Source: Tubulanus polymorphus
Lineage: Eukaryota; Animalia; Nemertea
Direction of reading: 5' to 3'
Assembly: GCF_964204645.1 (NCBI RefSeq)
Contig: NC_134033.1
Location: 6,782,231 to 6,846,230, forward strand
Length of the DNA stretch: 64,000 nucleotides
Part shown: one piece after another, positions 1-64,000 of the stretch
How positions within the stretch are numbered: position 1 is the first letter of the stretch
Layout: each line of letters starts with the position of its first letter
The notes under the pieces: generated by a model
Told to the model about the DNA's origin: nothing
The model's input: the letters and a program-made list of their open reading frames with translations, nothing else
Databases searched by the model: none
Program-made: the position numbers and the translations under genes

Positions 1-248
1 CCTTTCCGGTGGCAGAGTTGCGAGAAGATGGATTAACGTCTGATTAAACCGTTCCACTACCCCGTTTCCTTCTGGATGGTACGGTGTGGTTCGCGATTTT
101 CGCATCCCGGTTAATTGACACAATTCCTTTATAACACGAATCCCGGACCCTGGTCAGAATGTAACCGAGCCGGTGCCCCATAACGAAGAATTACCTCATT
201 AAAGATGACACGGGCAGTGGTCCGAGCCGTTTCATTCTTGGTGGGCAC
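1..248 (-). pseudogene. Outer Gypsy integrase catalytic core, distal part
   Basis: Manual translation [32 protein letters not shown]...[18 protein letters not shown] continues the KFAIAVP sequence ending at 3437. Confidence 0.85.
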
Positions 249-1063
249 TGTCACGATTGCCACGTGACCGGGAAACCTCAAACCATTTAACGGAAACTCG
301 TCACGTTGGAAATGAATATGTTTATTTACACTATATACAGATAGTAGCAGATAGATACTTATATTCGGCGCAATAATGATCCTTGCTGCATCAAATCATG
401 CAGTCCGCAATGGATCGCTGCACTTGCAGGAAGCAAGACGAAAAATCGCTCGGCACTTGTAGCCGGGAAAAGTGATAATATCGATGCGGCACGTATAGCC
501 GGAGATACAATAAGCCACTGGCAGGCGTTAGCTACAAAATATAAGCTAGACACAAAAACACATTTTGAGTATCATGCAAATACTGCAAATAATGATTTGA
601 TGTTACCTAATTGAACTGCCTATCATTAAATTAATCATAATTTTAACTATGTAAGAACACAATTACAATGATACTTAATATAAAATTATAAGTAAATGTC
701 AAAAAGGACGCAAGAATCTCACTTAAATATTTAAGTCGCAATAACCTTTACTAAATTTCGACGTTTACGCCAAGAAACTACTGAATCGTTACTATAAATC
801 ACGGAAAACTAGAAAATATAAAACTCGTGTAAAACTTACCCCACGTATCGGGCAAAGCGCGCTCGTGGCAGCTGCGATATACACTCGACGCAGGCTTATG
901 ATATACTGCCACGACATATGGCCAGTAAGGGCTTATAAATGCCGTAAACGTTACGGTCAACAGAGCAAGGTACACCTAGCTAACATAATAAAGCAAGGAT
1001 ACGCTGAGTGAAGATATATAGATTTGACACGTAGTTATTTATTGACCCCATTCGTCCGTGACA
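249..1063 (-). repeat. 3' LTR of nested element
   Basis: Direct repeat of 2698-3436; TG...CA termini; preceded on the minus strand by a PPT-like tract (TTCTTCCGGGGAGCCTT). Confidence 0.9.
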
Positions 1064-1204
1064 AAGGCTCCCCGGAAGAAAAAAATTGCAACATTTTTTT
1101 AAAAAGCTCACGGAAGAATGGTCGTACTACTTCTGAAAGTAAAAATTAAAATACAAGTGATTATGTACATTACATCAGCATGTGCTGTAAGTTAACGTCA
1201 ACAT

Positions 1205-2678
1205 TCAGGTAGGGACAGGTGATCGGCTTAAGTAATCTGCCGTCACGTTCTCCGAACCTTTAATTGCTCCTATCCGGAACTGCTGCAACATCAATGCCCA
1301 GCGCATTAAACGATCATTATTTACGCGCGCCCTGTTTAAATATATGAGCGGCTGATGATCCGTTTCTAGATCAAACTCAGATAGATACAAGTAACGCTCA
1401 AGCTTCTTGATGGACCAAACAATGCTATAGCACTCTTTTTCGATCACTGAATATGCGCGTTCAGCAGGATTGAGCTTCTTGCTTATATACATAACGGGAA
1501 ACATTATACCGTCTTCCTTCTGGTACAACGCACCACCCAGACCAATGTCTGATGCATCAGTTCTGAGAATGAACTTCTCATTTGAAGTTCGGCAACTTCA
1601 ATATGGGACCGGAAGTAAGGGCCTGCTTTAGACTATCAAAAGCACACTGCTGAGCAGCTTCCCAGTTTACCTTGTTTGGTTGACCCTTTTTGGTCAGTTC
1701 AGTTAGTGGTGCGGCAATTGCCGAATTGTCAGGAATAAATCTCGAGTAAAATGAAGCCATTCCCAGGAACGACCTCATATCCTTTTTCGTTCTAGGGGGT
1801 GGTGAATCAACGATAGCCCTCACTTTGTCTTTGCAAGGTTCCAGTCGATCTGATCCTACAACCAAGACATTTTAGTTTGCTGAAACCAAGCTCGCATTTG
1901 CTTGGTCTAGCCGTTAGGCCAGCTTGCCTCAGTCGACGGAAGATTTCCTCAAGCGTCTCTAGGTGATGTTCCCAAGTAACTGTGAAAATAATAATATTGT
2001 CAACAAAATTATCTACGTTGGACATTCCCTTGAGAACTTTCCTTATTAAACGGTTGAAACTAGCCCCAGCATTAACCAGGCCGAAGGGCATTCTTTAGAA
2101 CTGTTTTAACCCTTGACTGGTCGAGAAAGCCGTGTACGCTTTCGCGCCATCTTTTAAAGGTAATTGCCAGTATCCCTTTGTCAGGTCGATCTGGCTGATA
2201 TATTTATAACCAGACAATTTTGCAAATATTTGTTCTGTATCACCCATGGGTTCTGCATCAAATGTTGTCACCCGATTGATGTTTCTAAAATCAATACACA
2301 CTCTGTTCGAACCGTCGGTTTTTTTTACCATTAACAGTGGAGAAGAATATGGAGAATCGGAATCTTCAATAATTCCCATCCCTTCCATCGCATCTATTTC
2401 TTTCTCAAGCACCTGGTTAGCGTTGAAGGGCAAGGGGTATTGCTTGGTTCGAATCGGTTCATTAGTGGACAAGACAATGTCGTGTTCCACTAAATCCGTT
2501 TTACCTGGCTTGTCGGTCAAAACGTCATCATACCTTTGCAGTAAGGAAACTAACCCTTTCCGCTCCTCCGGGTTCAGGTCAGGGGAGACGACAACATCAT
2601 GCAAACTTTCGCCGTCATCGGTCGGACAAAGAGATTTTACAAAATCATCACTCACCTCGTCTTTATCCATATTATCAC
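1205..2678 (-). pseudogene. Gypsy reverse transcriptase-RNase H (frameshifted)
   Basis: ORFs 2095-2730, 1807-2091, 1578-1865, 1205-1528: RVCIDFR, IDLTKGYWQ, MPFGL, FVDN (degenerate YxDD), RSFLG, EKECYSIVW, TDHQPL, ADYLSR followed by stop. Confidence 0.9.
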
Positions 2679-2696
2679 ATCCCACCGCTGCCACCA
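2679..2696 (-). promoter_or_regulatory. Primer-binding site complementary to tRNA-Leu 3' end
   Basis: Minus strand TGGTGGCAGCGGTGGGAT one base after the 5' LTR; plus strand ATCCCACCGCTGCCACCA matches the 3' 18 nt of eukaryotic tRNA-Leu including CCA. Confidence 0.85.
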
Positions 2697-2697
2697 T

Positions 2698-3436
2698 TGT
2701 CACGATTGCCACGTGACCGGGAAACCTCAAACCATTTAACTGAAACTCGTCACGTTGGAAATGAATATGTTTATTTACCCTATATACATATAGTAGCAGA
2801 CAGATACTTATATTCGGCGCAATAATGATCTTTGCTGCATCAAATCATGCGGTCCGCAATGGATCGCTGCACTTGCAGAAGGCAAGACGAAAAATCGCTC
2901 GGCACTTGTAGCCGGGAAAAGTGATAATATCGATGCGGCACATTTTGAGTATCATGCAAATACTACAAATAATGATTTGAAGTTACCTAAATGAACTACC
3001 TATCATTAAATTAATCATAATTTTAACTATGTAAGAACACAATTACAATTATACTTAATATGAAATTATAAGTAAATGTCAAAAAGGACGTAAGAATCTC
3101 ACTTAAATATTTAAGTCGCAATAACCTTTACTAAATTTCGACGTTTACGGCAAGAAACTACTGAATTGTTACTATAAATCACGGAAAACTAGAAAATATA
3201 AAACTCGAGTAAAACTTACCCCACATATCGGGCAAAGCGCGCTCGTGGCAGCTGCGATATACACTCGACGCAGGCTTATGATATACTGCCACGACAAATG
3301 GCCAGTAAGTGCTTATAAATGCCGTAAACGTTACGGTCAACAGAGCAAGGTACACCTAGCTAACATAATAAAGCAAGGATACGCTGAGTGAAGATATATA
3401 GATTTGACACGTAGTTATTTATTCATTGTCGTGACA
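2698..3436 (-). repeat. 5' LTR of nested element
   Basis: Near-identical to 249-1063 except a ~70-bp deletion near 2940 and a different sequence just inside the outer terminus. Confidence 0.9.
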
Positions 3437-5200
3437 GGCACTGCAATTGCAAATTTGGTGAAATGGTCCGTCATGACCAATACTTTCTCGTATCCCTGCG
3501 ATTTCTCTAACATCAGGTAATCTATACACAATACCTCCAAAGGGTAGGACGTCTGAATATTCTTTAAAGGTGCCAGCTGCCCTGGAGTTGCCGCTTTGGA
3601 GAGAACCACATCGTTTGCATCCCTTCAAATAATTCTCCACGTCCATACGCATCCCCGGCCAATAGCATCTTTGTGACAACAGGGCTTATGTTCGGTCTCT
3701 GCCTGGATGACCTAGCTCATCGTGAAGGTTCTGCAGAACCCAACCAATCTGCGACTGCGGTAACCATAACCTCAATTCCGTCCCTCCATCCCCTGGAACT
3801 TTTCTATAAAGTAAACCTTCGCGTACCTCCAAGGATTTAAAAATACGGCTCACAACATACTCTGACGGTTTCCTGGGGCGAAATTTTCGCTTGGATACAA
3901 CACAATCAACGATCCGCCTGATAATAGGATCCTCATTTTGCAATGATTTTATATCCACACCTGCCATGCCGCTGGATGTCCATTCCGGTGTATGATCGGC
4001 ATTCCTGCATATCGCAGAAAGCACCTCAGCTGTCATACGATTCAGAGGGCTCCGTGACAGCGCGTCCGCATCCCCCATTCTACATCCGCTTTGATATTCC
4101 AGTTCGATATCATAAACCGATAGCGCTTGTAACCAGCGATGCCCTGTGGCATCAAGCTTGGCCGACTTTAGCAAATGTGCCACCATCCTTCTTTCTCAGA
4201 AGGACCACTGGAGACGAGAATGGCGAAAACGAAGGCCTTGTAATACCTGCCGATGCCATCATGTTCAGATGATCCCGAACCTCTTGAATCATTGACGGTG
4301 GAACCCGTCGATACCGCTCTTTAAATGGAACATCATCGGTTAAATTAATTTCATGCTGAATCATAGATGTGCAACCCAAATCCGTATCTGAAAAAGAAAA
4401 CGCTGCCCGGTGTTTCCGCAGTGTATCCTTCAATCTGAGGACCTGCTCGGGAGTAGCGTCACTTTCATCCCACTTAAACAGTTCCAAGAATTTAACATCC
4501 TCCCCTGATCCAATTAATTTAGTCTGCTGTTTTAGTGGGGTTACAGGATCCTTCATCGCTGGATTCACCTGGTCAACCGCTTCAACCGCGCATATAACAG
4601 CCCTAGAGGGAATCTTAACCGGTCGGCAGCCAACATTTCGCACACATACACTGATCCTATTACATCGGACAGGTACGACCTTGGACAATGTTGGTACTAG
4701 CATCAGCGTTCCTGGCAAACTAACTGCTTCTGATGTGCAAGTCATCGCCATCCTCGAATCTCGGGGCAGATCCCGAACTATTCCACGGATCGACACTTGT
4801 CACATCGGAGGAACTGTAACCTCACCGGTTGTCCTAACGTCCTCCGGTTGTCGATGCAGGAAGTCTTTTACCATTCCAACCGGTCCATCAGTTGTCCTCA
4901 ATAACTGCAAAACGTTGGTTCCGATCACGACCGGTACTCTTTTACTATATTCTGTATCCTCCACGACTAAAACCAAGGCAACCACAGTTTGCCCATCCCC
5001 TTTATCTTGACCTCAGCACATCCATAATACGGCAAATCTCCTCCACATGCCGTTTTCACATCAAGGAAATCCTGGACAGGAAAAACTGCAGTATCTGAAA
5101 GAGACTTGAAGAAACTGGATGAAACAGTGGTTACTTTGGCACCGGTATCAATCAAGGCCGATGTTTACATTATTAATTACGATTTCCGCTTCGTTAGCTG
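3437..5200 (-). pseudogene. Outer Gypsy pol: protease, RT start fused by deletion to RNase H end, integrase N-terminal part
   Basis: IDTGAKVT (4967-5155); HEINLTDDVPFKERYRR...SPVVLLRKKDG; LDATGHRW...DADALSR; HDELGHPGRDRT...YWPGM...CKRC; LCIDYL...MTDHFTKFA. Confidence 0.85.
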
Positions 5201-5203
5201 GAC

Positions 5204-6592
5204 CTACAATCGATGACCTGTCTGACCCAAGGCCCCTGGACCAGACCCCGACAGGTTTCCCGACCTCGGACAATTCCGCTTGTAATGGTCAAGTCCACCA
5301 CACTCGAAACAGCCCCGAACTCGATTATGGGGAATAGGTCCACGACTCGTATCCTGCCGGCCACGTCGAGCACCATCTCGAGCGACTCCTCGTCCCCGCG
5401 GCGTTGGTTGCTCTGGAAACGGACGATTTGGCGATTCCGAACACTTCCGTGCATTCTTTAGGTCGAGTACGTCCTTCTTGAGTTCCTTCACCGTCTTCAA
5501 CAGAGCATCCACTGACTTCTTCAAATCATTATCTCCACCGGCATAAATCTGTTGTTGCTGGGGTTTCGACGACCTGGACTCTGTTGTTCCTTGGCTGTTC
5601 GATTTAGGAAAATCCCCAGTTACCAGACCCAGCTCTCCAACTTACGGGCTTCAATCACTATACTCTGATAGGAATGGTTTTAATAACAAAGGCCGTAACC
5701 CGAGTTTTAATTGACCGTCCCTGAGACCTTGCCAAAGTTTGGTCTTCAGTTCCTCTTCGTTAAGTTTCCCAGGAGCATGACCGCGTATTTCCTCCAACCT
5801 ACATGCCCATATATTAACATTTTCATCTCTCAGTTGGACAGCAGTATAGAACTTAGAAAGTACCTGTCCCGGGGTTAAAGTCTCCCCAAATAATGTATCC
5901 AACCTCTCGAGTACAACTTTCACTCTTAGATTCTCTCCCATTCACTCTCTACATTTGAAAGACAATCTCGAGCGACTCCTTTAAGGGATTTGCGAAGTAA
6001 ATTCAAAGTTTGCATTTCTGAATGGGCTCCATCAGATTTAAGGCCCATTACTTCACTCCGCCATTGACGATTGGGAACATCCGTTCGGTTTACCTCACCC
6101 GAAAAGGTACACAACTGGGGATTTGGTGTTACTACTACGTTTGAATTGGATACATTGCGCCGCGCTAAGTTATTTTCGGGTTCCTGGAAAGACAGACTCG
6201 GCTGAAGTTCCTGTTTAAGGTTTAGTTTTACTCGATTTTCCGTTTTGCCGTACATCGCGTAGGTATGAGGCGTATCAAAGGGCAACCTACCTAAATATAC
6301 TCGGTGGCTCGGGGGTATCGGCGACTGTTAACCGCTGCAAAAACGATGCACGCATACCAGGTTGCATTACCTCCATCAACCCTTCAATACGTGCTTCCGC
6401 GATCATTTGTTCACAGTTCACTATACGATCATCGCGGATAACCTCAACACGAACGATCTCTCCATTCAATTCAACTATAGCTGCACAAGCCCTTGAAAGA
6501 GCTTCAGTTTCAAAGTAAACTATGAGAGCCGTGTCCCCTTCTAAGCGCACCGTATCAATTTGACCAAATCGTTCAAATTCATGTTTGATCAC
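5204..6592 (-). pseudogene. PNMA-like gag with RRM-like N-terminus and CCHC zinc knuckle (frameshifted)
   Basis: CFECGGLDHYKRNC; TFSGE...QWRSEV...LRKSLKGVARD; FYTAVQLRDENVNIWACRLE; N-terminal FERFGQIDTVRL. Confidence 0.8.
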
Positions 6593-6599
6593 CGCTGTG

Positions 6600-6990
6600 G
6601 ATTGTGCATCAAATTTTTCTTTAAAAACAACTTTTCAATCGTTGATTCTGGAAAAAATAACTTTGAAATCACCATCAAAGAGGCATTATATATAAAATCC
6701 AAAAAACCAAGTATTAACAATTAACTTTCTACACATGGTGTCTCATTTTTACTGAACGTATTTTGATATGTTTATAATCCATTTTTACTTTGTAAACTAG
6801 GCCACGTCACGCCTGCATGATATTCTCTGTAATTAGTAACAGTATACTATACATAGTTTGTATCTTTTCATGTCATTTCTTGAAAAGGACTCTAAGAGAT
6901 GAGTCGAAATCGATCGAAACGTTTGAACATGTAATAAAAACTCATTATCATCATGAAGATGGTGATAGTTGCGTTCTTATTATTATTTAA
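6600..6990 (+). mobile_element. Penelope-like element 3' fragment (GIY-YIG C-terminus plus hammerhead-like motif)
   Basis: Manual translation NFSIVDSGKNNFEITIKEALYIKSKKPSINN*LSTHGVSFLLNVF; downstream CTTGAAAAGGACTC...GAGTCGAAA and AATAAA. Confidence 0.7.
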
Positions 6991-7279
6991 CTATCTGGAT
7001 ACTCTTCCGAAAAATCAAAATGCCATAAATTAAATAAATATAATAATAGAGTCTCTTACTCCGCAACATAAAACAAAATGTCCACCACACCAAACAAGTA
7101 GACGCACACAAGACAACACAGTTAATCCGGTACCGGTTAAAACTTAGTTATTGATTACGATCAATTATCTCTACTACTACTTATCGAAGCTTACCAGTAG
7201 TTTAACGATTCGCCAAACTTTTCTTCACCTAGGTTCTCACCACGAACTCTACCGCAAACGATCAGCGTTCAATCCGAGC

Positions 7280-7455
7280 GAAACAATTCCGGTCGAACAC
7301 AACGAATAAATAGCGGTCGTTCACCACGAATGGATACCAATCGATCAATACGAATAACCACCGATCGATCACTACGAATAACCACCGATCGATCACTACG
7401 AATAAACACCGGTCGGTCACAACGAATAAACACCGGTCGGTCACAACGAATAAAT
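7280..7455. repeat. 24-bp minisatellite, about 7 units
   Basis: Unit approx. CACAACGAATAAACACCGGTCGGT; appears as 8-aa periodicity in ORF 7262-7477. Confidence 0.85.
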
Positions 7456-7638
7456 TACCATCCAGGAAGAAAGACACTCTAAATATATGGATGGATATAT
7501 GAAAGCTGTGGGTACTGGAGTGTGTAATGGGTAGTGTAGTGTGATCTGTGTGTTTGTGGCCAGCACACAGAACACATTGTTCGAATTGGGGTTTGGTCCA
7601 GGACTCGCGAGATTTTCAACAACACGGAAGTAACGTGT

Positions 7639-7923
7639 AATAAATGATGACTTGAATTGCATGACTACCTACCACCCCTCATTATTGTTGGAAAACTAAA
7701 CGTTCGGCACTGACTAAAAATTAGTAATAACATTTTAGAAATGGCCAGAATTTTAACTTAGGTTCTATCTCATTTTTATTTTACAATTGCGATTGGTATA
7801 ATTTTTTTAAACGGCCGTTAAGGCTTCATGTTTCGTCTGCAATTCACTGCAAATAGTTACGCAACTACGCACATTTCAGTGTTTTTGGCAGCTGTACACT
7901 CAATCGGCACTGTTTGTGACTAG
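7639..7923 (+). repeat. Dispersed ~285-bp repeat, copy 1
   Basis: Near-identical to 16329-16614 (TAAATGATGACTTGAA...ACTAG). Confidence 0.85.
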
Positions 7924-8815
7924 CTTCACTGCGGAATTATCATTAAATAACATCGCCATATCACATCATCAACTTATATTGTGCCTTAAAACCCTAACAG
8001 CCGAAATAATTGAAATGCACACACGATTTCTATCATTGAAAATTGAGAGAGTGGCCATGTTTGTGTTTGCTGCTTCGCGTTAATCCCGCGCGGAGTAGGG
8101 CCGATACGTCCAGAGCCTCCGAGGTTAGCCGGACAAATTTCAATCGGCGAATGATGATCCGCTGCAAGATTTCGTAGTAGCTAAAAAATGTTTGTAATGT
8201 TGATTTCCTGAATGCGTTGGTGGTTATTAATGGTTTCAGACAACAAACGTAGTAAGATGTAGTAAGCAGGTTGTTGTTTGATGCTTTGATCTATCAGCGC
8301 TGACCATAAATCAGCCTGGTGTAAAAATAATTCTTTCTCGGTTCTTTTGCTGCTATATCTGGCAAACATTCAGAAATCTTTTTATAAACTTGAGAATAGA
8401 CGGAACCGTATTTGGTCGGAACAATGGGTTGCATTAATTATGCGGCTGGTGAAAGAATCACGCTGTTACTTCATGATACTCCCGACAACTTTCTATAGAA
8501 AGAAAAACGGAAGTATGGGGAGATATTGTTGTTCGCTTTATCGCGTATTGTAATCAAATTTATTTAGTATAACAGTTATAAAATGATTTTAAGAGAGATA
8601 ATGGATCATAATGAAGTTCCGAATCAAAAGTATTTATAATGATTCAAAAAGAAATAATCAGTGGTACCTTGATTTGAGACAAATACTAAAGTTTCGAAAA
8701 TATATTTAATTTGAATATCCTGGATGTTAATTGAGAACAAAGTCTCTATAATCGTTAAAGATTTAAGAAAATTAATTTGTGTTAAATGATAATACTAGCT
8801 CTCTAAAGTTTCTCT

Positions 8816-9373
8816 TGTTGTATACGTCTGTTGGTAACTCGCAGAGAATAGCTGTTCTCTCAACGATGATAAGCAAGGAGTGAGTAAATCATTCCGCGTC
8901 ATGACAGGAGGGTTGGAAGGAAAAAGTTAGTTCAGCAAATCAGTTTTGAAAATAATTTTAGATCAGCGAATCATTAAGGCTAAATTCTATATGACCAAAA
9001 CAGTCATGACCGTTACGTTGCTGCTCCTTGCCAAAAGTCGAGTGGGAGAGTCGGTATTTTAAGAATGCCGATTCTTTCTATAAAAGGGACCCGCATCTTG
9101 AGAGAGCAGACACTCGGGAGACACTCAAAAGACACTCGTAGATACTTGTTAAAAACTGGTCTGGGACTTGATTCAGGACAGGTTACCAACAGGAGAGTGC
9201 AATAGGAATTTAGAGCTAGGATTTGGATTGAGTTAAACTGGAGAGCTGTGTTTAAATATTAAGGTAAATAAATTCATCTTGTATTGTTATATCCATTCAA
9301 AATTTCCGGTATTCTAGTTTACTTGGGTTTGTGCCAGGGACCGATTATTGCTTATATTATATATTATACGACT
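8816..9373 (+). mobile_element. Possible solo LTR
   Basis: TGTTGTATA...TATACGACT termini, internal TATAAAAG, AGACACTC repeats and AATAAA; no clear TSD. Confidence 0.35.
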
Positions 9374-9567
9374 AAGGAGAGGATTGTGACCGGCGTATCA
9401 ATACCAATGATCCCAGCGAGGGTGCCAATGTGGCCGCCGCTTTTACAGCTGCTGCACTTACGCCGGAAACGATCCTACTGATGCGGGTTACGGAACTACT
9501 CACCCACTCCACTGCGTCGGACACCTCCTCACCGACCGATCCTGCTTGGTCCTCCTGGCCGACCAAT

Positions 9568-10036
9568 CTGCGATAATAAACAAATGGAAATGAAACCAAT
9601 AATAACTACTCGATTATTATCAAATTATTTATTACACACATCCGCTCTTCACGGATGTATTCAGTGAATGACCCATCAATATATAAATCTGCGTTAATTG
9701 ATTACTGATATAGAAATATACATAACCCAATTCATAACATTAACAAATATAGACTGAGATTAAAATATGTAATTACTTCCGGGCGCCAAAACTCAAAACA
9801 CTTCTGGCATCGGATATCCTTATCAACCCAAGCCATTTCAACTGATAATTATTACAACAACCCATTAAACACCGATTCCAACCAGCTACCTACTAAAGGC
9901 GCTATAAAGATATTAAGATCAACACCCACCTGCGATAATAAACAAATGGAAATGAAACCAATAATAACTACTCGATTATTATCAAATTGTTTATTACACA
10001 GATCCGCTCCTCACGGATGTATTCAGTGAATGACCC
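9568..10036. repeat. 107-bp direct repeat pair (9568-9674, 9930-10036)
   Basis: CTGCGATAATAAACAAATGG...GAATGACCC repeated 362 bp apart. Confidence 0.85.
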
Positions 10037-11133
10037 GGATTTCCAGTTTCATCCCCAGAATAGAAGCACGGTGGCGCCACAAGCTAGTCAAGATCAAAGT
10101 CCGCGTCACGCATAATATTAATTCGAAGTACTCGCCGCCACAGAAAGACTGCTTGGAAGCGAATGAACTGGGGGAAAAGATAATTTCGTTTGAGAAAGGG
10201 GGTGATTCCAGCTATTTGCTGGCTAAAATCTATCAGTAAGTCAAAGTTAATATAAAAAATGAATGTATCAAGTCAAATGAATTCTAAGTTCAATTATACT
10301 CCAGAGAATTTCCTAAGATGGAGGCAAGCGGTGGCATTGAACTTTTAACTGTCGCCACCAGTACCAGGAATCGATTAGAGAGGACGCATATTGGGCCAGT
10401 CGCCATCGAAAGATTTCTTTCATTATCAACTTCCAGAATTTATATCAGACCTGACATTAAATATGACTCGGACTTATCGATGGTAGATGATGATTTACGC
10501 ACTGAACGGTGTCGAAATTGTGGAAGCCTTATTGGGATGAGACAGTTTTCCGAACATAGGAAAATCTGCATTTCGGTAATTTTTTTGTGTTAAGTCAAAA
10601 TTAGCCGAAAAATATTTACCATTACCTTTCAGTTTGAGTACTTATATTTTTAGGCTGAAGATGATGATCAGGTTTTAGAAACCACAGCTGCGTCAAGGTT
10701 AATATGGAATTTTATCTTACAACCCCATAATAATTAATTTTCTAGTTCATAATAGTAATAAACATTGAGAAAAAAGTTTTCTGATACATTATTTCAAGCC
10801 TTCATTTCTTTTACCACTATCAACCATTACTGACTCGCAACCATCCGTTTTCAAATCCCTGTAGACTAGTGGTTAGCAGCACAATTTTGCACGCTACATT
10901 GCCATTTGATTTTGATATTGTGATCGATGTTGACAGGATCAGGGTTTGCAGTGAGTCTGACTTATTCTGAAGTGCTTACAGTACTTTTAGAAAACTGTTT
11001 ACACAAAAGTAGATGTATTTGATTGAAAATTTATTTCAGGATATATGGATTTTTACAGGTAAAATTGTTGAATATTATCACTTCCTAGTGGAAAACTAAG
11101 CACTATTAACCATTCTTGGGTATTTATGGGTTA

Positions 11134-11319
11134 CAGGGCGGATCCAGAGGCCAGTTTTGAAGGACTTGTCACATCCCAAAAGGGCTTTTGATGTCCACAA
11201 AGGCAATATTAGGGCCCTACCCCACTGAAATGCCCCCTTCGTTGACAAAATAGAAATGGGAAGGGCACTAAAAAAAATCTGATGTACAAGTCTCACAAAT
11301 CCCCCTGGATCCGCCTCTG
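11134..11319. mobile_element. MITE
   Basis: TIRs CAGGGCGGATCCAG / CTGGATCCGCCTCTG, in an intron of the HECT gene. Confidence 0.6.
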
Positions 11320-12772
11320 GGCTATGGGATTCTATCCAGCTTTGAAGATCTCTTATGGAAGCCAACTGCACTCTTCACTGCATATAGTACTTGTAGCGCT
11401 TCCGCTTATTACGGTCTATTACTGTTGTTACCTACATACGTATTTATTTATGTATTTAAATATAATATTTGTTGTTCTTACTACGTATCTTGTACATAGA
11501 TACGTATCTTGTACATAGATACTCAATACCCTTATACAAACTGAGATAGTGAGTTAATTATTAATGCGTACGGTGAAATTTGAAATTGCTACATGTGTAT
11601 GATGTCCTTGTATTTTTCAATGCCGAGGAGAAGATCACTAAACTACTGAAGAAAACATCTTGAAACCCTGGCTAGGCATTAAAAATATATATGATATGTA
11701 GTTTGTGTTATATTTGAATCTTTCCTTTCAGACAAAGTGAAATTGATGGTGATTTGAGGTGAGTAGAACTGCAACTAATTTTCGAATCAGCTAAACCTCG
11801 GAGTACTTGGTAGTTTAAGCACTTCTTGAAATTTTACAGGTCTAATAATGAACCATTTATCGCTGACAAACAGTGATATTTCAGTGGATGATGAAATAGT
11901 CATAAGAAGGTATGACCCATCTAACAATGATTTACAGAATGTTACTTTTCAAGGCAATTTACATAGATGTTTATGCTAATATTAAGTTATGTCTTTTCAT
12001 TTCAGTGCAACGGATAATAATCGCTTTCAAAGTAGAGCTAGCACATGGCAGTAAGTATAGTTCCTCTCAGTACATAATATACTTGTATGACATTCAATTA
12101 ATACAAAACCAATGTTCATAATTTTTTTCAAGTGAGAAGGTGCTGCAGGATACCCTATTACTTAAGTACGTTTTAATGTGTCCAGTACCTATACGGGTGG
12201 TTAGGGGTTGCAGATAAAGAGATTTCTCAAAAATATCTTTTCATTTCTATGTTGGTAGTTAAAACTGTTTTATTTTTATTGGAAAATTACACATCAATGT
12301 TTTGTCACTTTTCTCATCATAATGTCATGTCTGCAATAAGAGAATTCTTAATAATTTCAGAGAAGAGAGCAATGATCCCACTGAAGTTCTGCTGTGCTAC
12401 CAGGCACATTTTATGGACGGCCGTCCAAGCTGGACCTCATATGCGAGGATGAAACCATAAATGGAGAGACCTACCCGATTGTAGTTTCTCGTAGCGATAT
12501 CTATGAGGAGGCAGTGGCAGAAATACGGAGCCCGGATTTCAATCCTCGGTTGCCACTAGACGTAACATTTATGGGAGAAGAGAGTGTGGATTTAGATGGC
12601 CCTAGAAAGGAGTTACTTTCTTGTGTACTTCGAGATATCAAAGACATCAATCAATGAAGAAAGTGATGGGCTCACAGTAAAAGCCAGGGAAGTCTGTGCT
12701 GCAACCACAACAGAAAGACATTTCTTGGCTGCAGGAATATTTATTGGTATGTCTCTATGGTGACCACATTAT

Positions 12773-13028
12773 CATGGGCGTCCCTAGGGTGGGTTCGGTA
12801 GCCGAACCCCCTTTTTGAAATTTCAAACGTCGATGAACGTCAGCACATGGTCTGCATTTGCTAAATTTAGCAAAATAAAATCGATACATGCAAGTAAACG
12901 GGAACAAGTCTATCAATTGGCCTCAGATTGCACCAGAACGAGCCTGCTTGAAATTTTCAAAATTATCCCCAGATCCCCCTTCTATTCCTAAAAATGAACT
13001 CCCCCAAAAAATCCTGGGGACGCCCATG
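12773..13028. mobile_element. MITE
   Basis: TIRs CATGGGCGTCCC / GGGACGCCCATG, in an intron of the HECT gene. Confidence 0.65.
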
Positions 13029-13298
13029 AGGATATTCCAAAATAAATTGAAAATTAAAATATCAGGATACAAAATTGTGAATAAACTTTTCTTAAATATC
13101 TTTTATTTAGGATTATCATTGATACAAAATGGACCAGTTCCGAACATTTTTCACCCAGAGCTGGTAGAAAGATTATGCAATGGCCCTCAGGATGAGGCGG
13201 AAATTCAGCTGAAGGATGGCCTTGATGTATTTGGATTGATTAAGGTTAGTAAATCCTTCCAAGTACATGTAATACACGGTCACTTCATAACTTCATAC

Positions 13299-13742
13299 TG
13301 TCGTGCGACCTGGAGGGGGAAGCCCGAAATTGCTGTGGGAGAGCGCCGCTGTTCTTGTTCGTGACGTATGCACTTCCCCTCCTGTCCTGCACGGCGATAT
13401 AGAAACCAGAGACCAAACATAACCAACAACTAAACTCAGGTTGATAAAATGATGCAAGGGTTCTATTGCAGGAAACTTAAACAAATGACAACTGACAATA
13501 TCATATCACCCTTACCCCCCTTGTTGCGCTGCCTCTGCTCCGGTCGATGCCGCCAATGTTGCTCTCCCTCTCCGTTTTTCCCCGGGAGTACCGTGCATTT
13601 ATTCTAGAAATTTATCTTATCTAATTCCGGGTTTGAACATAAAGCTTTTAATTATTCTATAATTACTAACCAGCAGGAATTGTCCCACGAGCTTGAGAAA
13701 GTGATACGTAGTTAAATTGATTAAAATGCCTATGTCACAACA
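13299..13742. mobile_element. Probable solo LTR
   Basis: Termini TGTCGTG...CACAACA with 4-bp TSD ATAC (13295-98, 13743-46). Confidence 0.6.
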
Positions 13743-15758
13743 ATACACGGTCAACTTCATGATGACTATAGTACATCATCAGTGATTGCCTTGTTACATA
13801 TTCAACAGTTGATGAAAGTGAAGGATTGCATCAGGCACCTGCTTTATAAGCGGGAGGAGCTGCCAATGAAATTTAAAAAGCTACTGACCCTCATTAAACC
13901 GAAATTCTCAGAAGAGGGAAGTAACTTAAGAAGAGAGGAGGAAAGGGCTTACAAGCTCTACTGCCATTACTTAAAAGAGGTATCCGGTAAGTCCAATGCA
14001 TCCAGTTTTTGGTACTTACTTTTTGTTCGTGGTTGAGAGTTGGGTAGTGGGTTCTCTATCTGCTATCCATCAACTGCTTCAAATCGCCATTACTGTAAGA
14101 TGTTCAGATGCTCTATTGTAATTTTTTCTAGCTGGACGACGTAAACCAGGGAAAACTCTTCGCTTAGAAGATATCCTGAAGTTTGTTACCGGCTTAGAGC
14201 AGGAACCGTTGTTAGGGTACAGTATCAACCCATCGATCACTTTTATCGATTGAGTAACGATGCCTCAAACTAGCACATGCATTAATCGACTAATCCTGCC
14301 CCTAGAAATGAAGGACAAAGAACGTGCTTTCAATTTGTTTGATTATGCTTTCTGCAATGCGTATTTCGGTAAAACTTAATCGTGACCCTTTTGAGCCTAC
14401 TTGGACCTTTAGTCCAAGTGGGCGCGCTATTGCGTTCACTTTTCGTCAATAGAAGGAATCCAGTTATTTTGGGAAGTTTTTAATACGCTTCAATGGATTG
14501 TCTTAATATTTTAGTTATATGTGTATCTACCCTAGACACATCTTCAGCCCAAAAACTGGCCCAGTCAGAATCAAGATTACTGACAGTCATTAATATTCAG
14601 CAAATCAGCACTTTTTACACATTTTTGAAGTTGTTTCAACGTGTCTCCTTTAGGAAGGGATTTTTAAGGAATAACATAAGGTTTTTTCGATCAGTCAACT
14701 GTCACACAATCTGGGCCATATTAGTGTCATCAGTCCTCATTCATTGGTGGAAAACGGTTTTTTTTAGAAAAATATCAACAGGTGTTTAACTTAAAGTTTT
14801 GATATATTTGATAGTTGTTCTTTCTCGCCACCAGGGGAGTTGAATATTTGATTACATATAATTTGTCTATCTTTTTGTCTATCTTTTGGTATCGACGCAT
14901 ATTTTGAAAGCAAAATCAATTGCAAACTTGAAGAGCTCATGACTTTTTCTATGATTATGGAGAGTTTCAACATCAACCTTAGCGTTCAACTGTAGGTATG
15001 AATTCTTGTGCCTCTAGCTTCTACATGGAAATAGAAATTTGAAGTTTTAAGGTAAAGTCTTTGATACTCGATAATTGTTAGCACTATCATGGTATACGTC
15101 GCTTCACCTGTTCTCACCACAAGGGGGAGTTGAACTCAAAAGCAAAGTTGTAGATCATGGGACTTTCTATGATTGTGGTGGTTTTTAATGTAATTGGTTC
15201 TATGATAGTGGAAAGCTTCAAGATCATTGGTCTCTGTATATGTTCAACACTTTCCTACTTGGGTATGGTGTCTGTGGACTCCAACTTATAGATGTACATA
15301 TAGTTTAAGCATATATTTTGCATCCGTAGATGGACGATCGAGCCTTGAATAGCTGAGTATGAATAACTCAGGGCTGCTAAAACTTGTCTGACTTAGGCTA
15401 AGTCAGACTCATGAAGTCTACAATTTAAGCATTAGTAATTTCATTGCATAGAAAATTAGAAATAAAAACAACAATAAATCTGATTTAACACATCATATGA
15501 TTAAAGTTTTGTCAAGTGTTTTGACATTTATGTAAGAATCTTTTATATTTTGTGAAAAAAAAAGATTAATAAATTAATTAAAAATGATTGTTTGCATTTA
15601 TTACTTTTCTCTTAGGCCTATCAGTATTCTCATTTCAATTGCTTAAGATTTGTATTGAAAACCATTGTGTTAAAGATGTCACTTTGTAATAAAATTTCAA
15701 TTTAGATCACCGTACGTATGTTTATGTAGTTCTCCGCTAATTTTGGTTCGGAGATCTG

Positions 15759-16280
15759 CTATGTTATGTCATGAGCAGACAAACTTTGTACAAAGTATCT
15801 TGCCTTTAAATATAGCGAAATTCCCCATGTGTCATCATCCTCTTCTATGGTGTTAATAATTAACTTCAAGAGCCTTTCTTCATCAGCCGGTAAAACTATT
15901 GAATTACTTGGTACGATTATTACATTATCCATTTCTGGAATTGGTGCACCAGGATCAGTGCCATATTGTAAAGCATCTGCCTACAATTTAAAGTAAAAAA
16001 ATGGTTTAAGACTTAGTTAAAAAGAATGGCTGATAGATCTTAATGTTTTGGAGCTTGAGCAACATGACAACATTTATAGCCTTTTATAGTGAGTGCTGTC
16101 TTTGCTTTGATCAGACACTTGATGATTGCAGGGAATCTGAGGGTTTATTGTATATTTGAATGAAATTCACTAATTTTGTGCCAAAAAAGGAGTCTACTTA
16201 TATTACTCACTGTAGATAATTCTTCAAAATATTCTTTGGCAATCATGCCATTTTCTTCACATGCCACACTCTGCAAACCA
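15759..16280 (-). pseudogene. Last two exons of a probable integrase-like transposase (IS3EU-like)
   Basis: Exons 16280-16211 (GLQSVACEENGMIAKEYFEELST, donor GTGAGT) and 15980-15759 (ADALQYGTDPGAPIPE...IIVP...WGISLYL...*); resembles C-termini of invertebrate integrase-core proteins; cut by insertion at ~16279. Confidence 0.55.
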
Positions 16281-16614
16281 GGGGCGGATACAGGGGGTCG
16301 CTCCTGCGGCACGTGCGAGTCAAGTCATCATAAATGATGACTTGAATAGCATTGACTACCTACCACCGCTCATTATTGTTGCAAAACTAAACGTTCGGCA
16401 CTGACTAAAAATTAGTAATAACATTTTAGAAATGGCCAGAATTTTAACTTAGGTTCTATCGCATTTTTATTTTACAATTGCGATTGATATAATTTTTTTT
16501 TAACGGCCGTTAAGGCTTCATGTTTCGTCTGCAATTCACTGCAAATAGTTACGCAACCACGCACATTTCAGCGTTTTTGGCAGCTGTACACTCAATCGGC
16601 ACCGTTCGTCACTA
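16279..16614 (+). mobile_element. DNA-transposon end fragment containing dispersed repeat copy 2
   Basis: Starts CAGGGGCGGATACAGGGGG (MITE-type TIR); 16329-16614 matches 7639-7923. Confidence 0.6.
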
Positions 16615-16624
16615 GATGCTGTAC

Positions 16625-17354
16625 AAATATCAAATGTTTTAAGAAAATTTCTTTTGGATGATAAACTAAAACCAGAAAAAATACAATTTGATGATGGAAA
16701 AGAATTTGATAATTCACTTGTTCATGAACTCTCAGATAAACATAATATTAAATATTTTTCAACAAAATCGGATAAAAAAGCAGCAGTTGTTGAACGATTT
16801 AATAGAACATTAAGAACAAGAATGTGGAAATATTTTACAGCAAATAATACTTTTAAATGGATTGATGTTTTACCAAAATTGATAGATGGTTATAATAATT
16901 TTTATCATTCTTCTATTGGAATGAAACCTATTGATGCTAGAAAACCTGAAAATGCTGAAATTGTTTGGAATAATTTATATGGAACATTTCTTGTAAATGA
17001 TTTTGTTGAACCTTAATTCAAAGTTGGTCAAAATGTTAGAATCTCTAAGTATAAAAAGATATTTGACAAAGGATACGATCGTAATTTTACTAGAGAAATA
17101 TATAAAATAAAAAAGGTAATAACATCAAAACCATATGTCTATAAATTAGAAGATTTAGATGGTGAAGAAGTTGATGGGTATTTTTATGAAGAAGAATTAA
17201 GTTTAACTACTGAAAATCTAGAACAAGAATACGAAATTGAAAAAGTATTAAAAACAAATACTGTTAATAGAAAAAATATTCTTTAGTAAATTGGGTTGGA
17301 TGGCCAGATAAATTCAATGAATGGATATTATCGAGTAAAATTAAAAATATATAA
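16625..17354 (+). pseudogene. Polinton RVE integrase C-half with chromodomain
   Basis: IQFDDGKEF, VVERFNRTL, YHSSIGMKP, FKVGQNVRISK, GYFYEEEL, chromo-like WVGWPDKFNEWI; stop at 17016. Confidence 0.9.
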
Positions 17355-17915
17355 ATGAATAAGGAATTATTTATATTTGAGCCTCATAATATGTTAATTT
17401 CTGGTGTAACAAATCGTGGAAAAACTTATTTCATATTAAATTTATTAGAAACTATTTATAAAAACTTTTTTGATAATATATTATTATTTTGTCCAACATA
17501 TTAATTTAATCAAAGTTATGATAGAAATATAACTAGAAATAATAAATTCATTGTATTAAATCCTAAAACAGTTAAAGAAAATTTAGATAATTGTATTAAA
17601 ATAGCAATTGATATTTATAAAGGATCAAATACATTATTCATTATAGATGATTGTGCAAATTTACATGATTCAAAAATTAGAGAGAGTGAATTATATTATT
17701 TAGCTTTCTCTGGAAGACATTTTGGGATAACAACATGGGTTTCAAATCAAAAATATAATTCAATTGTTAAAGATTTTAGAGAAAACATTAGATTTTTAGA
17801 AAATGATATTATTCCACATGATTTACACAATGAATATATGGATAAATTGAAAAATAATATAAGATCAAAGTTACTATTTCGATTACAACACCCATTTAAA
17901 TATGAATTTATTTAA
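17355..17915 (+). pseudogene. Polinton packaging ATPase copy (disrupted)
   Basis: MNKELFIFEPHNMLISGVTNRGKT, IIDDCANLHD, SGRHFG; homologous to 26782-27351. Confidence 0.85.
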
Positions 17916-18102
17916 ACTCAACTAGCTTGTTAATCTAGTATATTTTTAGTTACATTCTAGTTAAATTTTAGTTATTGGTAGTTGAAATAAAAACAACAAT
18001 ATTTCAACTAGCTTGTTAATCTAGTATATTTTTAGTTACATTCTAGTTAAATTCTAGTTTAATTCTAGTTGCAACAACACAACTAATTTGTTTCTTACAT
18101 AA

Positions 18103-18633
18103 ATGGGTGGTGAAAAGAAAATAAAATCTAAAAGTTGTGTTGTTCCAATTGAAAAAACTTTGGATGATTTAGGTATAACAGAAACAAAATTAGCGTCAGA
18201 TAATAATGGTGCTTTAAATGATATTACTACAAACAATAATTATGAATATTATCTTGATTGCAAACATCAATTAGAAATATTAATAGCATCTGGGAAATGT
18301 AAAAGTTTTATTAGTAAAAATCTAACTTATAATGAATTAGATACAATGAAATCGGATAAAATTATTAAATTATTTAAGATTTATGAAACTGCGAGAATAG
18401 CTAGAATTAATGATGCGATATCAGAATATGTAGTAAAAGGTTATAGTAAATTATGTAATTATATGCTGCCAATTCAAGATAAAAATAGATTATATTCCGA
18501 TTTAAAAAATGATTATTTAGTTATGACTGAATTAAATAAATGGATGGGATATTCATCATTTCAATTAGGTGGATTTATGACGCTTTTATCAACTGGAGTT
18601 ATAACATTTTCAAATATTGAAAGTAATAAATGA
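18103..18633 (+). CDS. Polinton hypothetical protein A
   Basis: 176-aa ORF homologous to 24860-25309 (LYSDLKNDYLVMTEL). Confidence 0.75.
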   Translation: MGGEKKIKSKSCVVPIEKTLDDLGITETKLASDNNGALNDITTNNNYEYYLDCKHQLEILIASGKCKSFISKNLTYNELDTMKSDKIIKLFKIYETARIARINDAISEYVVKGYSKLCNYMLPIQDKNRLYSDLKNDYLVMTELNKWMGYSSFQLGGFMTLLSTGVITFSNIESNK

Positions 18634-19748
18634 GCGAAGTGGAAGAGGTGAAAGAATTAACTGTGAAGAAAAAACCGAGAACTCAGAAACAAATCTAATG
18701 GTCTCGGCAATTAGGAATTAAATCACAGGAATATAAAAAAGCTGAAAAAGAACAAATAAGTTATAAAAATGTCAATAAAAATGTTAATAAAAATGGTGAA
18801 AATATTGTTATTTCTACTCCTTCTAATAATAGAACATTTGATAAATATCTATATTTTGCAACTGGATTTGTAATTGTTTTCATTTTGATTGGGTGTAGTT
18901 GGTATAAGAAATCAAATAAAATTTACGATATTAATAATTCTGAAACTACCGCTATTAAAAATAAAAATACTTCTGAAATTCCAAAATTCACGATAAAAAA
19001 ACGAATTAATATTTTAGAAAAAAAGCAAAAGAAATAATTTTATTTTAATTAATTGAATATTTCACTACTTTTGTCTATCTACGCGAAGCAATTGAATTGT
19101 TCAGATAAGTCATTTCGGATTCTTGATATTTAATTTATTTTTTTTAATTTTTTTATTTCTTAATTATTTAGTCAACAACTTCTAAATCACGATGCCCGTC
19201 TTCATTTTTTCCCATGGTTAATTATTTTAAATCCTTCTAATTCTATTAATTCCTCTGTACTCAATAAAACCCATTCATCAGGTAAAAATACTTTAAATTC
19301 TCGCGTTGTAGTAACATTACAGTAGCTTAGATTTGCTGTTACTTTCTCTCCATATTTAGGTTTTATCTTTTCTAATTTAAATATTTTGTGTTCAATTTCT
19401 TTTGTAACATCGACTAACTTTTTTATTTCAAATTATTTTTGTTGGTTTTATTCTGTTATTTATTGTTGCTAAGAATGCTTTTCTATCTCCCATTTATTAT
19501 GGGGAAAAATTACTTGTGGTGATAAGTGGTGTGTCTTATCTCGTACTCTGGTATGAAACCCCACTTTTACAATTACTAACACAAAACGAAGAAAGAACAA
19601 CCTGCGGGATCAGTGTAAATTACATGTTTCTCAGTGACATCAGCGACACCAGTGTAATAATCTGACACTACACAGTTTGCCTGAAGTCTTCAGCCCGATC
19701 AGTCGACTTTTGTCTGGTGAGCATTCCGTTTGTCAGTCATATTTCTTT

Positions 19749-20940
19749 ACCAACTAGTGAGGTTGGGGTTCGGAAGTTTTATGATTTAGATTTTGCGCCA
19801 ACTAGTGAGGTTGGGCAGTAAAGAATTGCACCAACTAGTGAGGTTGGGCAGTTAAGATTTTGCGCCAACTAGTGAGGTTGGGCAGTTAAGATATATATAT
19901 ATATATACGTACAACTCCCCAATAATCGAACGGGTAGTATAATTCATATTCGAAGGAGGAAAGAGCATCGTATCGTCAATTAATACGCTTTATTCTTAAG
20001 TTAGATCATGGATTAGGGTTAGGGTTAGGTTTAGCTATGTGGAATCTTCCCAAATTGCGTAGTCAACTAGCATGCGTCGAATATCATATGTTTAAGGTTT
20101 TAGTTAGGTCCACATGTCATGTTAGGTGAAGGATAAGGGTTAGGGTAAGGTTTAGATTTAGGCATAATGAACATAAGACCTACTTTTTGGAATAATGAAA
20201 CTCACAAATTGCGCAGTTTTCTTAACTAGCATAAAACCTATAGCTATTATTTTATGTCTAAGGATTCAGTCATGTTTAGATAGTTGGTTTGATCAAGGAT
20301 TAGGGTTAGAGTGAGGTTTAGGCATAATAGGAGTGAGCATTTTATCTTGATACAACGGACCATCGGTCAAGTTAAGTCAAGTTAATTTAAAATGTTTAGT
20401 CTAATGCTTAGTTATATCACGCTGTCCACGATCTATTATAACACCAAAAATATCACTCATTCACTAAAATCAAAGTCGACTTTACACAGTAAGTTACACC
20501 CTGGCGATGTCCACGCTAAAATCAGTCTACTAAGACATTGTATGGTAGGCTAGGCCTACCACGTTGACGATGTCCACGCTGTCTACACTATCACAGTCGA
20601 TTACACTAATTCAAGGTCTACTAAAACTCAGTACAACGATTTGGTGGCGCTACTATGAAAAATAATTCAATTCAATTAAACTTTATTTACATGTTACAAA
20701 ATGAACATTCTCCATTTACATGATTTAAACTAATAAACATGCTCCTCTAGGACACCTAAACTGCAGTCATGCCCAGAAAAGATTTTGCGCCAACTAGTGA
20801 GGTTGGGCAGTGATGATTTTGCGCCAACTAGTGAGGTTGGGCAGTGAGATTTTGCGCCAGCTAGTGAGGTTGGGCAGAAAAGATTTTGCGCCAACTAGTG
20901 AGTTTGGGCAGTAAAGATTTGTGCCAACTAGTGATGTGGC
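19749..20940. repeat. Two clusters of ~31-33 bp repeat (19749-19892, 20783-20940) flanking an insert with degenerate TTAGGG runs
   Basis: Unit GATTTTGCGCCAACTAGTGAGGTTGGGCAGT; (AT)n at 19891; TTAGGG-like runs 20012-20322. Confidence 0.8.
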
Positions 20941-21184
20941 AAGCAATGGCTGAAGGGTTAATGGCTTGTGCTAGCTAAGTATGTGGCTAGCGAGGCCGGT
21001 TACATTTTTGGCTGGAATGTGTTACACGTAGTTTGGTTTTAGCATGTCATATTATTAACAGCGAATACTGCTCACAAATTCATACATTTTATTATTGTTA
21101 TTATTGAGATATCTCGGACCGCTACACTTGTATTATAGTAAGCTTTTATCATTGTTATCTGATCCACTGCATGTGATATGCACT

Positions 21185-21805
21185 AAATTTCTTGCCCTTG
21201 GATCTTTAGAGGTTTCTGCAGGTCTTTACCTCGGTTTTTTAACCCTTGTTTGGCTCAAGCGTTTGGGAATCTCCTCGTCGTTCTCAGGGTGACTCATACC
21301 ATAGTGGACTTTGTTCACGCGAGTTCGGCCTGGGGCTTCCCACCCCTGGTTATATTTTGTATTAATTGAGGCAATTTTCTGCTTTCATCTTTATTGCTTA
21401 TTTAATGTGGCTACCGGGGTGGGTTTCTGCCCCAGGTTGAACATGCACTGTGGTATATAGTCTACCATCAAGAAGCAGCTGCTCAAACTCGCAATTTTGT
21501 CAACCGGCAAATTTCTTGCCCTTGGATCTTTAAAGGTCTCTGCAGGTCTTTACCTCGGTTATTTAACCCGTGTTTGACTCGGGCGTTTGGGAATTTACTC
21601 GTCGTTCTCAGGGTGACTTATACCCTAGTGGACTTTGTTCACGCGAGTTCGGCCTGGGGCTTCCCAACCCTGGTTATATTTTGTATCAATAGACGCAATT
21701 TTCTGCATTTAGCTTTATTGCTTATTTAATTATTCTTGGCTACCGGGGTGGGTTTTTGTCCCAGGTTGAACATGCACTGTGGTAGTCTACCATCAAGAAG
21801 CAGCT
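21185..21805. repeat. Tandem duplication, ~325-bp period, 2 copies
   Basis: AAATTTCTTGCCCTTGGATC...AAGAAGCAGCT at 21185-21480 and 21510-21805. Confidence 0.85.
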
Positions 21806-22016
21806 TCCTGATTGTTTAGACCTGTGTTTGGATATCTATCGCTTACATACACAAGTCCCGTTCTCTCGTGACTTTGTAAGTTTAGGGAAGAGAGGTTTGC
21901 TGTTAAGCCTATACGCTTGTTTGGAAATATCTAGACGTCTTCCCATCCCTCTCTCTTTTTGTTGATGCGTTTTGGGAGAAGGAGAGAGGCATGAGAAAGG
22001 AAAAAGGATAGATATT

Positions 22017-22580
22017 AGTAATAGGGGTAATGGGCTTTCAAGCCAAAGGTCGAACGGTCGAGCTCATTAAAAAACAAAACATTAAAAGTAATTTAAAACT
22101 ATAATATATTTTCATAACCGTGTGCTTTTTATATTATAACTAAATATTTATTCTAAGATATTAATAATTTAAATTTTAAAAGCATATTGTATTAAATCAA
22201 TTGGTCGCTCCACTTCGCTACCGCTCCGCTCCGCGACCAATTGATTTATTTACAATACACAAATTCATATAATCAAATATATTTTAATAATAATAATTAT
22301 TCTATTATTCAACTGAAATACACACGGTTATGAAAATATATTATAGTTTTAAATTACTTTTAATGTTTTGTTTTTTAATTAACTTGACCATTCAACCTTT
22401 AACCTAAAAGCCCATTACCCCTATTACTCTTAAAATAATCATATACATGAATAACATTTAAATTGACAGATCATTCAATATAAAAGTATATATTTACAAC
22501 ATTATTTCAATATTCATATTTGTGTGAGTTAGATTTTTAAACATTAAAAGTGTTAGTAAAGTGTGATTGAAATAATGCAT
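22017..22580 (+). repeat. Left TIR including ~412-bp palindrome (22017-22428)
   Basis: AGTAATAGGGGTAATGGGC... pairs with ...GCCCATTACCCCTATTACT; apex TCAATTGGTCGC-24 nt-GCGACCAATTGA. Confidence 0.9.
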
Positions 22581-23309
22581 AGCTGTTTATACTAGAACAT
22601 GATTCTATTTGAGCCTATATACATTCCATGTAAAGAGCTATGGAATAAATCTATAAATTCACAGCTGTTACAGCTGTTTCTATGACGCCGAGACATATGA
22701 GACATATGCAAACGTGTAGAGAAAATTCTAGAAAGGTGTGCCGGAACCAGATGACGTGGCAGGAAATGAACAGGCGCTGTAACATTACGCTCAGGATATT
22801 ATATCTCTCGAAACGAAATTAGGAGTTTATAGTTTACAATTCTAAATCTAAATGTAAGTACTGTTTTTTGTAGTTATTAGGGCTATTAAATATGAAACCT
22901 TTAGATATATTTGAGTGTATTTAGTATATCTTTTAGATGGCTAGAGTTGCCGCTAATATCTTTTAGATTAATAAAACGCCATACGCATCAAGAAGTGATA
23001 GAGAAACTCAAGATACTCTTTCTGACTGAGGAATCAACAGCAATGGGGATATCGAACCAATAGAAATTAGCACAAGAAACACAAGAATCACCAAAAGATC
23101 GACGAAGAAACTATATAAGAATTTCAAAAACATTAAAACTCCAATGATTAAGTTTAACATTTGTTGATGTAGTTAAATATTTACCAGCAATTGAAAAAAT
23201 GTTTGTAATTATAAATTGTATTTATAGAAATCAAATGATGTATTGGAAGAAACGACTGAACAACTTGTATAATGTATTGTGTAAATCTGATTGGTGAATT
23301 TTTATGTTC

Positions 23310-23640
23310 AGTCGTTTCTATTATGATTAACGCATGCGCATTTAGCAAAACCGGCCATAAATGGCCGCATGTGACGCATGTAACGCATGTGACGAGGACA
23401 TGAATGCGTTTGAATTTTCTATGTTCAGTTGTTTCTATTTTACAGAATTTGCATAATGAATATATAATTATGATTAACGCATGCGCATTAAGCAAAACCG
23501 GCCATAAATGGCCGCATGTGACGCATGTAACGCATGTGTTGTTTCTATTTTACAGAATTTATAGAATGAATATATAATTATGATTAACACATGTGCATTA
23601 AGCAAAAGCGCGCCTGTATGTCCGCATGTGACGCGGGTAT
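23310..23640. repeat. Three imperfect direct repeats with internal dyads
   Basis: ATGATTAACGCATGCGCATTAAGCAAAACCGGCCATAAATGGCCGCATGTGACGC at ~23323, 23470, 23580. Confidence 0.8.
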
Positions 23641-23774
23641 TGTGACTGGTATGATTATCAAGGAATCGAAACAACTTATCAAAGCAGCGAGGAATGAAAA
23701 AGGATGACGTTGGTCGAAGAAATGGAAGAGGATTCTAAAATATTAACCAATTTAGTAAAAAATGCATATAATAA

Positions 23775-24453
23775 ATGGAACCAGAACTAACACAAATTAT
23801 CAATATTACAAATAACACTGGTGGTGTTATAAATATATATTACAAGAAGTGTTCTAAATGTGAATTAGATAAATTAGCTTTAACAGAATTTAGTAAGCGT
23901 AAGATTAGCAAAGATGGTTTTCAATATTGCTGTAAAACTTGTTTTAAACTATATACCAAACAATACCGAGAAGATAATATAGAACATTATAATTATTATA
24001 TGGCAGAATATATGAGAGAAAGATATCAAACAGATCTTAATTTTAGATTAAAACAATGTTTAAGATCTAGATTAACACAATTATTCAACAAAGAAACACA
24101 TTCAGAAACACTATCTAATTTATTGGGTTGTTCAGATGAATTTTTCATATCATGGATAATATATCAATTCGATGATAAAATGAATATAGATAACTATGGT
24201 GAATACTTTCATATTGATCATGTGTTGCCGATTTCTAAATTAAACATGAATGATGAATACAATAAAAAACTTATTTGGGGTTGGAAAAATTTAAGGCCTT
24301 TAGGAAAGAAAGAAAATCAAATCAAATCTAATATACTAGAATACAGTTATATTTAGAACAGTTAACAAAGGCAAAGAAATTTATTGATCAATGGAACAAT
24401 GATCCAAATAATGAACAATACGTTGAGGAATTTGATATCAAGGATCCGAAATG
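23775..24453 (+). CDS. HNH-type endonuclease with N-terminal CxxC-CxxC (NCLDV-like), probably frameshifted near C-terminus
   Basis: CSKC...KDG...CKTC, LRSRL, LLGCS, NYGEYFHIDHVLP, NLRPL...ENQIKSN. Confidence 0.75.
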
Positions 24454-24689
24454 ACTTAGCTGGACAGTTATAATTACTGCTCCTAATAGATAGACAATAG
24501 TAGTGAGATATCAAATAGAATTTAAAATAAAATGTAATAAAAAAACAATAACTTCAACTAGCCATTATTTCTATTTTAATTTTTGATATTTTCTTTTACA
24601 ATTTTTTTCAAAAGAGAATACTTTATATTTTAAATAGATTCAAATAGAAATTCTTTAAATTCAAATAGCTAGTATCAGTAGTCAATCTA

Positions 24690-25309
24690 AATAATCAGTC
24701 AATCAGTAAGAAATCTAAAAAGAATGGTATTGATATTGAAAAAACATTAGATGATTTGGGTATAAGTGATAATAAAGATACAGTTGTAACTAATTGTGCT
24801 CAAGTTAATTGTAATATAGATTATGAAACTATTTATATTGTAAGCATCATCTAGAACTATTGATTGCCGCTGGAAAAACTAAGGAGTTTTTAAATAGAAT
24901 CATTACTTTTCAAGAACTAGACTCTATGAAACCAGATGAAGTAATAAAATATTTTAAGATTTATGAAGAGGCAAGATTAGCTAGAATAAATGATTCTATT
25001 TCAGATGGTATTGTCAAATGTTATTCTAAGTTATGTAACCAGTTAATACCAATTGATGATGAAAATAAATTATATAGTGATTTGAAAAATGACTATTTAG
25101 TTATGACTGAATTACAAAAATGGGTTGGTTATGATTCATTTCAATTAGGATCGGTTATGACATTAATTTCTACTGGTGTCATAACATTTTCGAACATCAA
25201 GCATATGGAATATAAATCAGGCAAGAACGAAACAGATGACGCTGTACTACAACCAAACAGCGAAACAGAAAATGAATCAGAACAAAAATTAACTAAAATA
25301 AATGAGTGA
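24690..25309 (+). pseudogene. Polinton hypothetical protein A (5' disrupted)
   Basis: Homologous to 18103-18633 (IEKTLDDLGI, KHHLELLIA). Confidence 0.75.
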
Positions 25310-25670
25310 TAGCGTTAAGAAAAAGCCTTGATCCGAGAAACAAATTAAATGGGCAAGAGAATTAGGTAAAAGATCTGCAGAATTAAAAAAAGCAAAGAAA
25401 AAGAAATTAACTGATATAAATGAATCACAGACTTTATCTGATATTGATTCAAATAATAATCCATCTGATTCTTCTAATGCTGGAAGTAATTATAAATTAT
25501 ATATTACAATTGGATTAGTAACGGTTATTATATTATCCGGCGTAATATATATATCAAAATTCAAATCTGATGATAAAGATGATTCCAATGACAATGAACC
25601 TATCATACCAGAAAATAAGTCAAATCCTAAAACCATTGAAAATAACCCAAGATTATTATTAATGGATTAA
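25302..25670 (+). pseudogene. Polinton hypothetical protein B with TM segment
   Basis: KKP*SEKQIKWARELG homologous to 18630-19030; hydrophobic LYITIGLVTVIILSGVIYI. Confidence 0.6.
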
Positions 25671-25676
25671 AAGAAG

Positions 25677-26781
25677 ATGAAAAAAGAACAATATTTAAGA
25701 GATTTATATTATAACCCAGAAAGTGAAGTATCATATTCTAACGTTTCAGAATTATGGAATAAAATTAAATCTGATAATGAAAATGGTGCCGTACGGCACC
25801 CACACGGTGATATAAAATATAGTGAATTAAAATCATGGTTACAAAATCAACCAACATATCAAATCCACAAGAAAATGGATAAAACTTATTTAACAAGAAA
25901 AGTAATGTTTTCATATATCGATCAACAATGGCAAGCAGATTTAATTGATATGAAGAACTTAGAGGAATACAACAAAGGATATTTCTGGATATTAAATGTT
26001 ATAGACATATTCAGTAGATACGCATGGTCAATTCCAATCAAAAATAAAACTGGTATAGAAGTAACAAATGCTTTTAAATCTATATTTAAAGAAGCTATTC
26101 CAGATAAGATACAATTTGATGAAGGTAAAGAATTTTATAACAAACATTTAAAAAAAACTATTATCCGATAACGATGTAGACTATTTTTCAACACACTCAG
26201 ATAAAAAAGCATCTATTATAGAAAGATTTAATAAAACATTGAAAACTAGAATGTGGAAATATTTTACTGCTAATGAAACATATAAATATATCGATGTATT
26301 AGATGATTTAGTGAAAGGTTATAATAATTCTAAACATAGTTCTATAAATATGAAACCTATACAAGCTAGAAAAGAAGATAATTCGGAAATAGTTTGGAAT
26401 AATTTATATGGAGCATTTGTTACACATGATTTCGGAGAACCTAAATTTAAAATTGGACAACACGTAAGAATATCTAAATATAGAAAAACCTTTTATAAAG
26501 GTTATACCCCAAATTTGTACAGAAGAAATATTCAAGATTAAAAAGATAATATTAACTAAACCATTCGTTTATAAATTAGAAATCTAAAAAATGGAGAAAT
26601 ATTAGGTTATTTCTATGAACAAGAATTATCACTTGTACCAAATCCAGAGGAAATAGAATACAAAATAGAAAAGTATTGAAAACAAATACTCTTAAAGGAA
26701 AAAAGTATTCTTTGGTGAAATATAAAGGATACGATGATAAATTTAATGAATGGATTTTATCTAGTAAAATTAAAAGAATAA
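25677..26781 (+). pseudogene. Polinton RVE integrase with chromodomain (frameshifted)
   Basis: LYYNP, WQADL, IDIFSRYAW, QFDEGKEF, IERFNKTLK (D-D-E), KHSSINMKP, KYKGYDDKFNEWI. Confidence 0.92.
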
Positions 26782-27370
26782 ATGAATAAAGATTTATTTA
26801 TATTTGAACCGCATAATATGTTAGTTACTGGTGTAACCAATTGTGGTAAAACACATTTCATATTAGATTTGTTAGAAACTATTTATAAGAATCATTTTGA
26901 TAATGTAATATTATTCTGCCCTACTTATGAAATGAATAAAACATATAATAGAGATATAGTTAAGATAAAAAAGTTTATTATATTAAATCCTAAAACAGTA
27001 AAAGAAAATTTAGATAATTGTATAAAAATAGCACTTGATACTTATAAAGGATCAAATACATTATTCATTGTAGATGATTGCGCAAATTTACATGATTCAA
27101 AAGTGAGAGAAAGTGAGTTATGTTATCTAGCTTTCTCTGGAAGACATTTCGGGATAACAACAAGGGTTTTAAATCAAAAATATAATTCAATTGTTAAAGA
27201 CTTTAGGGAGAATATAAGATTTCTAGTTTTATTCTACAATAAAGATAGAAAATCTATGCAACAATCATTGGAAGAAAATCAAATTATACCTACTGAATTA
27301 CATGATGAATATATGTTCAAAATTATTACTGAGATTACAATTTCCCTATGAATATAAATTTATAAAATAA
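26782..27370 (+). CDS. A32/FtsK-like packaging ATPase (C-terminal lesion)
   Basis: Walker A GVTNCGKT, Walker B IVDD, SGRH, LNQ...FRENI. Confidence 0.9.
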
Positions 27371-27877
27371 CTATCTATATATCTATCTAATACGTATTAA
27401 ATACGTATTAAATACGTATTAAATACATTAATACTTAAAACCCCCTTTTTTAAATGAATATTATTCATACAATTTTCAACCAATTTATTTTTATTTTTTC
27501 AACTAATATATGAATAAGTTTGAAAATAAATATTCCTGAAGATGACTATTAGGATATAGTCGAAATAAACTACTATCTCGAAGTTTCATTTTCGGACTTT
27601 TTATTATCATTGTGGGATTCTCTCCTCATCGCGTCAACACGGATATTGTGTTCTACCTATCGTGATTTGAAAATAATAAAGGTTATTTATTACTACTGAG
27701 GTTTCAATATAAATTTAAAAAAGAAATATAATTTAAGGTATTTTCAAATAATATGTATTAGATATGTATTAGATACCCTATTAGATGCCTTAAATACTTA
27801 AAACCCCTTTTTTATTTACTATTATTTTATACAATTTACAACTAATATAATTATTTGAGTTAAATATAATTAATATC

Positions 27878-28738
27878 TTAATCACTTTCATCATCACTCT
27901 CCAATTCACTATCAGACCCTAACAATTTATTCAAATTCTCTACCGAATTTTCTTCTTCAAATTCTCTATTTTTTTTATACTTATTTTTCACCTTTTTTAC
28001 CGCATCATCAATAGTTGTTTCATTGTTATGCTTATTCATCCAATCAAATTTATCATTATTTTCTACTTTATGTTTCATAGAATCTTTATAAGTGTTTGCT
28101 ACTAATATTTCATTTACAGTGTTTGATCCTAATATTTCATTAGCATCGGTTAGATCTAATTCATCTTTATTAGGTGTTGCTAATAATAAATCTTCATATA
28201 TTTTTTCACCATTTAATTTTTGATTTGGAACAAACTTTGAAACATATCTAAATGGGTGTTCTATAAATTCTTTTAAACCAACACGTTCTATAACATTATT
28301 TATATGTACCCTTGTATTCATATGTTTATTCCAATTTGATGTAGCGTTTGAAAATTCACTTTTACAATATCCACAATAATTTCTATTTTCACTAACATTT
28401 AATATTATTTCATTATTAGATGTAGAGGGTATTACATTATTAGATGTAGAAGGTATTACATTATTAGATGTAGTAGGTATTACATTATTAGATGTAGAAG
28501 CTATTACATTATAAGATGTAGAAGGTATTACATTATTAGATGTAGAAGGTATTAAATTACTTAAATTATCAACAACTTCACTTTTATTATTATCGATTTC
28601 TATTAGTTTAGTTTTATAAATTTTGAAAATAGGATCAAATATCAAAGCTATATTACAAGGTATTACATAATATAAACCATCATTATTTTCATGTGTATCG
28701 ATGTATGGAATATGTTTATATACTTTACCTCCTTCCAT
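27878..28738 (-). CDS. Hypothetical protein with IPSTSNNV repeats and C2H2-type zinc finger
   Basis: Intact 286-aa ORF; six 8-aa repeats; CGYC...HMNTRVH. Confidence 0.7.
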   Translation of the reverse strand: MEGGKVYKHIPYIDTHENNDGLYYVIPCNIALIFDPIFKIYKTKLIEIDNNKSEVVDNLSNLIPSTSNNVIPSTSYNVIASTSNNVIPTTSNNVIPSTSNNVIPSTSNNEIILNVSENRNYCGYCKSEFSNATSNWNKHMNTRVHINNVIERVGLKEFIEHPFRYVSKFVPNQKLNGEKIYEDLLLATPNKDELDLTDANEILGSNTVNEILVANTYKDSMKHKVENNDKFDWMNKHNNETTIDDAVKKVKNKYKKNREFEEENSVENLNKLLGSDSELESDDESD

Positions 28739-28770
28739 TTATTATACATATTTTTATTAAAGTTAAAATT

Positions 28771-30018
28771 TTAATACATAACACTATTCAATTGAGAATT
28801 TACAATATTTAATTGCGCGTCAGATATAATATAAATGTGCATTTTGAAATTTTTGATTCCTTTATTCTTTGTCATGAATAATTGTATTCCATCTTTAGTG
28901 TTTTGTAATTTTTTTCCAGAACCATGTAATGAATTATCCTCTGTTGTTCTAAAATCTAACCATAATGCATATTTATTACCGGTATAATAATCAATTTGAT
29001 TAATGTTACAATTTTCAGATGATTTTACGTTTTCATTCATAAAATGTTTTCTAATTTCTGGCCATTGATCAATCATTCTCATTCCTTGGCAAAATATTTT
29101 ATTTGCTATTCCTTCGATAGTTATTTCTTCTTTAGTTATTTCAGGATTATAATAATTATCAACATTTATTGCGCCATTAGTATATGTTGCAATGGTAAAA
29201 ATATTAATATACCTTTAATAGATCTTCTTGGGAAGTTAATATTCTCATTAATTATTTCATCATTTGCATTAATAGTTACGGTTTTAAATGTATCAATATA
29301 ATCATATAATAATGAAAATCCTTGATTGTATTGAGTTTGAATTATACTTGAAATATTTTCATCAGTTACTGTGTCTTATTCTAAACATATATTCGATAAT
29401 TTATAACTCATATCTTTATTAACGCTAGATATTTCAATTTCATTAAGAGGAGCAAATGTTATTTCGAATATAACGTATTCTTGAATTGCGTATTTATATA
29501 AAGGTGCATTGTTATTTATCAATTCAAAGTCTAATGGAATTTTATATTTGCTTCCATATATACTTTTTATCAATTTATCTACAGCATTAGTTAATATTGC
29601 GCTATTAGCTTCTGATCTTAATTCATTTTGGTTTTCTGATTGGATGCCTTGAAATATCATATTATTTCTATTTTTCTTTAGTTAACCATAAATCTTTATA
29701 ATGCATAAATCAATTATAATCATCTAATGAGAAAACTGTTTCTGGACCAATCTTTATAGTTAATTTTTTAATCAAATATCTTCCAACATTATCAACAACA
29801 TAATTATCATTATTACCGATTACTTTTATATCGGCAGATAAATAAATACTATTTGGAACGTAAAAAGTATTTTGTGTTAATCGAGGAATTCTAACATATA
29901 AAGTTTCATCGGGATTGATATTAGAAGGGTTATGAGTAATTATATGATGTGATCTTTCTGCTTTAATAGCATTAGATATTCTATGATTCTTAGAAGGATT
30001 GATATAACTCCCACTCAT
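28771..30018 (-). pseudogene. Major capsid protein (double jelly-roll, Polinton type)
   Basis: ITHNPSNINPDETLYVRIP, NVGRYLIKK, KIPLDFEL, LSNICLE, ALWLDFRT...LHGSG, DAQLNI; ~415 codons; assignment from recalled Polinton motifs. Confidence 0.75.
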
Positions 30019-31448
30019 TTATTTGACAAAAAAATTAATTATTTATTTTTTAACATATTCACTAACCCAAAAATAATAGCACTTACAACTGTAATTAAAA
30101 ATAAAATAATATGTTCAGCAGCAAAGTTAAGAATATTCCCAGCAGATTTCAATATTAAACCAACAATTGACGCAATAACTCCGGGTAAAGCTGCAGCAGA
30201 TTTTTTAGATAGTTCCCATAAATATTTTGCTAATTTCTTTAAACCATCCTTAACTTTATCTTGTATAGAATTATTATCATTCGGGGTTTATCCGGTTTAT
30301 TGGGAGTAGGAGTAGATTTCAGTGAATTTGATATAGCTAAACCTATTGTCGTAAATACCATAGTTACTGCTGTTAGAATTGAAAGAATTGTGATTCCTTC
30401 AAACTTAAATAATAATTTTATTCTATCTTTCAATAATATTTCAGAATTTGGTTTAATTATTAAATCTTTAACAACAACTTTTAATCTATTAATACAATAA
30501 TTATATGATTTTTTTAATAATTTAATTTCTTCTTTCTGAAATTCTATGTTATATTCTAAATTATCAATTTCTTTTCTAAATATGCATTTCTTTTTTTAAA
30601 TTCAATTTCTTCATTAACTTTATTATCTCTATCTAATTTTAATTGTTCTGATTCTTTTCTTGATTTAAATAATTCATATTCTAATTTTAAAATCTCTTAT
30701 ACTTTTATCATGCGCAAATTTATCAGCTTTATTTTGTATACTAATAATTTCTCTAATTGCTTTATCAGAAAATATATTTAAATCTTCTAATTCTTGTTTT
30801 GTTGCATCAAGTAATCCATTTGGTAAAAGTTTTTCAGTTTGAACTCCTCTTGAATTAGGTTTACTAGTTTTGGAAGTTATATTCTGTTCAGAAGTTGTTT
30901 CTGTTTCTAAATTATTATCGATTGTTTCAAATAATTCATTAATTCTTTGTTTAAATACTCTTTCATTTTTAATAATTTCTTCTTGTGTTACATCTTCTAT
31001 TTCATTACTATTTCTTATTCTTTTAATTCTAGATAGGTCTAACTTAAGCAAAGTTGATTCTGCTAATATAATAATCATCTTTCAAATGATAATAATATTC
31101 ACCATCTAAAGATTTTACTTCTTGTACTAAAAGTCTGGCGCCTCTGGCATTTATATTATATCCAGATTTTTCAAATATAGGTTTGGAATTATAAATATAT
31201 TCATTATATTCTAAATTTTGTTTTACTAAATCTGGATTTTCATTTTCAGGATTTAATCTCGATCTAGTTCTTCTATCAAATTCATCTGTTGATTGGCCTT
31301 TAGAACCACTATCTGCTAAATTAGAATTATATGCTGATTCATTACCATCATCAATATTAGTTTCTGCATCATTATAATCATCATCAATATATCCTTCATT
31401 ATTATTTCCCATACCTTCCATTTCATAATCTTCTCCACCTTCTGCCAT
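30019..31448 (-). pseudogene. Acidic/coiled-coil protein with C-terminal hydrophobic helices
   Basis: Fragments 31044-31448, 30674-31078, 30239-30433, ending AAALPGVIASIVGLIL...AEHIILFLITVV. Confidence 0.65.
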
Positions 31449-31463
31449 TTACATAATAAAAAA

Positions 31464-31701
31464 TCAAAATTTAAAATATAATATTCCTCCGATTACAATT
31501 CCTATACAGGTTAAAGCTAATTTAGTATTTTCATGGGATTTATTATCATCATTTAGTTTAATTATTTCATGTTGAATATTATCAGTTTTTATATCTTCTG
31601 ATGTATTGTAATCTTTTATTTTAGAATCATTATTTAATTTAATATTATTAGTTTTAGTTTCTGTTGATTGAATGTGTTTTTTATTTTTTTTCACCTTCCA
31701 T
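31464..31701 (-). CDS. Small protein with C-terminal TM segment
   Basis: LALTCIGIVIGGILYFKF; start region ambiguous. Confidence 0.5.
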
Positions 31702-32763
31702 TAGTTTTGGAGCAGTAATTATCTTTTATTTATATCATTTAATCCAAATGAATTATTTATTGTTGCAGTTTTAATTAGATTATTATAACCAATTATGTTT
31801 CCCATCTTTAATACTAAATCATTAGAAATAATTAATAGATTAGGGCCTATACAATAATTTAATCTAATATGTGATTTATCTAAATAATTTTGATATCTTA
31901 CAATGTTTTCCGGAATCGATCTATTTTTATCATTATGAATTGAATCTTCAAATAATACTTTAAACTGTTTCTGCGCATCGAATGAAGTGTTATCATTTCC
32001 AGTTATTGGTTATCTTGTTTCAACTGGCGCACCTAAAATACATATCAAATAAGTTCTAATAGATTGATTTATTCTTTGTATTCCAGCTTAAGTAAAACTT
32101 TCACTATTTTCTAAAATGAAATTAACCCAACCATTATTATTATCAATTTTATAATTATGATAAGCTGAAATTCTATGCATATAATCAATTCTTTTTAATT
32201 CAAACTCTTCACCAACACCTTGCAATTTACCATGCGCTCTAAAATCGGAATTAATATTTATATTAAATTCATTACATATTTTATAAAACTTAGATAGATT
32301 AATATTATTATCCAATTCTTTAAAATATTTAGACCCGGGTAAAGGACATTCTAATACATTTAATATTATTCTGATTTGAAAATATGTGTGAAATCTAAAT
32401 ACTGTGAGAATTAATTTTAAATCAGAATACTTCAAATTTTTATCTAAGTTATTGAAATGATCATTCCAACTTATTCCACATCCTGTTGTTGCACAATAAA
32501 CAGCAAAATCTAATTGGTTCTGCCATTATTTCATATTAGATTTTACTTTATATATATGATATTCATCTCGAGTAAAAGTAACTTCATATGTATTAAATAT
32601 ATTTTCCATTTTAGAAATAAAAAACTGTGATTCAGTAACATAAATTTCTAAATTAGTTAATGAATTTAAAACTACATTTTTATATGTAATATTTTTCTTA
32701 AAATCTATTGCAGGAATATTATATTTAATTGATTTATTATATTGGAAAGCTTTTGAACCCCAT
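31700..32763 (-). pseudogene. Conserved Polinton hypothetical protein
   Basis: WQNQLDFAVYCATTGCGISW, VFRFHTYFQIR...CPLPG, AGIQRINQSIRTY, DAQKQF; several stops. Confidence 0.7.
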
Positions 32764-32779
32764 TTATATAATTAAAAAA

Positions 32780-33214
32780 TCAATAATTAACTAATTCTTT
32801 TAATAATTTATCTTGTTCTTCAACTGTTATATGACCATTTAAACTTATTATATAATCTAGTGTATTCTTTAATTTATTAATTTCTTTTATATTAGTTTTA
32901 ATTTTTTCTTTATTACTTTTTATATTTAATTTTGAACTTATACCAGTTAAAACACTTGAACTTAATCCTAATACACCAATTGATATAGCTAAAGGTGTTA
33001 ATGGACTGAATATTGCTAGAAATGTTATTACAGAACTAATTGTAACCGAACCACTTATAATAAAATAATATATAATTTTAGATTTTAAATATTTTTTCTT
33101 TTTAACTTTTAAGTCACTTTCAAATTCTAATATTTGTTTTTCTAAATATGTTTTTAATTTAGTTTTATTTATATCATGAGGAATAATATCAATATTATCA
33201 ACTTTATCTTCCAT
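32780..33214 (-). CDS. Two-TM hypothetical protein
   Basis: Intact 144-aa ORF with two adjacent hydrophobic helices flanked by Lys-rich segments. Confidence 0.7.
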   Translation of the reverse strand: MEDKVDNIDIIPHDINKTKLKTYLEKQILEFESDLKVKKKKYLKSKIIYYFIISGSVTISSVITFLAIFSPLTPLAISIGVLGLSSSVLTGISSKLNIKSNKEKIKTNIKEINKLKNTLDYIISLNGHITVEEQDKLLKELVNY

Positions 33215-33234
33215 TTATTTAGCAAAAAAAATTA

Positions 33235-33657
33235 CTAATTAGTAAACTTATGAGCAACAAATATAACAATAACAATTCCACCTAAAATCCATATTATTTC
33301 ATATTTCTGTTGTTCTTTACTTGGGGTATAATAATCTGATAAATTAGGTTTGTATAGATGTAATTTTTCTTTATTTGTTACTGCGTTATATAAACTCATT
33401 GCATCATCAACTGATTGAAAATCTCTATGTGAAATCTTCTGATCATATAGTTCTTTATTGATGTAATCCATATAGTTTTGTCGTTTTTCTCTATATTCTT
33501 CCGTTGCTTTATTATATTTCTCTAATGCTAAGTTATGTCTTTTTTGTTCTGTTAATGATCCATTTTTATCAATATGTTTAAATAAATATCCACCACCAGT
33601 AAATGCTAAAGCGTTAACAATTGCCGATCCTATAATAGTTATAACTGCAGAAGCCAT
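33235..33657 (-). CDS. Conserved Polinton protein with hydrophobic N-terminus and C-terminal TM
   Basis: IVNALAFTGGGYLF...EQKRHNLALE...LSDYYTPS motif set. Confidence 0.75.
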   Translation of the reverse strand: MASAVITIIGSAIVNALAFTGGGYLFKHIDKNGSLTEQKRHNLALEKYNKATEEYREKRQNYMDYINKELYDQKISHRDFQSVDDAMSLYNAVTNKEKLHLYKPNLSDYYTPSKEQQKYEIIWILGGIVIVIFVAHKFTN

Positions 33658-33681
33658 TTATTTAGTAAAATGATTATGCAT

Positions 33682-33897
33682 TTATATGGGAGGAATATAT
33701 TTTTGTTTTTCCAAATAATCAATAGTTAAATTAGATAAAGTAACCGCTAATGTTAATTTCAAAATATCATTTATATCAAATCTATCAACATTAACACTTC
33801 CCATTTTAAATACTTTTTTTAATACCATTGAATCACCAACAGTTCCAAGTAATGCGCCATTATATAATCCAGTTATTATCCACTTATTATCACTCAT
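33682..33897 (-). CDS. Small hydrophobic Polinton protein
   Basis: 71 aa, GLYNGALL...DILKL...DYLEKQKYIP. Confidence 0.65.
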   Translation of the reverse strand: MSDNKWIITGLYNGALLGTVGDSMVLKKVFKMGSVNVDRFDINDILKLTLAVTLSNLTIDYLEKQKYIPPI

Positions 33898-34254
33898 TTA
33901 TTTATCAAAAAAATTACTATCATCAAAATATTTAGTTATCTTATTTATGATTAATTCAACATTTATTTCATTACTAGTTTCATTTGTATATATTTCAATT
34001 ATTATTTTTTTAATATCATCGATGATAAAATCTTCATCTAATTCATAAAATCTTAAAGATTCTCTAATTAAATTAGTAATCTTTTCTACATTTAAAGTTT
34101 CTTTATCTATTGTTGTTTCATACTCAAATGTTTTTTCATTAGAAAATGTAATATTTTTGATATGTGTAATTACATCATTAACGTTAAATTTCATTTCTTT
34201 CTCATGTTTAAAATCAAACCCAAAACATATACTCGGCCCAACAGTTATATTCAT
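33898..34254 (-). CDS. Hypothetical protein
   Basis: 118-aa ORF with TAAATG start; its stop abuts the next start. Confidence 0.6.
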   Translation of the reverse strand: MNITVGPSICFGFDFKHEKEMKFNVNDVITHIKNITFSNEKTFEYETTIDKETLNVEKITNLIRESLRFYELDEDFIIDDIKKIIIEIYTNETSNEINVELIINKITKYFDDSNFFDK

Positions 34255-34270
34255 TTATATAGTGAAAAAA

Positions 34271-35025
34271 TTACTCTTTACATCTTATAACTAATTCATA
34301 TATCACAGGAAAGTTATTCAAATCAATTAAATAACCATTATGATTTCTTATTTCTAATTTAAAATTATTGAAATGTGGAATACAAGGTTTGAAATCACAT
34401 TCAGTTAAATTATAATTTATTTGAGTTCCAAATTGTTTAACATTTTTAGCGGTAAAATATTTAGTATACTAGAACTACAAATTGTTTCTTTAGTTGCTTC
34501 AAAAGTTTTTGTAGGCTCGATTAAATTGCAATAAATATAAAAGTGTGTAAAAGGTATTATATTTGAGCTGCCTTCTGCGTTTCCAGTAACTGTGGGCGGT
34601 TTAATTCCTAACATTTTAGCCAGTGGTTTGTTTACCATAAATTTATGTTGTTCATTAGATATCTTTATTCTTATTTTATTAGTACTATCAATTTTATTAA
34701 ATTTAATTTCAAATACAGAAGTGCCCCCGATTTTCAACCGAGCTCTTCTATTAATTTCCTGCGCTAATGATTCTAAATTATATAATCCTGGTTTCAAAAA
34801 TATATGAAACCATTTATCTTTATTTCTCATATAAATCATAAACCCTCTATGTTCAAAAGTTTTATCTGATATATTATGAAAAGAATTACATAAACTTATA
34901 TTTACTTATATTAAATCTACACAATTCTTAAATTCTCTATCTAATTGTACTAGTAAATTATGAGATTTATAATTTGTAAGTTTTCTAGAATCAACAAATA
35001 TTCTGTATTCTTTTAATTCCACCAT
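34271..35025 (-). pseudogene. Minor capsid (penton-like) protein, frameshifted
   Basis: PGLYNLESL, LAKMLGI, YIYCNLI, C-terminal FKLEIRNHNGYLIDLNNFPVIYEL. Confidence 0.7.
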
Positions 35026-35042
35026 TTATTTTACATATTTTC

Positions 35043-35396
35043 TTATTCGAAATCTATTTCATGGTGCCCTTTTTCATTCTTACCTTTGTATACGAAATAG
35101 AAATCTCCAGAACATAATTCTTCTAAATCTTCACTTGATAATCTATGAAATCTATCCGGTAAATATGTTCTGAATTTATATGTATTTCCTTTTAATCCTT
35201 CATATTCTAAGTGTATAACAAATTTATCTCCATAGTTATTAGTAATTGTATCAATATTTGTAATTAGATATTTCGTATGGATTGTTAATTCTGTTAACTT
35301 TTTGAATTTATAATCTACAGATTTTACATTTGTGATATCTTTAATTCTATCTAGAAATAATTTGTTGTTCTCACTGTGTGTTTGTTTACTCTCCAT
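35043..35396 (-). CDS. Hypothetical protein
   Basis: 117 aa; FKKLTEL...NYGDK...YLPDRF...GKNEKGH; homolog at 19150-19493. Confidence 0.7.
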   Translation of the reverse strand: MESKQTHSENNKLFLDRIKDITNVKSVDYKFKKLTELTIHTKYLITNIDTITNNYGDKFVIHLEYEGLKGNTYKFRTYLPDRFHRLSSEDLEELCSGDFYFVYKGKNEKGHHEIDFE

Positions 35397-35425
35397 TTAT
35401 AATACATATTTTTATTAAAATTTGA

Positions 35426-38400
35426 TTAACACGTTAGAATTCTTTTCATTATCTCGTTCTCTTTTGTTTCTTCTCTTTTAAATTTTAAGTATTCATCTAA
35501 ATTGCAACCATAAGCAACTGTATGAATTCCATCATCCAGAATATATCTTTTATCATCAAATGGGTTTAGACTTATCTTTTCAATTTCTTCAATAAACATT
35601 TCATGATCTTCAGATCTTAAACATCTCATCTTATGTTTTCTAACTTCTTCATTGAATAGACAATTGATGTAATCTTTGAAATGAATATTCTTTTCTACTA
35701 CATTTTTGGATATTCCTTTTAACTTTTTAGATTCATGTTCTTTAGTTTTATATCGATCTAATACCAATGAATTCAATCATTTCTTCACCGCCTAATTCAT
35801 TTTTGAATTTACCGGGAACTTTTTATTATCATTGCTAAACAATTCATGATCTTTAGGATAGTTACTGAAATCAAAATGATGTTTTAATGTTTTTAAATCA
35901 TCAGTTATGTTATCAGTTTTTATCTTCAATATGTAACTGTCAGTATCAAAATATAATATTTTTATATGTTTTTCTCCAAAAAGTGGTTGTAATACATTAT
36001 AATAGAATTCATACATTAGTAATTTTGATAATTCTAAAACTGAAGCGCCAACATAGATTGGTTTATTAAATTTCATTGATTTTCTTCTCATCTTAACTGC
36101 AGCTAAATTTTCATCAAATATTCTGTTACCAATGAACTTAGGATATGATTGTAAATGTCTAATTCTTTTACCATTACTAACTAACTCAATATCATTTCTA
36201 TTACTAATATTTTCACAAGTCTTACCATAGAATGCATTATTCATTAACTTGAAGAAATCTTTCTCGAAATCAGTTTTAGCTTCAGTTCTCTGTTTGGTGT
36301 TAAAATCTATATATTTTTCTAACCACTTAGATTGACTGAATGAAATATATCTATGTACTTTTTTTAGAACCATTCCTTGTTTTAGATAAAACTTTAACAT
36401 TCTATAATGTACTACATAATTATATTTATCTTCTTGAGTTACCATTAACTTTTCTGTATGAATAAGATTTTCGGGTTTAATTCTTTTTTGATAATTTGAT
36501 AATTCTTCATGAGTAACGGTTTTATGTTCTGGACAGTATGCTAGATTTCTAGATTTAAATTTAATATGTTCAGGATATTCTAAATCTACAACAAAGAAGT
36601 AACCAGTATCTGAATCATCTGCAATATCTAGAATTCTTTTCTTCCAATCAAATTTATCATTATTTTCATTCTGTAAAACTTCACTTATTTCAAATACTCC
36701 ATAAGGTTGTGGTTCCATCATTGCCCAACCATACAAATTATTTGCATCTATATATAATAACTTATATCCAGGGTTATCATTTACATTGAAATATCTATCA
36801 CCTAATACACCTGAAACTCCTCCTCTTATAGATTTTTCAAATGATAATAATTGATCTATATTTGTTAACAAATCCATTTTTATATCTGTAAATTTTAATC
36901 CACAATCCCATGTTAAACCTGGTGATGAATAACAATGACATAGATCAATATTGAAATATTTTAGGTTTACATCTCTAAACCTTTCGAATATATCGGTTAA
37001 TAATAATACATCTGATTTTAAATATAAATCTACTAATTGCCCATGATTTTCTATTTTGAAATGATTCCAAATATTCAATGTTCTATTATATACTTCATCT
37101 TTAACATATTCATTTTTTAATTCATCATAAAATTGTTCTTTTAATAATTCAGTTATATTGAAATCATTATGTGATTTATAAAATGAATATGGAATTGCTC
37201 CTTTATATCTCATTAATTGAAAATCATCATTATTTGGATAGTGTTGTTTTAATATTTTTAATTCATCATCAACTAATGATTTTGATAAGTTATCTAATGA
37301 ACTATTTAAAAATCTATATGAATCTATAAATCTTAGGCAACCAAATTGGAATGATATATAATTCTCAGATGTTTTAGCTAACATTCTAAATTTATAAGTT
37401 GGTATTTTATCTTTTGATCTATTTGAATTTAATCTCTCTATTTCATTATTGATTTCTTCTATTTTATGGCATAACTGTTTGATGAATTAATGTGCATCAT
37501 ATCCTGATAGATTATGAAATATAACTGGTACAAAGTTAATTTTCTTAGCTTGTAAGTTACAATTCGCATGTGCAGCGCCTCTAAACTTTCCATTCAAATG
37601 ATCATGGTCTCTTACTTTTTTATCTTTATAATTAAATATCTTTTCACAATAATAACATTTATCTGCAAACGCAAATTCTTCTTTATCTTCTTCTGTCATT
37701 ATAATTTATATATTTGTATTCAATAATTTACTAAATCTTATTTCATATTCAATTAATAAGTCACAAAAATGATTGATAACATTTTCATTTCTATAATCAT
37801 AATATTCACTTTCAATTAGTTCTGGATAATCAGATTTAATATATAACCCGAAAGCTGCAGCTGATCGATGAATCTTTTTAATAGTATTTGTTATTGGTGC
37901 TTCTTCTGAAAAATCATTTTCATTAAAATTTAATTTCTTTCTTTTATAATATATTTCTTTTCTATCTTGATCGGTTAATTCTTTATTTAATGATTCAAAA
38001 TCTCCATATATAAGAAATGGAACTTTATTTTTGTAATCATATTTTTTGAATTCTAATATTTTATCTTTTTCATTTGGTAAAACTAATTTACAATAATCAT
38101 GATTTTCACATAATTGTTTATGATTTAATAATGTACTTTCATTACTGAATCTATGTAAAAATTTTCTACAAAGATATATTTTATGGTGATCATTTTCTGA
38201 TTTAAAAAATAAATCGATTTGTTTAATCCACATATAATGATTTTCATAATATAGTATATCTATAACATCGTTTGAATCATAATTTTTTGATAGATATAAA
38301 GGTTCTAATGTATAATGTTTTATGTTGTTACCTTTTGTATTTGGTAATTTGATTAAATCAAATACATTTATTCTTAAATTATTATCTCTTTCTATTTTTG

Positions 38401-39454
38401 GGATGTTTTTAATTATAACAGGATACTTATCTATCTTATAATTATTTTCAAATTGTTTATAATGAGTTAATCTAAAACTATGTTGTTTATAATCTTCAAC
38501 TGGGTGTAAACAACTTATTATAGCCCATAGAAAACATTTATCATCTTCATTTTGTACATTTATTACAGCATTAGTTTTAAATGGTAGTTTAATATAACTC
38601 GATGCTTTAATATCTGGTTCTTTATAATATGATACATTATTTTCATCGATTGGTTTTGATTTAGTTAACTAATTATATTTTGTGTTATAAACATGTAAAG
38701 TCATAAATATTATTTCATCAAATATTAAACCAGATCCTTCAAAATATATCTCTTCTATTTTAGTTTTTACTTCATTATAACATTTATCTAATTTATCATT
38801 TATATGTTGTTTTGAAATAATATGTTGTGAATGAGAATTTATATTATATATTGGTTTATCTTCAGATTTTATGAATTTAACTTTAGAAGATATACTTATT
38901 TTAGGATATTCAACATCAGTTATTATTTTTATTATTTCTTTCATATTTTCTAAATGTTTTTTATTTTCTTCTAATGTTTTTCATTTATGAAATTTGAACT
39001 CGATAGCTGCTGGGCCAATATCACTTTTAAATGCTTCGGTTATCTCTATATCTTTTTTATTATCTAATGAATTAATATATTTTCTTACATCTTCCATGTA
39101 TGGTCTTTTATTGTTTAGATTATTTTTTATGCTTTTAATTGTCTTCTGTTTCTTATCATTATCTTTATCAAAATAATCTTCACCTAAAATATCATTATTC
39201 TTATTTCTAATATGACTTTTAGATTTTAAATGTTCATTATAATATCTTTTATCACTGAATGATTGATTACATGTATCACATTTGTATGTTTCTTTTTCAT
39301 TCTTTAATTCATCTAATTTAGATTCTAATATATCATCTTTATATTCTAGTTTCAATTTATTCTCTAAATGTGTTTTAGTTTTATTGTGTCTTGCTTTTTG
39401 GGATTTATCTATATTGATATTACATGTTGGGCAGTAGTACTTATTTGCTTCCAT
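35426..39454 (-). pseudogene. Protein-primed DNA polymerase B (intein-free), frameshifted
   Basis: N-terminal zinc fingers, YGDFES (ExoI), EndoVII-like CYYC...DHDH...AHANCN, FHNLSGYD, DSYRFL, YIDANNLYGWAM, KLMNNAFYGK, YFDTDS, FDDKR. Confidence 0.95.
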
Positions 39455-39508
39455 TTTAATACAAAATTTTTTATTAAAATTGATTTTAGAAGTTCAATGA
39501 TTTATATC

Positions 39509-39893
39509 ATGCATTATTTCAATCACACTTTACTAACACTTTTAATGTTTAAAAATCTAACTCACACAAATATGAATATTGAAATAATGTTGTAAATATA
39601 TACTTTTATATTGAATAATCTGTCAATTTAAATGTTATTTATGTATATGATTATTTTAAGAGTAATAGGGGTAATGGGCTTTCAGGTTAAAGGTTGAATG
39701 GTCGAGTTCATTAAAAAACAAAACATTAAAAAGTAATTTAAAACTATAATATATTTTCATAACCATGTGTATTTCAGTTGAATAATAGAATGATTATTAT
39801 TATTAAAATATATTTGATTATATGAATTTGTGTATTGTAAATAAATCAATTGGTCGCGGAGCGGAGCGGTAGCGAAGTGGAGCGACCAATTGA
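39509..39893 (-). repeat. Right TIR, truncated at hairpin apex
   Basis: Reverse complement of 22197-22580 with few mismatches. Confidence 0.9.
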
Positions 39894-40641
39894 AGACTCG
39901 GTGGACGATGAGTCCGTATTGTGGCTGGATGGACCCTCACGTTCCCCCTCTGGTGTTGACTTACGATCCCTTTTTGGCTCCCTCCCACCCTCCCTATCTC
40001 TATCTATCTTGCCTCCATGTACATTCGTCCGCGAAAAGTCATTTCCTCCCAATACTCTATACTGGACGAGTATACATAGGGGGAGTTGATGTCACTGGGG
40101 AAACGGATAATTTCACGGTGGTTGCCTGAAAGGCGACTGCAACAAACTAACCCCATCCCGCTACATAAAGGTGGCAGAATGAACAGGCCGGCAACACTGA
40201 GAAATGAAATGAACATCAATGAGTGGAATATAAATTACGTACCACATACTGGAAAAACATGAACTGGAAAATACAGGAATTTCCTGAATATGCACCGTGC
40301 ATAGTTTTGTCTTGTATTTCTTAGTTCTTGTATATTTTTGAAGGACATGTCAATCCTCAGCCACTATTTGTACGGCTCCACCACGACAGGAATAAACTCC
40401 TGAATAACTTGGAAACTTTAGTACATGTATATTCTAGCATGAAATCGAAATCAAAAAGCACATCACCGTGCGTATGAGTGTTAACGAATCTGTGTCTCCC
40501 GAACTATAGGCTTTCGCACAACAACGAATCACTTGCTCGCAGCTTACGGATAGATAGACCTCCGTCTGTACACCAGGCCTCAATGTTCCGTACCGCTTTG
40601 TATATATGTTTCAGTTGTTTCATGTTATGTTACTTTTTACA

Positions 40642-40813
40642 GAAAATAATTTCACGATACCAGATATTGCAGAAATGTTATCTGTTAGTAAAATGACGGT
40701 AGCAAATCGTTTAAGAGAATATCACATGAAAGTTCGAGATTACTATTGCGTCATCACAGATGAACATCTAGATAGTCGGGTTGCGTACTATATGCAGCTA
40801 TTCCCTAATGCTG
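40642..40813 (+). pseudogene. Exon encoding HTH N-terminus of a probable integrase-like transposase
   Basis: AG|ENNFTIPDIAEMLSVSKMTVANRLREYH...ITDEHLD...FPNAG|GTAAGT. Confidence 0.55.
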
Positions 40814-41674
40814 GTAAGTCTTTTTCCTGGATTCTTTAAGCCCAACACCACCAATAAAAATGCACAAAGCATCATAATAGTGGTATTGCGTGCGCTCTCT
40901 ATATTTTTAATTACTCTCTACATCTTATAACTAATTCATAAATTAAAGGAAGGTTATTCAAATCAATTAAATAACCATTATGATTTCTTATTTTCTTAAT
41001 TTTTAAATTATTGAAATGTGGAATACAAGGTTTAAAATCCGATTCAGCTAAATTATAATTTATTTGAGTTCCAAATTGTTAAACATTTTTTAATGGTAAA
41101 ATAGTTAATAAACCAGAATTACAAATTGTATCGTTAGTTGCTTCAAATGTTTTTGTAGGATCAATTAAATTGCAATAAATATAAAAGTGTGTAAAAGGCA
41201 TTATATTTGAATTAGCGTCTACGTTTCCTGTAACAGTTTGTGGTTTAATTCCTAACAGTTAAGCCAAAGGTTTTCTTACCATAAATGCATGTTTGCTTTC
41301 ATCATCTAACTTTATTTTAATTTTATCAGAACTATTTACAGATTCTTTTGACTTTCAAAAACTGTAGTTTATGATCGACATCTCGCATTTTAAATGCGTA
41401 CAAATGTGCCAAAGTGACACAGTGGGGCACCACCACATGCCATAAGGTAAGCAGTTTTAAGTAATTTTTCATGGGCATCCATGCCTGCAGCCGGGGGGGG
41501 AGTTGTACGTGCAATTGCGTTCTGTAATGCTTAATGTATATGATAAAATGGCCGATTTTGCGTACAGAGGGGGAGGGGGGTTGGAAAATTCAAATTTTAT
41601 GCGTACGTAATAAATGAATGATCTCTAACCGATAGTTCAATTGTAGAATCAAAGAAACTTACAAGTACAAAAGA

Positions 41675-42422
41675 ATGAAATATGAGAAAACGTGTCCAGA
41701 TAATAAAGAAACACTTGAAAAGTTGGAAAAACAATATAATGAATTAGCAAGAAAAACATATTATTGTAAATATTGTAAATTGATTATCTATATAAGTAAT
41801 TCAAATCTACATAATAGAACAATAAAAAATAAAGAAAACGTAAGTAAATACCAAGAACTTAATGAAGATCTATTGCCAAGATATGATAGAAAAAAATGCC
41901 CACAATGTATTTATGAGTACTTAAGACAAGAAAATTCTGTGATATTTTCTAATGAATTTGGATGGCAAAGAAATTTATGGGGTAATAAAAAAACTAGAGA
42001 TATTCTTATAGAACCAAAATTAAAATATCTAGATGAAATGTTTAAGATATTTTCTATGGAATATCATACACCAGAAAATAAGCAATGGATTGAAAAAAAA
42101 ACCTAAAGTAACAAAAGAAGATATAAGAAATATAAAAGAAACGTTCACAAACATATTAAAATATCATGTGGATAATAACATAACAGATTCAATTAATTAT
42201 GAATTCTGTTTAAATAAGATTGTACATTTTTTAAACATCGATATTATAATTCCGTTTGATGAATTAACGAACAGAAAGAAACAAAGAGAGCTAGATGAAG
42301 TGTGGAATAACATAGAACTTTATTTAAATGAGAAAAATGAAATGGAAGAACCTAAACAATTAAATAAAAATGAAGAAACCAGTAGTGATGTAGAGTATGA
42401 TGATCTTGATTTTATGTTTTAA
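41675..42422 (+). pseudogene. VLTF3-like (poxvirus A2 family) late transcription factor, frameshift in A-run ~42095
   Basis: CKYC and CPQC motifs; C-terminal SINYEFCLNKI...KKQRELDEVWNNIELYL resembles the VLTF3 C-terminal pattern (recalled, not searched). Confidence 0.5.
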
Positions 42423-45043
42423 TAACCATAAGGTAATGTTTTTATTCCATCATCCAAAATATATCTCTTATCGTCGAATGGATTTAAGCTAGTTTTTTCA
42501 ACTTCATTAATGTACATCTCGTGATCTTCTAAACAATTCATTTTATGTTTCATAACTATTGAGTTATATAAACACTTAATATAATCTTGAAATTCTATAT
42601 GTTTGTCAACCACATGCTTTGTGATTCCTTTTAACTTTTTAGCTTCATGATCTTTTGTTCTATAACTATTCATTTTACTTCTTATCCCAACAAATACAAT
42701 CATTTCATCACCCCCTAATTCATCTTTAAATTTACCAGGAATTTTTTTATTATCATTGCTAAATAGTTCATGATCTTCTGGATAATTGCTATAGTCAAAA
42801 TGATGTTTTAATGTCATTTGTCTTGATTTTTAGTATGTAACTGTCGGTATTGACCGCTATTAATGGAAATCCACAGTTAAATGTTCCATCATCAGTTGAT
42901 AAATCATAAACATAATCTGATGGCTGATATATTTCAAATAAATCTTTAACTTCGTCAGTTATTTCTATTTCTACATGGCTTAAGTTAAAGCAATTTGGTT
43001 TAGATTTAATCAATCCAATATTCATATTAAAACCTAATGAATTGCATAATAGATTCAATCCTGATATACCAACTTTTCCTTTTTGTGCAAATGTTATTAC
43101 TGGAGAACTCGTAAATTTTTTAGCACCATCTGCTGCATAAAATCCAATGAAGAACCATCTTCTTAAATTATATTTTGCATTTAATACATAATCTGGAACT
43201 ATCTTTTCTTTTGTTGAAGTATTACTTTTCACTAATGCGTGAATATAGAATTCATCATTATATTTTGTGGCAAAATCTTTAGGATTATTTACAAATATTC
43301 TATAAACCGCTGATGATTTCATATGATCCACGATTCTAAATATTTTGTGTGAATAAACATCTTCACAATATTTTTTAATTCTTTCTAATAATTTCAATTC
43401 TTGATTACATAAATACCAACGATATTGAGTGCTATTAACATATTTATACACACTTGCTGAACCATCACCCATGAAAAATCCTGTGATAAAATATTCTTTT
43501 TCTTCTAATGTTTCAGGTTCTATATCATAAATATTATCAATTATTTCATCAAATTACATATGATTCATTCTTTGGAAAAATCTTTTATGTAATAATTCAT
43601 CTCCAATTTTTACATCAGTTGGTTTTATTTCATCACCATTTCGTTTAATTAAACTATGATCTTCTGTAACATCTACAAACCCGAATATAGTTCTAACTCT
43701 ATAAATTTTCTTATTCGTTTTATGCCTAATAATATCTTTTAATTTTTTCCATCCATTTCTTGTCCAAACATCCATTAATCCATTTATTTGTATCAATTCT
43801 TTTTTACCATACGAAATATAAAGTTCATTTTGTTTTGGAATTATTTCTGAAATTCTTCTAATTAATATTTGGTTATTGTATTTTAATAATATTGGGGTAT
43901 CAGCTGTTACAGAATCAAAATATAATATTTCAATATGCTTTTCCCCAAAAAGTGGTTGTAAAACATTATAATAAAAATCATACATTAATAATTTTGATAT
44001 TTCTAAAACAGTTGAACGTATAAATATAGGTTTATGAAATTTCATTGACGTTCTTTTTAATTTTACCGCGGTTAAATAATCTTCAAATCTCTTATTTCCC
44101 TAACTGTCTTGGACTTGATTGTAAATGTCTTAATCTTTCACAATTATTTACTAATTCAATATCATTTCTATTTCTAATATTTTCACATGTTTTTCCATAA
44201 AAACTATTATTCATTAATTTAAGGAAATCTTTTTCAAAATCTGTTTTAGATATGGTTCTCTGTTGAGTATTAAAATCTATATATTTTTCTAACCACTTCG
44301 ATAGATTAAATTCAATATATCTATGTACTTTCTTTAATTTCATTCCTTGTTTTAGATAAAATTGTAACATCCTATAATGAACAATATAATTGTATTTATT
44401 ATTTTGAGTAAGTATTAATTTTTCTGTAAAAACTTGATCTTTCGGTTTTATTTTTTTCTGATATTCACTTAAATATTTATCATCTACGGCTAAATGTTCT
44501 GGGCAATATGGTTTCTTGTGTTAAACTTGATGTTATCAGGATATTCTAAATCAACTACAAAGAAATAACCAATTGGTGCTTCATCTTTTAAACCCATAAT
44601 TGCACTTTTCCAATCAGTTTTATCATCATTATCAACTTTTTTTAATATAACAAATCTATAACATTTTCATCATCATAATATTCTGTTAAATATAAAGCTT
44701 CTAATGTATAATCTTTAATATTTTCACCTTTTGTCTCTGGTTATTGCATTAATTCGAATATATTTATTTTTAAATTATTAACTTTTTCTATTTTAGGAAT
44801 CATTTTTATAGTTACAGGATATTGATCAATTTTATATAATGTTTCATATTTCCGGTAACATATTATTCTAAAACTATGCGTAATATCTTCTGTTGGGTGT
44901 AAACAACTAATAATTGACCATGGAAAACATTTATCATCTTCATTTTGAACATTTATTACTGCTTTTGTTGTAAATGGTAATTTAATATAAGATGATGCTT
45001 TAATATCCTTTTCTGTTGTAAAGTTTGAATCATTTTTAAACAT
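42419..45043 (-). pseudogene. pPolB copy with intein; internal deletion removes exonuclease and motif A
   Basis: SSYIKLP...VINVQNEDDKCF joined near 44640 to GYFFVVDLEYP; KLMNNSFYGK; YFD-[intein]-TDS; GKFKDE; FDDKR. Confidence 0.9.
42849..43913 (-). mobile_element. Intein with LAGLIDADG homing endonuclease in pPolB motif C
   Basis: Block A SVTADTPILL, block B VDVTEDHSLI, ITGFFMGDGS and FIGFYAADGA, block F YVYDLSTDDGTF, block G LIAVN|T; 1065 nt in frame, with one stop at 43554-56. Confidence 0.92.
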
Positions 45044-45133
45044 TTTATTACTTTTTGATGTTTTATTTCTTTTTGTATTATAAACATATAGTATATATTT
45101 TGTATTATAAGATGTATCTGTTTTTCAATTCAG

Positions 45134-47818
45134 CTCCAGTTGCCAACCTGTTGGCTAAACGATTCGGTTTCCGCAAGGTATTCCTCGTCGCTTCGATGTT
45201 AAACAGCGCAGCAGTTTCACTGACATCATGTGTAGATAATTTGTACGTTGCGATAGTCCTGCGAATATTAGCAGGTAATAAAACCCACCAGAATCATTAT
45301 CAGTTTGAGCTCAGAGTTTAATGGTTTCGCTCGCCTAAGCTGATGCGAACGCAAAGCCTGGTCGCGCTTCCTCCATTGGTGTAATATTAATTCGGATGAA
45401 GACAATACATAACCATTTGAATTAACAGTATAATTTATTGACGTTTATTCAACTCTCTGATGATATGGAATTCATCAATGCTTCTGACATATAGTAAACA
45501 ATTAATCTCTGAACGTGATTAACATCGAAATTGCAACCCGGTAAAGGCTGGCTTATGTCGACAAGCAACGCGACGCCTACCGACGCAACTGGGTTTATCG
45601 CCGATTAGCGGCTATTAGCGGCCTACGAGATGCCGCCAGTTGCTGCTCTATCGGTTCGACATAAGCCGGCTTGCGACGGCAATCCGACGCCTACCGACTC
45701 CTCGCAATCCGTATTCGGCTAGTTGCCCATGTTCTACTCCGGCCTACGGTAGGCGGACAGTTGCTTTCGATCGCAACGGACATAAGCTCATATGCGACGC
45801 GACGGAACTGAGTGCAGGGGTTCCAGCCAATATGACACCGCATATACATAGTACAAATTATCACCGCTAGTTAGCGTCATTCGTAATTAGTCATAAACTT
45901 TCAAATTCTTGTAGTTCAAAACGTAAAGCAAACCTTCAGCACGGCAGAGGACTGGACCGAAGATCTAGAAACGAAATTGGCACTCAGGTCGCCCTTACAA
46001 CTGCGACTACAACTGGAAGCGACTGATTCGAGCAACTGACAGCGATCGTCAGCGACTGGTTTTTTGCCAGTTGCGGCGACATGAGCGCGTGTACAACTGA
46101 CACCGACGGGTCGGTGACGGAAAAAGTGCCAGTCGCTATGAGTTAAACATGTTGAACTTTCAGCAACGCGTCGCAGCGACTACTACTAGTTGTGTAGCGT
46201 TTTTGTCGACCTGAGCGATTCTGCAACCGGTTTCCGATATCCAACTAAAATGACCTTCAGTTTGCCGCTGTTTATGGGTTCGAGTCCTGCTGTATAATGT
46301 TTACTAAAACAATTTTATTTAGGCCACTTTTTGTCAATAACCGACTATTTGTTCATTCTATAGAACACTGATAAATAGAACAGTCTCCAGACTCTAAAAA
46401 GTGATTTTTGAACGAAAATGACAAACTACTTTATCGCGCCTCGTGATTAGCAGATTGAATCGAATCGAATTGACGAATCCCTGCAATGAGACGTGGCTTA
46501 ATTTGCTTAAATCAAGAAAAATATCAATATATTCAGTCAGAAACGAAAATGCGCGCTGATAAACATGGGTGGCGCTATTTTGAACAGATCACGTGATAAT
46601 TTGAATCGTGCGTTGCAGCAACGGCCGTAGATTAAGATAAACCGGTCGACAACTACTTTAACTTTTAAACATTTTTATTCTGCTTTTATTCTCCATATAT
46701 GTTTTCACCTGGGGATATGTAGCCTAATTCACTGTAAAGTCCATGAACTGACTAAAGAAAGAAGTGCGGCAAGCAACAACGGCACGAACCATTCGCAAGC
46801 TAGGATGATTGATTCGCCACGACCTAATAGTTCACATTTTCTTTCAGGATATGGTCTCGCAGTACAAATACATTCACTACTTCCATATTTGTTATGCCGT
46901 TTCCGAAAATACGCTGCCTTTGCTCAATGTATCAGAAGCGTTGCGCTGTCAGCAGGAACCTTCGTGTTCTCATTCCTTATCAATTACTGTTTGGGAGAGT
47001 ATGGCTGGCGTGGGTGCTGTTTGATTATCGGTGCAATCGCATTTCAGCAATGGGCGTTAGGGTGTATGTTCACCCAATGGTCCGATCGATCTTCTTTGGA
47101 ACTACATGAAGGTTTTCGCAACGAGCATAATCATAATAACGACAGCCCCAAGCGTCTTCGCGATATTCATCAATTAGATCTTTTTAAACGGAAAGTATTC
47201 TTGGCATTTGTTTTACACTCATTTGTGTTACTGGGAGCCGTCTCTACGATCTACGTGCATATTGTGTCGGGCACCAAAGTTCTATTGGAAATATCCTCTG
47301 AGCAGGCTAGATTTACACTTTCGGCTATTGCTTTGTCGAATTTAGTCGGGCGTTTTATCGTTCCGCTAATGACTAAACACCCCAAGATAGATTCACTCAC
47401 ACTGCATATGATTCTCAACGCACTTCTCGCGATCCAAGTTTGTGTTATCCCATTCGTGAAGGGCAATGTGAGAGCCCAATTAGTCAGCGCGTCTGTAGGA
47501 TTTTTATTATCTGGCTTTGGTTGTTTATATCCGCTAATACTATTAGAACTGTTCGGAAATGAATATCTGTTTATGTCGTATGCTTATAGTGTATTTTTCG
47601 GTGGATTCGCGTATCTGTTCGGCGCTCCAGTTGCAGGTACATAAGATGATTACCAAATTTATTGATATTCAAAATTGTGCCGATTATTGACTACGTTTTG
47701 AAACTGGTCTTTTTCAGGATGGCTTTACGATATTACACAGGACTATGCGATATCGTTTTATTTTTGTGCCGGGTTGCTGATAACAAGTGTTGCGATATTA
47801 ATTCCTGGATGCGTTTAA
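45134..47818 (+). CDS. MFS monocarboxylate-transporter-like (SLC16) gene, last three exons (45134-45274, 46848-47636, 47718-47818)
   Basis: GT-AG junctions in matching phase; APVANLLAKRFGFRKV, EYGWRGCCLIIGAI, NLVGRF, LELFG, GAPVAG|WLYDITQDY. Confidence 0.8.
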
Positions 47819-48267
47819 ACCACACCAAGAACCGGCATATAAATTGCCTGAAAGTATGACTATTATTGTCCAATACGCGTTTATATATATTTACATTCAT
47901 ACTTCATTTAAGTACTTAATTAGTGCACCTCTGATGATTTATCTCTCTCAATACAATTATTATCACTTACCAGACAATATAGTATGTAGACAAGAGCTTG
48001 ACGTATTTTTCTTGCCATGAGGATGGATTTCCTTTATATTGAAAAAGAAAAAAAAAATCAAACGATACAACAATCCTTAAAACATTCTCCACGTCGTGGG
48101 CAAAATATTTCGCCTTATGAGATGACTAAATGTGCTGTCATGGGCAGGTGTTGTCGTCTCATTTGCCAGGGATATATCTAAAAAAATATCATTGAAAAAA
48201 AGTTTATACGGCAATTTTCATTACATTATGATGTAGGAATAAACCATCAAGTGATATTTTCGCATGC

Positions 48268-48300
48268 CAACGAACGAACAAACGAACGAACGAACGAACA
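48268..48300. repeat. (GAAC)n microsatellite
   Basis: CAACGAACGAACAAACGAACGAACGAACGAACA. Confidence 0.7.
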
Positions 48301-48489
48301 AGATATGAAATGTTGTTTTCAGTATATACGTGATATGATTTGGTCTCAGACAAGATTTCTCATTTGCGATGAAAAACTATGACCGTCCATTTGTGTTATA
48401 AATCGAATCGCAACAAAACAAATTCAAAGTTTTAAATATGAATGAAACATACTTTTAGACAAACAAAAACCAAATCAAATCGTAAGAAT

Positions 48490-51400
48490 AGAGAACGTCT
48501 TTTCTCGCGCTGAAATTTTCGGGTCGAAAAGTGCTTTTCCTGATGATTTGAGCGCTTTTACGCATCGACATTGTCGTTTTTTCGATAGGAGGAAAATCTG
48601 ATGAGAAAACGTCTTTTCTCGCGCCGAACGACGTTTTCGGGTCGAAAAGTGCTTTTCCTAATGATTTGAGCGCTTTAACGCATTGACATTTTCATTTTTT
48701 GGATACGGGGAAAATTTGATAAGAAAACGTATTTTCTCGCGCTGAATGACGTTTTCGTGTTGATTAGTGCTTTTCCTGACGATTTGAGCGCTTTTACGCA
48801 TCGATATTGTCATTTTTGCGATAGGGGGAACATTTGATGGGAAAACGTCTTTTCTAGCGATGAACGAAGTTTTCGTATCGAAAAGTGCTTTTCCTAAAGA
48901 TTTGAGAGCTTTTACGCATCGACATTGTCATTATTCCGATAGGGGGAAAATTTGAAAAGAAAACGTCTTTTCTCGCGCTGAATGACGTTTTCGTGTCGAA
49001 AAGTGCTTTTCCTGACGATTTGAGCGCTTTTACGCATCGTTATATTTTCATTTTTTTGGATACGGGGAAAATTTGATAAGGAAACGTCTTTTCTCGCGAT
49101 GAACCACGTTTTCGGGTCGAAAAGTGCTTTTCCTGACGATTTGAGCGCTTTTACGCATCGTTATATTTTCTTTTTTTGGATACGGGGAATATTTGATACG
49201 AAAACGTCTTTTCTCGCGCTGAACGACGTTTTCGGGTCGAAAAGTGCTTTTCCTGACGATTTGAGTGCTTTTACGCATCGATATTGTCATTTTTCCGATA
49301 TGGGGAAATATTTGATACGAAAACGTCTTTTCTCGAGCTGAACGACGTTTTCGTGTCGAAAAGCTCTTTTCCTGACGATTTGAGCGCTTTTACGCATCGA
49401 CTTTGTCGTTTTTCCGATATGGGGAAATATTTGATACGAAAACGTCTTTTCTCGCGCTGAACGACGTTTTCGGTTCGAAAAGTGCTTTTCCTGACGATTG
49501 GAGGGCTTTTACGCATCGACATTTTCGTTTTTCCGATAGGGGGAATATTTGATACGAAAACGTCTTTTCTCGCGCTGAACGACGTTTTCGGGTCGAAAAG
49601 TGCTTTTCCTGACGATTTGAGCGCTTTTACGGATCGACATTGTCGTTTTTTCCGATAGGGGGAATATTCGATACGAAAACGTCTTTTCTAGCGCTGAACG
49701 ACGTATTCGGGTCGAAAAGTGCTTTTCTTGACGATTGGAGGGCTTTTACGCATCGACATTTTCCTTTTCCCGATAGGGAGAATATTTGATACGAAAACGT
49801 CTTTTCTCGCGCTGAACGACGTTTTCGGGTCGAAAAGTGCTTTTCTTGACAATTGGAGGGCTTTTACGCATCGACATTTTCGTTTTTCCGATAGGGGGAA
49901 TATTTGATACGAAAGCGTCTTGTTGGCGCTGAACGACGTTTTCAGGTCGAAAAGTGCTTTTCCTGACGATTTGAGCGCTTTTACGCATCGACATTGTCGT
50001 TTATTCCGATAGGGGGAATATTTGATACGAAGACGTCTTTTCTCGCGCTGAACGACGTTTACGTGTCGAAAAGCTCTTTTCCTGACGATTTGAGCGCTTT
50101 TACGCATCGACTTTGTCGTTTTTCCGATATGGGGAAATATTTGATACGAAAACGTCTTTTCTCGCGCTGAACGACGTTTTCGGTTCGAAAAGTGCTTTTC
50201 TTGACGATTGGAGGGCTTTTACGCATCGACATTGTCGTTTTTTTCCGATAGGGGGAATATTTGATACGAAGACGTCTTTTCTCGCGCTGAACGACATTTT
50301 CCTGTCGAAAAGTGCTTTTCCTGACGATTGGAGGGCTTTTACGCATCGACATTTTCGTTTTTCCGATAGGGGAATCTTCGATACGAAAACGTCTTTCTAG
50401 CGCTGAACGACGTATTCGTGTCGAAAAGCTATTTTCCTGACGATTTGAGCGCTTTTACGCATCGACATTGTCGTTTTTCCGATAGGGGAATCTTCGATAC
50501 GAAAACGTCTTTCTAGCGCTGAACGACGTATTCGTGTCGAAAAGCTCTTTTCCTGACGATTTGAGCGCTTTTACGCATCGACATTTTCCTTTTCCCGATA
50601 GGTGGAATATTTGATACGAAAACGTCTTTTCTCGCGCTGAACGACGTTTTCGGGTCGAAAAGTGCTTTTCCTGACGATTTGAACGCTTTTACGCATCGAC
50701 ATTGTCGTTTTTCCTATAGGTGGAAAATTTGATACGAAAACGTCTTTTCTCGCGCTGAACGACGTTTTGGGGTCGAAAAGTGCTTTTACTGACGATTTGA
50801 GCGCTTTTACGCATCGACATTGTCGTTTTTTCCGATAGGGGGAATATTTGATACGAAAACGTCTTTTCTCGCGCTGAACGACGTTTTCGTGTCGAAAAGC
50901 TCGTTTCCTGACGATTTGAGCGCTTTTACGCATCGACATTGTCGTTTTTCCGATATGGGGAAATATCTGATACGAAAACGTCTTTTCTCGCGCTGAATGA
51001 CGTTTTCGTGTTGATTAGTGCTTTTCCTGACGATTTGAGCGCTTTTATGCATCGATATTGTCATTTTTGCGATAGGGGGAACATTTGATGGGAAAACGTC
51101 TTTTCTAGCGATGAACGAAGTTTTCGTATCGAAAAGTGCTTTTCCTAAAGATTTGAGAGCTTTTACGCATCGACATTGTCATTATTCCGATAGGGGGAAA
51201 ATTTGAAAAGAAAACGTCTTTTCTCGCGCTGAATGACGTTTTCGTGTCGAAAAGTGCTTTTCCTGACGATTTGAGCGCTTTTACGCATCGTTATATTTTC
51301 ATTTTTTGGATACGGGGAAAATTTGATAAGGAAACGTCTTTTCTCGCGATGAACCACGTTTTCGGGTCGAAAAGTGCTTTTCCTGACGATTTGAGCGCTT

Positions 51401-54400
51401 TTACGCATCGTTATATTTTCTTTTTTTGGATACGGGGAAAATTTGATAAGAAAACGTCTTTTCTCGCGATGAACGAGCTTTCCTGGTCGAAAAGTGCTTT
51501 TCCTGACGATTTGAGCGCTGTTACGCATCGACATTGTCGTTTTTCCGATATGGGGAAATATTTGATACGAAAACGTCTTTTCTCGCGCTGAACGACGTTT
51601 TCGGGTCGAAAAGTGCTTTTCCTGACGATTGGAGGGCTTTTACGCATCGACATTTTCGTTTTTCCGATAGGGGGAATATTTGATACGAGAACGTCTTTTC
51701 TCGCGGTGAACTACGTTTTCGGGTCGAAAAGAGCTTTCCTGACGATTTGAGCGCTTTTACGCATCGACATTTTCCTTTTCCCGATAGGGGAATATTTGAT
51801 ACGAAAACGTCTTTTCTCGCGCTGAACGACGTTTTCGGGTCGAAAAGTGCTTTTCCTGACGATTTGAGTGCTTTTACGCATCGATATTGTCATTTTTCCG
51901 ATATGGGGAAATATTTGATACGAAAACGTCTTTTCTCGAGCTGAACGACGTTTTCGTGTCGAAAAGCTCTTTTCCTGACGATTTGAGCGCTTTTACGCAT
52001 CGACTTTGTCGTTTTTCCGATATGGGGAAATATTTGATACGAAAACGTCTTTTCTCGCGCTGAACGACGTTTTCGGTTCGAAAAGTGCTTTTCCTGACGA
52101 TTGGAGGGCTTTTACGCATCGACATTTTCGTTTTTCCGATAGGGGGAATATTTGATACGAAAACGTCTTTTCTCGCGCTGAACGACGTTTTCGGGTCGAA
52201 AAGTGCTTTTCCTGACGATTTGAGCGCTTTTACGGATCGACATTGTCGTTTTTTCCGATAGGGGGAATATTCGATACGAAAACGTCTTTTCTAGCGCTGA
52301 ACGACGTATTCGGGTCGAAAAGTGCTTTTCTTGACGATTGGAGGGCTTTTACGCATCGACATTTTCGTTTTTCCGATAGGGGGAATATTTGATACGAAAG
52401 CGTCTTGTTGGCGCTGAACGACGTTTTCAGGTCGAAAAGTGCTTTTCCTGACGATTTGAGCGCTTTTACGCATCGACATTGTCGTTTATTCCGATAGGGG
52501 GAATATTTGATACGAAGACGTCTTTTCTCGCGCTGAACGACGTTTACGTGTCGAAAAGCTCTTTTCCTGACGATTTGAGCGCTTTTACGCATCGACTTTG
52601 TCGTTTTTCCGATATGGGGAAATATTTGATACGAAAACGTCTTTTCTCGCGCTGAACGACGTTTTCGGTTCGAAAAGTGCTTTTCTTGACGATTGGAGGG
52701 CTTTTACGCATCGACATTGTCGTTTATTCCGATAGGGGGAATATTTGATACGAAGACGTCTTTTCTCGCGCTGAACGACGTTTACGTGTCGAAATGCTCT
52801 TTTCCTGACGATTTGAGCGCTTTTACGCATCGACTTTGTCGTGTTTCCGATAGGGGGAATATTTGATACGAAAACGTCTTTTCTCGCGCTGAACGACGTT
52901 TTCGAGTCGAAAAGCTATTTTCCTGACGATTTGAGCGCTTTTACGCATCGACATTTTCATTTTCCCGATAGGGAGAATATTTGATACGAAAACGTCTTTT
53001 CTTGCGCTGAACGACGTTTTCGGGTCGAAAAGCTCTTTTCCTGACAATTTGAGCGCTTTTACGCATCGACATTTTCCTTTTCCCGATAGGGAGAATATTT
53101 GATACGAAAACGCCTTTTCTCGCGCTGAACGACGTTTTCGGGTCGAAAAGTGCTTTTCTTGACGATTGGAGGGCTTTTACGCATCGACATTTTCGTTTTT
53201 CCGATAGGGGGAATATTTGATACGAAAGCGTCTTGTTGGCGCTGAACGACGTTTTCAGGTCGAAAAGTGCTTTTCCTGACGATTTGAGCGCTTTTACGCA
53301 TCGACATTGTCGTTTATTCCGATAGGGGGAATATTTGATACGAAGACGTCTTTTCTCGCGCTGAACGACGTTTACGTGTCGAAAAGCTCTTTTCCTGACG
53401 ATTTGAGCGCTTTTACGCATCGACTTTGTCGTTTTTCCGATATGGGGAAATATTTGATACGAAAACGTCTTTTCTCGCGCTGAACGACGTTTTCGGTTCG
53501 AAAAGTGCTTTTCTTGACGATTGGAGGGCTTTTACGCATCGACATTGTCGTTTTTTTCCGATAGGGGGAATATTTGATACGAAGACGTCTTTTCTCGCGC
53601 TGAACGACATTTTCCTGTCGAAAAGTGCTTTTCCTGACGATTGGAGGGCTTTTACGCATCGACATTTTCGTTTTTCCGATAGGGGAATCTTCGATACGAA
53701 AACGTCTTTCTAGCGCTGAACGACGTATTCGTGTCGAAAAGCTATTTTCCTGACGATTTGAGCGCTTTTACGCATCGACATTGTCGTTTTTCCGATAGGG
53801 GAATCTTCGATACGAAAACGTCTTTCTAGCGCTGAACGACGTATTCGTGTCGAAAAGCTCTTTTCCTGACGATTTGAGCGCTTTTACGCATCGACATTTT
53901 CCTTTTCCCGATAGGTGGAATATTTGATACGAAAACGTCTTTTCTCGCGCTGAACGACGTTTTCGGGTCGAAAAGTGCTTTTCCTGACGATTTGAACGCT
54001 TTTACGCATCGAAATTGTCGTTTTTCCTATAGGTGGAAAATTTGATACGAAAACGTCTTTTCTCGCGCTGAACGACGTTTTGGGGTCGAAAAGTGCTTTT
54101 ACTGACGATTTGAGCGCTTTTACGCATCGACATTGTCGTTTTTTCCGATAGGGGGAATATTTGATACGAAAACGTCTTTTCTCGCGCTGAACGACGTTTT
54201 CGTGTCGAAAAGCTCGTTTCCTGACGATTTGAGCGCTTTTACGCATCGACATTGTCGTTTTTCCGATATGGGGAAATATCTGATACGAAAACGTCTTTTC
54301 TCGCGCTGAATGACGTTTTCGTGTTGATTAGTGCTTTTCCTGACGATTTGAGCGCTTTTATGCATCGATATTGTCATTTTTGCGATAGGGGGAACATTTG

Positions 54401-57400
54401 ATGGGAAAACGTCTTTTCTAGCGATGAACGAAGTTTTCGTATCGAAAAGTGCTTTTCCTAAAGATTTGAGAGCTTTTACGCATCGACATTGTCATTATTC
54501 CGATAGGGGGAAAATTTGAAAAGAAAACGTCTTTTCTCGCGCTGAATGACGTTTTCGTGTCGAAAAGTGCTTTTCCTGACGATTTGAGCGCTTTTACGCA
54601 TCGTTATATTTTCATTTTTTGGATACGGGGAAAATTTGATAAGGAAACGTCTTTTCTCGCGATGAACCACGTTTTCGGGTCGAAAAGTGCTTTTCCTGAC
54701 GATTTGAGCGCTTTTACGCATCGTTATATTTTCTTTTTTTGGATACGGGGAAAATTTGATAAGAAAACGTCTTTTCTCGCGATGAACGAGCTTTCCTGGT
54801 CGAAAAGTGCTTTTCCTGACGATTTGAGCGCTGTTACGCATCGACATTGTCGTTTTTCCGATATGGGGAAATATTTGATACGAAAACGTCTTTTCTCGCG
54901 CTGAACGACGTTTTCGGGTCGAAAAGTGCTTTTCCTGACGATTGGAGGGCTTTTACGCATCGACATTTTCGTTTTTCCGATAGGGGGAATATTTGATACG
55001 AGAACGTCTTTTCTCGCGGTGAACTACGTTTTCGGGTCGAAAAGAGCTTTCCTGACGATTTGAGCGCTTTTACGCATCGACATTTTCCTTTTCCCGATAG
55101 GGGAATATTTGATACGAAAACGTCTTTTCTCGCGCTGAACGACGTTTTCGGGTCGAAAAGTGCTTTTCCTGACGATTTGAGTGCTTTTACGCATCGATAT
55201 TGTCATTTTTCCGATATGGGGAAATATTTGATACGAAAACGTCTTTTCTCGAGCTGAACGACGTTTTCGTGTCGAAAAGCTCTTTTCCTGACGATTTGAG
55301 CGCTTTTACGCATCGACTTTGTCGTTTTTCCGATATGGGGAAATATTTGATACGAAAACGTCTTTTCTCGCGCTGAACGACGTTTTCGGTTCGAAAAGTG
55401 CTTTTCCTGACGATTGGAGGGCTTTTACGCATCGACATTTTCGTTTTTCCGATAGGGGGAATATTTGATACGAAAACGTCTTTTCTCGCGCTGAACGACG
55501 TTTTCGGGTCGAAAAGTGCTTTTCCTGACGATTTGAGCGCTTTTACGGATCGACATTGTCGTTTTTTCCGATAGGGGGAATATTCGATACGAAAACGTCT
55601 TTTCTAGCGCTGAACGACGTATTCGGGTCGAAAAGTGCTTTTCTTGACGATTGGAGGGCTTTTACGCATCGACATTTTCGTTTTTCCGATAGGGGGAATA
55701 TTTGATACGAAAGCGTCTTGTTGGCGCTGAACGACGTTTTCAGGTCGAAAAGTGCTTTTCCTGACGATTTGAGCGCTTTTACGCATCGACATTGTCGTTT
55801 ATTCCGATAGGGGGAATATTTGATACGAAGACGTCTTTTCTCGCGCTGAACGACGTTTACGTGTCGAAATGCTCTTTTCCTGACGATTTGAGCGCTTTTA
55901 CGCATCGACTTTGTCGTTTTTCCGATATGGGGAAATATTTGATACGAAAACGTCTTTTCTCGCGCTGAACGACGTTTTCGGTTCGAAAAGTGCTTTTCTT
56001 GACGATTGGAGGGCTTTTACGCATCGACATTGTCGTTTATTCCGATAGGGGGAATATTTGATACGAAGACGTCTTTTCTCGCGCTGAACGACGTTTACGT
56101 GTCGAAATGCTCTTTTCCTGACGATTTGAGCGCTTTTACGCATCGACTTTGTCGTGTTTCCGATAGGGGGAATATTTGATACGAAAACGTCTTTTCTCGC
56201 GCTGAACGACGTTTTCGAGTCGAAAAGCTATTTTCCTGACGATTTGAGCGCTTTTACGCATCGACATTTTCATTTTCCCGATAGGGAGAATATTTGATAC
56301 GAAAACGTCTTTTCTTGCGCTGAACGACGTTTTCGGGTCGAAAAGCTCTTTTCCTGACAATTTGAGCGCTTTTACGCATCGACATTTTCCTTTTCCCGAT
56401 AGGGAGAATATTTGATACGAAAACGCCTTTTCTCGCGCTGAACGACGTTTTCGGGTCGAAAAGTGCTTTTCTTGACGATTGGAGGGCTTTTACGCATCGA
56501 CATTTTCGTTTTTCCGATAGGGGGAATATTTGATACGAAAGCGTCTTGTTGGCGCTGAACGACGTTTTCAGGTCGAAAAGTGCTTTTCCTGACGATTTGA
56601 GCGCTTTTACGCATCGACATTGTCGTTTATTCCGATAGGGGGAATATTTGATACGAAGACGTCTTTTCTCGCGCTGAACGACGTTTACGTGTCGAAAAGC
56701 TCTTTTCCTGACGATTTGAGCGCTTTTACGCATCGACTTTGTCGTTTTTCCGATATGGGGAAATATTTGATACGAAAACGTCTTTTCTCGCGCTGAACGA
56801 CGTTTTCGGTTCGAAAAGTGCTTTTCTTGACGATTGGAGGGCTTTTACGCATCGACATTGTCGTTTTTTTCCGATAGGGGGAATATTTGATACGAAGACG
56901 TCTTTTCTCGCGCTGAACGACATTTTCCTGTCGAAAAGTGCTTTTCCTGACGATTGGAGGGCTTTTACGCATCGACATTTTCGTTTTTCCGATAGGGGAA
57001 TCTTCGATACGAAAACGTCTTTCTAGCGCTGAACGACGTATTCGTGTCGAAAAGCTATTTTCCTGACGATTTGAGCGCTTTTACGCATCGACATTGTCGT
57101 TTTTCCGATAGGGGAATCTTCGATACGAAAACGTCTTTCTAGCGCTGAACGACGTATTCGTGTCGAAAAGCTCTTTTCCTGACGATTTGAGCGCTTTTAC
57201 GCATCGACATTTTCCTTTTCCCGATAGGTGGAATATTTGATACGAAAACGTCTTTTCTCGCGCTGAACGACGTTTTCGGGTCGAAAAGTGCTTTTCCTGA
57301 CGATTTGAACGCTTTTACGCATCGAAATTGTCGTTTTTCCTATAGGTGGAAAATTTGATACGAAAACGTCTTTTCTCGCGCTGAACGACGTTTTGGGGTC

Positions 57401-60400
57401 GAAAAGTGCTTTTACTGACGATTTGAGCGCTTTTACGCATCGACATTGTCGTTTTTTCCGATAGGGGGAATATTTGATACGAAAACGTCTTTTCTCGCGC
57501 TGAACGACGTTTTCGTGTCGAAAAGCTCGTTTCCTGACGATTTGAGCGCTTTTACGCATCGACATTGTCGTTTTTCCGATATGGGGAAATATCTGATACG
57601 AAAACGTCTTTTCTCGCGCTGAATGACGTTTTCGTGTTGATTAGTGCTTTTCCTGACGATTTGAGCGCTTTTATGCATCGATATTGTCATTTTTGCGATA
57701 GGGGGAACATTTGATGGGAAAACGTCTTTTCTAGCGATGAACGAAGTTTTCGTATCGAAAAGTGCTTTTCCTAAAGATTTGAGAGCTTTTACGCATCGAC
57801 ATTGTCATTATTCCGATAGGGGGAAAATTTGAAAAGAAAACGTCTTTTCTCGCGCTGAATGACGTTTTCGTGTCGAAAAGTGCTTTTCCTGACGATTTGA
57901 GCGCTTTTACGCATCGTTATATTTTCATTTTTTGGATACGGGGAAAATTTGATAAGGAAACGTCTTTTCTCGCGATGAACCACGTTTTCGGGTCGAAAAG
58001 TGCTTTTCCTGACGATTTGAGCGCTTTTACGCATCGTTATATTTTCTTTTTTTGGATACGGGGAAAATTTGATAAGAAAACGTCTTTTCTCGCGATGAAC
58101 GAGCTTTCCTGGTCGAAAAGTGCTTTTCCTGACGATTTGAGCGCTGTTACGCATCGACATCGTCGTTTTTCCGATATGGGGAAATATTTGATACGAAAAC
58201 GTCTTTTCTCGCGCTGAACGACGTTTTCGGGTCGAAAAGTGCTTTTCCTGACGATTGGAGGGCTTTTACGCATCGACATTTTCGTTTTTCCGATAGGGGG
58301 AATATTTGATACGAGAACGTCTTTTCTCGCGGTGAACTACGTTTTCGGGTCGAAAAGAGCTTTCCTGACGATTTGAGCGCTTTTACGCATCGACATTTTC
58401 CTTTTCCCGATAGGGGAATATTTGATACGAAAACGTCTTTTCTCGCGCTGAACGACGTTTTCGGGTCGAAAAGTGCTTTTCCTGACGATTTGAGTGCTTT
58501 TACGCATCGACATTGTCATTTTTCCGATATGGGGAAATATTTGATACGAAAACGTCTTTTCTCGCGCTGAACGACGTTTTCGGGTCGAAAAGTGCTTTTC
58601 CTGACAATTGGAGGGCTTTTACGCTTCGACATTTTCGTTTTTCCGATAGGGGGAATATTTGATACGAAAACGTCTTTTCTCGCGCTGAACGACGTTTTCG
58701 GGTCGAAAAGTGCTTTTCCTGACGATTAGAGCGCTTTTACGCATCGACATTTTCGTTTTTCCGATAAGGGGAAAATTTGATACGAAAACGTCTTATCTCG
58801 AGCTGAACGACGTTTTCGTGTCGAAAAGCTCTTTTCTTGACGATTTGAGCGCTTTTACGCATCGACATTGTCGTTTTTTCCGATAGGGGGAATATTTGAT
58901 ACGAAAACGTCTTTTCTCGCGCTGAACGACGTTTTCGGTTCGAAAAGTGCTTTTCCTGACGATTGGAGGGTTTTTACGCACCGACATTTTCGTTTTTCCG
59001 ATAGGGGGAATATTTGATACGAAAACGTCTTTTCTCGCGCTGAACGACGTTTTCGGGTCGAAAAGTGCTTTTCCTGACGATTAGAGCGCTTTTACGCATC
59101 GACATTTTCGTTTTTCCGATAAGGGGAAAATTTGATACGAAAACGTCTTATCTCGAGCTGAACGACGTTTTCGTGTCGAAAAGCTCTTTTCCTGACGATT
59201 TGAGCGCTTTTACGCATCGACATTGTCGTTTTTTCCGATAGGGGGAATATTTGATACGAAAACGTCTTTTCTCGCGCTGAACGACGTTTTCGGTTCGAAA
59301 AGTGCTTTTCCTGACGATTGGAGGGTTTTTACGCACCGACATTTTCGTTTTTCCGATAGGGGGAATATTTGATACGAAAACCTCTTTTCTCGCGCTGAAC
59401 GACGTTTTCGGGTCGAAAAGTGCTTTTCCTGACGATTTGAGCGCTTTTACGGATCGACATTGTCGTTTTTTCCGATAGGGGGAATATTCGATACGAAAAC
59501 GTCTTTGCTAGCGCTGAACGACGTATTCGTGTCGAAAAGCTCTTTTCCTGACGATTTGAGCGCTTTTACGCATCGAAATTTTCCTTTTCCCGATAGGGAG
59601 AATATTTGATACGAAAACGTCTTTTCTCGCGCTGAACGACGTTTTCGGGTCGAAAAGTGCTTTTCTTGACGATTGGAGGGCTTTTACGCATCGACATTTT
59701 CGTTTTTCCGATAGGGGGAATATTTGATACGAAAGCGTCTTGTTGGCGCTGAACGACGTTTTCAGTTCGAAAAGTGCTTTTCCTGACGATTTGAGCGCTT
59801 TTACGCATCGACATTGTCGTTTATTCCGATAGGGGGAATATTTGATACGAAGACGTCTTTTCTCGCGCTGAACGACGTTTACGTGTCGAAAAGCTCTTTT
59901 CCTGACGATTTGAGCGCTTTTACGCATCGACTTTGTCGTTTTTCCGATATGGGGAAATATTTGATACGAAAACGTCTTTTCTCGCGCTGAACGACGTTTT
60001 CGGTTCGAAAAGTGCTTTTCTTGACGATTGGAGGGCTTTTACATATCGACATTGTCGTTTATTCCGATAGGGGGAATATTTGATACGAAGACGTCTTTTC
60101 TCGCGCTGAACGACGTTTACGTGTCGAAAAGCTCTTTTCCTGACGATTTGAGCGCTTTTACGCATCGACTTTGTCGTGTTTCCGATAGGGGGAATATTTG
60201 ATACGAAAACGTCTTTTCTCGCGCTGAACGACGTTTTCGAGTCGAAAAGCTATTTTCCTGACGATTTGAGCGCTTTTACGCATCGACATTTTCATTTTAG
60301 CGATGGGGAGAATATTTGATACGAAAACGTCTTTTCTCGCGCTGAACGACGTTTTCGGGTCGAAAAGCCCTTTTCCTGACGATTTGAGCGCTTTTACGCA

Positions 60401-63400
60401 TCGACATTTTCCTTTTCCCGATAGGGAGAATATTTGATACGAAAACGTCTTTTCTCGCGCTGAACGACGTTTTCAGGTCGAAAAGTGCTTTTCCTGACGA
60501 TTTGAGCGCTTTTACGCATCGACATTGTCGTTTATTCCGATAGGGGGAATATTTGATACGAAGACGTCTTTTCTCGCGCTGAACGACGTTTAAGTGTCGA
60601 AAAGCTCTTTTCCTGACGATTTGAGCGCTTTTACGCATCGACTTTGTCGTTTTTCCGATATGGGGAAATATTTGATACGAAAACGTCTTTTCTCGCGCTG
60701 AACGACGTTTTCGGTTCGAAAAGTCCTTTTCTTGACGATTGGAGGGCTTTTACGCATCGACATTGTCGTTTTTTCCGATAGGGGGAATATTTGATACGAA
60801 GACGTCTTTTCTCGCGCTGAACGACATTTTCCTGTCGAAAAGTGCTTTTCCTGACGATTGGAGGGCTTTTACGCATCGACATTTTCGTTTTTCCGATAGG
60901 GGGTATATTTGATACGAAAACGTCTTTCTCGCGCTGAACGACGTTTTCGGGTCGAAAAGTGCTTTTCCTGACGATTTGAGCGCTTTTACGCATTGACATT
61001 GTCGTTTTTCCGATAGGGGAATATTCGATACGAAAACGTCTTTCTAGCGCTGAACGACGTATTCGTGTCGAAAAGCTCTTCTCCTGACGATTTGAGCGCT
61101 TTTACGCATCGACATTTTCCCTTTCCCGATAGGTGGAATATTTGATACGAAAACGTCTTTTCTCGCGCTGAACGACGTTTTCGGGTCGAAAAGTGCTTTT
61201 CCTGACGATTTGAGCGCTTTTACGCATCGACATTGTCGTTTTTCCTATAGGTGGAAAATTTGATACGAAAACGTCTTTTCTCGCGCTGAACGACGTTTTG
61301 GGGTCGAAAAGTGCTTTTACTGACGATTTGAGCGCTTTTACGCATCGACATTGTCGTTTTTTCCGATAGGGGGAATATTTGATACGAAAACGTCTTTTCT
61401 CGCGCTGAACGACGTTTTCGGGTCGAAAAGTGCTTTTCCTGACGATTTGAGTGCTTTTACGCATCGACATTGTCATTTTTCCGATATGGGGAAATATTTG
61501 ATACGAAAACGTCTTTTCTCGCGCTGAACGACGTTTTCGGGTCGAAAAATGCTTTTCCTGACAATTGGAGGGCTTTTACGCTTCGACATTTTCGTTTTTC
61601 CGATAGGGGGAATATTTGATACGAAAACGTCTTTTCTCGCGCTGAACGACGTTTTCGGGTCGAAAAGTGCTTTTCCTGACGATTAGAGCGCTTTTACGCA
61701 TCGACATTTTCGTTTTTCCGATAAGGGGAAAATTTGATATGAAAACGTCTTATCTCGAGCTGAACGACGTTTTCGTGTCGAAAAGCTCTTTTCCTGACGA
61801 TTTGAGCGCTTTTACGCATCGACTTTGTCGTTTTTCCGATATGGGGAAATATTTGATACGAAAACGTCTTTTCTCGCGCTGAACGACGTTTTCGGTTCGA
61901 AAAGTGCTTTTCCTGACGATTTGAGCGCTTTTACGCATCGACATTTTCCTTTTCCCGATAGGGAGAATATTTGATACGAAAACGTCTTTTCTAGCGCTGA
62001 ACGACGTTTTCGGGTCGAAAAGTGCTTTTCCTGACGATTTGAGCGCTTTTACGCATCGACATTGTCGTTTTTTTCCGATAGGGGGAATATTTGATACGAA
62101 AACGTCTTTTCTCGCGCTGAACGACGTTTTCGGGTCGAAAAGCTCTTTTCCTGACGATTTGAGCGCTTTTACGCATCGACATTGTCGTTTTTCCGATATG
62201 GGGAAATATTTGATACGAAAACGTCTTTTCTCGCGCTGAACGACGTTTTCGTGTCGAAAAGTGTTTTTCCTGACGATTTGAGCGCTTTTACGCATCGACT
62301 TTGTCGTTTTTTCCGATAGGGGGAATATTTGATACGAAAACGTCTTTTCTCGCGCTGAACGACGTTTTCGGGTCGAAAAGTGCTTTTCCTGACGATTTGA
62401 GCGCTTTTACGCATCGACATTGTCGTTTTTTTCCGATAGGGGGAATATTTGATACGAAAACGTCTTTTCTCGCGCTGAACGACGTTTTCGGGTCGAAAAG
62501 CTCTTACTTGACGATTTGAGCGCTTTTACGCATCGACATTGTCGTTTATTCCGATAGGGGGAATATTTGATACGAAGACGTCTTTTCTCGCGCTGAACGA
62601 CGTTTACGTGTCGAAAAGCTCTTTTCCTGACGATTTGAGCGCTTTTACGCATCGACTTTGTCGTTTTTCCGATATGGGGAAATATTTGATACGAAAACGT
62701 CTTTTCTCGCGCTGAACGACGTTTTCGGTTCGAAAAGTGCTTTTCTTGACGATTGGAGGGCTTTTACATATCGACATTGTCGTTTATTCCGATAGGGGGA
62801 ATATTTGATACGAAGACGTCTTTTCTCGCGCTGAACGACGTTTACGTGTCGAAAAGCTCTTTTCCTGACGATTTGAGCGCTTTTACGCATCGACTTTGTC
62901 GTGTTTCCGATAGGGGGAATATTTGATACGAAAACGTCTTTTCTCGCGCTGAACGACGTTTTCGAGTCGAAAAGCTATTTTCCTGACGATTTGAGCGCTT
63001 TTACGCATCGACATTTTCATTTTAGCGATGGGGAGAATATTTGATACGAAAACGTCTTTTCTCGCGCTGAACGACGTTTTCGGGTCGAAAAGCTCTTTTC
63101 CTGACGATTTGAGCGCTTTTACGCATCGACATTTTCCTTTTCCCGATAGGGAGAATATTTGATACGAAAACGTCTTTTCTCGCGCTGAACGACGTTTTCG
63201 GGTCGAAAAGTGCTTTTCTTGACGATTGGAGGGCTTTTACGCATCGACATTTTCGTTTTTCCGATAGGGGGAATATTTGATACGAAAGCGTCTTGTTGGC
63301 GCTGAACGACGTTTTCAGGTCGAAAAGTGCTTTTCCTGACGATTTGAGCGCTTTTACGCATCGACATTGTCGTTTATTCCGATAGGGGGAATATTTGATA

Positions 63401-64000
63401 CGAAGACGTCTTTTCTCGCGCTGAACGACGTTTACGTGTCGAAAAGCTCTTTTCCTGACGATTTGAGCGCTTTTACGCATCGACTTTGTCGTTTTTCCGA
63501 TATGGGGAAATATTTGATACGAAAACGTCTTTTCTCGCGCTGAACGACGTTTTCGGTTCGAAAAGTGCTTTTCTTGACGATTGGAGGGCTTTTACGTATC
63601 GACATTGTCGTTTATTCCGATAGGGGGAATATTTGATACGAAGACGTCTTTTCACGCGCTGAACGACGTTTACGTGTCGAAAAGCTCTTTTCCTGACGAT
63701 TTGAGCGCTTTTACGCATCGACTTTGTCGTGTTTCCGATAGGGGGAATATTTGATACGAAAACGTCTTTTCTCGCGCTGAACGACGTTTTCGGGTCGAAA
63801 AGTGCTTTTCCTGACGATTTGAGCGCTTTTACGCATCGACATTGTCGTTTTTTTCCGATAGGGGGAATATTTGATACGAAAACGTCTTTTCTCGCGCTGA
63901 ACGACGTTTTCGGGTCGAAAAGCTCTTACTTGACGATTTGAGCGCTTTTACGCATCGACATTGTCGTTTATTCCGATAGGGGGAATATTTGATACGAAGA
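48490..64000. repeat. Satellite array, ~118-119 bp monomer with 3313-bp (~28-mer) higher-order repeat; runs off the window
   Basis: GATACGAAAACGTCTTTTCTCGCGCTGAACGACGTTTTCG... recurs every 118-119 bp; identical pseudo-ORFs at 50059/53372/56685 are 3313 apart. Confidence 0.97.

Follow-up and report, generated by a model that had tools for sequence, protein, structure and literature searches.

Mavericks or Polintons (Polintoviricetes), among them the adintoviruses, have terminal inverted repeats, a DNA polymerase B that is primed by protein (pPolB), an rve integrase, an A32-like ATPase, a double jelly-roll capsid protein and a length of 15-20 kb in common with the element analyzed here, as far as the available part of PMC8502044 goes. 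Group 1 Maverick-Polintons also possess an adenovirus-type maturation protease, whereas Pfam matched no protease in the window pieces or in the relatives. Neither poxvirus-type promoters nor dependence on a helper are mentioned in the available portions of PMC8502044, PMC11131425 and bioRxiv 2026.06.19.733378 ("promoter" 0 times), and our literature search found no report of a Polinton with poxvirus-type late promoters.

Mavirus and endogenous mavirus-like elements (PMC10945749) are integrating and capsid-coding and combine pPolB and rve with a late promoter motif, as is the case here. Virophages have late promoters in common with their helper, and differences in promoter motif between mavirus-like types have been interpreted as different helpers (PMC10945749). 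Mavirus has a proven helper (CroV) and a protist host, whereas here the motif is poxvirus-like and the host probably an animal, and the virophage-type capsid and protease that mark virophages as a taxon (Virophaviricetes) were not found. Polinton-like viruses associated with entomopoxviruses (PMC11296320), compared by description only, have likewise been proposed as poxvirus hyperparasites; they differ in coming from occlusion bodies and in a cysteine protease, no integrase could be detected in the two that bear pPolB, and that study contains no promoter analysis. The yeast cytoplasmic elements pGKL1/2 are likewise pPolB replicons, whose TAAAN initiator is read with slippage by a poxvirus-related polymerase, but they differ in an upstream ATNTGA element and in their own polymerase on pGKL2 (PMC6211774). 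In vaccinia virus, late promoters place TAAAT(G) over the start codon with a conserved T ten bases upstream, according to the accessible part of PMC11980589.

A decayed Polinton and two related fragments

The window, the whole 64,000-nucleotide stretch of Tubulanus polymorphus DNA that was analyzed, contains a Polinton with capsid, ATPase, integrase and polymerase genes, as well as two partial copies:

16600..19520, no strand: fragment 1, partial related Polinton, TAAATG at 17355, 18103, 18630 (+) and 19493 (-)
22017..39893, no strand: main Polinton/Maverick element, 17.9 kb, ~24% GC, with terminal inverted repeats and Pfam rve, Pox_A32 and DNA_pol_B_2
22017..22580, no strand: left terminal repeat, first letters AGTAATAG
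23772..23777, +: TAAATG start of HNH-like gene, AAAT at -15..-12; weak HNH match (E 0.006) in relative L005
25299..25304, +: TAAATG start of small gene with hydrophobic stretch, within the 3' end of the upstream gene
25677..26789, +: retroviral-type integrase, broken; rve PF00665, E 8e-8, above cut-off
26779..27351, +: A32-like packaging ATPase with TAAATG start; PF04665, E 1e-11
28736..28741, -: TAAATG start, A-rich upstream core, likewise A-rich in the homologues L002 and L005
28771..30021, -: major capsid protein gene, broken; start 30018 with T-tract and TAAATG
31446..31451, -: T-tract and TAAATG start
32761..32766, -: T-tract and TAAATG start
33212..33217, -: T-tract and TAAATG start; weak SLATT-like match, E 0.0025
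33655..33660, -: TAAATG start, T at -13 and -12
33895..33900, -: T-tract and TAAATG start; sole case in which TAA is the upstream gene's stop
34252..34257, -: T-tract and TAAATG start
35023..35028, -: TAAATG start of possible minor capsid gene, A-rich core
35394..35399, -: TAAATG start, A-rich core
35426..39458, -: pPolB, broken; PF03175, E 6e-15; TAAAATG start, A-rich core
39509..39893, no strand: right terminal repeat, 96% complementary to 22197-22580, ~180 bp of outer end gone
40880..45130, no strand: fragment 3, partial Polinton, candidate TAAATG start at 41614

The main Polinton is a broken copy in which the majority of genes are interrupted by stops or frameshifts. Positions 22017-22428 of the left terminal repeat form a 412-nt imperfect hairpin by self-folding, and no target-site duplication was seen, the right end lacking its outer ~180 bp. 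The element carries pPolB, a retroviral-type integrase, an A32-like ATPase and, as judged via the relative L001, a double jelly-roll capsid protein: the capsid pieces of the window are 67-83% identical to intact relatives, and the L001 protein is a double jelly roll by predicted fold (pLDDT 84, Foldseek E 4e-16), with iridovirus and PBCV-1 capsids ranking above those of mavirus and Sputnik. To our knowledge, pGKL1/2 have neither capsid nor integrase. For the possible minor capsid gene (start 35025), the model of a relative is beta-rich at low confidence (pLDDT 40). Rfam matched nothing.

The pPolB of fragment 3 contains an intein-like insert (LAGLIDADG E 6e-5). The same fragment carries a VLTF3-like gene piece at 42033-42422 (+) (PF04947, E 6e-7, above cut-off), for which homologues of greater length were not found. 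A weak VLTF3-like match was also obtained in the relative L022, and none by Pfam in the main Polinton.

A conserved two-part signal at gene starts

The 17 TAAATG starts listed by the first-pass annotation (13 in the main element, 4 in fragment 1) all read TAA|ATG at their positions. In the main Polinton 13/15 starts carry the hexamer; of the 702 remaining ATGs in the interior of the element, counted on both strands, 43 do (6.1%; Fisher p 9e-14). The count omits a sixteenth gene (~24669-25309), whose start has not survived in the present copy. Stop-start coupling had been suspected at 26782, 30018 and 33897, which holds for 33897 only, as the upstream frame continues to 26789 in the first case and terminates at 30039 in the second. 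The proposed enrichment check without coupled genes, that is without 33897, still gave 12/14 starts (p 1e-12). The integrase (25677) and pPolB (39454) had been described as lacking the motif; the exact hexamer is indeed absent from both, and pPolB (TATTAAA|ATG) has the one-base-longer TAAAATG. The integrase start reads AAAGAAG|ATG, and TAAATG is present in 12 of 16 integrase homologues.

Relatives were 79 related metagenome loci, whereas scans of IMG/VR and of a phage collection yielded none. After removal of redundancy, TAAATG occurs at 185 of 234 homologous starts compared with 117/2575 background ATGs (4.5%), counts that overstate independent evidence because the loci are related to one another. 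Outside nine TATA-type loci, a group defined after the data were seen, the proportion is 185/208, and 165/185 when the gene that starts inside ATPase codons is also omitted. The motif is also evident in loci with a GC content of at least 37% (39/40 starts vs 70/1323 ATGs) and at both starts of head-to-head gene pairs (33/35; 12/13 without the overlapping ATPase pair), in which ATGs are down to 4 bases apart. TAAA lies within ten bases of 198/208 starts, and the majority of exceptions have TAAA at a shifted distance. Within coding strands TAAATG occurs about as often as expected (109 vs 105).

A second element is located at -14 to -12. T is found at -14 in 161 of the 185 TAAATG starts of the relatives compared with 110/291 TAAATG sites elsewhere (p 7e-28), and G or C never occurs there (0/185), as against 27% of the non-start sites. 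Across -14/-13/-12 the frequency of T is 87/72/75% at starts and 36-38% in controls. In the main Polinton T at -14 is present in 6 and absent in 7 of the 13 TAAATG starts; AAAT at -15..-12 takes its place at 23775, 26782, 28738, 35025, 35396 and in pPolB. Gene function did not separate the starts cleanly into early, intermediate and late classes: only two genes have A-rich cores in common with their homologues, and in ATPase homologues the upstream core is mostly T-rich.

Two sister subclades have TAAATG at 0/26 starts and TATA close to the ATG at 22/26 (L022: 8/10 starts vs 24/404; other TATA-type loci: 14/16 vs 90/603), which resembles the ASFV late initiator (PMC7163114). On the ATPase tree the motif switches as a block, with 3 changes compared with 13.4 when shuffled.

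The motif, its two parts and its conservation throughout the lineage are directly visible in these counts, and it is well supported that T-tract and TAAATG form a conserved start-site signal with the architecture of vaccinia late promoters. TAAAT(G/A) overlaps the start codon, and the T peak lies at the 9th to 11th base upstream, thus within one base of the vaccinia position; its maximum at -14 is one base further upstream than the wording in the available part of PMC11980589. As far as the accessible portions of PMC11980589 and PMC5294985 go, vaccinia late and intermediate promoters also have in common with the Polinton signal TAAAT(G) over the start, the upstream T element, purine-rich or T-rich flanks and an A-rich TAAA(A) variant. 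Avoidance of the poxvirus early terminator was dropped as an additional argument: TTTTTNT is depleted (56 vs 91 expected) no more than other T-runs (TTTTTNV, 162 vs 233), and the avoidance is therefore non-specific.

Candidate polymerases for the signal

Unlike those of vaccinia, the predicted promoters sit on an element without RNA polymerase: Pfam detected no subunit among 234 proteins or pieces of the element and its relatives, most loci being partial, and this absence is in line with a virophage-type lifestyle. The first-pass annotation had proposed transcription by a poxvirus-like polymerase. Its basis, a conserved signal of the late-promoter type, was confirmed, and from the close match we infer that the element likely multiplied with RNA polymerase supplied by a poxvirus-type helper. 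We therefore assume, with a probability of about 0.6, that in this decayed Polinton T-tract and TAAATG once formed a post-replicative promoter of the poxvirus type, recognized by a co-infecting helper's polymerase, which would make the element's way of life that of a virophage. By analogy with vaccinia, transcription would start at the first A of TAAAT and polymerase slippage would add a poly(A) leader before the AUG, which would account for the expression of genes that have a T at -3 and lack space for a 5' UTR. Free copies would be replicated by their own pPolB and packaged into their own capsid, presumably in or near the cytoplasmic factory of the helper. The integrase may now and then place copies in host chromosomes, where they would remain silent and then decay like the present one.

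A cytoplasmic viral-type polymerase might also come from a helper other than a poxvirus proper, such as an egovirus, a Pokkesviricetes lineage yet to be discovered or a pGKL2-like element with poxvirus-derived polymerase. No helper sequence was found for the present element, TAAAN initiators with slippage in yeast virus-like elements mean that the motif is not diagnostic of a poxvirus (PMC6211774), and close poxvirus relatives exist whose promoters are not described in the available part of 10.1101/2024.03.23.586382. However, the upstream T position and the layout of TAAATG over the start specifically match vaccinia late promoters as far as these are covered by our sources, a fixed-position base table (-30..-1) has no ATNTGA-like peak, and the late motifs described for ASFV and CroV are different, so that we regard such a helper as unlikely. 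Alternatively, the element could live autonomously in the nucleus, where an element-encoded factor, e.g. a VLTF3-like protein, would help host RNA polymerase II to start at the motif, with the poxvirus likeness due to shared ancestry or convergence. Divergent ATGs only 4-15 bases apart leave no space for ordinary 5' UTRs. By the Kozak rule, a start codon with T at -3 is in an unfavourable context, except where the mRNA starts with the A run. In addition, coding strands do not avoid AATAAA, the nuclear poly(A) signal (324 vs 317 expected; 12 in the window pPolB), and the main element gave no VLTF3-like match. The VLTF3-like genes of fragment 3 and, weakly, L022 nevertheless leave room for element-directed transcription; such genes are reported from coral polintoviruses in the available part of PMC11131425, that of PMC8502044 describes adintovirus transcripts and virion-associated DNA with no helper named, and the integrase implies a nuclear stage. 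On balance we consider a nuclear element quite improbable.

Explanations by translation or composition are largely excluded. TAAATG might reflect stop-start coupling, an in-frame stop that acts as an insulator, overlap with a poly(A) signal or AT richness, and indeed 33897 in the window and 20 of 185 starts of the relatives close an upstream in-frame stretch of at least 50 codons, 82/185 starts read AATAAA or ATTAAA, and one start lies inside conserved ATPase codons in 21 loci. However, TGA or TAG almost never replaces TAA (TGA|ATG 2, TAG|ATG 1; 3/208), TAAA is kept nearby even where the distance shifts, the motif persists where genes are paired head-to-head and where GC is 37-45%, and none of these causes predicts the T element at -14. 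We therefore rejected them as main causes and consider this account very unlikely. A trans-splice acceptor was ruled out by inspection because AA, not AG, precedes the ATG.

Implications for animal Polintons

Extending the helper-polymerase reading to the lineage, it is possible, at somewhat less than even odds, that among the integrating Polintons of animals a large branch consists of virophages of Pokkesviricetes, with pox-type late promoters in most subclades and asfarvirus-type TATA promoters in the sister subclades. From this pox-type or TATA-type wiring, the motifs would predict that the hosts harbour undiscovered pox-like and asfar-like viruses and, possibly, that animals inherit an antiviral system. 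If true, the virophage lifestyle would extend to the integrated elements of animals, the usual silence of these elements would be explained, and promoter motifs in genomes would serve as a pointer to unknown large DNA viruses.

A Polinton fossil and its neighbourhood

The main element is 17.9 kb long with a GC content of 24% and carries inverted repeats at both ends, and Pfam searches identified an rve integrase, an A32-like ATPase and a DNA polymerase B that is protein-primed (pPolB) among its genes. Pieces of the gene starting at 30018 are 67-83% identical to intact relatives, and structure prediction gave a confident double jelly roll fold for the capsid relative in the metagenome locus L001; because of this identity and the predicted fold we assign the gene to the major capsid protein. 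The majority of the genes are broken, and this copy is therefore a fossil. Two further Polinton fragments lie on either side. The host is a eukaryote whose DNA here includes satellite and pieces of an LTR-type retroelement, and it is probably an animal, given the range in which Polintoviricetes are known.

Features of the window
1205-2697 (-): pieces of an LTR-type retroelement with reverse transcriptase and RNase H
~16600-19520: Polinton fragment 1
22017-22428: left end of the main element, a 412-nt imperfect foldback hairpin, 78% paired, with AT-rich stem and GC-rich tip; could be a replication origin
22197-22580 and 39509-39893: inverted repeats bounding the main element; the right one ends at the hairpin tip
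23300-23640: 110-base duplication with CGCATGTGA repeats, between left terminal repeat and first gene
27389-27860: gap between convergent genes, with a pair of blocks resembling each other, with CCCCTTTTTT and tandem repeats of 11 bases; these may be terminators
~40880-45130: Polinton fragment 3
41614-42422: gene, broken, that converges on pPolB and includes a VLTF3-like piece; 41614 is its candidate TAAATG start
42795-44099: intein-like insert in the pPolB of fragment 3, LAGLIDADG match (Pfam)
46805-47644: exon of a host major-facilitator transporter
48450-64000: satellite of 118-119-base units, higher-order period ~3.3 kb

A two-part signal at gene starts

The first-pass annotation had placed TAAATG over the start codon of 17 genes in the main element and fragment 1, and all 17 read so. 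In the main element the motif is found at 13 of 15 scorable starts (one more gene, whose start is not preserved, is left out) compared to 43 of 702 other ATGs (p = 9e-14), and the enrichment persists when the sole true stop-start junction is removed (12/14, p = 1e-12). The integrase and pPolB had been described as lacking the motif, and neither has the exact hexamer; pPolB begins with TAAAATG. Unlike the window copy, 12 of 16 integrase homologues have TAAATG.

Scanning metagenomes with an alignment of the ATPase yielded 79 related loci, most of them at 40-81% identity. From 295 conserved-family open reading frames we retained the 273 that begin near the N-terminus of their family; the 22 excluded ones start inside the core, and none of them is preceded by TAA. 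After removal of duplicates TAA directly precedes the ATG at 185 of 234 starts, compared to 117 of 2575 out-of-frame ATGs of the same genes, but as the loci are related these counts are not independent events. The distribution is nearly all-or-none: among 43 loci with at least three starts, 33 have the motif at 75% or more, four have none and six are intermediate. Outside nine loci without TAAATG (0/26 starts), which were separated post hoc after the data had been seen, TAAATG occurs at 185 of 208 starts and TAAA within 10 bases of the ATG at 198 of 208. In the close relative L001 a deoxynucleoside kinase (10343-10981, E 2e-31) starts with T-tract and TAAATG, and the promoter is therefore used by accessory genes too.

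Alignment of the 185 starts on the ATG revealed T at -14, -13 and -12 in 87, 72 and 75%, respectively, A at -16 in 59%, and G or C at -14 in none, while non-start TAAATG sites of the same loci have T at -14 in 38% and G or C in 27% (p = 7e-28). According to a review, TAAAT lies over the start codon in vaccinia late promoters, mostly with a G after it, and a T is conserved ten bases further upstream; in intermediate promoters TAAA is preceded by an A/T-rich region (PMC11980589; see also PMC5294985). Counted from the T of TAAAT, the T peak here spans the 9th to 11th base. The start-site signal of this Polinton is real, lineage-wide and two-part, and it matches the poxvirus late promoter. Six starts in the window carry the T-tract, among them that of the major capsid gene. 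At five further starts and at pPolB, AAAT stands at -15 to -12 and the sequence resembles intermediate promoters, a division into two types that is tentative.

Other explanations of the motif

High AT content and stop-start coupling had been offered as an explanation for some of the starts. One true junction (33897) exists in the window, but GC-richer loci have TAAATG at 39 of 40 starts compared to 70 of 1323 ATGs, and the TAA ends an upstream in-frame stretch of at least 50 codons in only 20 of 185 cases. A requirement for a stop codon as such is rejected as a main cause, as TGA or TAG replaces TAA in just 3 of 208 starts, and so is overlap with a poly(A) signal, since the hexamer differs from both AATAAA and ATTAAA in 103 of 185 cases. 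The coding strands show no avoidance of AATAAA (324 compared to 317 expected), which fits cytoplasmic transcription as weak evidence, and the poxvirus early terminator showed no specific avoidance when tested.

In head-to-head genes the motif is present on both starts in 33 of 35 pairs. Because the second start lies within conserved codons of the ATPase, 21 pairs are not independent; in pairs without such a gene both sides carry the motif in 12 of 13. The ATGs are 4-6 bases apart in three pairs, and in four pairs with 14-15-base spacers each motif provides the T-tract of its partner. This close layout fits overlapping initiator-type promoters; ordinary Pol II mRNAs translated by scanning are difficult to reconcile with it. 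In L013, L014 and L015 opposite strands carry the integrase and ATPase ATGs at a distance of 4-6 bases, around a palindromic CATTTAAATG or CATTTATAAATG.

A probable helper-supplied polymerase and the TATA-type relatives

The signal is best read as a post-replicative promoter at which a helper would provide the poxvirus-type polymerase, and dependence of the Polinton on such a helper is likely. The polymerase of the helper would transcribe the element genes from T-tract and TAAATG, and slippage on TAAAT, as described for vaccinia (PMC6211774), may add a poly(A) leader standing in for the absent 5' UTR. The element would replicate and package itself with its own proteins, and by integrating it would leave silent copies such as the one in the window. 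A helper other than a poxvirus is possible, because yeast virus-like elements have an initiator similar to TAAATG (PMC6211774). In 234 proteins or pieces taken from the window and the mostly partial loci, Pfam gave no match to a subunit of RNA polymerase; the set covers part of the five largest families and the loci apart from the near-duplicates L023 and L028. Fragment 3 contains a VLTF3-like piece (Pfam, E 6e-7); VLTF3 in polintoviruses has been published (PMC11131425). A search of the open-access literature found no report of TAAATG promoters in Polintons. Polinton-like hyperparasites of entomopoxviruses have been proposed by Barth et al. (PMC11296320), and a term search of that paper returned neither "promoter" nor "transcription".

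In an ATPase tree of 58 rows, with long-branch warnings on L078 and L039, the TAAATG label is clustered (3 changes compared to 13.4 after shuffling), and so is its absence (2 compared to 7.7). Where TAAATG is missing, TATA lies no more than 12 bases from the ATG at 22 of 26 starts, well above the backgrounds of 6% and 15% in these loci, and TATA is the late initiator of ASFV (PMC7163114). At 2448-2858 and 6543-7049 one of these TATA-type loci, L022 (49% GC), carries genes for a Bcl-2 homologue (E 2e-18) and for a protein resembling VLTF3 (a weak match, E 6e-4, below the cut-off). In mavirus-like elements differing promoter motifs have been read as differing helpers, and a response to CroV was described only for the type with the CroV motif (PMC10945749). 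By analogy, we infer that the TAAATG and TATA clades may use different helpers.

What the first reader, a model, noticed from the sequence alone, without database searches (positions are those of the whole stretch)
35920..43990. Intein-free and intein-bearing pPolB alleles ~7-8 kb apart
Seen: the main element has FYYNVLQPLFGEKHIKILYFDTDSYILKIKT, nearly identical to the exteins of the intein copy (FYYNVLQPLFGEKHIEILYFD|TDSYILKIKT). This fixes the insertion point exactly and supplies the natural homing target. Inference: homing could run between Polinton copies inside a genome or during co-infection.
Basis: partly seen in the sequence, partly recalled or inferred. Interest (0 to 1): 0.7.

Follow-up and report, generated by a model that had tools for sequence, protein, structure and literature searches.

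The report
Giant-virus intein in Polinton polymerase
A self-splicing protein parasite (intein) of the kind found in giant viruses sits in the DNA polymerase gene of one of two neighbouring broken virus-like transposons in a likely animal genome; it likely spreads by cutting empty copies of close relatives, but the empty neighbour belongs to another subfamily and is likely not its current target.

Summary
Observation confirmed. A broken Polinton (22017-39893) has an empty polymerase motif-C site at 35944/35945; a broken fragment of a second Polinton has a 355-codon LAGLIDADG intein at the same site (42849-43913). The two are not alleles of one family: 78% DNA identity, different subfamilies (pairing rejected, p-AU 4e-59). 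Reads of a same-label WGS run suggest about 75 copies of the intein subfamily, mostly occupied, and about 140-225 copies of the other, mostly empty, so the neighbour is not shown to be a working target; only a weak 40-60 nt shared tract hints at old exchange. The wider result is stronger. Polinton pPolB inteins form one clade nested among giant-virus-type PolB inteins, lie scattered over the polymerase tree beside empty sisters, and keep both endonuclease catalytic motifs. In one database family, occupied and empty copies are 98.5% identical except for a block around the insertion site, as co-conversion would leave. I found no printed report of such an intein (10 searches, open literature only). 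Cutting, splicing and the animal host are inferred, not shown.

The parts
22017..39893 (.). Main Polinton/Maverick element, decayed; left terminus probably 22017, right end cut short at 39893; inverted repeats 22197-22580 / 39509-39893
   Evidence: 385 nt at 97.9%; flanks printed; no target-site duplication could be assigned
25671..26541 (+). Retroviral-type integrase, in two frames
   Evidence: PF00665 E 8.5e-8; ORFs
26782..27351 (+). A32-type packaging ATPase
   Evidence: PF04665 E 1e-11
28771..30018 (-). Probable major capsid protein, in pieces
   Evidence: Atlas look-alikes of 28774-29214 include Capsid_NCLDV clusters (score 0.96, low recognition value); no Pfam hit
34417..34905 (-). Possible minor capsid (penton-like) protein; 86% DNA match to 40909-41335
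   Evidence: weak lead
35426..39445 (-). Intein-free protein-primed PolB of the main element; in-frame stops at about 38983, 38671, 37708, 37489 and frame breaks near 35825-35755
   Evidence: PF03175 E 6e-15; tblastn with intact relatives
35915..36007 (-). Empty intein site in polymerase motif C (junction 35945/35944)
40909..45124 (.). Fragment of a second Polinton of a sister subfamily (capsid-gene remnant, VLTF3-like gene, pPolB)
   Evidence: nearest intact relative is locus L030, same gene pair tail to tail
41636..42422 (+). VLTF3-like gene in two frames
   Evidence: PF04947 E 6e-7; 39-47% to the second ORF of L030
42419..45124 (-). Intein-bearing pPolB, broken: several frame breaks and a deletion of about 515 codons at 44636/44637
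42849..43913 (-). Intein with LAGLIDADG endonuclease, 355 codons, Ser...Asn followed by extein Thr; one in-frame stop at 43554-43556
16672..19135 (+). Third Polinton remnant (integrase, ATPase, two further genes), 66-78% DNA identity to the main element, different gene order; may or may not belong with the right-hand fragment

Best explanation
The insert is a LAGLIDADG intein at the polymerase motif-C site that likely entered Polinton polymerases once from a giant-virus-type PolB and is likely kept alive by homing between closely related Polintons, while the two window copies are broken members of two subfamilies that likely multiplied separately in this genome. Steps: (1) shown: same site as the Mimivirus PolB intein, all splicing and endonuclease motifs but the penultimate His; (2) inferred: it splices out of the polymerase precursor and restores the catalytic DTDS motif; (3) inferred: the endonuclease cuts the empty motif-C DNA of a co-resident or co-replicating close relative, and repair from the occupied copy carries over the intein plus a short flank; (4) inferred from trees: one gain from a giant-virus-type PolB, then long co-divergence with repeated loss and re-invasion inside each sub-lineage, plus at least one jump to a distant pPolB; (5) estimated from reads: here the intein is near fixation in its own subfamily and rare or absent in the sister subfamily, so the neighbouring empty site is at most a poor or past target; adjacency likely reflects a pile-up of insertions.
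For: Inteins: pPolB inteins are one clade (10 of 60 rows, 100*) and, rooted on 6 topoisomerase-type inteins, nest inside PolB inteins under two starred branches (42 rows); 36.7% to the Mimivirus intein P0078 at the same xD|S...N|TDS site; top viral structure matches are phycodnavirus, pandoravirus, marseillevirus and megavirus polymerases. Patchiness: 3 of the 120 best full-length relatives carry it, 0 of 87 loci that cover the site (103 examined); 8 changes on the extein tree. Maintenance: endonuclease domain 51.4% mean identity against 54.2% and 56.1% for the splicing parts over 45 pairs; both catalytic Asp in 10 of 10. Conversion block: in the P0003 cluster 7 occupied and 6 empty proteins are 98.5% identical over residues 290-1031 and 96.3% beyond 1431, but 58% in the 10 residues before and 78% in the 44 after the intein; all 10 fixed differences lie there, and 8 polymorphisms on both sides are shared by both classes. 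Distant jump: P0005 has 20-29% extein but 41-49% intein identity to the others. Two subfamilies: window pair rejected as a clade, p-AU 3.8e-59; intein copy sister to empty L030. Reads (run X5): depth 449-710 on the main pPolB, 242 on both exteins of the intein copy, 138-213 inside the intein, 3.15 on a low-copy bin; about 335-fold of main-type reads pile on the last 90 nt before the intein and do not enter it (604 against 280).
Against: No cutting or splicing was tested. Co-divergence of intein and extein (60.8 vs 60.5/56.2%; 65.7 vs 68.5/69.2%; 74.1 vs 78.5/74.8%) also fits one old gain with many precise losses. The block in the P0003 cluster could come from ordinary recombination; it rests on 13 proteins of 136 members, without DNA or host. 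The conserved endonuclease could be kept for folding or another role. In the window pair the last 40-60 nt before the site break the subfamily signal (0 tree-like, 3 window-pair, 2 crossed sites; permutation p 0.0004-0.02 upstream only, 0.003-0.07 for +-60 nt, 0.04-0.43 for +-100 nt, by outgroup; two of the three sites share a codon; widths chosen after seeing the data), which argues for some exchange between these subfamilies. Copy numbers rest on one run of another individual, 12% read, and one low-copy bin; the joints table was cut (230 rows unseen). Most PolB rows are unnamed, so 'giant-virus-type' rests on PF00136, two named hits.
Confidence: 0.62

Rival explanations
1. One reading: the empty main-type site is a real target and homing runs, or ran, between these two subfamilies in this host lineage.
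For: Both subfamilies are abundant in one genome. In the last 60 nt before the site the intein copy is closer to the main copy (55/60) than to its own sister L030 (51/60), and two amino-acid states are shared by the two window copies against most of 8 close intact proteins.
Against: 6 of 63 nt upstream and 7 of 30 downstream still differ, nearly all synonymous; no tract downstream; main-type reads do not continue into the intein; one of the two shared residues also occurs in L027/P0267.
Confidence: 0.18
2. The intein was gained once in an early Polinton and has since only been inherited and lost; it spreads in genomes as a passenger of transposition, with no homing now.
For: Intein and extein identities run in parallel in the main pPolB group; deep branching is similar in both trees; near fixation in one subfamily here fits passive amplification.
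Against: Needs dozens of precise losses, as most relatives are empty; the endonuclease has not decayed; occupied and empty alleles share polymorphisms on both sides in one family; P0005 needs a transfer.
Confidence: 0.14
3. The endonuclease is kept as a weapon: intein-bearing Polintons cut the polymerase gene of intein-free competitors (other Polintons or a helper giant virus) during co-infection, with homing as a by-product.
For: Conserved nuclease; same site as in giant-virus PolB; model proposed for giant viruses in PMC5871332 (passages); near free-standing intein ORFs exist in repeat clusters.
Against: No data on co-infection; the empty subfamily is the more abundant one here; giant-virus flanks differ strongly from Polinton flanks.
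Confidence: 0.06

Closest known systems
Mimivirus PolB intein (R322, 351 aa; Ogata et al. 2005, PMC549080, first third of the text read) and related Nucleocytoviricota PolB inteins
   Same: Same motif-C insertion site, Ser start, Asn end, Thr after it, block B TxxH, LAGLIDADG domain; 36.7% identity by BLAST; Mimivirus also lacks the penultimate His.
   Different: Host protein is a protein-primed PolB of a 18-kb integrating Polinton, not an RNA-primed PolB of a giant virus; the Polinton inteins are their own clade; present in tens of chromosomal copies.
HNH and VSR nuclease insertions in Polinton pPolB2 (Jeong et al. 2023, PMC10748475, passages; read as possible intein invasions by Krupovic et al. 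2024, PMC11071308, passages)
   Same: A nuclease domain inserted in a Polinton polymerase.
   Different: Those are described as HNH/VSR domains, and the word intein does not occur in PMC10748475; this one has a HINT splicing domain, LAGLIDADG motifs, sits in the catalytic motif and has matching empty alleles.
Nuclear inteins of fungi and of Anaeramoeba (PMC5784728, PMC10710043; passages)
   Same: Inteins in a eukaryotic nuclear genome, with viral sources proposed and allelic homing.
   Different: Here the carrier is a multi-copy endogenous virus or transposon in a likely animal; the passages seen list fungi, algal plastids, protists and viruses, no animal nuclear inteins.
Archaeal endonuclease-bearing inteins with solved structures (PhoVMA 7qst, PI-PkoII 2cw7, TliVMA 7qsu, PI-PfuI 1dq3)
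   Same: Two-domain HINT plus LAGLIDADG fold, E 3e-14 to 5e-12.
   Different: 12-19% identity; other hosts.

Membership tests
Canonical (class 1) intein | N-terminal Ser/Cys, C-terminal Asn, Cys/Ser/Thr as first C-extein residue | tested here: met
   Ser1, Asn355, Thr+1
Canonical (class 1) intein | Block B TxxH and block F Asp | tested here: met
   Both present, as in 6 other pPolB inteins
Canonical (class 1) intein | Penultimate His (usual, not universal; recalled) | tested here: not met
   Val in the window copy; His in 7 of 9 other pPolB inteins, Ser and Lys in two; Lys in Mimivirus
Canonical (class 1) intein | In-frame insert whose removal leaves a conserved host motif; empty alleles exist | tested here: met
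   Empty site in the window and in 111 proteins; the window copy itself has one stop, intact full-length cases are P0002, P0003, P0005, P0006
Canonical (class 1) intein | Protein splicing activity | not testable with these tools
   No assay
LAGLIDADG homing endonuclease | Two LAGLIDADG helices with acidic catalytic residues and the matching fold | tested here: met
   Asp in blocks C and E in 10 of 10; fold matches to I-DmoI and PI-PfuI
LAGLIDADG homing endonuclease | Cleaves the empty allele | not testable with these tools
   Only indirect signs
PolB motif-C (Mimivirus-site) intein allele | Insertion between Asp and TDS of motif C, and kinship to inteins at that site | tested here: met
   Junction table; trees
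Polinton/Maverick | Protein-primed PolB, rve integrase and A32 ATPase within 15-20 kb | tested here: met
   PF03175, PF00665, PF04665 in the main element
Polinton/Maverick | Long terminal inverted repeats | tested here: met
   385 nt, 97.9%
Polinton/Maverick | 6-bp target-site duplication | tested here: inconclusive
   Right end appears cut short; none found
Polinton/Maverick | Double jelly-roll capsid genes and maturation protease | tested here: inconclusive
   Capsid only by Atlas look-alikes; no protease among the ORFs scanned, which were not all ORFs

The most novel reading that the evidence does not exclude
Polintons of animals run a complete intein homing cycle: an endonuclease-bearing intein captured from a giant virus moves between integrated or co-replicating Polinton copies in animal germ lines, reaches tens of copies per genome, and in one lineage has even become a nearly free-standing nuclease gene. 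It would be the first intein population in animal chromosomes and a molecular record that animal Polintons' ancestors replicated in the same cells as giant viruses.
Probability: 0.35. Interest if true: 0.85.

Novelty: new variant of a known kind. Interest (0 to 1): 0.63.

Why it matters
Surveys place eukaryotic inteins in fungi, protists, plastids and large viruses; a multi-copy intein in a likely animal genome, carried by an endogenous virus, extends that range. Because homing needs donor and target DNA in one cell, the nesting among giant-virus-type PolB inteins points to past co-infection of Polintons and giant viruses. Families with occupied and empty copies at 98-99% identity offer a natural, countable system for the open question of how homing endonucleases stay functional over long times (PMC1654191, abstract), and for whether integrated Polintons recombine with one another.

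Tried and rejected
No assembly was held for this window, so no copy-by-copy census. Viral contigs gave no intein-bearing Polinton: one spurious locus, 3 and 22 polymerase loci without intein, and 22 loci with 25-41% intein matches that I did not examine further. The single metagenome scan kept 80 of 220 loci, none with the intein. No RNA holder was listed: no evidence on expression either way. Recent co-conversion between the two window copies was rejected. Nesting of the main element inside one older intein-bearing element (left and right fragments) was considered; no duplication or junction supports it, left open. PDB sequence search of the intein gave two weak hits, of the host MFS ORF none. 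Look-ups in earlier findings found no intein-in-Polinton note. Rows left out: near-identical members of the P0003 and Mimivirus clusters in the intein trees; P0126 (129 aa) and P0124 (ends before the site) in the cluster test; 6 of 120 proteins unassigned at the site and 16 of 103 loci not covering it; P0005, P0017, P0127 and P0296 in the AU test. P0316 was assigned to the pPolB group by me from its intein alone.
Full report
Observation. The empty junction lies between 35945 and 35944; the occupied copy is split by a 355-codon insert from 43913 to 42849 with one in-frame stop at 43554-43556. The insert passes TIGR01445, scores at the cut-off of PF14528 and below that of PF14890, and its model (pLDDT 81.6, 7-row alignment) matches endonuclease-bearing inteins. 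It begins with Ser, ends with Asn, is followed by Thr, and has blocks B, C, E and F; the penultimate residue is Val rather than His.

Anatomy. The empty gene belongs to a decayed Polinton of about 17.9 kb with 97.9% identical inverted repeats, integrase, A32 ATPase and pPolB and probable capsid genes (weak). Its pPolB has four clear stops and frame breaks. The intein lies in a 4.2-kb remnant of another Polinton whose pPolB lacks about 515 codons. A third remnant lies at 16.7-19.1 kb. The surroundings hold RT/RNase H remnants, an intron-split monocarboxylate-transporter-like gene and a 118-bp satellite. An animal host is my inference from these and from the implied genome size of about 0.6 Gb; it is not shown.

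Are the two copies donor and target? DNA identity is 77.5% (559 of 721) before the site, 78.3% (342 of 437) after it and 78.0% in a far 5' piece. On extein trees the main copy groups with intact empty proteins P0148-P0150, and the intein copy with the empty locus L030 (85-86%) and the intein-bearing fragment P0296; holding the two window copies together is rejected (p-AU 3.8e-59). Intact relatives carry almost the same junction peptide, so the 30-of-31 match is mostly conservation of the catalytic motif. Permutation p is 0.0004-0.02 upstream only, but 0.04-0.43 at +-100 nt, two of the three sites share a codon, and the widths were chosen afterwards. I read this as a hint of old, one-sided exchange.

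Census by reads. No assembly was available. Run X5, linked by species label to the best holders, has 51 of 6,735 laid reads at 99% or more on the 2.4-kb stretch and depth 3.15 on a low-copy bin. With both copies as reference, depth is 449-710 on the main pPolB, 242 on each extein of the intein copy and 138-213 within the intein: about 140-225 and 75 copies. At a looser threshold the N-terminal half of the intein has 224-260 against 264-301 on the exteins, main-type reads raise depth to 604 just before the intein and it falls to 280 inside, and 33 reads skip the intein. So most copies of the one subfamily are occupied and most of the other are empty. 225 of 236 reads do not carry this copy's stop codon, so the stop is private decay. 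Limits: another individual, 12% of the run, tables cut to the best rows.

The intein elsewhere. The best hits are inteins at the same site in other pPolBs (P0002 59.6%, P0296 68.9% over its half, P0003-P0006 41-47%), then RNA-primed PolBs including Mimivirus (36.7%). Of 269 hit proteins with an intein match among 279 examined, 230 were PolB, 13 pPolB, 26 other. The pPolB inteins form one clade that nests among PolB inteins when rooted on six topoisomerase-type inteins, which suggests a single gain from a giant-virus-type polymerase; the root and the unnamed rows are the weak points. Occupancy is low: 3 of 120 best full-length relatives and 0 of 87 covering loci. On the extein tree the state changes 8 times among 51 rows and is no more clustered than shuffled labels (221 of 500); one clade is rejected (p-AU 0.039). 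Yet intein and extein identities run in parallel in the main group, with P0005 the exception. The endonuclease is about as conserved as the splicing domain and keeps both catalytic Asp in 10 of 10.

Best sign of homing. In the cluster of P0003 (136 members, 40 read, 15 listed, 13 informative), 7 occupied and 6 empty proteins are 98.5% identical over residues 290-1031 but differ at 10 fixed positions, all within 7 residues before and 44 after the intein, while 8 polymorphisms farther out on both sides are shared by both classes, four of them as single cases in each class. That is what co-conversion onto several backgrounds would leave; ordinary recombination could too, and I saw no DNA or host for these proteins.

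Mechanism. Most likely the intein splices out of the precursor, its endonuclease cuts the empty motif-C DNA of close relatives, and repair copies it with a short flank; target recognition drifts with each sub-lineage, which explains co-divergence, patchiness and confinement to one subfamily here. Motifs, site, trees and distribution are shown; splicing, cutting and the place of homing (chromosome or replicating virus) are inferred.

Literature. Ten full-text searches listed no paper that describes a HINT/LAGLIDADG intein in a Polinton polymerase. Seen: passages of PMC12220804, PMC11071308, PMC10710043, PMC5784728, PMC3671162, PMC10748475, PMC11131425, PMC5871332; a term search without hits in PMC8502044; the first third of PMC549080; the abstract of PMC1654191; the rest as listings only. 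PMC11071308 suggests in one sentence that nuclease insertions in pPolB stem from intein invasions, citing HNH and VSR domains. Supplements, subscription journals and repeat databases were not seen and may hold an annotation. Two earlier scan notes on group I introns in flatworm Polintons show a parallel theme; I did not test them.

Verdict. Real feature; a new variant of a known intein allele in a new kind of host element. The pairing in this window is a useful marker of the insertion point but not shown to be a donor-target pair. Interest 0.63.

Noticed in passing
Protein clusters of P0426 (55 members) and P0439 (14 members): Many ORFs consist of almost only the intein, with an 11-residue Met-led N-extein and a 4-7-residue C-extein; possibly a free-standing endonuclease gene in a repeat family. 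DNA context not seen.
   Followed up: partly
P0005: A very distant protein-primed polymerase (20-29% extein identity) carries an intein of the same clade: likely transfer between distant Polinton groups.
   Followed up: partly
window 35391-39450: 41 reads join these places: copies of the main family that lack the whole polymerase gene, probably non-autonomous derivatives.
   Followed up: no
window 22017-22428 and 39661-39893: The terminal repeat contains a long internal palindrome with a central hairpin; 270 reads change strand at 39774/39893.
   Followed up: partly
window 23775-24356: 193-aa ORF with Cys/His motifs that looks by eye like an HNH-type nuclease; similar DNA lies next to pPolB in L026, L027, L029; no Pfam hit.
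   Followed up: no
window 45130-45275 and 46631-47644: Exons of a monocarboxylate-transporter-like MFS gene start right beside the Polinton fragment.
   Followed up: partly
window 41340-41623: A short high-copy palindromic repeat interrupts the right-hand fragment (depth about 1000, strand-switch joints).
   Followed up: no
window 48494-63998: 118-bp satellite, 131 copies, 90% matches.
   Followed up: no
window 1205-2844: Remnants of an LTR-type retroelement (RVT_1, RT_RNaseH).
   Followed up: no
P0008, P0088, P0406, P0419, P0313: Related inteins sit in topoisomerase II-type proteins, and several PolBs hold a second related intein at another site.
   Followed up: partly

Follow-up and report, generated by a model that had tools for sequence, protein, structure and literature searches.

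A deleted copy of a likely VLTF3-family gene beside the DNA polymerase of a multi-copy Polinton in the nemertean Tubulanus polymorphus

The 64,000-nucleotide stretch of the Tubulanus polymorphus genome analysed here (the window) carries, next to a decayed DNA polymerase gene, a deleted and probably 5'-truncated copy of a gene of a multi-copy Polinton which is likely to encode a transcription factor of the VLTF3 family. Taken together with the proposal that intact copies act through the host RNA polymerase II, we give this reading about an even chance of being right. VLTF3 in polintoviruses is already in print, and the gene, whose copy in the window is itself dead, is a known kind of Polinton cargo. 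It bears on the question of how virion genes are turned on in animal Polintons, for which a zinc-finger-fused VLTF3 in a many-copy family and a measurable TAAATG motif offer a concrete handle, and it is the finger fusion and the motif that are most worth following. The case also adds to the argument that a giant-virus insertion in an animal genome should not be diagnosed from VLTF3 alone. The features discussed are collected in Table 1.

Table 1. Positions in the window of the VLTF3-like gene and of the features around it
Feature	Positions	Strand	Remarks
Integrase and A32 ATPase block, decayed remnant of a related element	16550..19135	+	71-78% nucleotide identity to main element
Main Polinton	22197..39893		385-nt terminal inverted repeat arms, 98%; no VLTF3
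Gene fragment common with main element	40909..41335	-	86% nucleotide identity to 34269-34688; no Pfam family
High-copy small repeat upstream of the gene, left end uncertain	41336..41628		GC 0.41 vs 0.24; holds TAAATG at 41611
5' surviving part of VLTF3-like gene	41675..42106	+	U1/C2H2-type zinc finger, C4 zinc-ribbon remnant, first helices
Deletion junction with frame change	42094..42102	+	About 40 codons of relatives missing
3' part of VLTF3-like gene	42102..42422	+	Pox_VLTF3 C-terminal half and acidic tail; stop overlaps pPolB stop
Decayed protein-primed DNA polymerase B (pPolB), second element	42419..45124	-	Tail-to-tail with VLTF3-like gene
Intein-like insert with LAGLIDADG endonuclease in pPolB catalytic DTDS motif	42864..43910	-	LAGLIDADG_3 23.7 bits, cut-off 22.5

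The gene occupies two overlapping frames of the forward strand, 41675-42106 and 42033/42102-42422, and the peptides and Cys motifs quoted in a first-pass annotation of this DNA are present in them. That annotation had described a frameshifted gene of about 250 codons; the overlapping frames are indeed there, but the break between them is a deletion junction and the relatives of the gene are 446-707 aa long. In the 5' part the zinc finger spans residues 28-59 (zf-U1, E 2.8e-4, 21 bits, below the Pfam cut-off of 22), while for the 3' part the structure model predicts three helices at a pLDDT of 60. Among the genomic reads of run X5, 200 have loose ends behind 42098 which continue into other sequence with an agreement of 0.96, the read depth drops by half at 42091-42152, and across the break one contig has about 125 nt more between its anchors. 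The two parts correspond to residues 278-399 and 443-546 of an intact relative, P0002, with about 40 codons between them unmatched. The diverging reads and the longer contig, which agree with this gap of about 40 residues, therefore identify the break at 42098 as a deletion junction, and a simple homopolymer frameshift or an assembly slip at this position was ruled out by the same reads. Further upstream, 109 reads of X5 depart from the window sequence just before 41670 and the relatives hold 170-280 further residues ahead of the region matching the 5' part, so the natural start of the gene has probably been lost as well. The Cys pairs of the relatives, which would form a C4 ribbon, are partly lost in the window copy, and some zinc ligands of the relatives are missing from it. 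The deletion and the probable 5' loss together make this copy a pseudogene.

When 1.84 billion representative proteins were scanned with the 3' part using HMMER, two proteins were recovered, namely P0002 (697 aa, 52% identity, E 3e-18), whose cluster has two more members, and P0003 (446 aa, 49% identity, E 2e-10). The 5' part matched residues 278-399 of P0002 with 39% identity over 123 aa (pairwise E 2e-23), and thus both parts of the window gene match the same intact proteins, in order. The relatives, of 446-707 aa, begin with several C2H2 fingers, followed by a ribbon of Cys pairs (CxxC..CxxC) and then by a helical region; two of them are 36% identical overall, with the ribbon and the helical part kept in both. 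Word-seeded protein searches confirmed none of 217 candidates for the read-through of both parts and none of 86 for the 3' part among longer proteins, and the core of P0003 retrieved P0003 alone (1 of 585). Likewise, none of 29, 327 and 601 pattern matches was confirmed in three IMG/VR scans, and the single metagenome match (L001, 1 of 220) turned out to be a bacterial coiled-coil protein and was rejected as a relative.

The first-pass annotation had noticed a resemblance to VLTF3 and proposed a Pfam search and an AlphaFold-Foldseek comparison, and the resemblance was borne out by a profile match above the cut-off for the 3' part and by support from the intact relatives in the ESM Atlas. Among the 40 of 175 listed ORFs of the window that were scanned with Pfam, one, the 3' frame, matched PF04947 (Pox_VLTF3), with E 3e-6 and 27.5 bits against a cut-off of 25; without the acidic tail it scored 28.8 bits and as a longer frame 29.7. 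The match covers positions 73/86-164 of the 168 of the profile, so that the whole domain is not present in the window copy, which marks this copy as broken and not the family assignment as wrong. No Pox_VLTF3 match was given by Pfam for the read-through of both parts with an X at the break, nor for two intact relatives either as whole proteins (0 of 2) or as cores (0 of 2), and the profile signal therefore has to be called marginal. In the ESM Atlas, 27 of the 30 matches to the core of each of two intact relatives carried Pox_VLTF3, with top scores of 0.95 and 0.93 and with 208 and 200 shared features; according to the tool's note a score of 0.95 is reached by about 1 in 100 shuffled whole proteins, a figure for whole proteins, of which the cores are parts. 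These matches include clusters of Nucleocytoviricota and of Preplasmiviricota, and one cluster carries A2L_zn_ribbon (PF08792) in 43% of its members; PF08792 itself was not matched in our Pfam scans. In the structural comparison, zinc-finger proteins led the Foldseek list for a relative (low-confidence model, pLDDT 43), with weak matches to the VLTF3 proteins of cowpox (rank 24, E 0.02) and of a Tetraselmis virus (rank 39, E 0.12), and for the 3' part, whose model is of low confidence too, none of 44 fold matches reached E<=0.001. Sequence searches of the PDB gave zinc-finger or chance matches, with neither TFIIB nor any other solved structure matching the core. We consider homology of the window gene to VLTF3 highly probable.

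The surroundings of the gene are those of a Polinton. AT-rich Polinton DNA extends from about 16.5 to 45 kb of the window and is surrounded by host-like DNA with retroelement remnants. The main element encodes pPolB, an rve integrase and an A32 ATPase, all above their Pfam cut-offs, and gave no VLTF3 match by tblastn or Pfam. As the first-pass annotation had stated, the VLTF3-like gene has no counterpart in the main element, and tblastn finds none elsewhere in the 64-kb window; the matching slot beside the main element's pPolB is occupied by an unrelated ORF of 117 aa (35396-35043). The adjacency to an intein-bearing pPolB was also correctly seen, as a pPolB with a LAGLIDADG-containing insert adjoins the gene and the stops of the two genes overlap at 42419-42422. 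This second pPolB is 75-79% identical to that of the main element in three nucleotide blocks, and it is matched in tblastn by the pPolBs of three polintovirus loci (L002-L004). Its insert, which presumably shows the end motifs of an intein, is absent from the main element's pPolB. The LAGLIDADG intein is optional in the family: the flanking pPolB is covered at more than twice its depth, and 1070 nt are skipped there in one contig. Polinton pPolB genes interrupted by homing endonucleases or inteins are already known (passage of PMC11161782).

The blocks at 16550-19135 and 40909-45124, 71-86% identical to the main element, are remnants of a related family, and may or may not derive from the same insertion. 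Pox_A32 in the first of them stays below its cut-off (E 4e-4), and the fragment at 40909-41335 we take to be minor-capsid-like. Terminal inverted repeats were found for the main element only and none surround the VLTF3-bearing copy, which is a truncated Polinton remnant. Among the 40 of 175 window ORFs scanned, Pfam at the sequence level detected no capsid family such as the double jelly-roll major capsid protein of Polintons, and no DNA-primed PolB, D5, RNA polymerase or VLTF2 was seen. An isolated insertion from a giant virus (Nucleocytoviricota) was ruled out, the neighbours being Polinton genes. We also observed that 16550-45124 holds two related Polinton families, either adjacent or one within the other, and that the element bounded by terminal inverted repeats may have inserted into or beside an older one; no target duplication is evident at its ends, and just outside its left arm part of the terminal repeat occurs once more in inverted orientation (22017-22428).

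Relative to the mean of four host-flank bins, and at 90% likeness, read depth was 7.7-17x over the VLTF3-like gene, 14-31x over pPolB and 7-13x over the intein, ratios that come from another individual and from four runs of one study and whose flanks may not be single-copy. The stretch of VLTF3-like gene and pPolB is thus present in many copies in the species, the number itself not being given by depth. One contig crosses the tail-to-tail junction of the two genes with more than 40 nt on each side, and it is likely that one multi-copy Polinton family carries the VLTF3-like gene beside its polymerase.

Passages of several published papers describe comparable systems. VLTF3 homologs are reported in polintoviruses of stony corals (Stephens et al. 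2024, PMC11131425, in passages that cite an earlier report of a subgroup by Krupovic and Koonin 2016). Like the window element, these are endogenous animal Polintons with pPolB and rve integrase, in which the VLTF3-like gene is an accessory, patchily distributed among elements. The relatives of the window gene carry an N-terminal array of C2H2 fingers, whereas the passages of PMC11131425 give no domain architecture, gene position or promoter analysis; in the text passages of the papers cited here we found no description of a C2H2-fused VLTF3. With Pox_VLTF3 of vaccinia A2 and the NCLDV, where it is a core gene (PF04947), the window gene shares the profile match in the C-terminal half, and its relatives have a CxxC..CxxC ribbon ahead of a helical region, whereas the family is much diverged, has extra zinc fingers and is represented here by a broken copy. 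Its setting differs as well, being a Polinton of the 15-20 kb type in which neither RNA polymerase nor VLTF2 was seen. VLTF3 is also listed in MELD viruses (PMC8502044, legend of Fig. 6) and in PLV clusters, including about 30% of two Zephyrvirus clusters (passages of 10.64898/2026.06.19.733378). In these viruses, PgVV-like and Tetraselmis PLV among them, it is, as here, a sporadic cargo of small Preplasmiviricota genomes, but they are protist-associated or of unassigned host, whereas the window holds an integrase-pPolB Polinton in an animal genome. Mriyaviruses and ariadnaviruses (passages of PMC11253617 and 10.64898/2026.08.29.747986) keep VLTF3 in small or reduced genomes, comparable in this to the small element type of the window; unlike it, they belong to the Nucleocytoviricota and also keep VLTF2. 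A passage of the mriyavirus paper states that VLTF3 is not detectable outside Nucleocytoviricota (PMC11253617), a restriction which the window and coral elements contradict, so that the occurrence of VLTF3 beyond that phylum is not acknowledged throughout the literature. The lone VLTF3 copies mentioned for a sea anemone genome (passage of PMC5294986) may be Polinton-derived.

The motif TAAATG places a stop codon directly ahead of the start, often after a run of T, and resembles the late initiator of poxviruses, TAAAT being the essential initiator of vaccinia late promoters (passage of PMC6831550). The inference of a helper's late factor had been called in line with the TAAATG promoters, and the enrichment of the motif in the main element is real: within 22581-39508, 10 of 26 ORFs of at least 60 aa start with TAAATG. 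Short ORFs do so in 43 of 460 cases (p 1.4e-4), and the Markov null expects 7.7% (p 1e-5). Such starts were seen in none of 25 ORFs in host DNA, in none of 7 in the right block (mostly fragments) and in 1 of 2 in the left block. The motif next to the gene fares otherwise, since that at 41611 is out of frame and lies inside the end of a separate high-copy repeat, for which it was rejected as the promoter, and the VLTF3-like gene's own start has no TAAATG. The repeat, presumably Harbinger/MITE-like, reaches a depth of 2961 at 41574, with thousands of reads having diverse loose ends behind 41621-41630. In the polintovirus loci found through pPolB, TAAATG heads 6 of 12 ORFs in L004, 1 of 5 in L003 and 0 of 18 in L002, and the record to which L002 belongs gave no PF04947 (0 of 1). 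In L004, a distant polintovirus fragment from IMG/VR, pPolB and the integrase fusion start with the motif as well, and it is therefore not late-specific. VLTF3 was found neither in the main element nor in L004, which is a 9-kb fragment, so that absence there weighs little; as TAAATG is enriched in both, it characterises some of these Polintons and does not need VLTF3 in cis. We found no published description of TAAATG starts in animal Polintons in literature listings.

We argue that, if intact, the protein would bind the element's own DNA through its extra zinc fingers while its zinc-ribbon and helical VLTF3 core, which presumably works in the likeness of TFIIB, would bring host RNA polymerase II to the promoters of the element. 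Intact copies would in this way activate the genes of their own element, with TAAATG as the initiator that the VLTF3-like protein serves; the transcription-factor role in this setting, the use of the host polymerase and the function of TAAATG are what we infer. Indirect support comes from the ariadnaviruses, nucleocytoviricots without an RNA polymerase of their own which keep VLTF3 (passage of 10.64898/2026.08.29.747986), so that there is no obvious need for a viral polymerase, and from the TBP-like genes of related midsize viruses (passage of PMC8502044).

A different role is conceivable in which the element acquired a VLTF3-derived domain in the distant past and joined it to zinc fingers, the product being dispensable or repurposed cargo that serves as a DNA-binding regulator or repressor of element or host genes instead of activating late transcription. 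The sister main element, 75-86% identical in nucleotides over the common genes, has the unrelated ORF in the slot and still has its TAAATG starts, the relatives show strong divergence and a fusion to several C2H2 fingers, and the 40 ORFs scanned include neither VLTF2 nor any other partner of a late factor. On the other hand, the core keeps enough features for VLTF3 clusters to come out on top in both Atlas searches, and ribbon and helical parts have both been kept between two relatives of only 36% overall identity. We consider this reading rather unlikely, about as likely as the helper-linked role that follows.

The first-pass annotation had offered instead that the element could supply, or compete with, the late transcription factor of a helper, and extended, this would have the element parasitise a large DNA virus, pox-like or other, in the manner of a virophage, the RNA polymerase of that virus reading TAAATG, with VLTF3 supplying or out-competing the helper's late factor. 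The enrichment of the motif (10 of 26 in the main element, 6 of 12 in L004) is compatible with such a helper. A T at -3 is a poor context for translation in animals, and this fits a transcription start inside the motif. The part played by TAAAT in vaccinia late promoters (PMC6831550) and the Polinton-like elements that occur with entomopoxviruses (cited in passages of 10.1101/2025.10.09.676808) would agree with it too. However, helper genes were not seen among the 40 ORFs scanned, the L004 genes that start with the motif include pPolB and the integrase fusion while none of the 18 ORFs in L002 does so, it is missing from the start of the VLTF3-like gene itself, and a term search of the paper on entomopoxviruses and PLVs returned no mention of promoter, VLTF or TAAAT (PMC11296320). 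With no helper in view, the copy broken, and TAAATG enriched also in elements where no VLTF3 was detected and present on polymerase and integrase genes, the proposal found no support here, and we regard a helper-linked role as unlikely. That the match to VLTF3 is a chance one, made by an unrelated zinc-finger protein of Polintons through a domain that is helical and of low complexity, is very improbable, since, although the Pfam score lies 2.5-4.7 bits above the cut-off and is absent in both intact relatives and no structural match is confident, two methods and three sequences agree, an Atlas score of 0.95 is, according to that tool, rare for shuffled whole proteins (about 1 in 100), and the PF04947 match persists when the acidic tail is removed.

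Going beyond the action of intact copies through host RNA polymerase II on their own element, a group of animal Polintons might run a miniature poxvirus-style late programme, with TAAATG at most gene starts and, in some families, a zinc-finger-fused VLTF3 acting in cis and, for sister elements lacking VLTF3, in trans, through host RNA polymerase II or a hijacked pox-like helper; we hold this to be unlikely.

Several smaller features of the window may be recorded. A main-element ORF on the reverse strand at 32780-33214 has a weak match to SLATT with two transmembrane segments (E 0.0025, below the cut-off); both MELD viruses and PLVs are listed as carrying SLATT genes. Within a 286-aa zinc-finger ORF of the main element lies a 24-nt tandem repeat in 7 copies (28382-28597), and between the left block and the main element repeats of 33/34 nt form two clusters about 1 kb apart (19728-20985). 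To the right of the pPolB remnant another high-copy repeat (45392-45800) reaches depths of about 770-1600, and from 48486 to 64000 the window is taken up by a long array of a 118-nt satellite with a higher-order period of about 3.3 kb.

Follow-up and report, generated by a model that had tools for sequence, protein, structure and literature searches.

In the 64-kb stretch of animal DNA analyzed here (the window), the DTDS catalytic motif of a Polinton DNA polymerase is split by a full-size intein with a LAGLIDADG homing endonuclease domain, now broken. Intact copies of this intein are predicted to splice and likely home, and the intein appears to have been acquired once, likely from a large DNA virus; we regard this explanation as probable. 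The intein lies in a decayed Polinton, remnant A, of which the following features were recognized.

42849..43913, minus strand: intein of the pol-c allele type, 355 codons, with LAGLIDADG domain, pseudogenized (assigned by residues, profiles, and fold)
43557..43913, minus strand: N-terminal splicing (Hint) region with Ser1 and the block B TxxH (residues 83-86)
43554..43556, minus strand: premature stop in the intein frame (codon 120), specific to the remnant A copy (carried by 11 of 236 reads)
43008..43508, minus strand, limits approximate: LAGLIDADG homing endonuclease domain with two motifs (Asp150, Lys237, Asp262)
42849..42941, minus strand, limits approximate: C-terminal splicing region with block F Asp337, terminal Asn355, and penultimate Val
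43914..45124, minus strand: N-extein of the remnant A protein-primed PolB (pPolB), preserved as the fragments 43914-44099, 44092-44520, and 44741-45124 and carrying an internal deletion near 44634-44637
42419..42848, minus strand: C-extein of the remnant A pPolB, starting with TDS and then frameshifted into 42419-42829
42033..42422, plus strand: VLTF3-like transcription factor ORF beside the remnant A pPolB (Pox_VLTF3, 29.7 bits, cutoff 25)

On the minus strand, 43913-42849 encodes an insert that begins with SVTADTP, ends with LIAVN, and is in frame with the flanks HIEILYFD and TDSYILKIK. The preliminary description had reported a 355-codon insert between the Asp and Thr of the motif, and this frame was confirmed, with one stop. 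In canonical intein splicing, an N-O acyl shift at Ser1 is followed by transesterification to the +1 residue and cyclization of the terminal Asn. Passages of PMC549080 agree on the residues of this chemistry. The residues of a class 1 intein were found on the N side (Ser1, Thr83, and His86) as well as on the C side (Asp337, Asn355, and Thr at +1), and the endonuclease domain has kept the acidic Asp150 and Asp262 with Lys237 between them. The penultimate residue is Val instead of His, an assisting residue that is frequent among inteins without strictly defining them, so the earlier statement that all splicing blocks are present was overstated, whereas its two LAGLIDADG helices were recovered as both motifs.

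Profile searches, in all of which stop codon 120 of the window intein was entered as X, gave matches above the cutoff for the intein N-terminal profile TIGR01445 (28.3 bits, cutoff 24.5) and for LAGLIDADG_3 (22.7, cutoff 22.5). The Pfam Intein_splicing match was significant (E 2e-5) but below the cutoff (24.7, cutoff 35.8); the same profile scored above the cutoff in the relative P0273. An AlphaFold2 model built from a 12-row alignment (mean pLDDT 69) was compared with solved structures by Foldseek, and the ten best PDB matches were homing-endonuclease inteins (best E 2.5e-13, TM about 0.3-0.4), followed mainly by I-DmoI with an rmsd of 3.2-4.1 Å in most rows. At E<=0.001, 2024 representatives among the library proteins were related to the window intein, and the best named matches in the viral library were mostly giant-virus DNA polymerases. 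The identity of 43913-42849 as an intein is far beyond chance.

This copy has been decaying and cannot splice because of the stop at codon 120. Approximately 13 near-private substitutions were counted in 474 nt of the window intein when it was compared with genomic reads. The surrounding pPolB is also frameshifted and has lost ~1.57 kb, which corresponds to 36668-38241 of the sister gene in a second Polinton, element B; thus, the earlier view that this copy is dead is correct. Neither an rve integrase nor a packaging ATPase was found within remnant A, and no inverted repeats were found for it. In a polymerase tree of 18 rows, the remnant A polymerase grouped with that of element B (support 99/96). 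This grouping, together with the PF03175, rve, and A32 ATPase matches of element B, bears out the assignment of the intein host as a Polinton pPolB. Element B and its genes are as follows.

22197..39893, no strand assigned: sister Polinton B, intein-free, with inverted repeats of ~400 bp (22197-22580 and 39509-39893, 96% identical)
35426..39493, minus strand: fragmented pPolB of element B (PF03175) with the empty site LYFD/TDSY at 35945/35944 (the slash marks the insertion point here and below)
25671..27351, plus strand: split rve integrase together with an A32-type packaging ATPase, both in element B

Element B lies ~3 kb from remnant A. The two polymerases share 71-73% identity on their N side. 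At the insertion site, they agree in 17 of 17 nucleotides toward the N side and in 14 of 15 toward the C side, which makes element B a plausible target of the intein. Codons close to the site were not significantly more often identical than the others (22/28 vs 105/166, p=0.14). No clear target-site duplication was seen at the ends of element B. Two candidate capsid fragments of this element (28771-30018 and 34417-34905) had no Pfam or PHROG match, with a single-sequence model at pLDDT 47, and no protease was matched among the 33 proteins scanned. Element B also carries an endonuclease VII-like ORF (23775-24356, plus strand). Other Polinton pieces in the window are an integrase/ATPase block at 16549-18633, 78% identical to element B, and a piece at 40909-41335, 86% identical to 34269-34688 of element B. 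A satellite with a 118-bp unit, present in 131 copies and inverted in places, occupies 48494-63998, and very high-copy short repeats are found at 41495-41623 (palindromic, MITE-like) and 45542-45980.

The nature of the host was indicated by the gene next to remnant A.

46631..47644, plus strand: host MFS/monocarboxylate-transporter-like gene (11 matches, all nemertean)

All 11 matches are named as monocarboxylate-transporter-like proteins of Tubulanus polymorphus, ten of them at 52-63% identity. Since the flanking gene matches solely nemertean proteins, the host is an animal, most likely a ribbon worm or something related. Part of the window stretch was present in 4 of the 10 listed runs, which have one species label and belong to one study. 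Read depth was estimated from the raw genomic data of a second study with the same species label, of which ~12% of a run was read; this run may be the source of the assembly itself. The depth was 3-13 in the unique flank (mean 8.7, six bins). In the intein it reached 116-215 at 90% likeness, counted over the three bins that contain intein sequence only, and 207-265 at 85% likeness. At stop codon 120, 225 of the 236 reads had a sense codon and the remaining 11 corresponded to the window copy. Roughly 20-30 copies of the intein are thus present in the genome if the flank is single-copy. Together with the nemertean-only matches of the transporter gene, the multicopy intein in raw genomic reads upholds the earlier placement of this intein in an animal genome.

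Just beyond the N junction the depth rose to 561-613, and 212 reads had loose ends at 43910/43914, indicating the presence of intein-free alleles. One contig joint removed a net 1065 nt, which equals the length of the intein. A further 233 reads ended at 44009, the point where element B starts diverging from remnant A, and most of the empty alleles in the genome therefore probably belong to a B-like family.

Giant-virus or protist DNA joined to animal sequence, or a contaminant, would agree with the finding that no single read or contig from ~12% of the second-study run spans the distance from the intein to the host gene; related contigs are also mis-binned elsewhere (P0274 and L118-L122). Such an assembly artefact is nevertheless exceedingly improbable. 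The host protein is a pPolB and not a viral RNA-primed PolB, many diverged copies are present in the raw reads of the second study, and an empty sister element lies close by. Moreover, a 513-nt contig with one difference spans the right edge of the element at a depth like that of the host-gene contig (22.5 and 20.8). On these grounds, the contaminant reading was rejected. As for the mis-binned contigs, the P0274 record is labeled as a lucinid-clam symbiont bin and is suspected to be clam DNA, and L118-L122 are contigs of archaeal or bacterial MAGs with a viral-type PolB that carries this intein, probably binned virus contigs.

Relatives of the window intein were found in other Polinton polymerases. 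Among the best 24 of 42 near-length matches, 15 had pPolB flanks as judged by BLAST, one had an RNA-primed PolB, and in eight the flank was too short to class. Searches among longer proteins, together with cluster members, yielded uninterrupted pPolBs of 1476-1693 aa that carry the intein, and PF03175 was found in the intein-bearing P0273, P0276, and P0284. A metagenome scan returned 80 loci, the best of which (L038) is a Polinton-type pPolB; the other complete inteins there reside in RNA-primed PolB. In total, 29 complete Polinton-type inteins forming nine groups at 80% identity were collected, and those other than the window intein are 43-61% identical to it. The N-terminal Ser is present in 28 of the 29 and the TxxH in all, the first LAGLIDADG pattern is kept in 28 and the second in all, and 26 end with His-Asn; a few relatives have altered junction residues.

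Filled and empty alleles of closely related polymerases were compared in the P0273 cluster (136 members, 15 listed). Seven of the 15 listed sequences contain the intein, six lack exactly the 346 intein residues at 94-98% identity, and two are uninformative. All ten diagnostic columns that separate filled from empty sequences are located at 1035-1040 and 1391-1431, and filled and empty sequences differ by 19% over the 53 residues that follow the site, compared with 1.5% for the far N region. Polymorphisms distant from the site (178, 200, 233, 863, 1458, 1491, and 1520) occur in both filled and empty sequences, and variation in the far N region was 0.7% among filled and 2.4% among empty sequences. 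This local divergence in 13 protein sequences, which come from the P0273 cluster and not from the window genome, is the pattern that repeated homing with co-conversion of the flanks would give, although plain recombination in either direction may also produce it. The empty alleles P0381, P0383-P0385, P0387, and P0388 are unusually variable in and around the catalytic motif and form three haplotypes, possibly an escape from the endonuclease.

The insert might instead be a domesticated Hint/LAGLIDADG domain that does not splice, or a conditional switch on polymerase activity. The loss of the penultimate His in the window copy and the altered junctions of a few relatives would agree with this, but we consider it very improbable. 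A PolB with a split DTDS motif should be inactive when unspliced. The junction residues are conserved across the family, and the alleles of the P0273 cluster that lack the insert are precisely empty.

It is also conceivable that the intein still splices but has lost homing, in which case ordinary recombination between Polinton families, or the substitution of segments that lack the intein, would have produced the filled and empty alleles. At the protein level the tract of the P0273 cluster fits either direction, no conversion signal was obtained between remnant A and element B, and the empty reads seem to come mostly from the sister family, with the loose ends at 44009 matching the B/A divergence. 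Loss of homing is nonetheless quite unlikely, since 28 of the 29 complete sequences across the nine groups retain both endonuclease motifs, the tract is centered on the insertion site, and the filled alleles are more uniform than the empty ones. In addition, the intein is found in a distant pPolB group. The P0284 polymerase is <=22% identical to other pPolBs, whereas its intein joins those of the window and P0276 (95/92), suggesting that the intein moved horizontally from one Polinton group to another. Intein presence or absence requires four changes on the 18-row polymerase tree, from which L130 was left out because it has no matching site motif and in which the row P0383 was cut ~5 residues off register.

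The origin of the intein was addressed with 190 distinct complete relatives, of which 165 reside in RNA-primed PolB, nine in pPolB, and 16 in unclassed proteins; many of their source contigs bear giant-virus MAG labels. All trees were calculated with LG+G4 and not with a mixture model. The tree without outgroup contained 66 of 154 representatives, and the outgroup tree, a quick tree, and the AU test were based on 61 rows (20 of the 66 were dropped as redundant and 15 were added). The Polinton inteins formed one clade in every tree (support 100/99). Nearest outside this clade are giant-virus PolB inteins including that of ChoanoV1, and the larger group includes the Mimivirus intein. Nesting of the Polinton clade among giant-virus inteins was supported by 98/96 without outgroup, and with an archaeal-type outgroup the nesting branches had supports of 81/62, 88/97, 80/95, and 81/90, all unstarred. 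The quick tree placed the Polinton clade outside most viral inteins, and in the AU test a position outside the viral inteins was not rejected (p=0.387). The preliminary description had proposed acquisition from a large DNA virus and had named nesting among NCLDV rather than archaeal inteins as the phylogenetic sign of it. Both careful trees agree with this proposal, and the quick tree and the AU test leave the nesting short of statistical significance. Transfer from a virus to Polintons is likely, although the nesting is not statistically established (AU p=0.39).

Composition gave no sign of a recent arrival, the GC3 of the intein (0.14) matching that of the host polymerase (0.14-0.15). The identities of inteins and exteins are largely parallel across Polintons, which fits long vertical inheritance. 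Judged from these sequence comparisons, the best reading would be that the intein was acquired once, long ago, from a large DNA virus, which we hold to be quite probable.

An intein that is old in Polintons, either drawn from a prokaryotic or phage source shared with the viruses or passed from Polintons to viruses, is unlikely. The result of the AU test for the Polinton inteins with the archaeal outgroup, the quick tree, the fully host-like composition, and the divergence of the inteins in step with that of the polymerases would all be in line with it. On the other side, the clade is nested in viral inteins in both careful trees, and the Polinton inteins have a C-terminal ending of the GF(P/E)LIV type in common with one viral subgroup that includes ChoanoV1. 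The viral diversity is also far larger, and the archaeal relatives are only 23-26% identical.

Outside the Polintons, inteins of the same family are inserted in the D-x-D motif of the topoisomerase II-like proteins P0132, P0231, P0238, P0244, and P0278 (the host being Pfam-confirmed for P0278); they form their own clade (100/97), suggesting that the intein spread into a non-homologous gene through a comparable D/TD or D/CD site. P0111 is a Pol delta-like PolB with the intein at YGD/TDS and a C-terminal zf-C4pol match (E 1e-4, below the cutoff), and is possibly a cellular protist polymerase. The pol-c inteins of archaeal PolB genes (PI-PkoII, one of the best-matching solved structures, and L123, L125, and L126) have the same fold and insertion site as the window intein, but they share the low identity given above and are separated from it by a long branch (100/100).

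The closest known systems are the pol-c inteins of Mimivirus (APMV) and other Nucleocytoviricota, which occupy the same site, YGD/TDS there and YFD/TDS in Polintons. The use of this motif-C site by Mimivirus, as the preliminary description had it, is confirmed by the insertion at D/TDS, and passages of PMC549080 describe the pol-c site as well as a precedent for an intein in an insect iridovirus. Two viral inteins of this type (P0362 and P0298, the latter from ChoanoV1) likewise have Ser/Asn/Thr junctions and a LAGLIDADG domain, are 351 and 359 aa long compared with 355 for the window intein, and are 37-38% identical to it. The penultimate residue is Lys in the Mimivirus intein and Val in the window intein. 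In contrast to the Mimivirus-type carrier, which is an RNA-primed PolB of a protist virus, the carrier in the window is a protein-primed PolB of an integrating animal Polinton, and the Polinton inteins form their own clade apart from the viral ones.

Passages of PMC10710043 describe inteins in viral-like polymerases on nuclear scaffolds of algae and labyrinthulomycetes and in Anaeramoeba, which are likewise virus-borne and located in eukaryotic nuclear genomes, and viruses are proposed there as intein vectors. Those carriers are giant-virus-like or cellular genes of non-animals, whereas the carrier in the window is a multicopy self-synthesizing animal transposon with filled and empty targets together. 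Nuclease domains (HNH, VSR, and GIY-YIG) have been described inside Polinton pPolBs in passages of PMC10748475, PMC11071308, and PMC12220804, and a passage of PMC11071308 suggests that they stem from intein invasions. These passages name no Hint-domain intein, whereas the insert in the window comprises a complete splicing domain in the active site. Term counts gave zero occurrences of "intein" and "LAGLIDADG" in PMC10748475 and of "intein" in PMC8502044. Among the full-text matches listed, none described an intein in an animal genome or in the pPolB of a Polinton, and the passages of PMC13768754, PMC5718144, and 10.64898/2026.10.13.758929 contain none either. The supposition that an intein in animal Polinton pPolB had not been described before thus stands for the matches listed. 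A known intein allele is recorded here from a host gene of a new kind and, within the literature searched, from a new kingdom.

The following course is proposed for an intact element. Splicing would start with the acyl shift at Ser1, helped by block B, and the attack of Thr+1 and the subsequent cyclization of Asn would restore DTDS, so that the element would need splicing for its replication. The endonuclease would cut intein-free pPolB genes of Polintons that reside or replicate together in one nucleus, and repair would copy the intein with short flanks into the cut allele. The weakest step would be the direction from giant virus to Polinton, which may have been taken during co-infection of one cell. 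In its full extent, this picture is of working mobile inteins in animals that derive from giant viruses, are spliced in animal cells, and home between Polinton families, even those with distantly related polymerases, in or toward the germline, with empty alleles maybe diversifying their catalytic motif to escape; we favor it only slightly.

The intein carrier is a virus-like element and not a cellular gene, and virus-borne inteins are already known from passages on non-animal nuclear genomes (PMC10710043) and insect iridoviruses (PMC549080). A passage of PMC5784728 states that inteins are absent from metazoan genomes, a statement that would need qualification given an intein family present in many copies in animal Polintons. 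Since the active site of the polymerase is divided by the insert, the existence of intact copies implies that the element depends on protein splicing to replicate. The coexistence of filled and empty alleles in one genome makes the cycle of invasion, decay, and loss of homing elements testable in an animal, and the intein family would mark an exchange of genes between giant viruses and the Polintons of animals, which would imply that they shared a cell.
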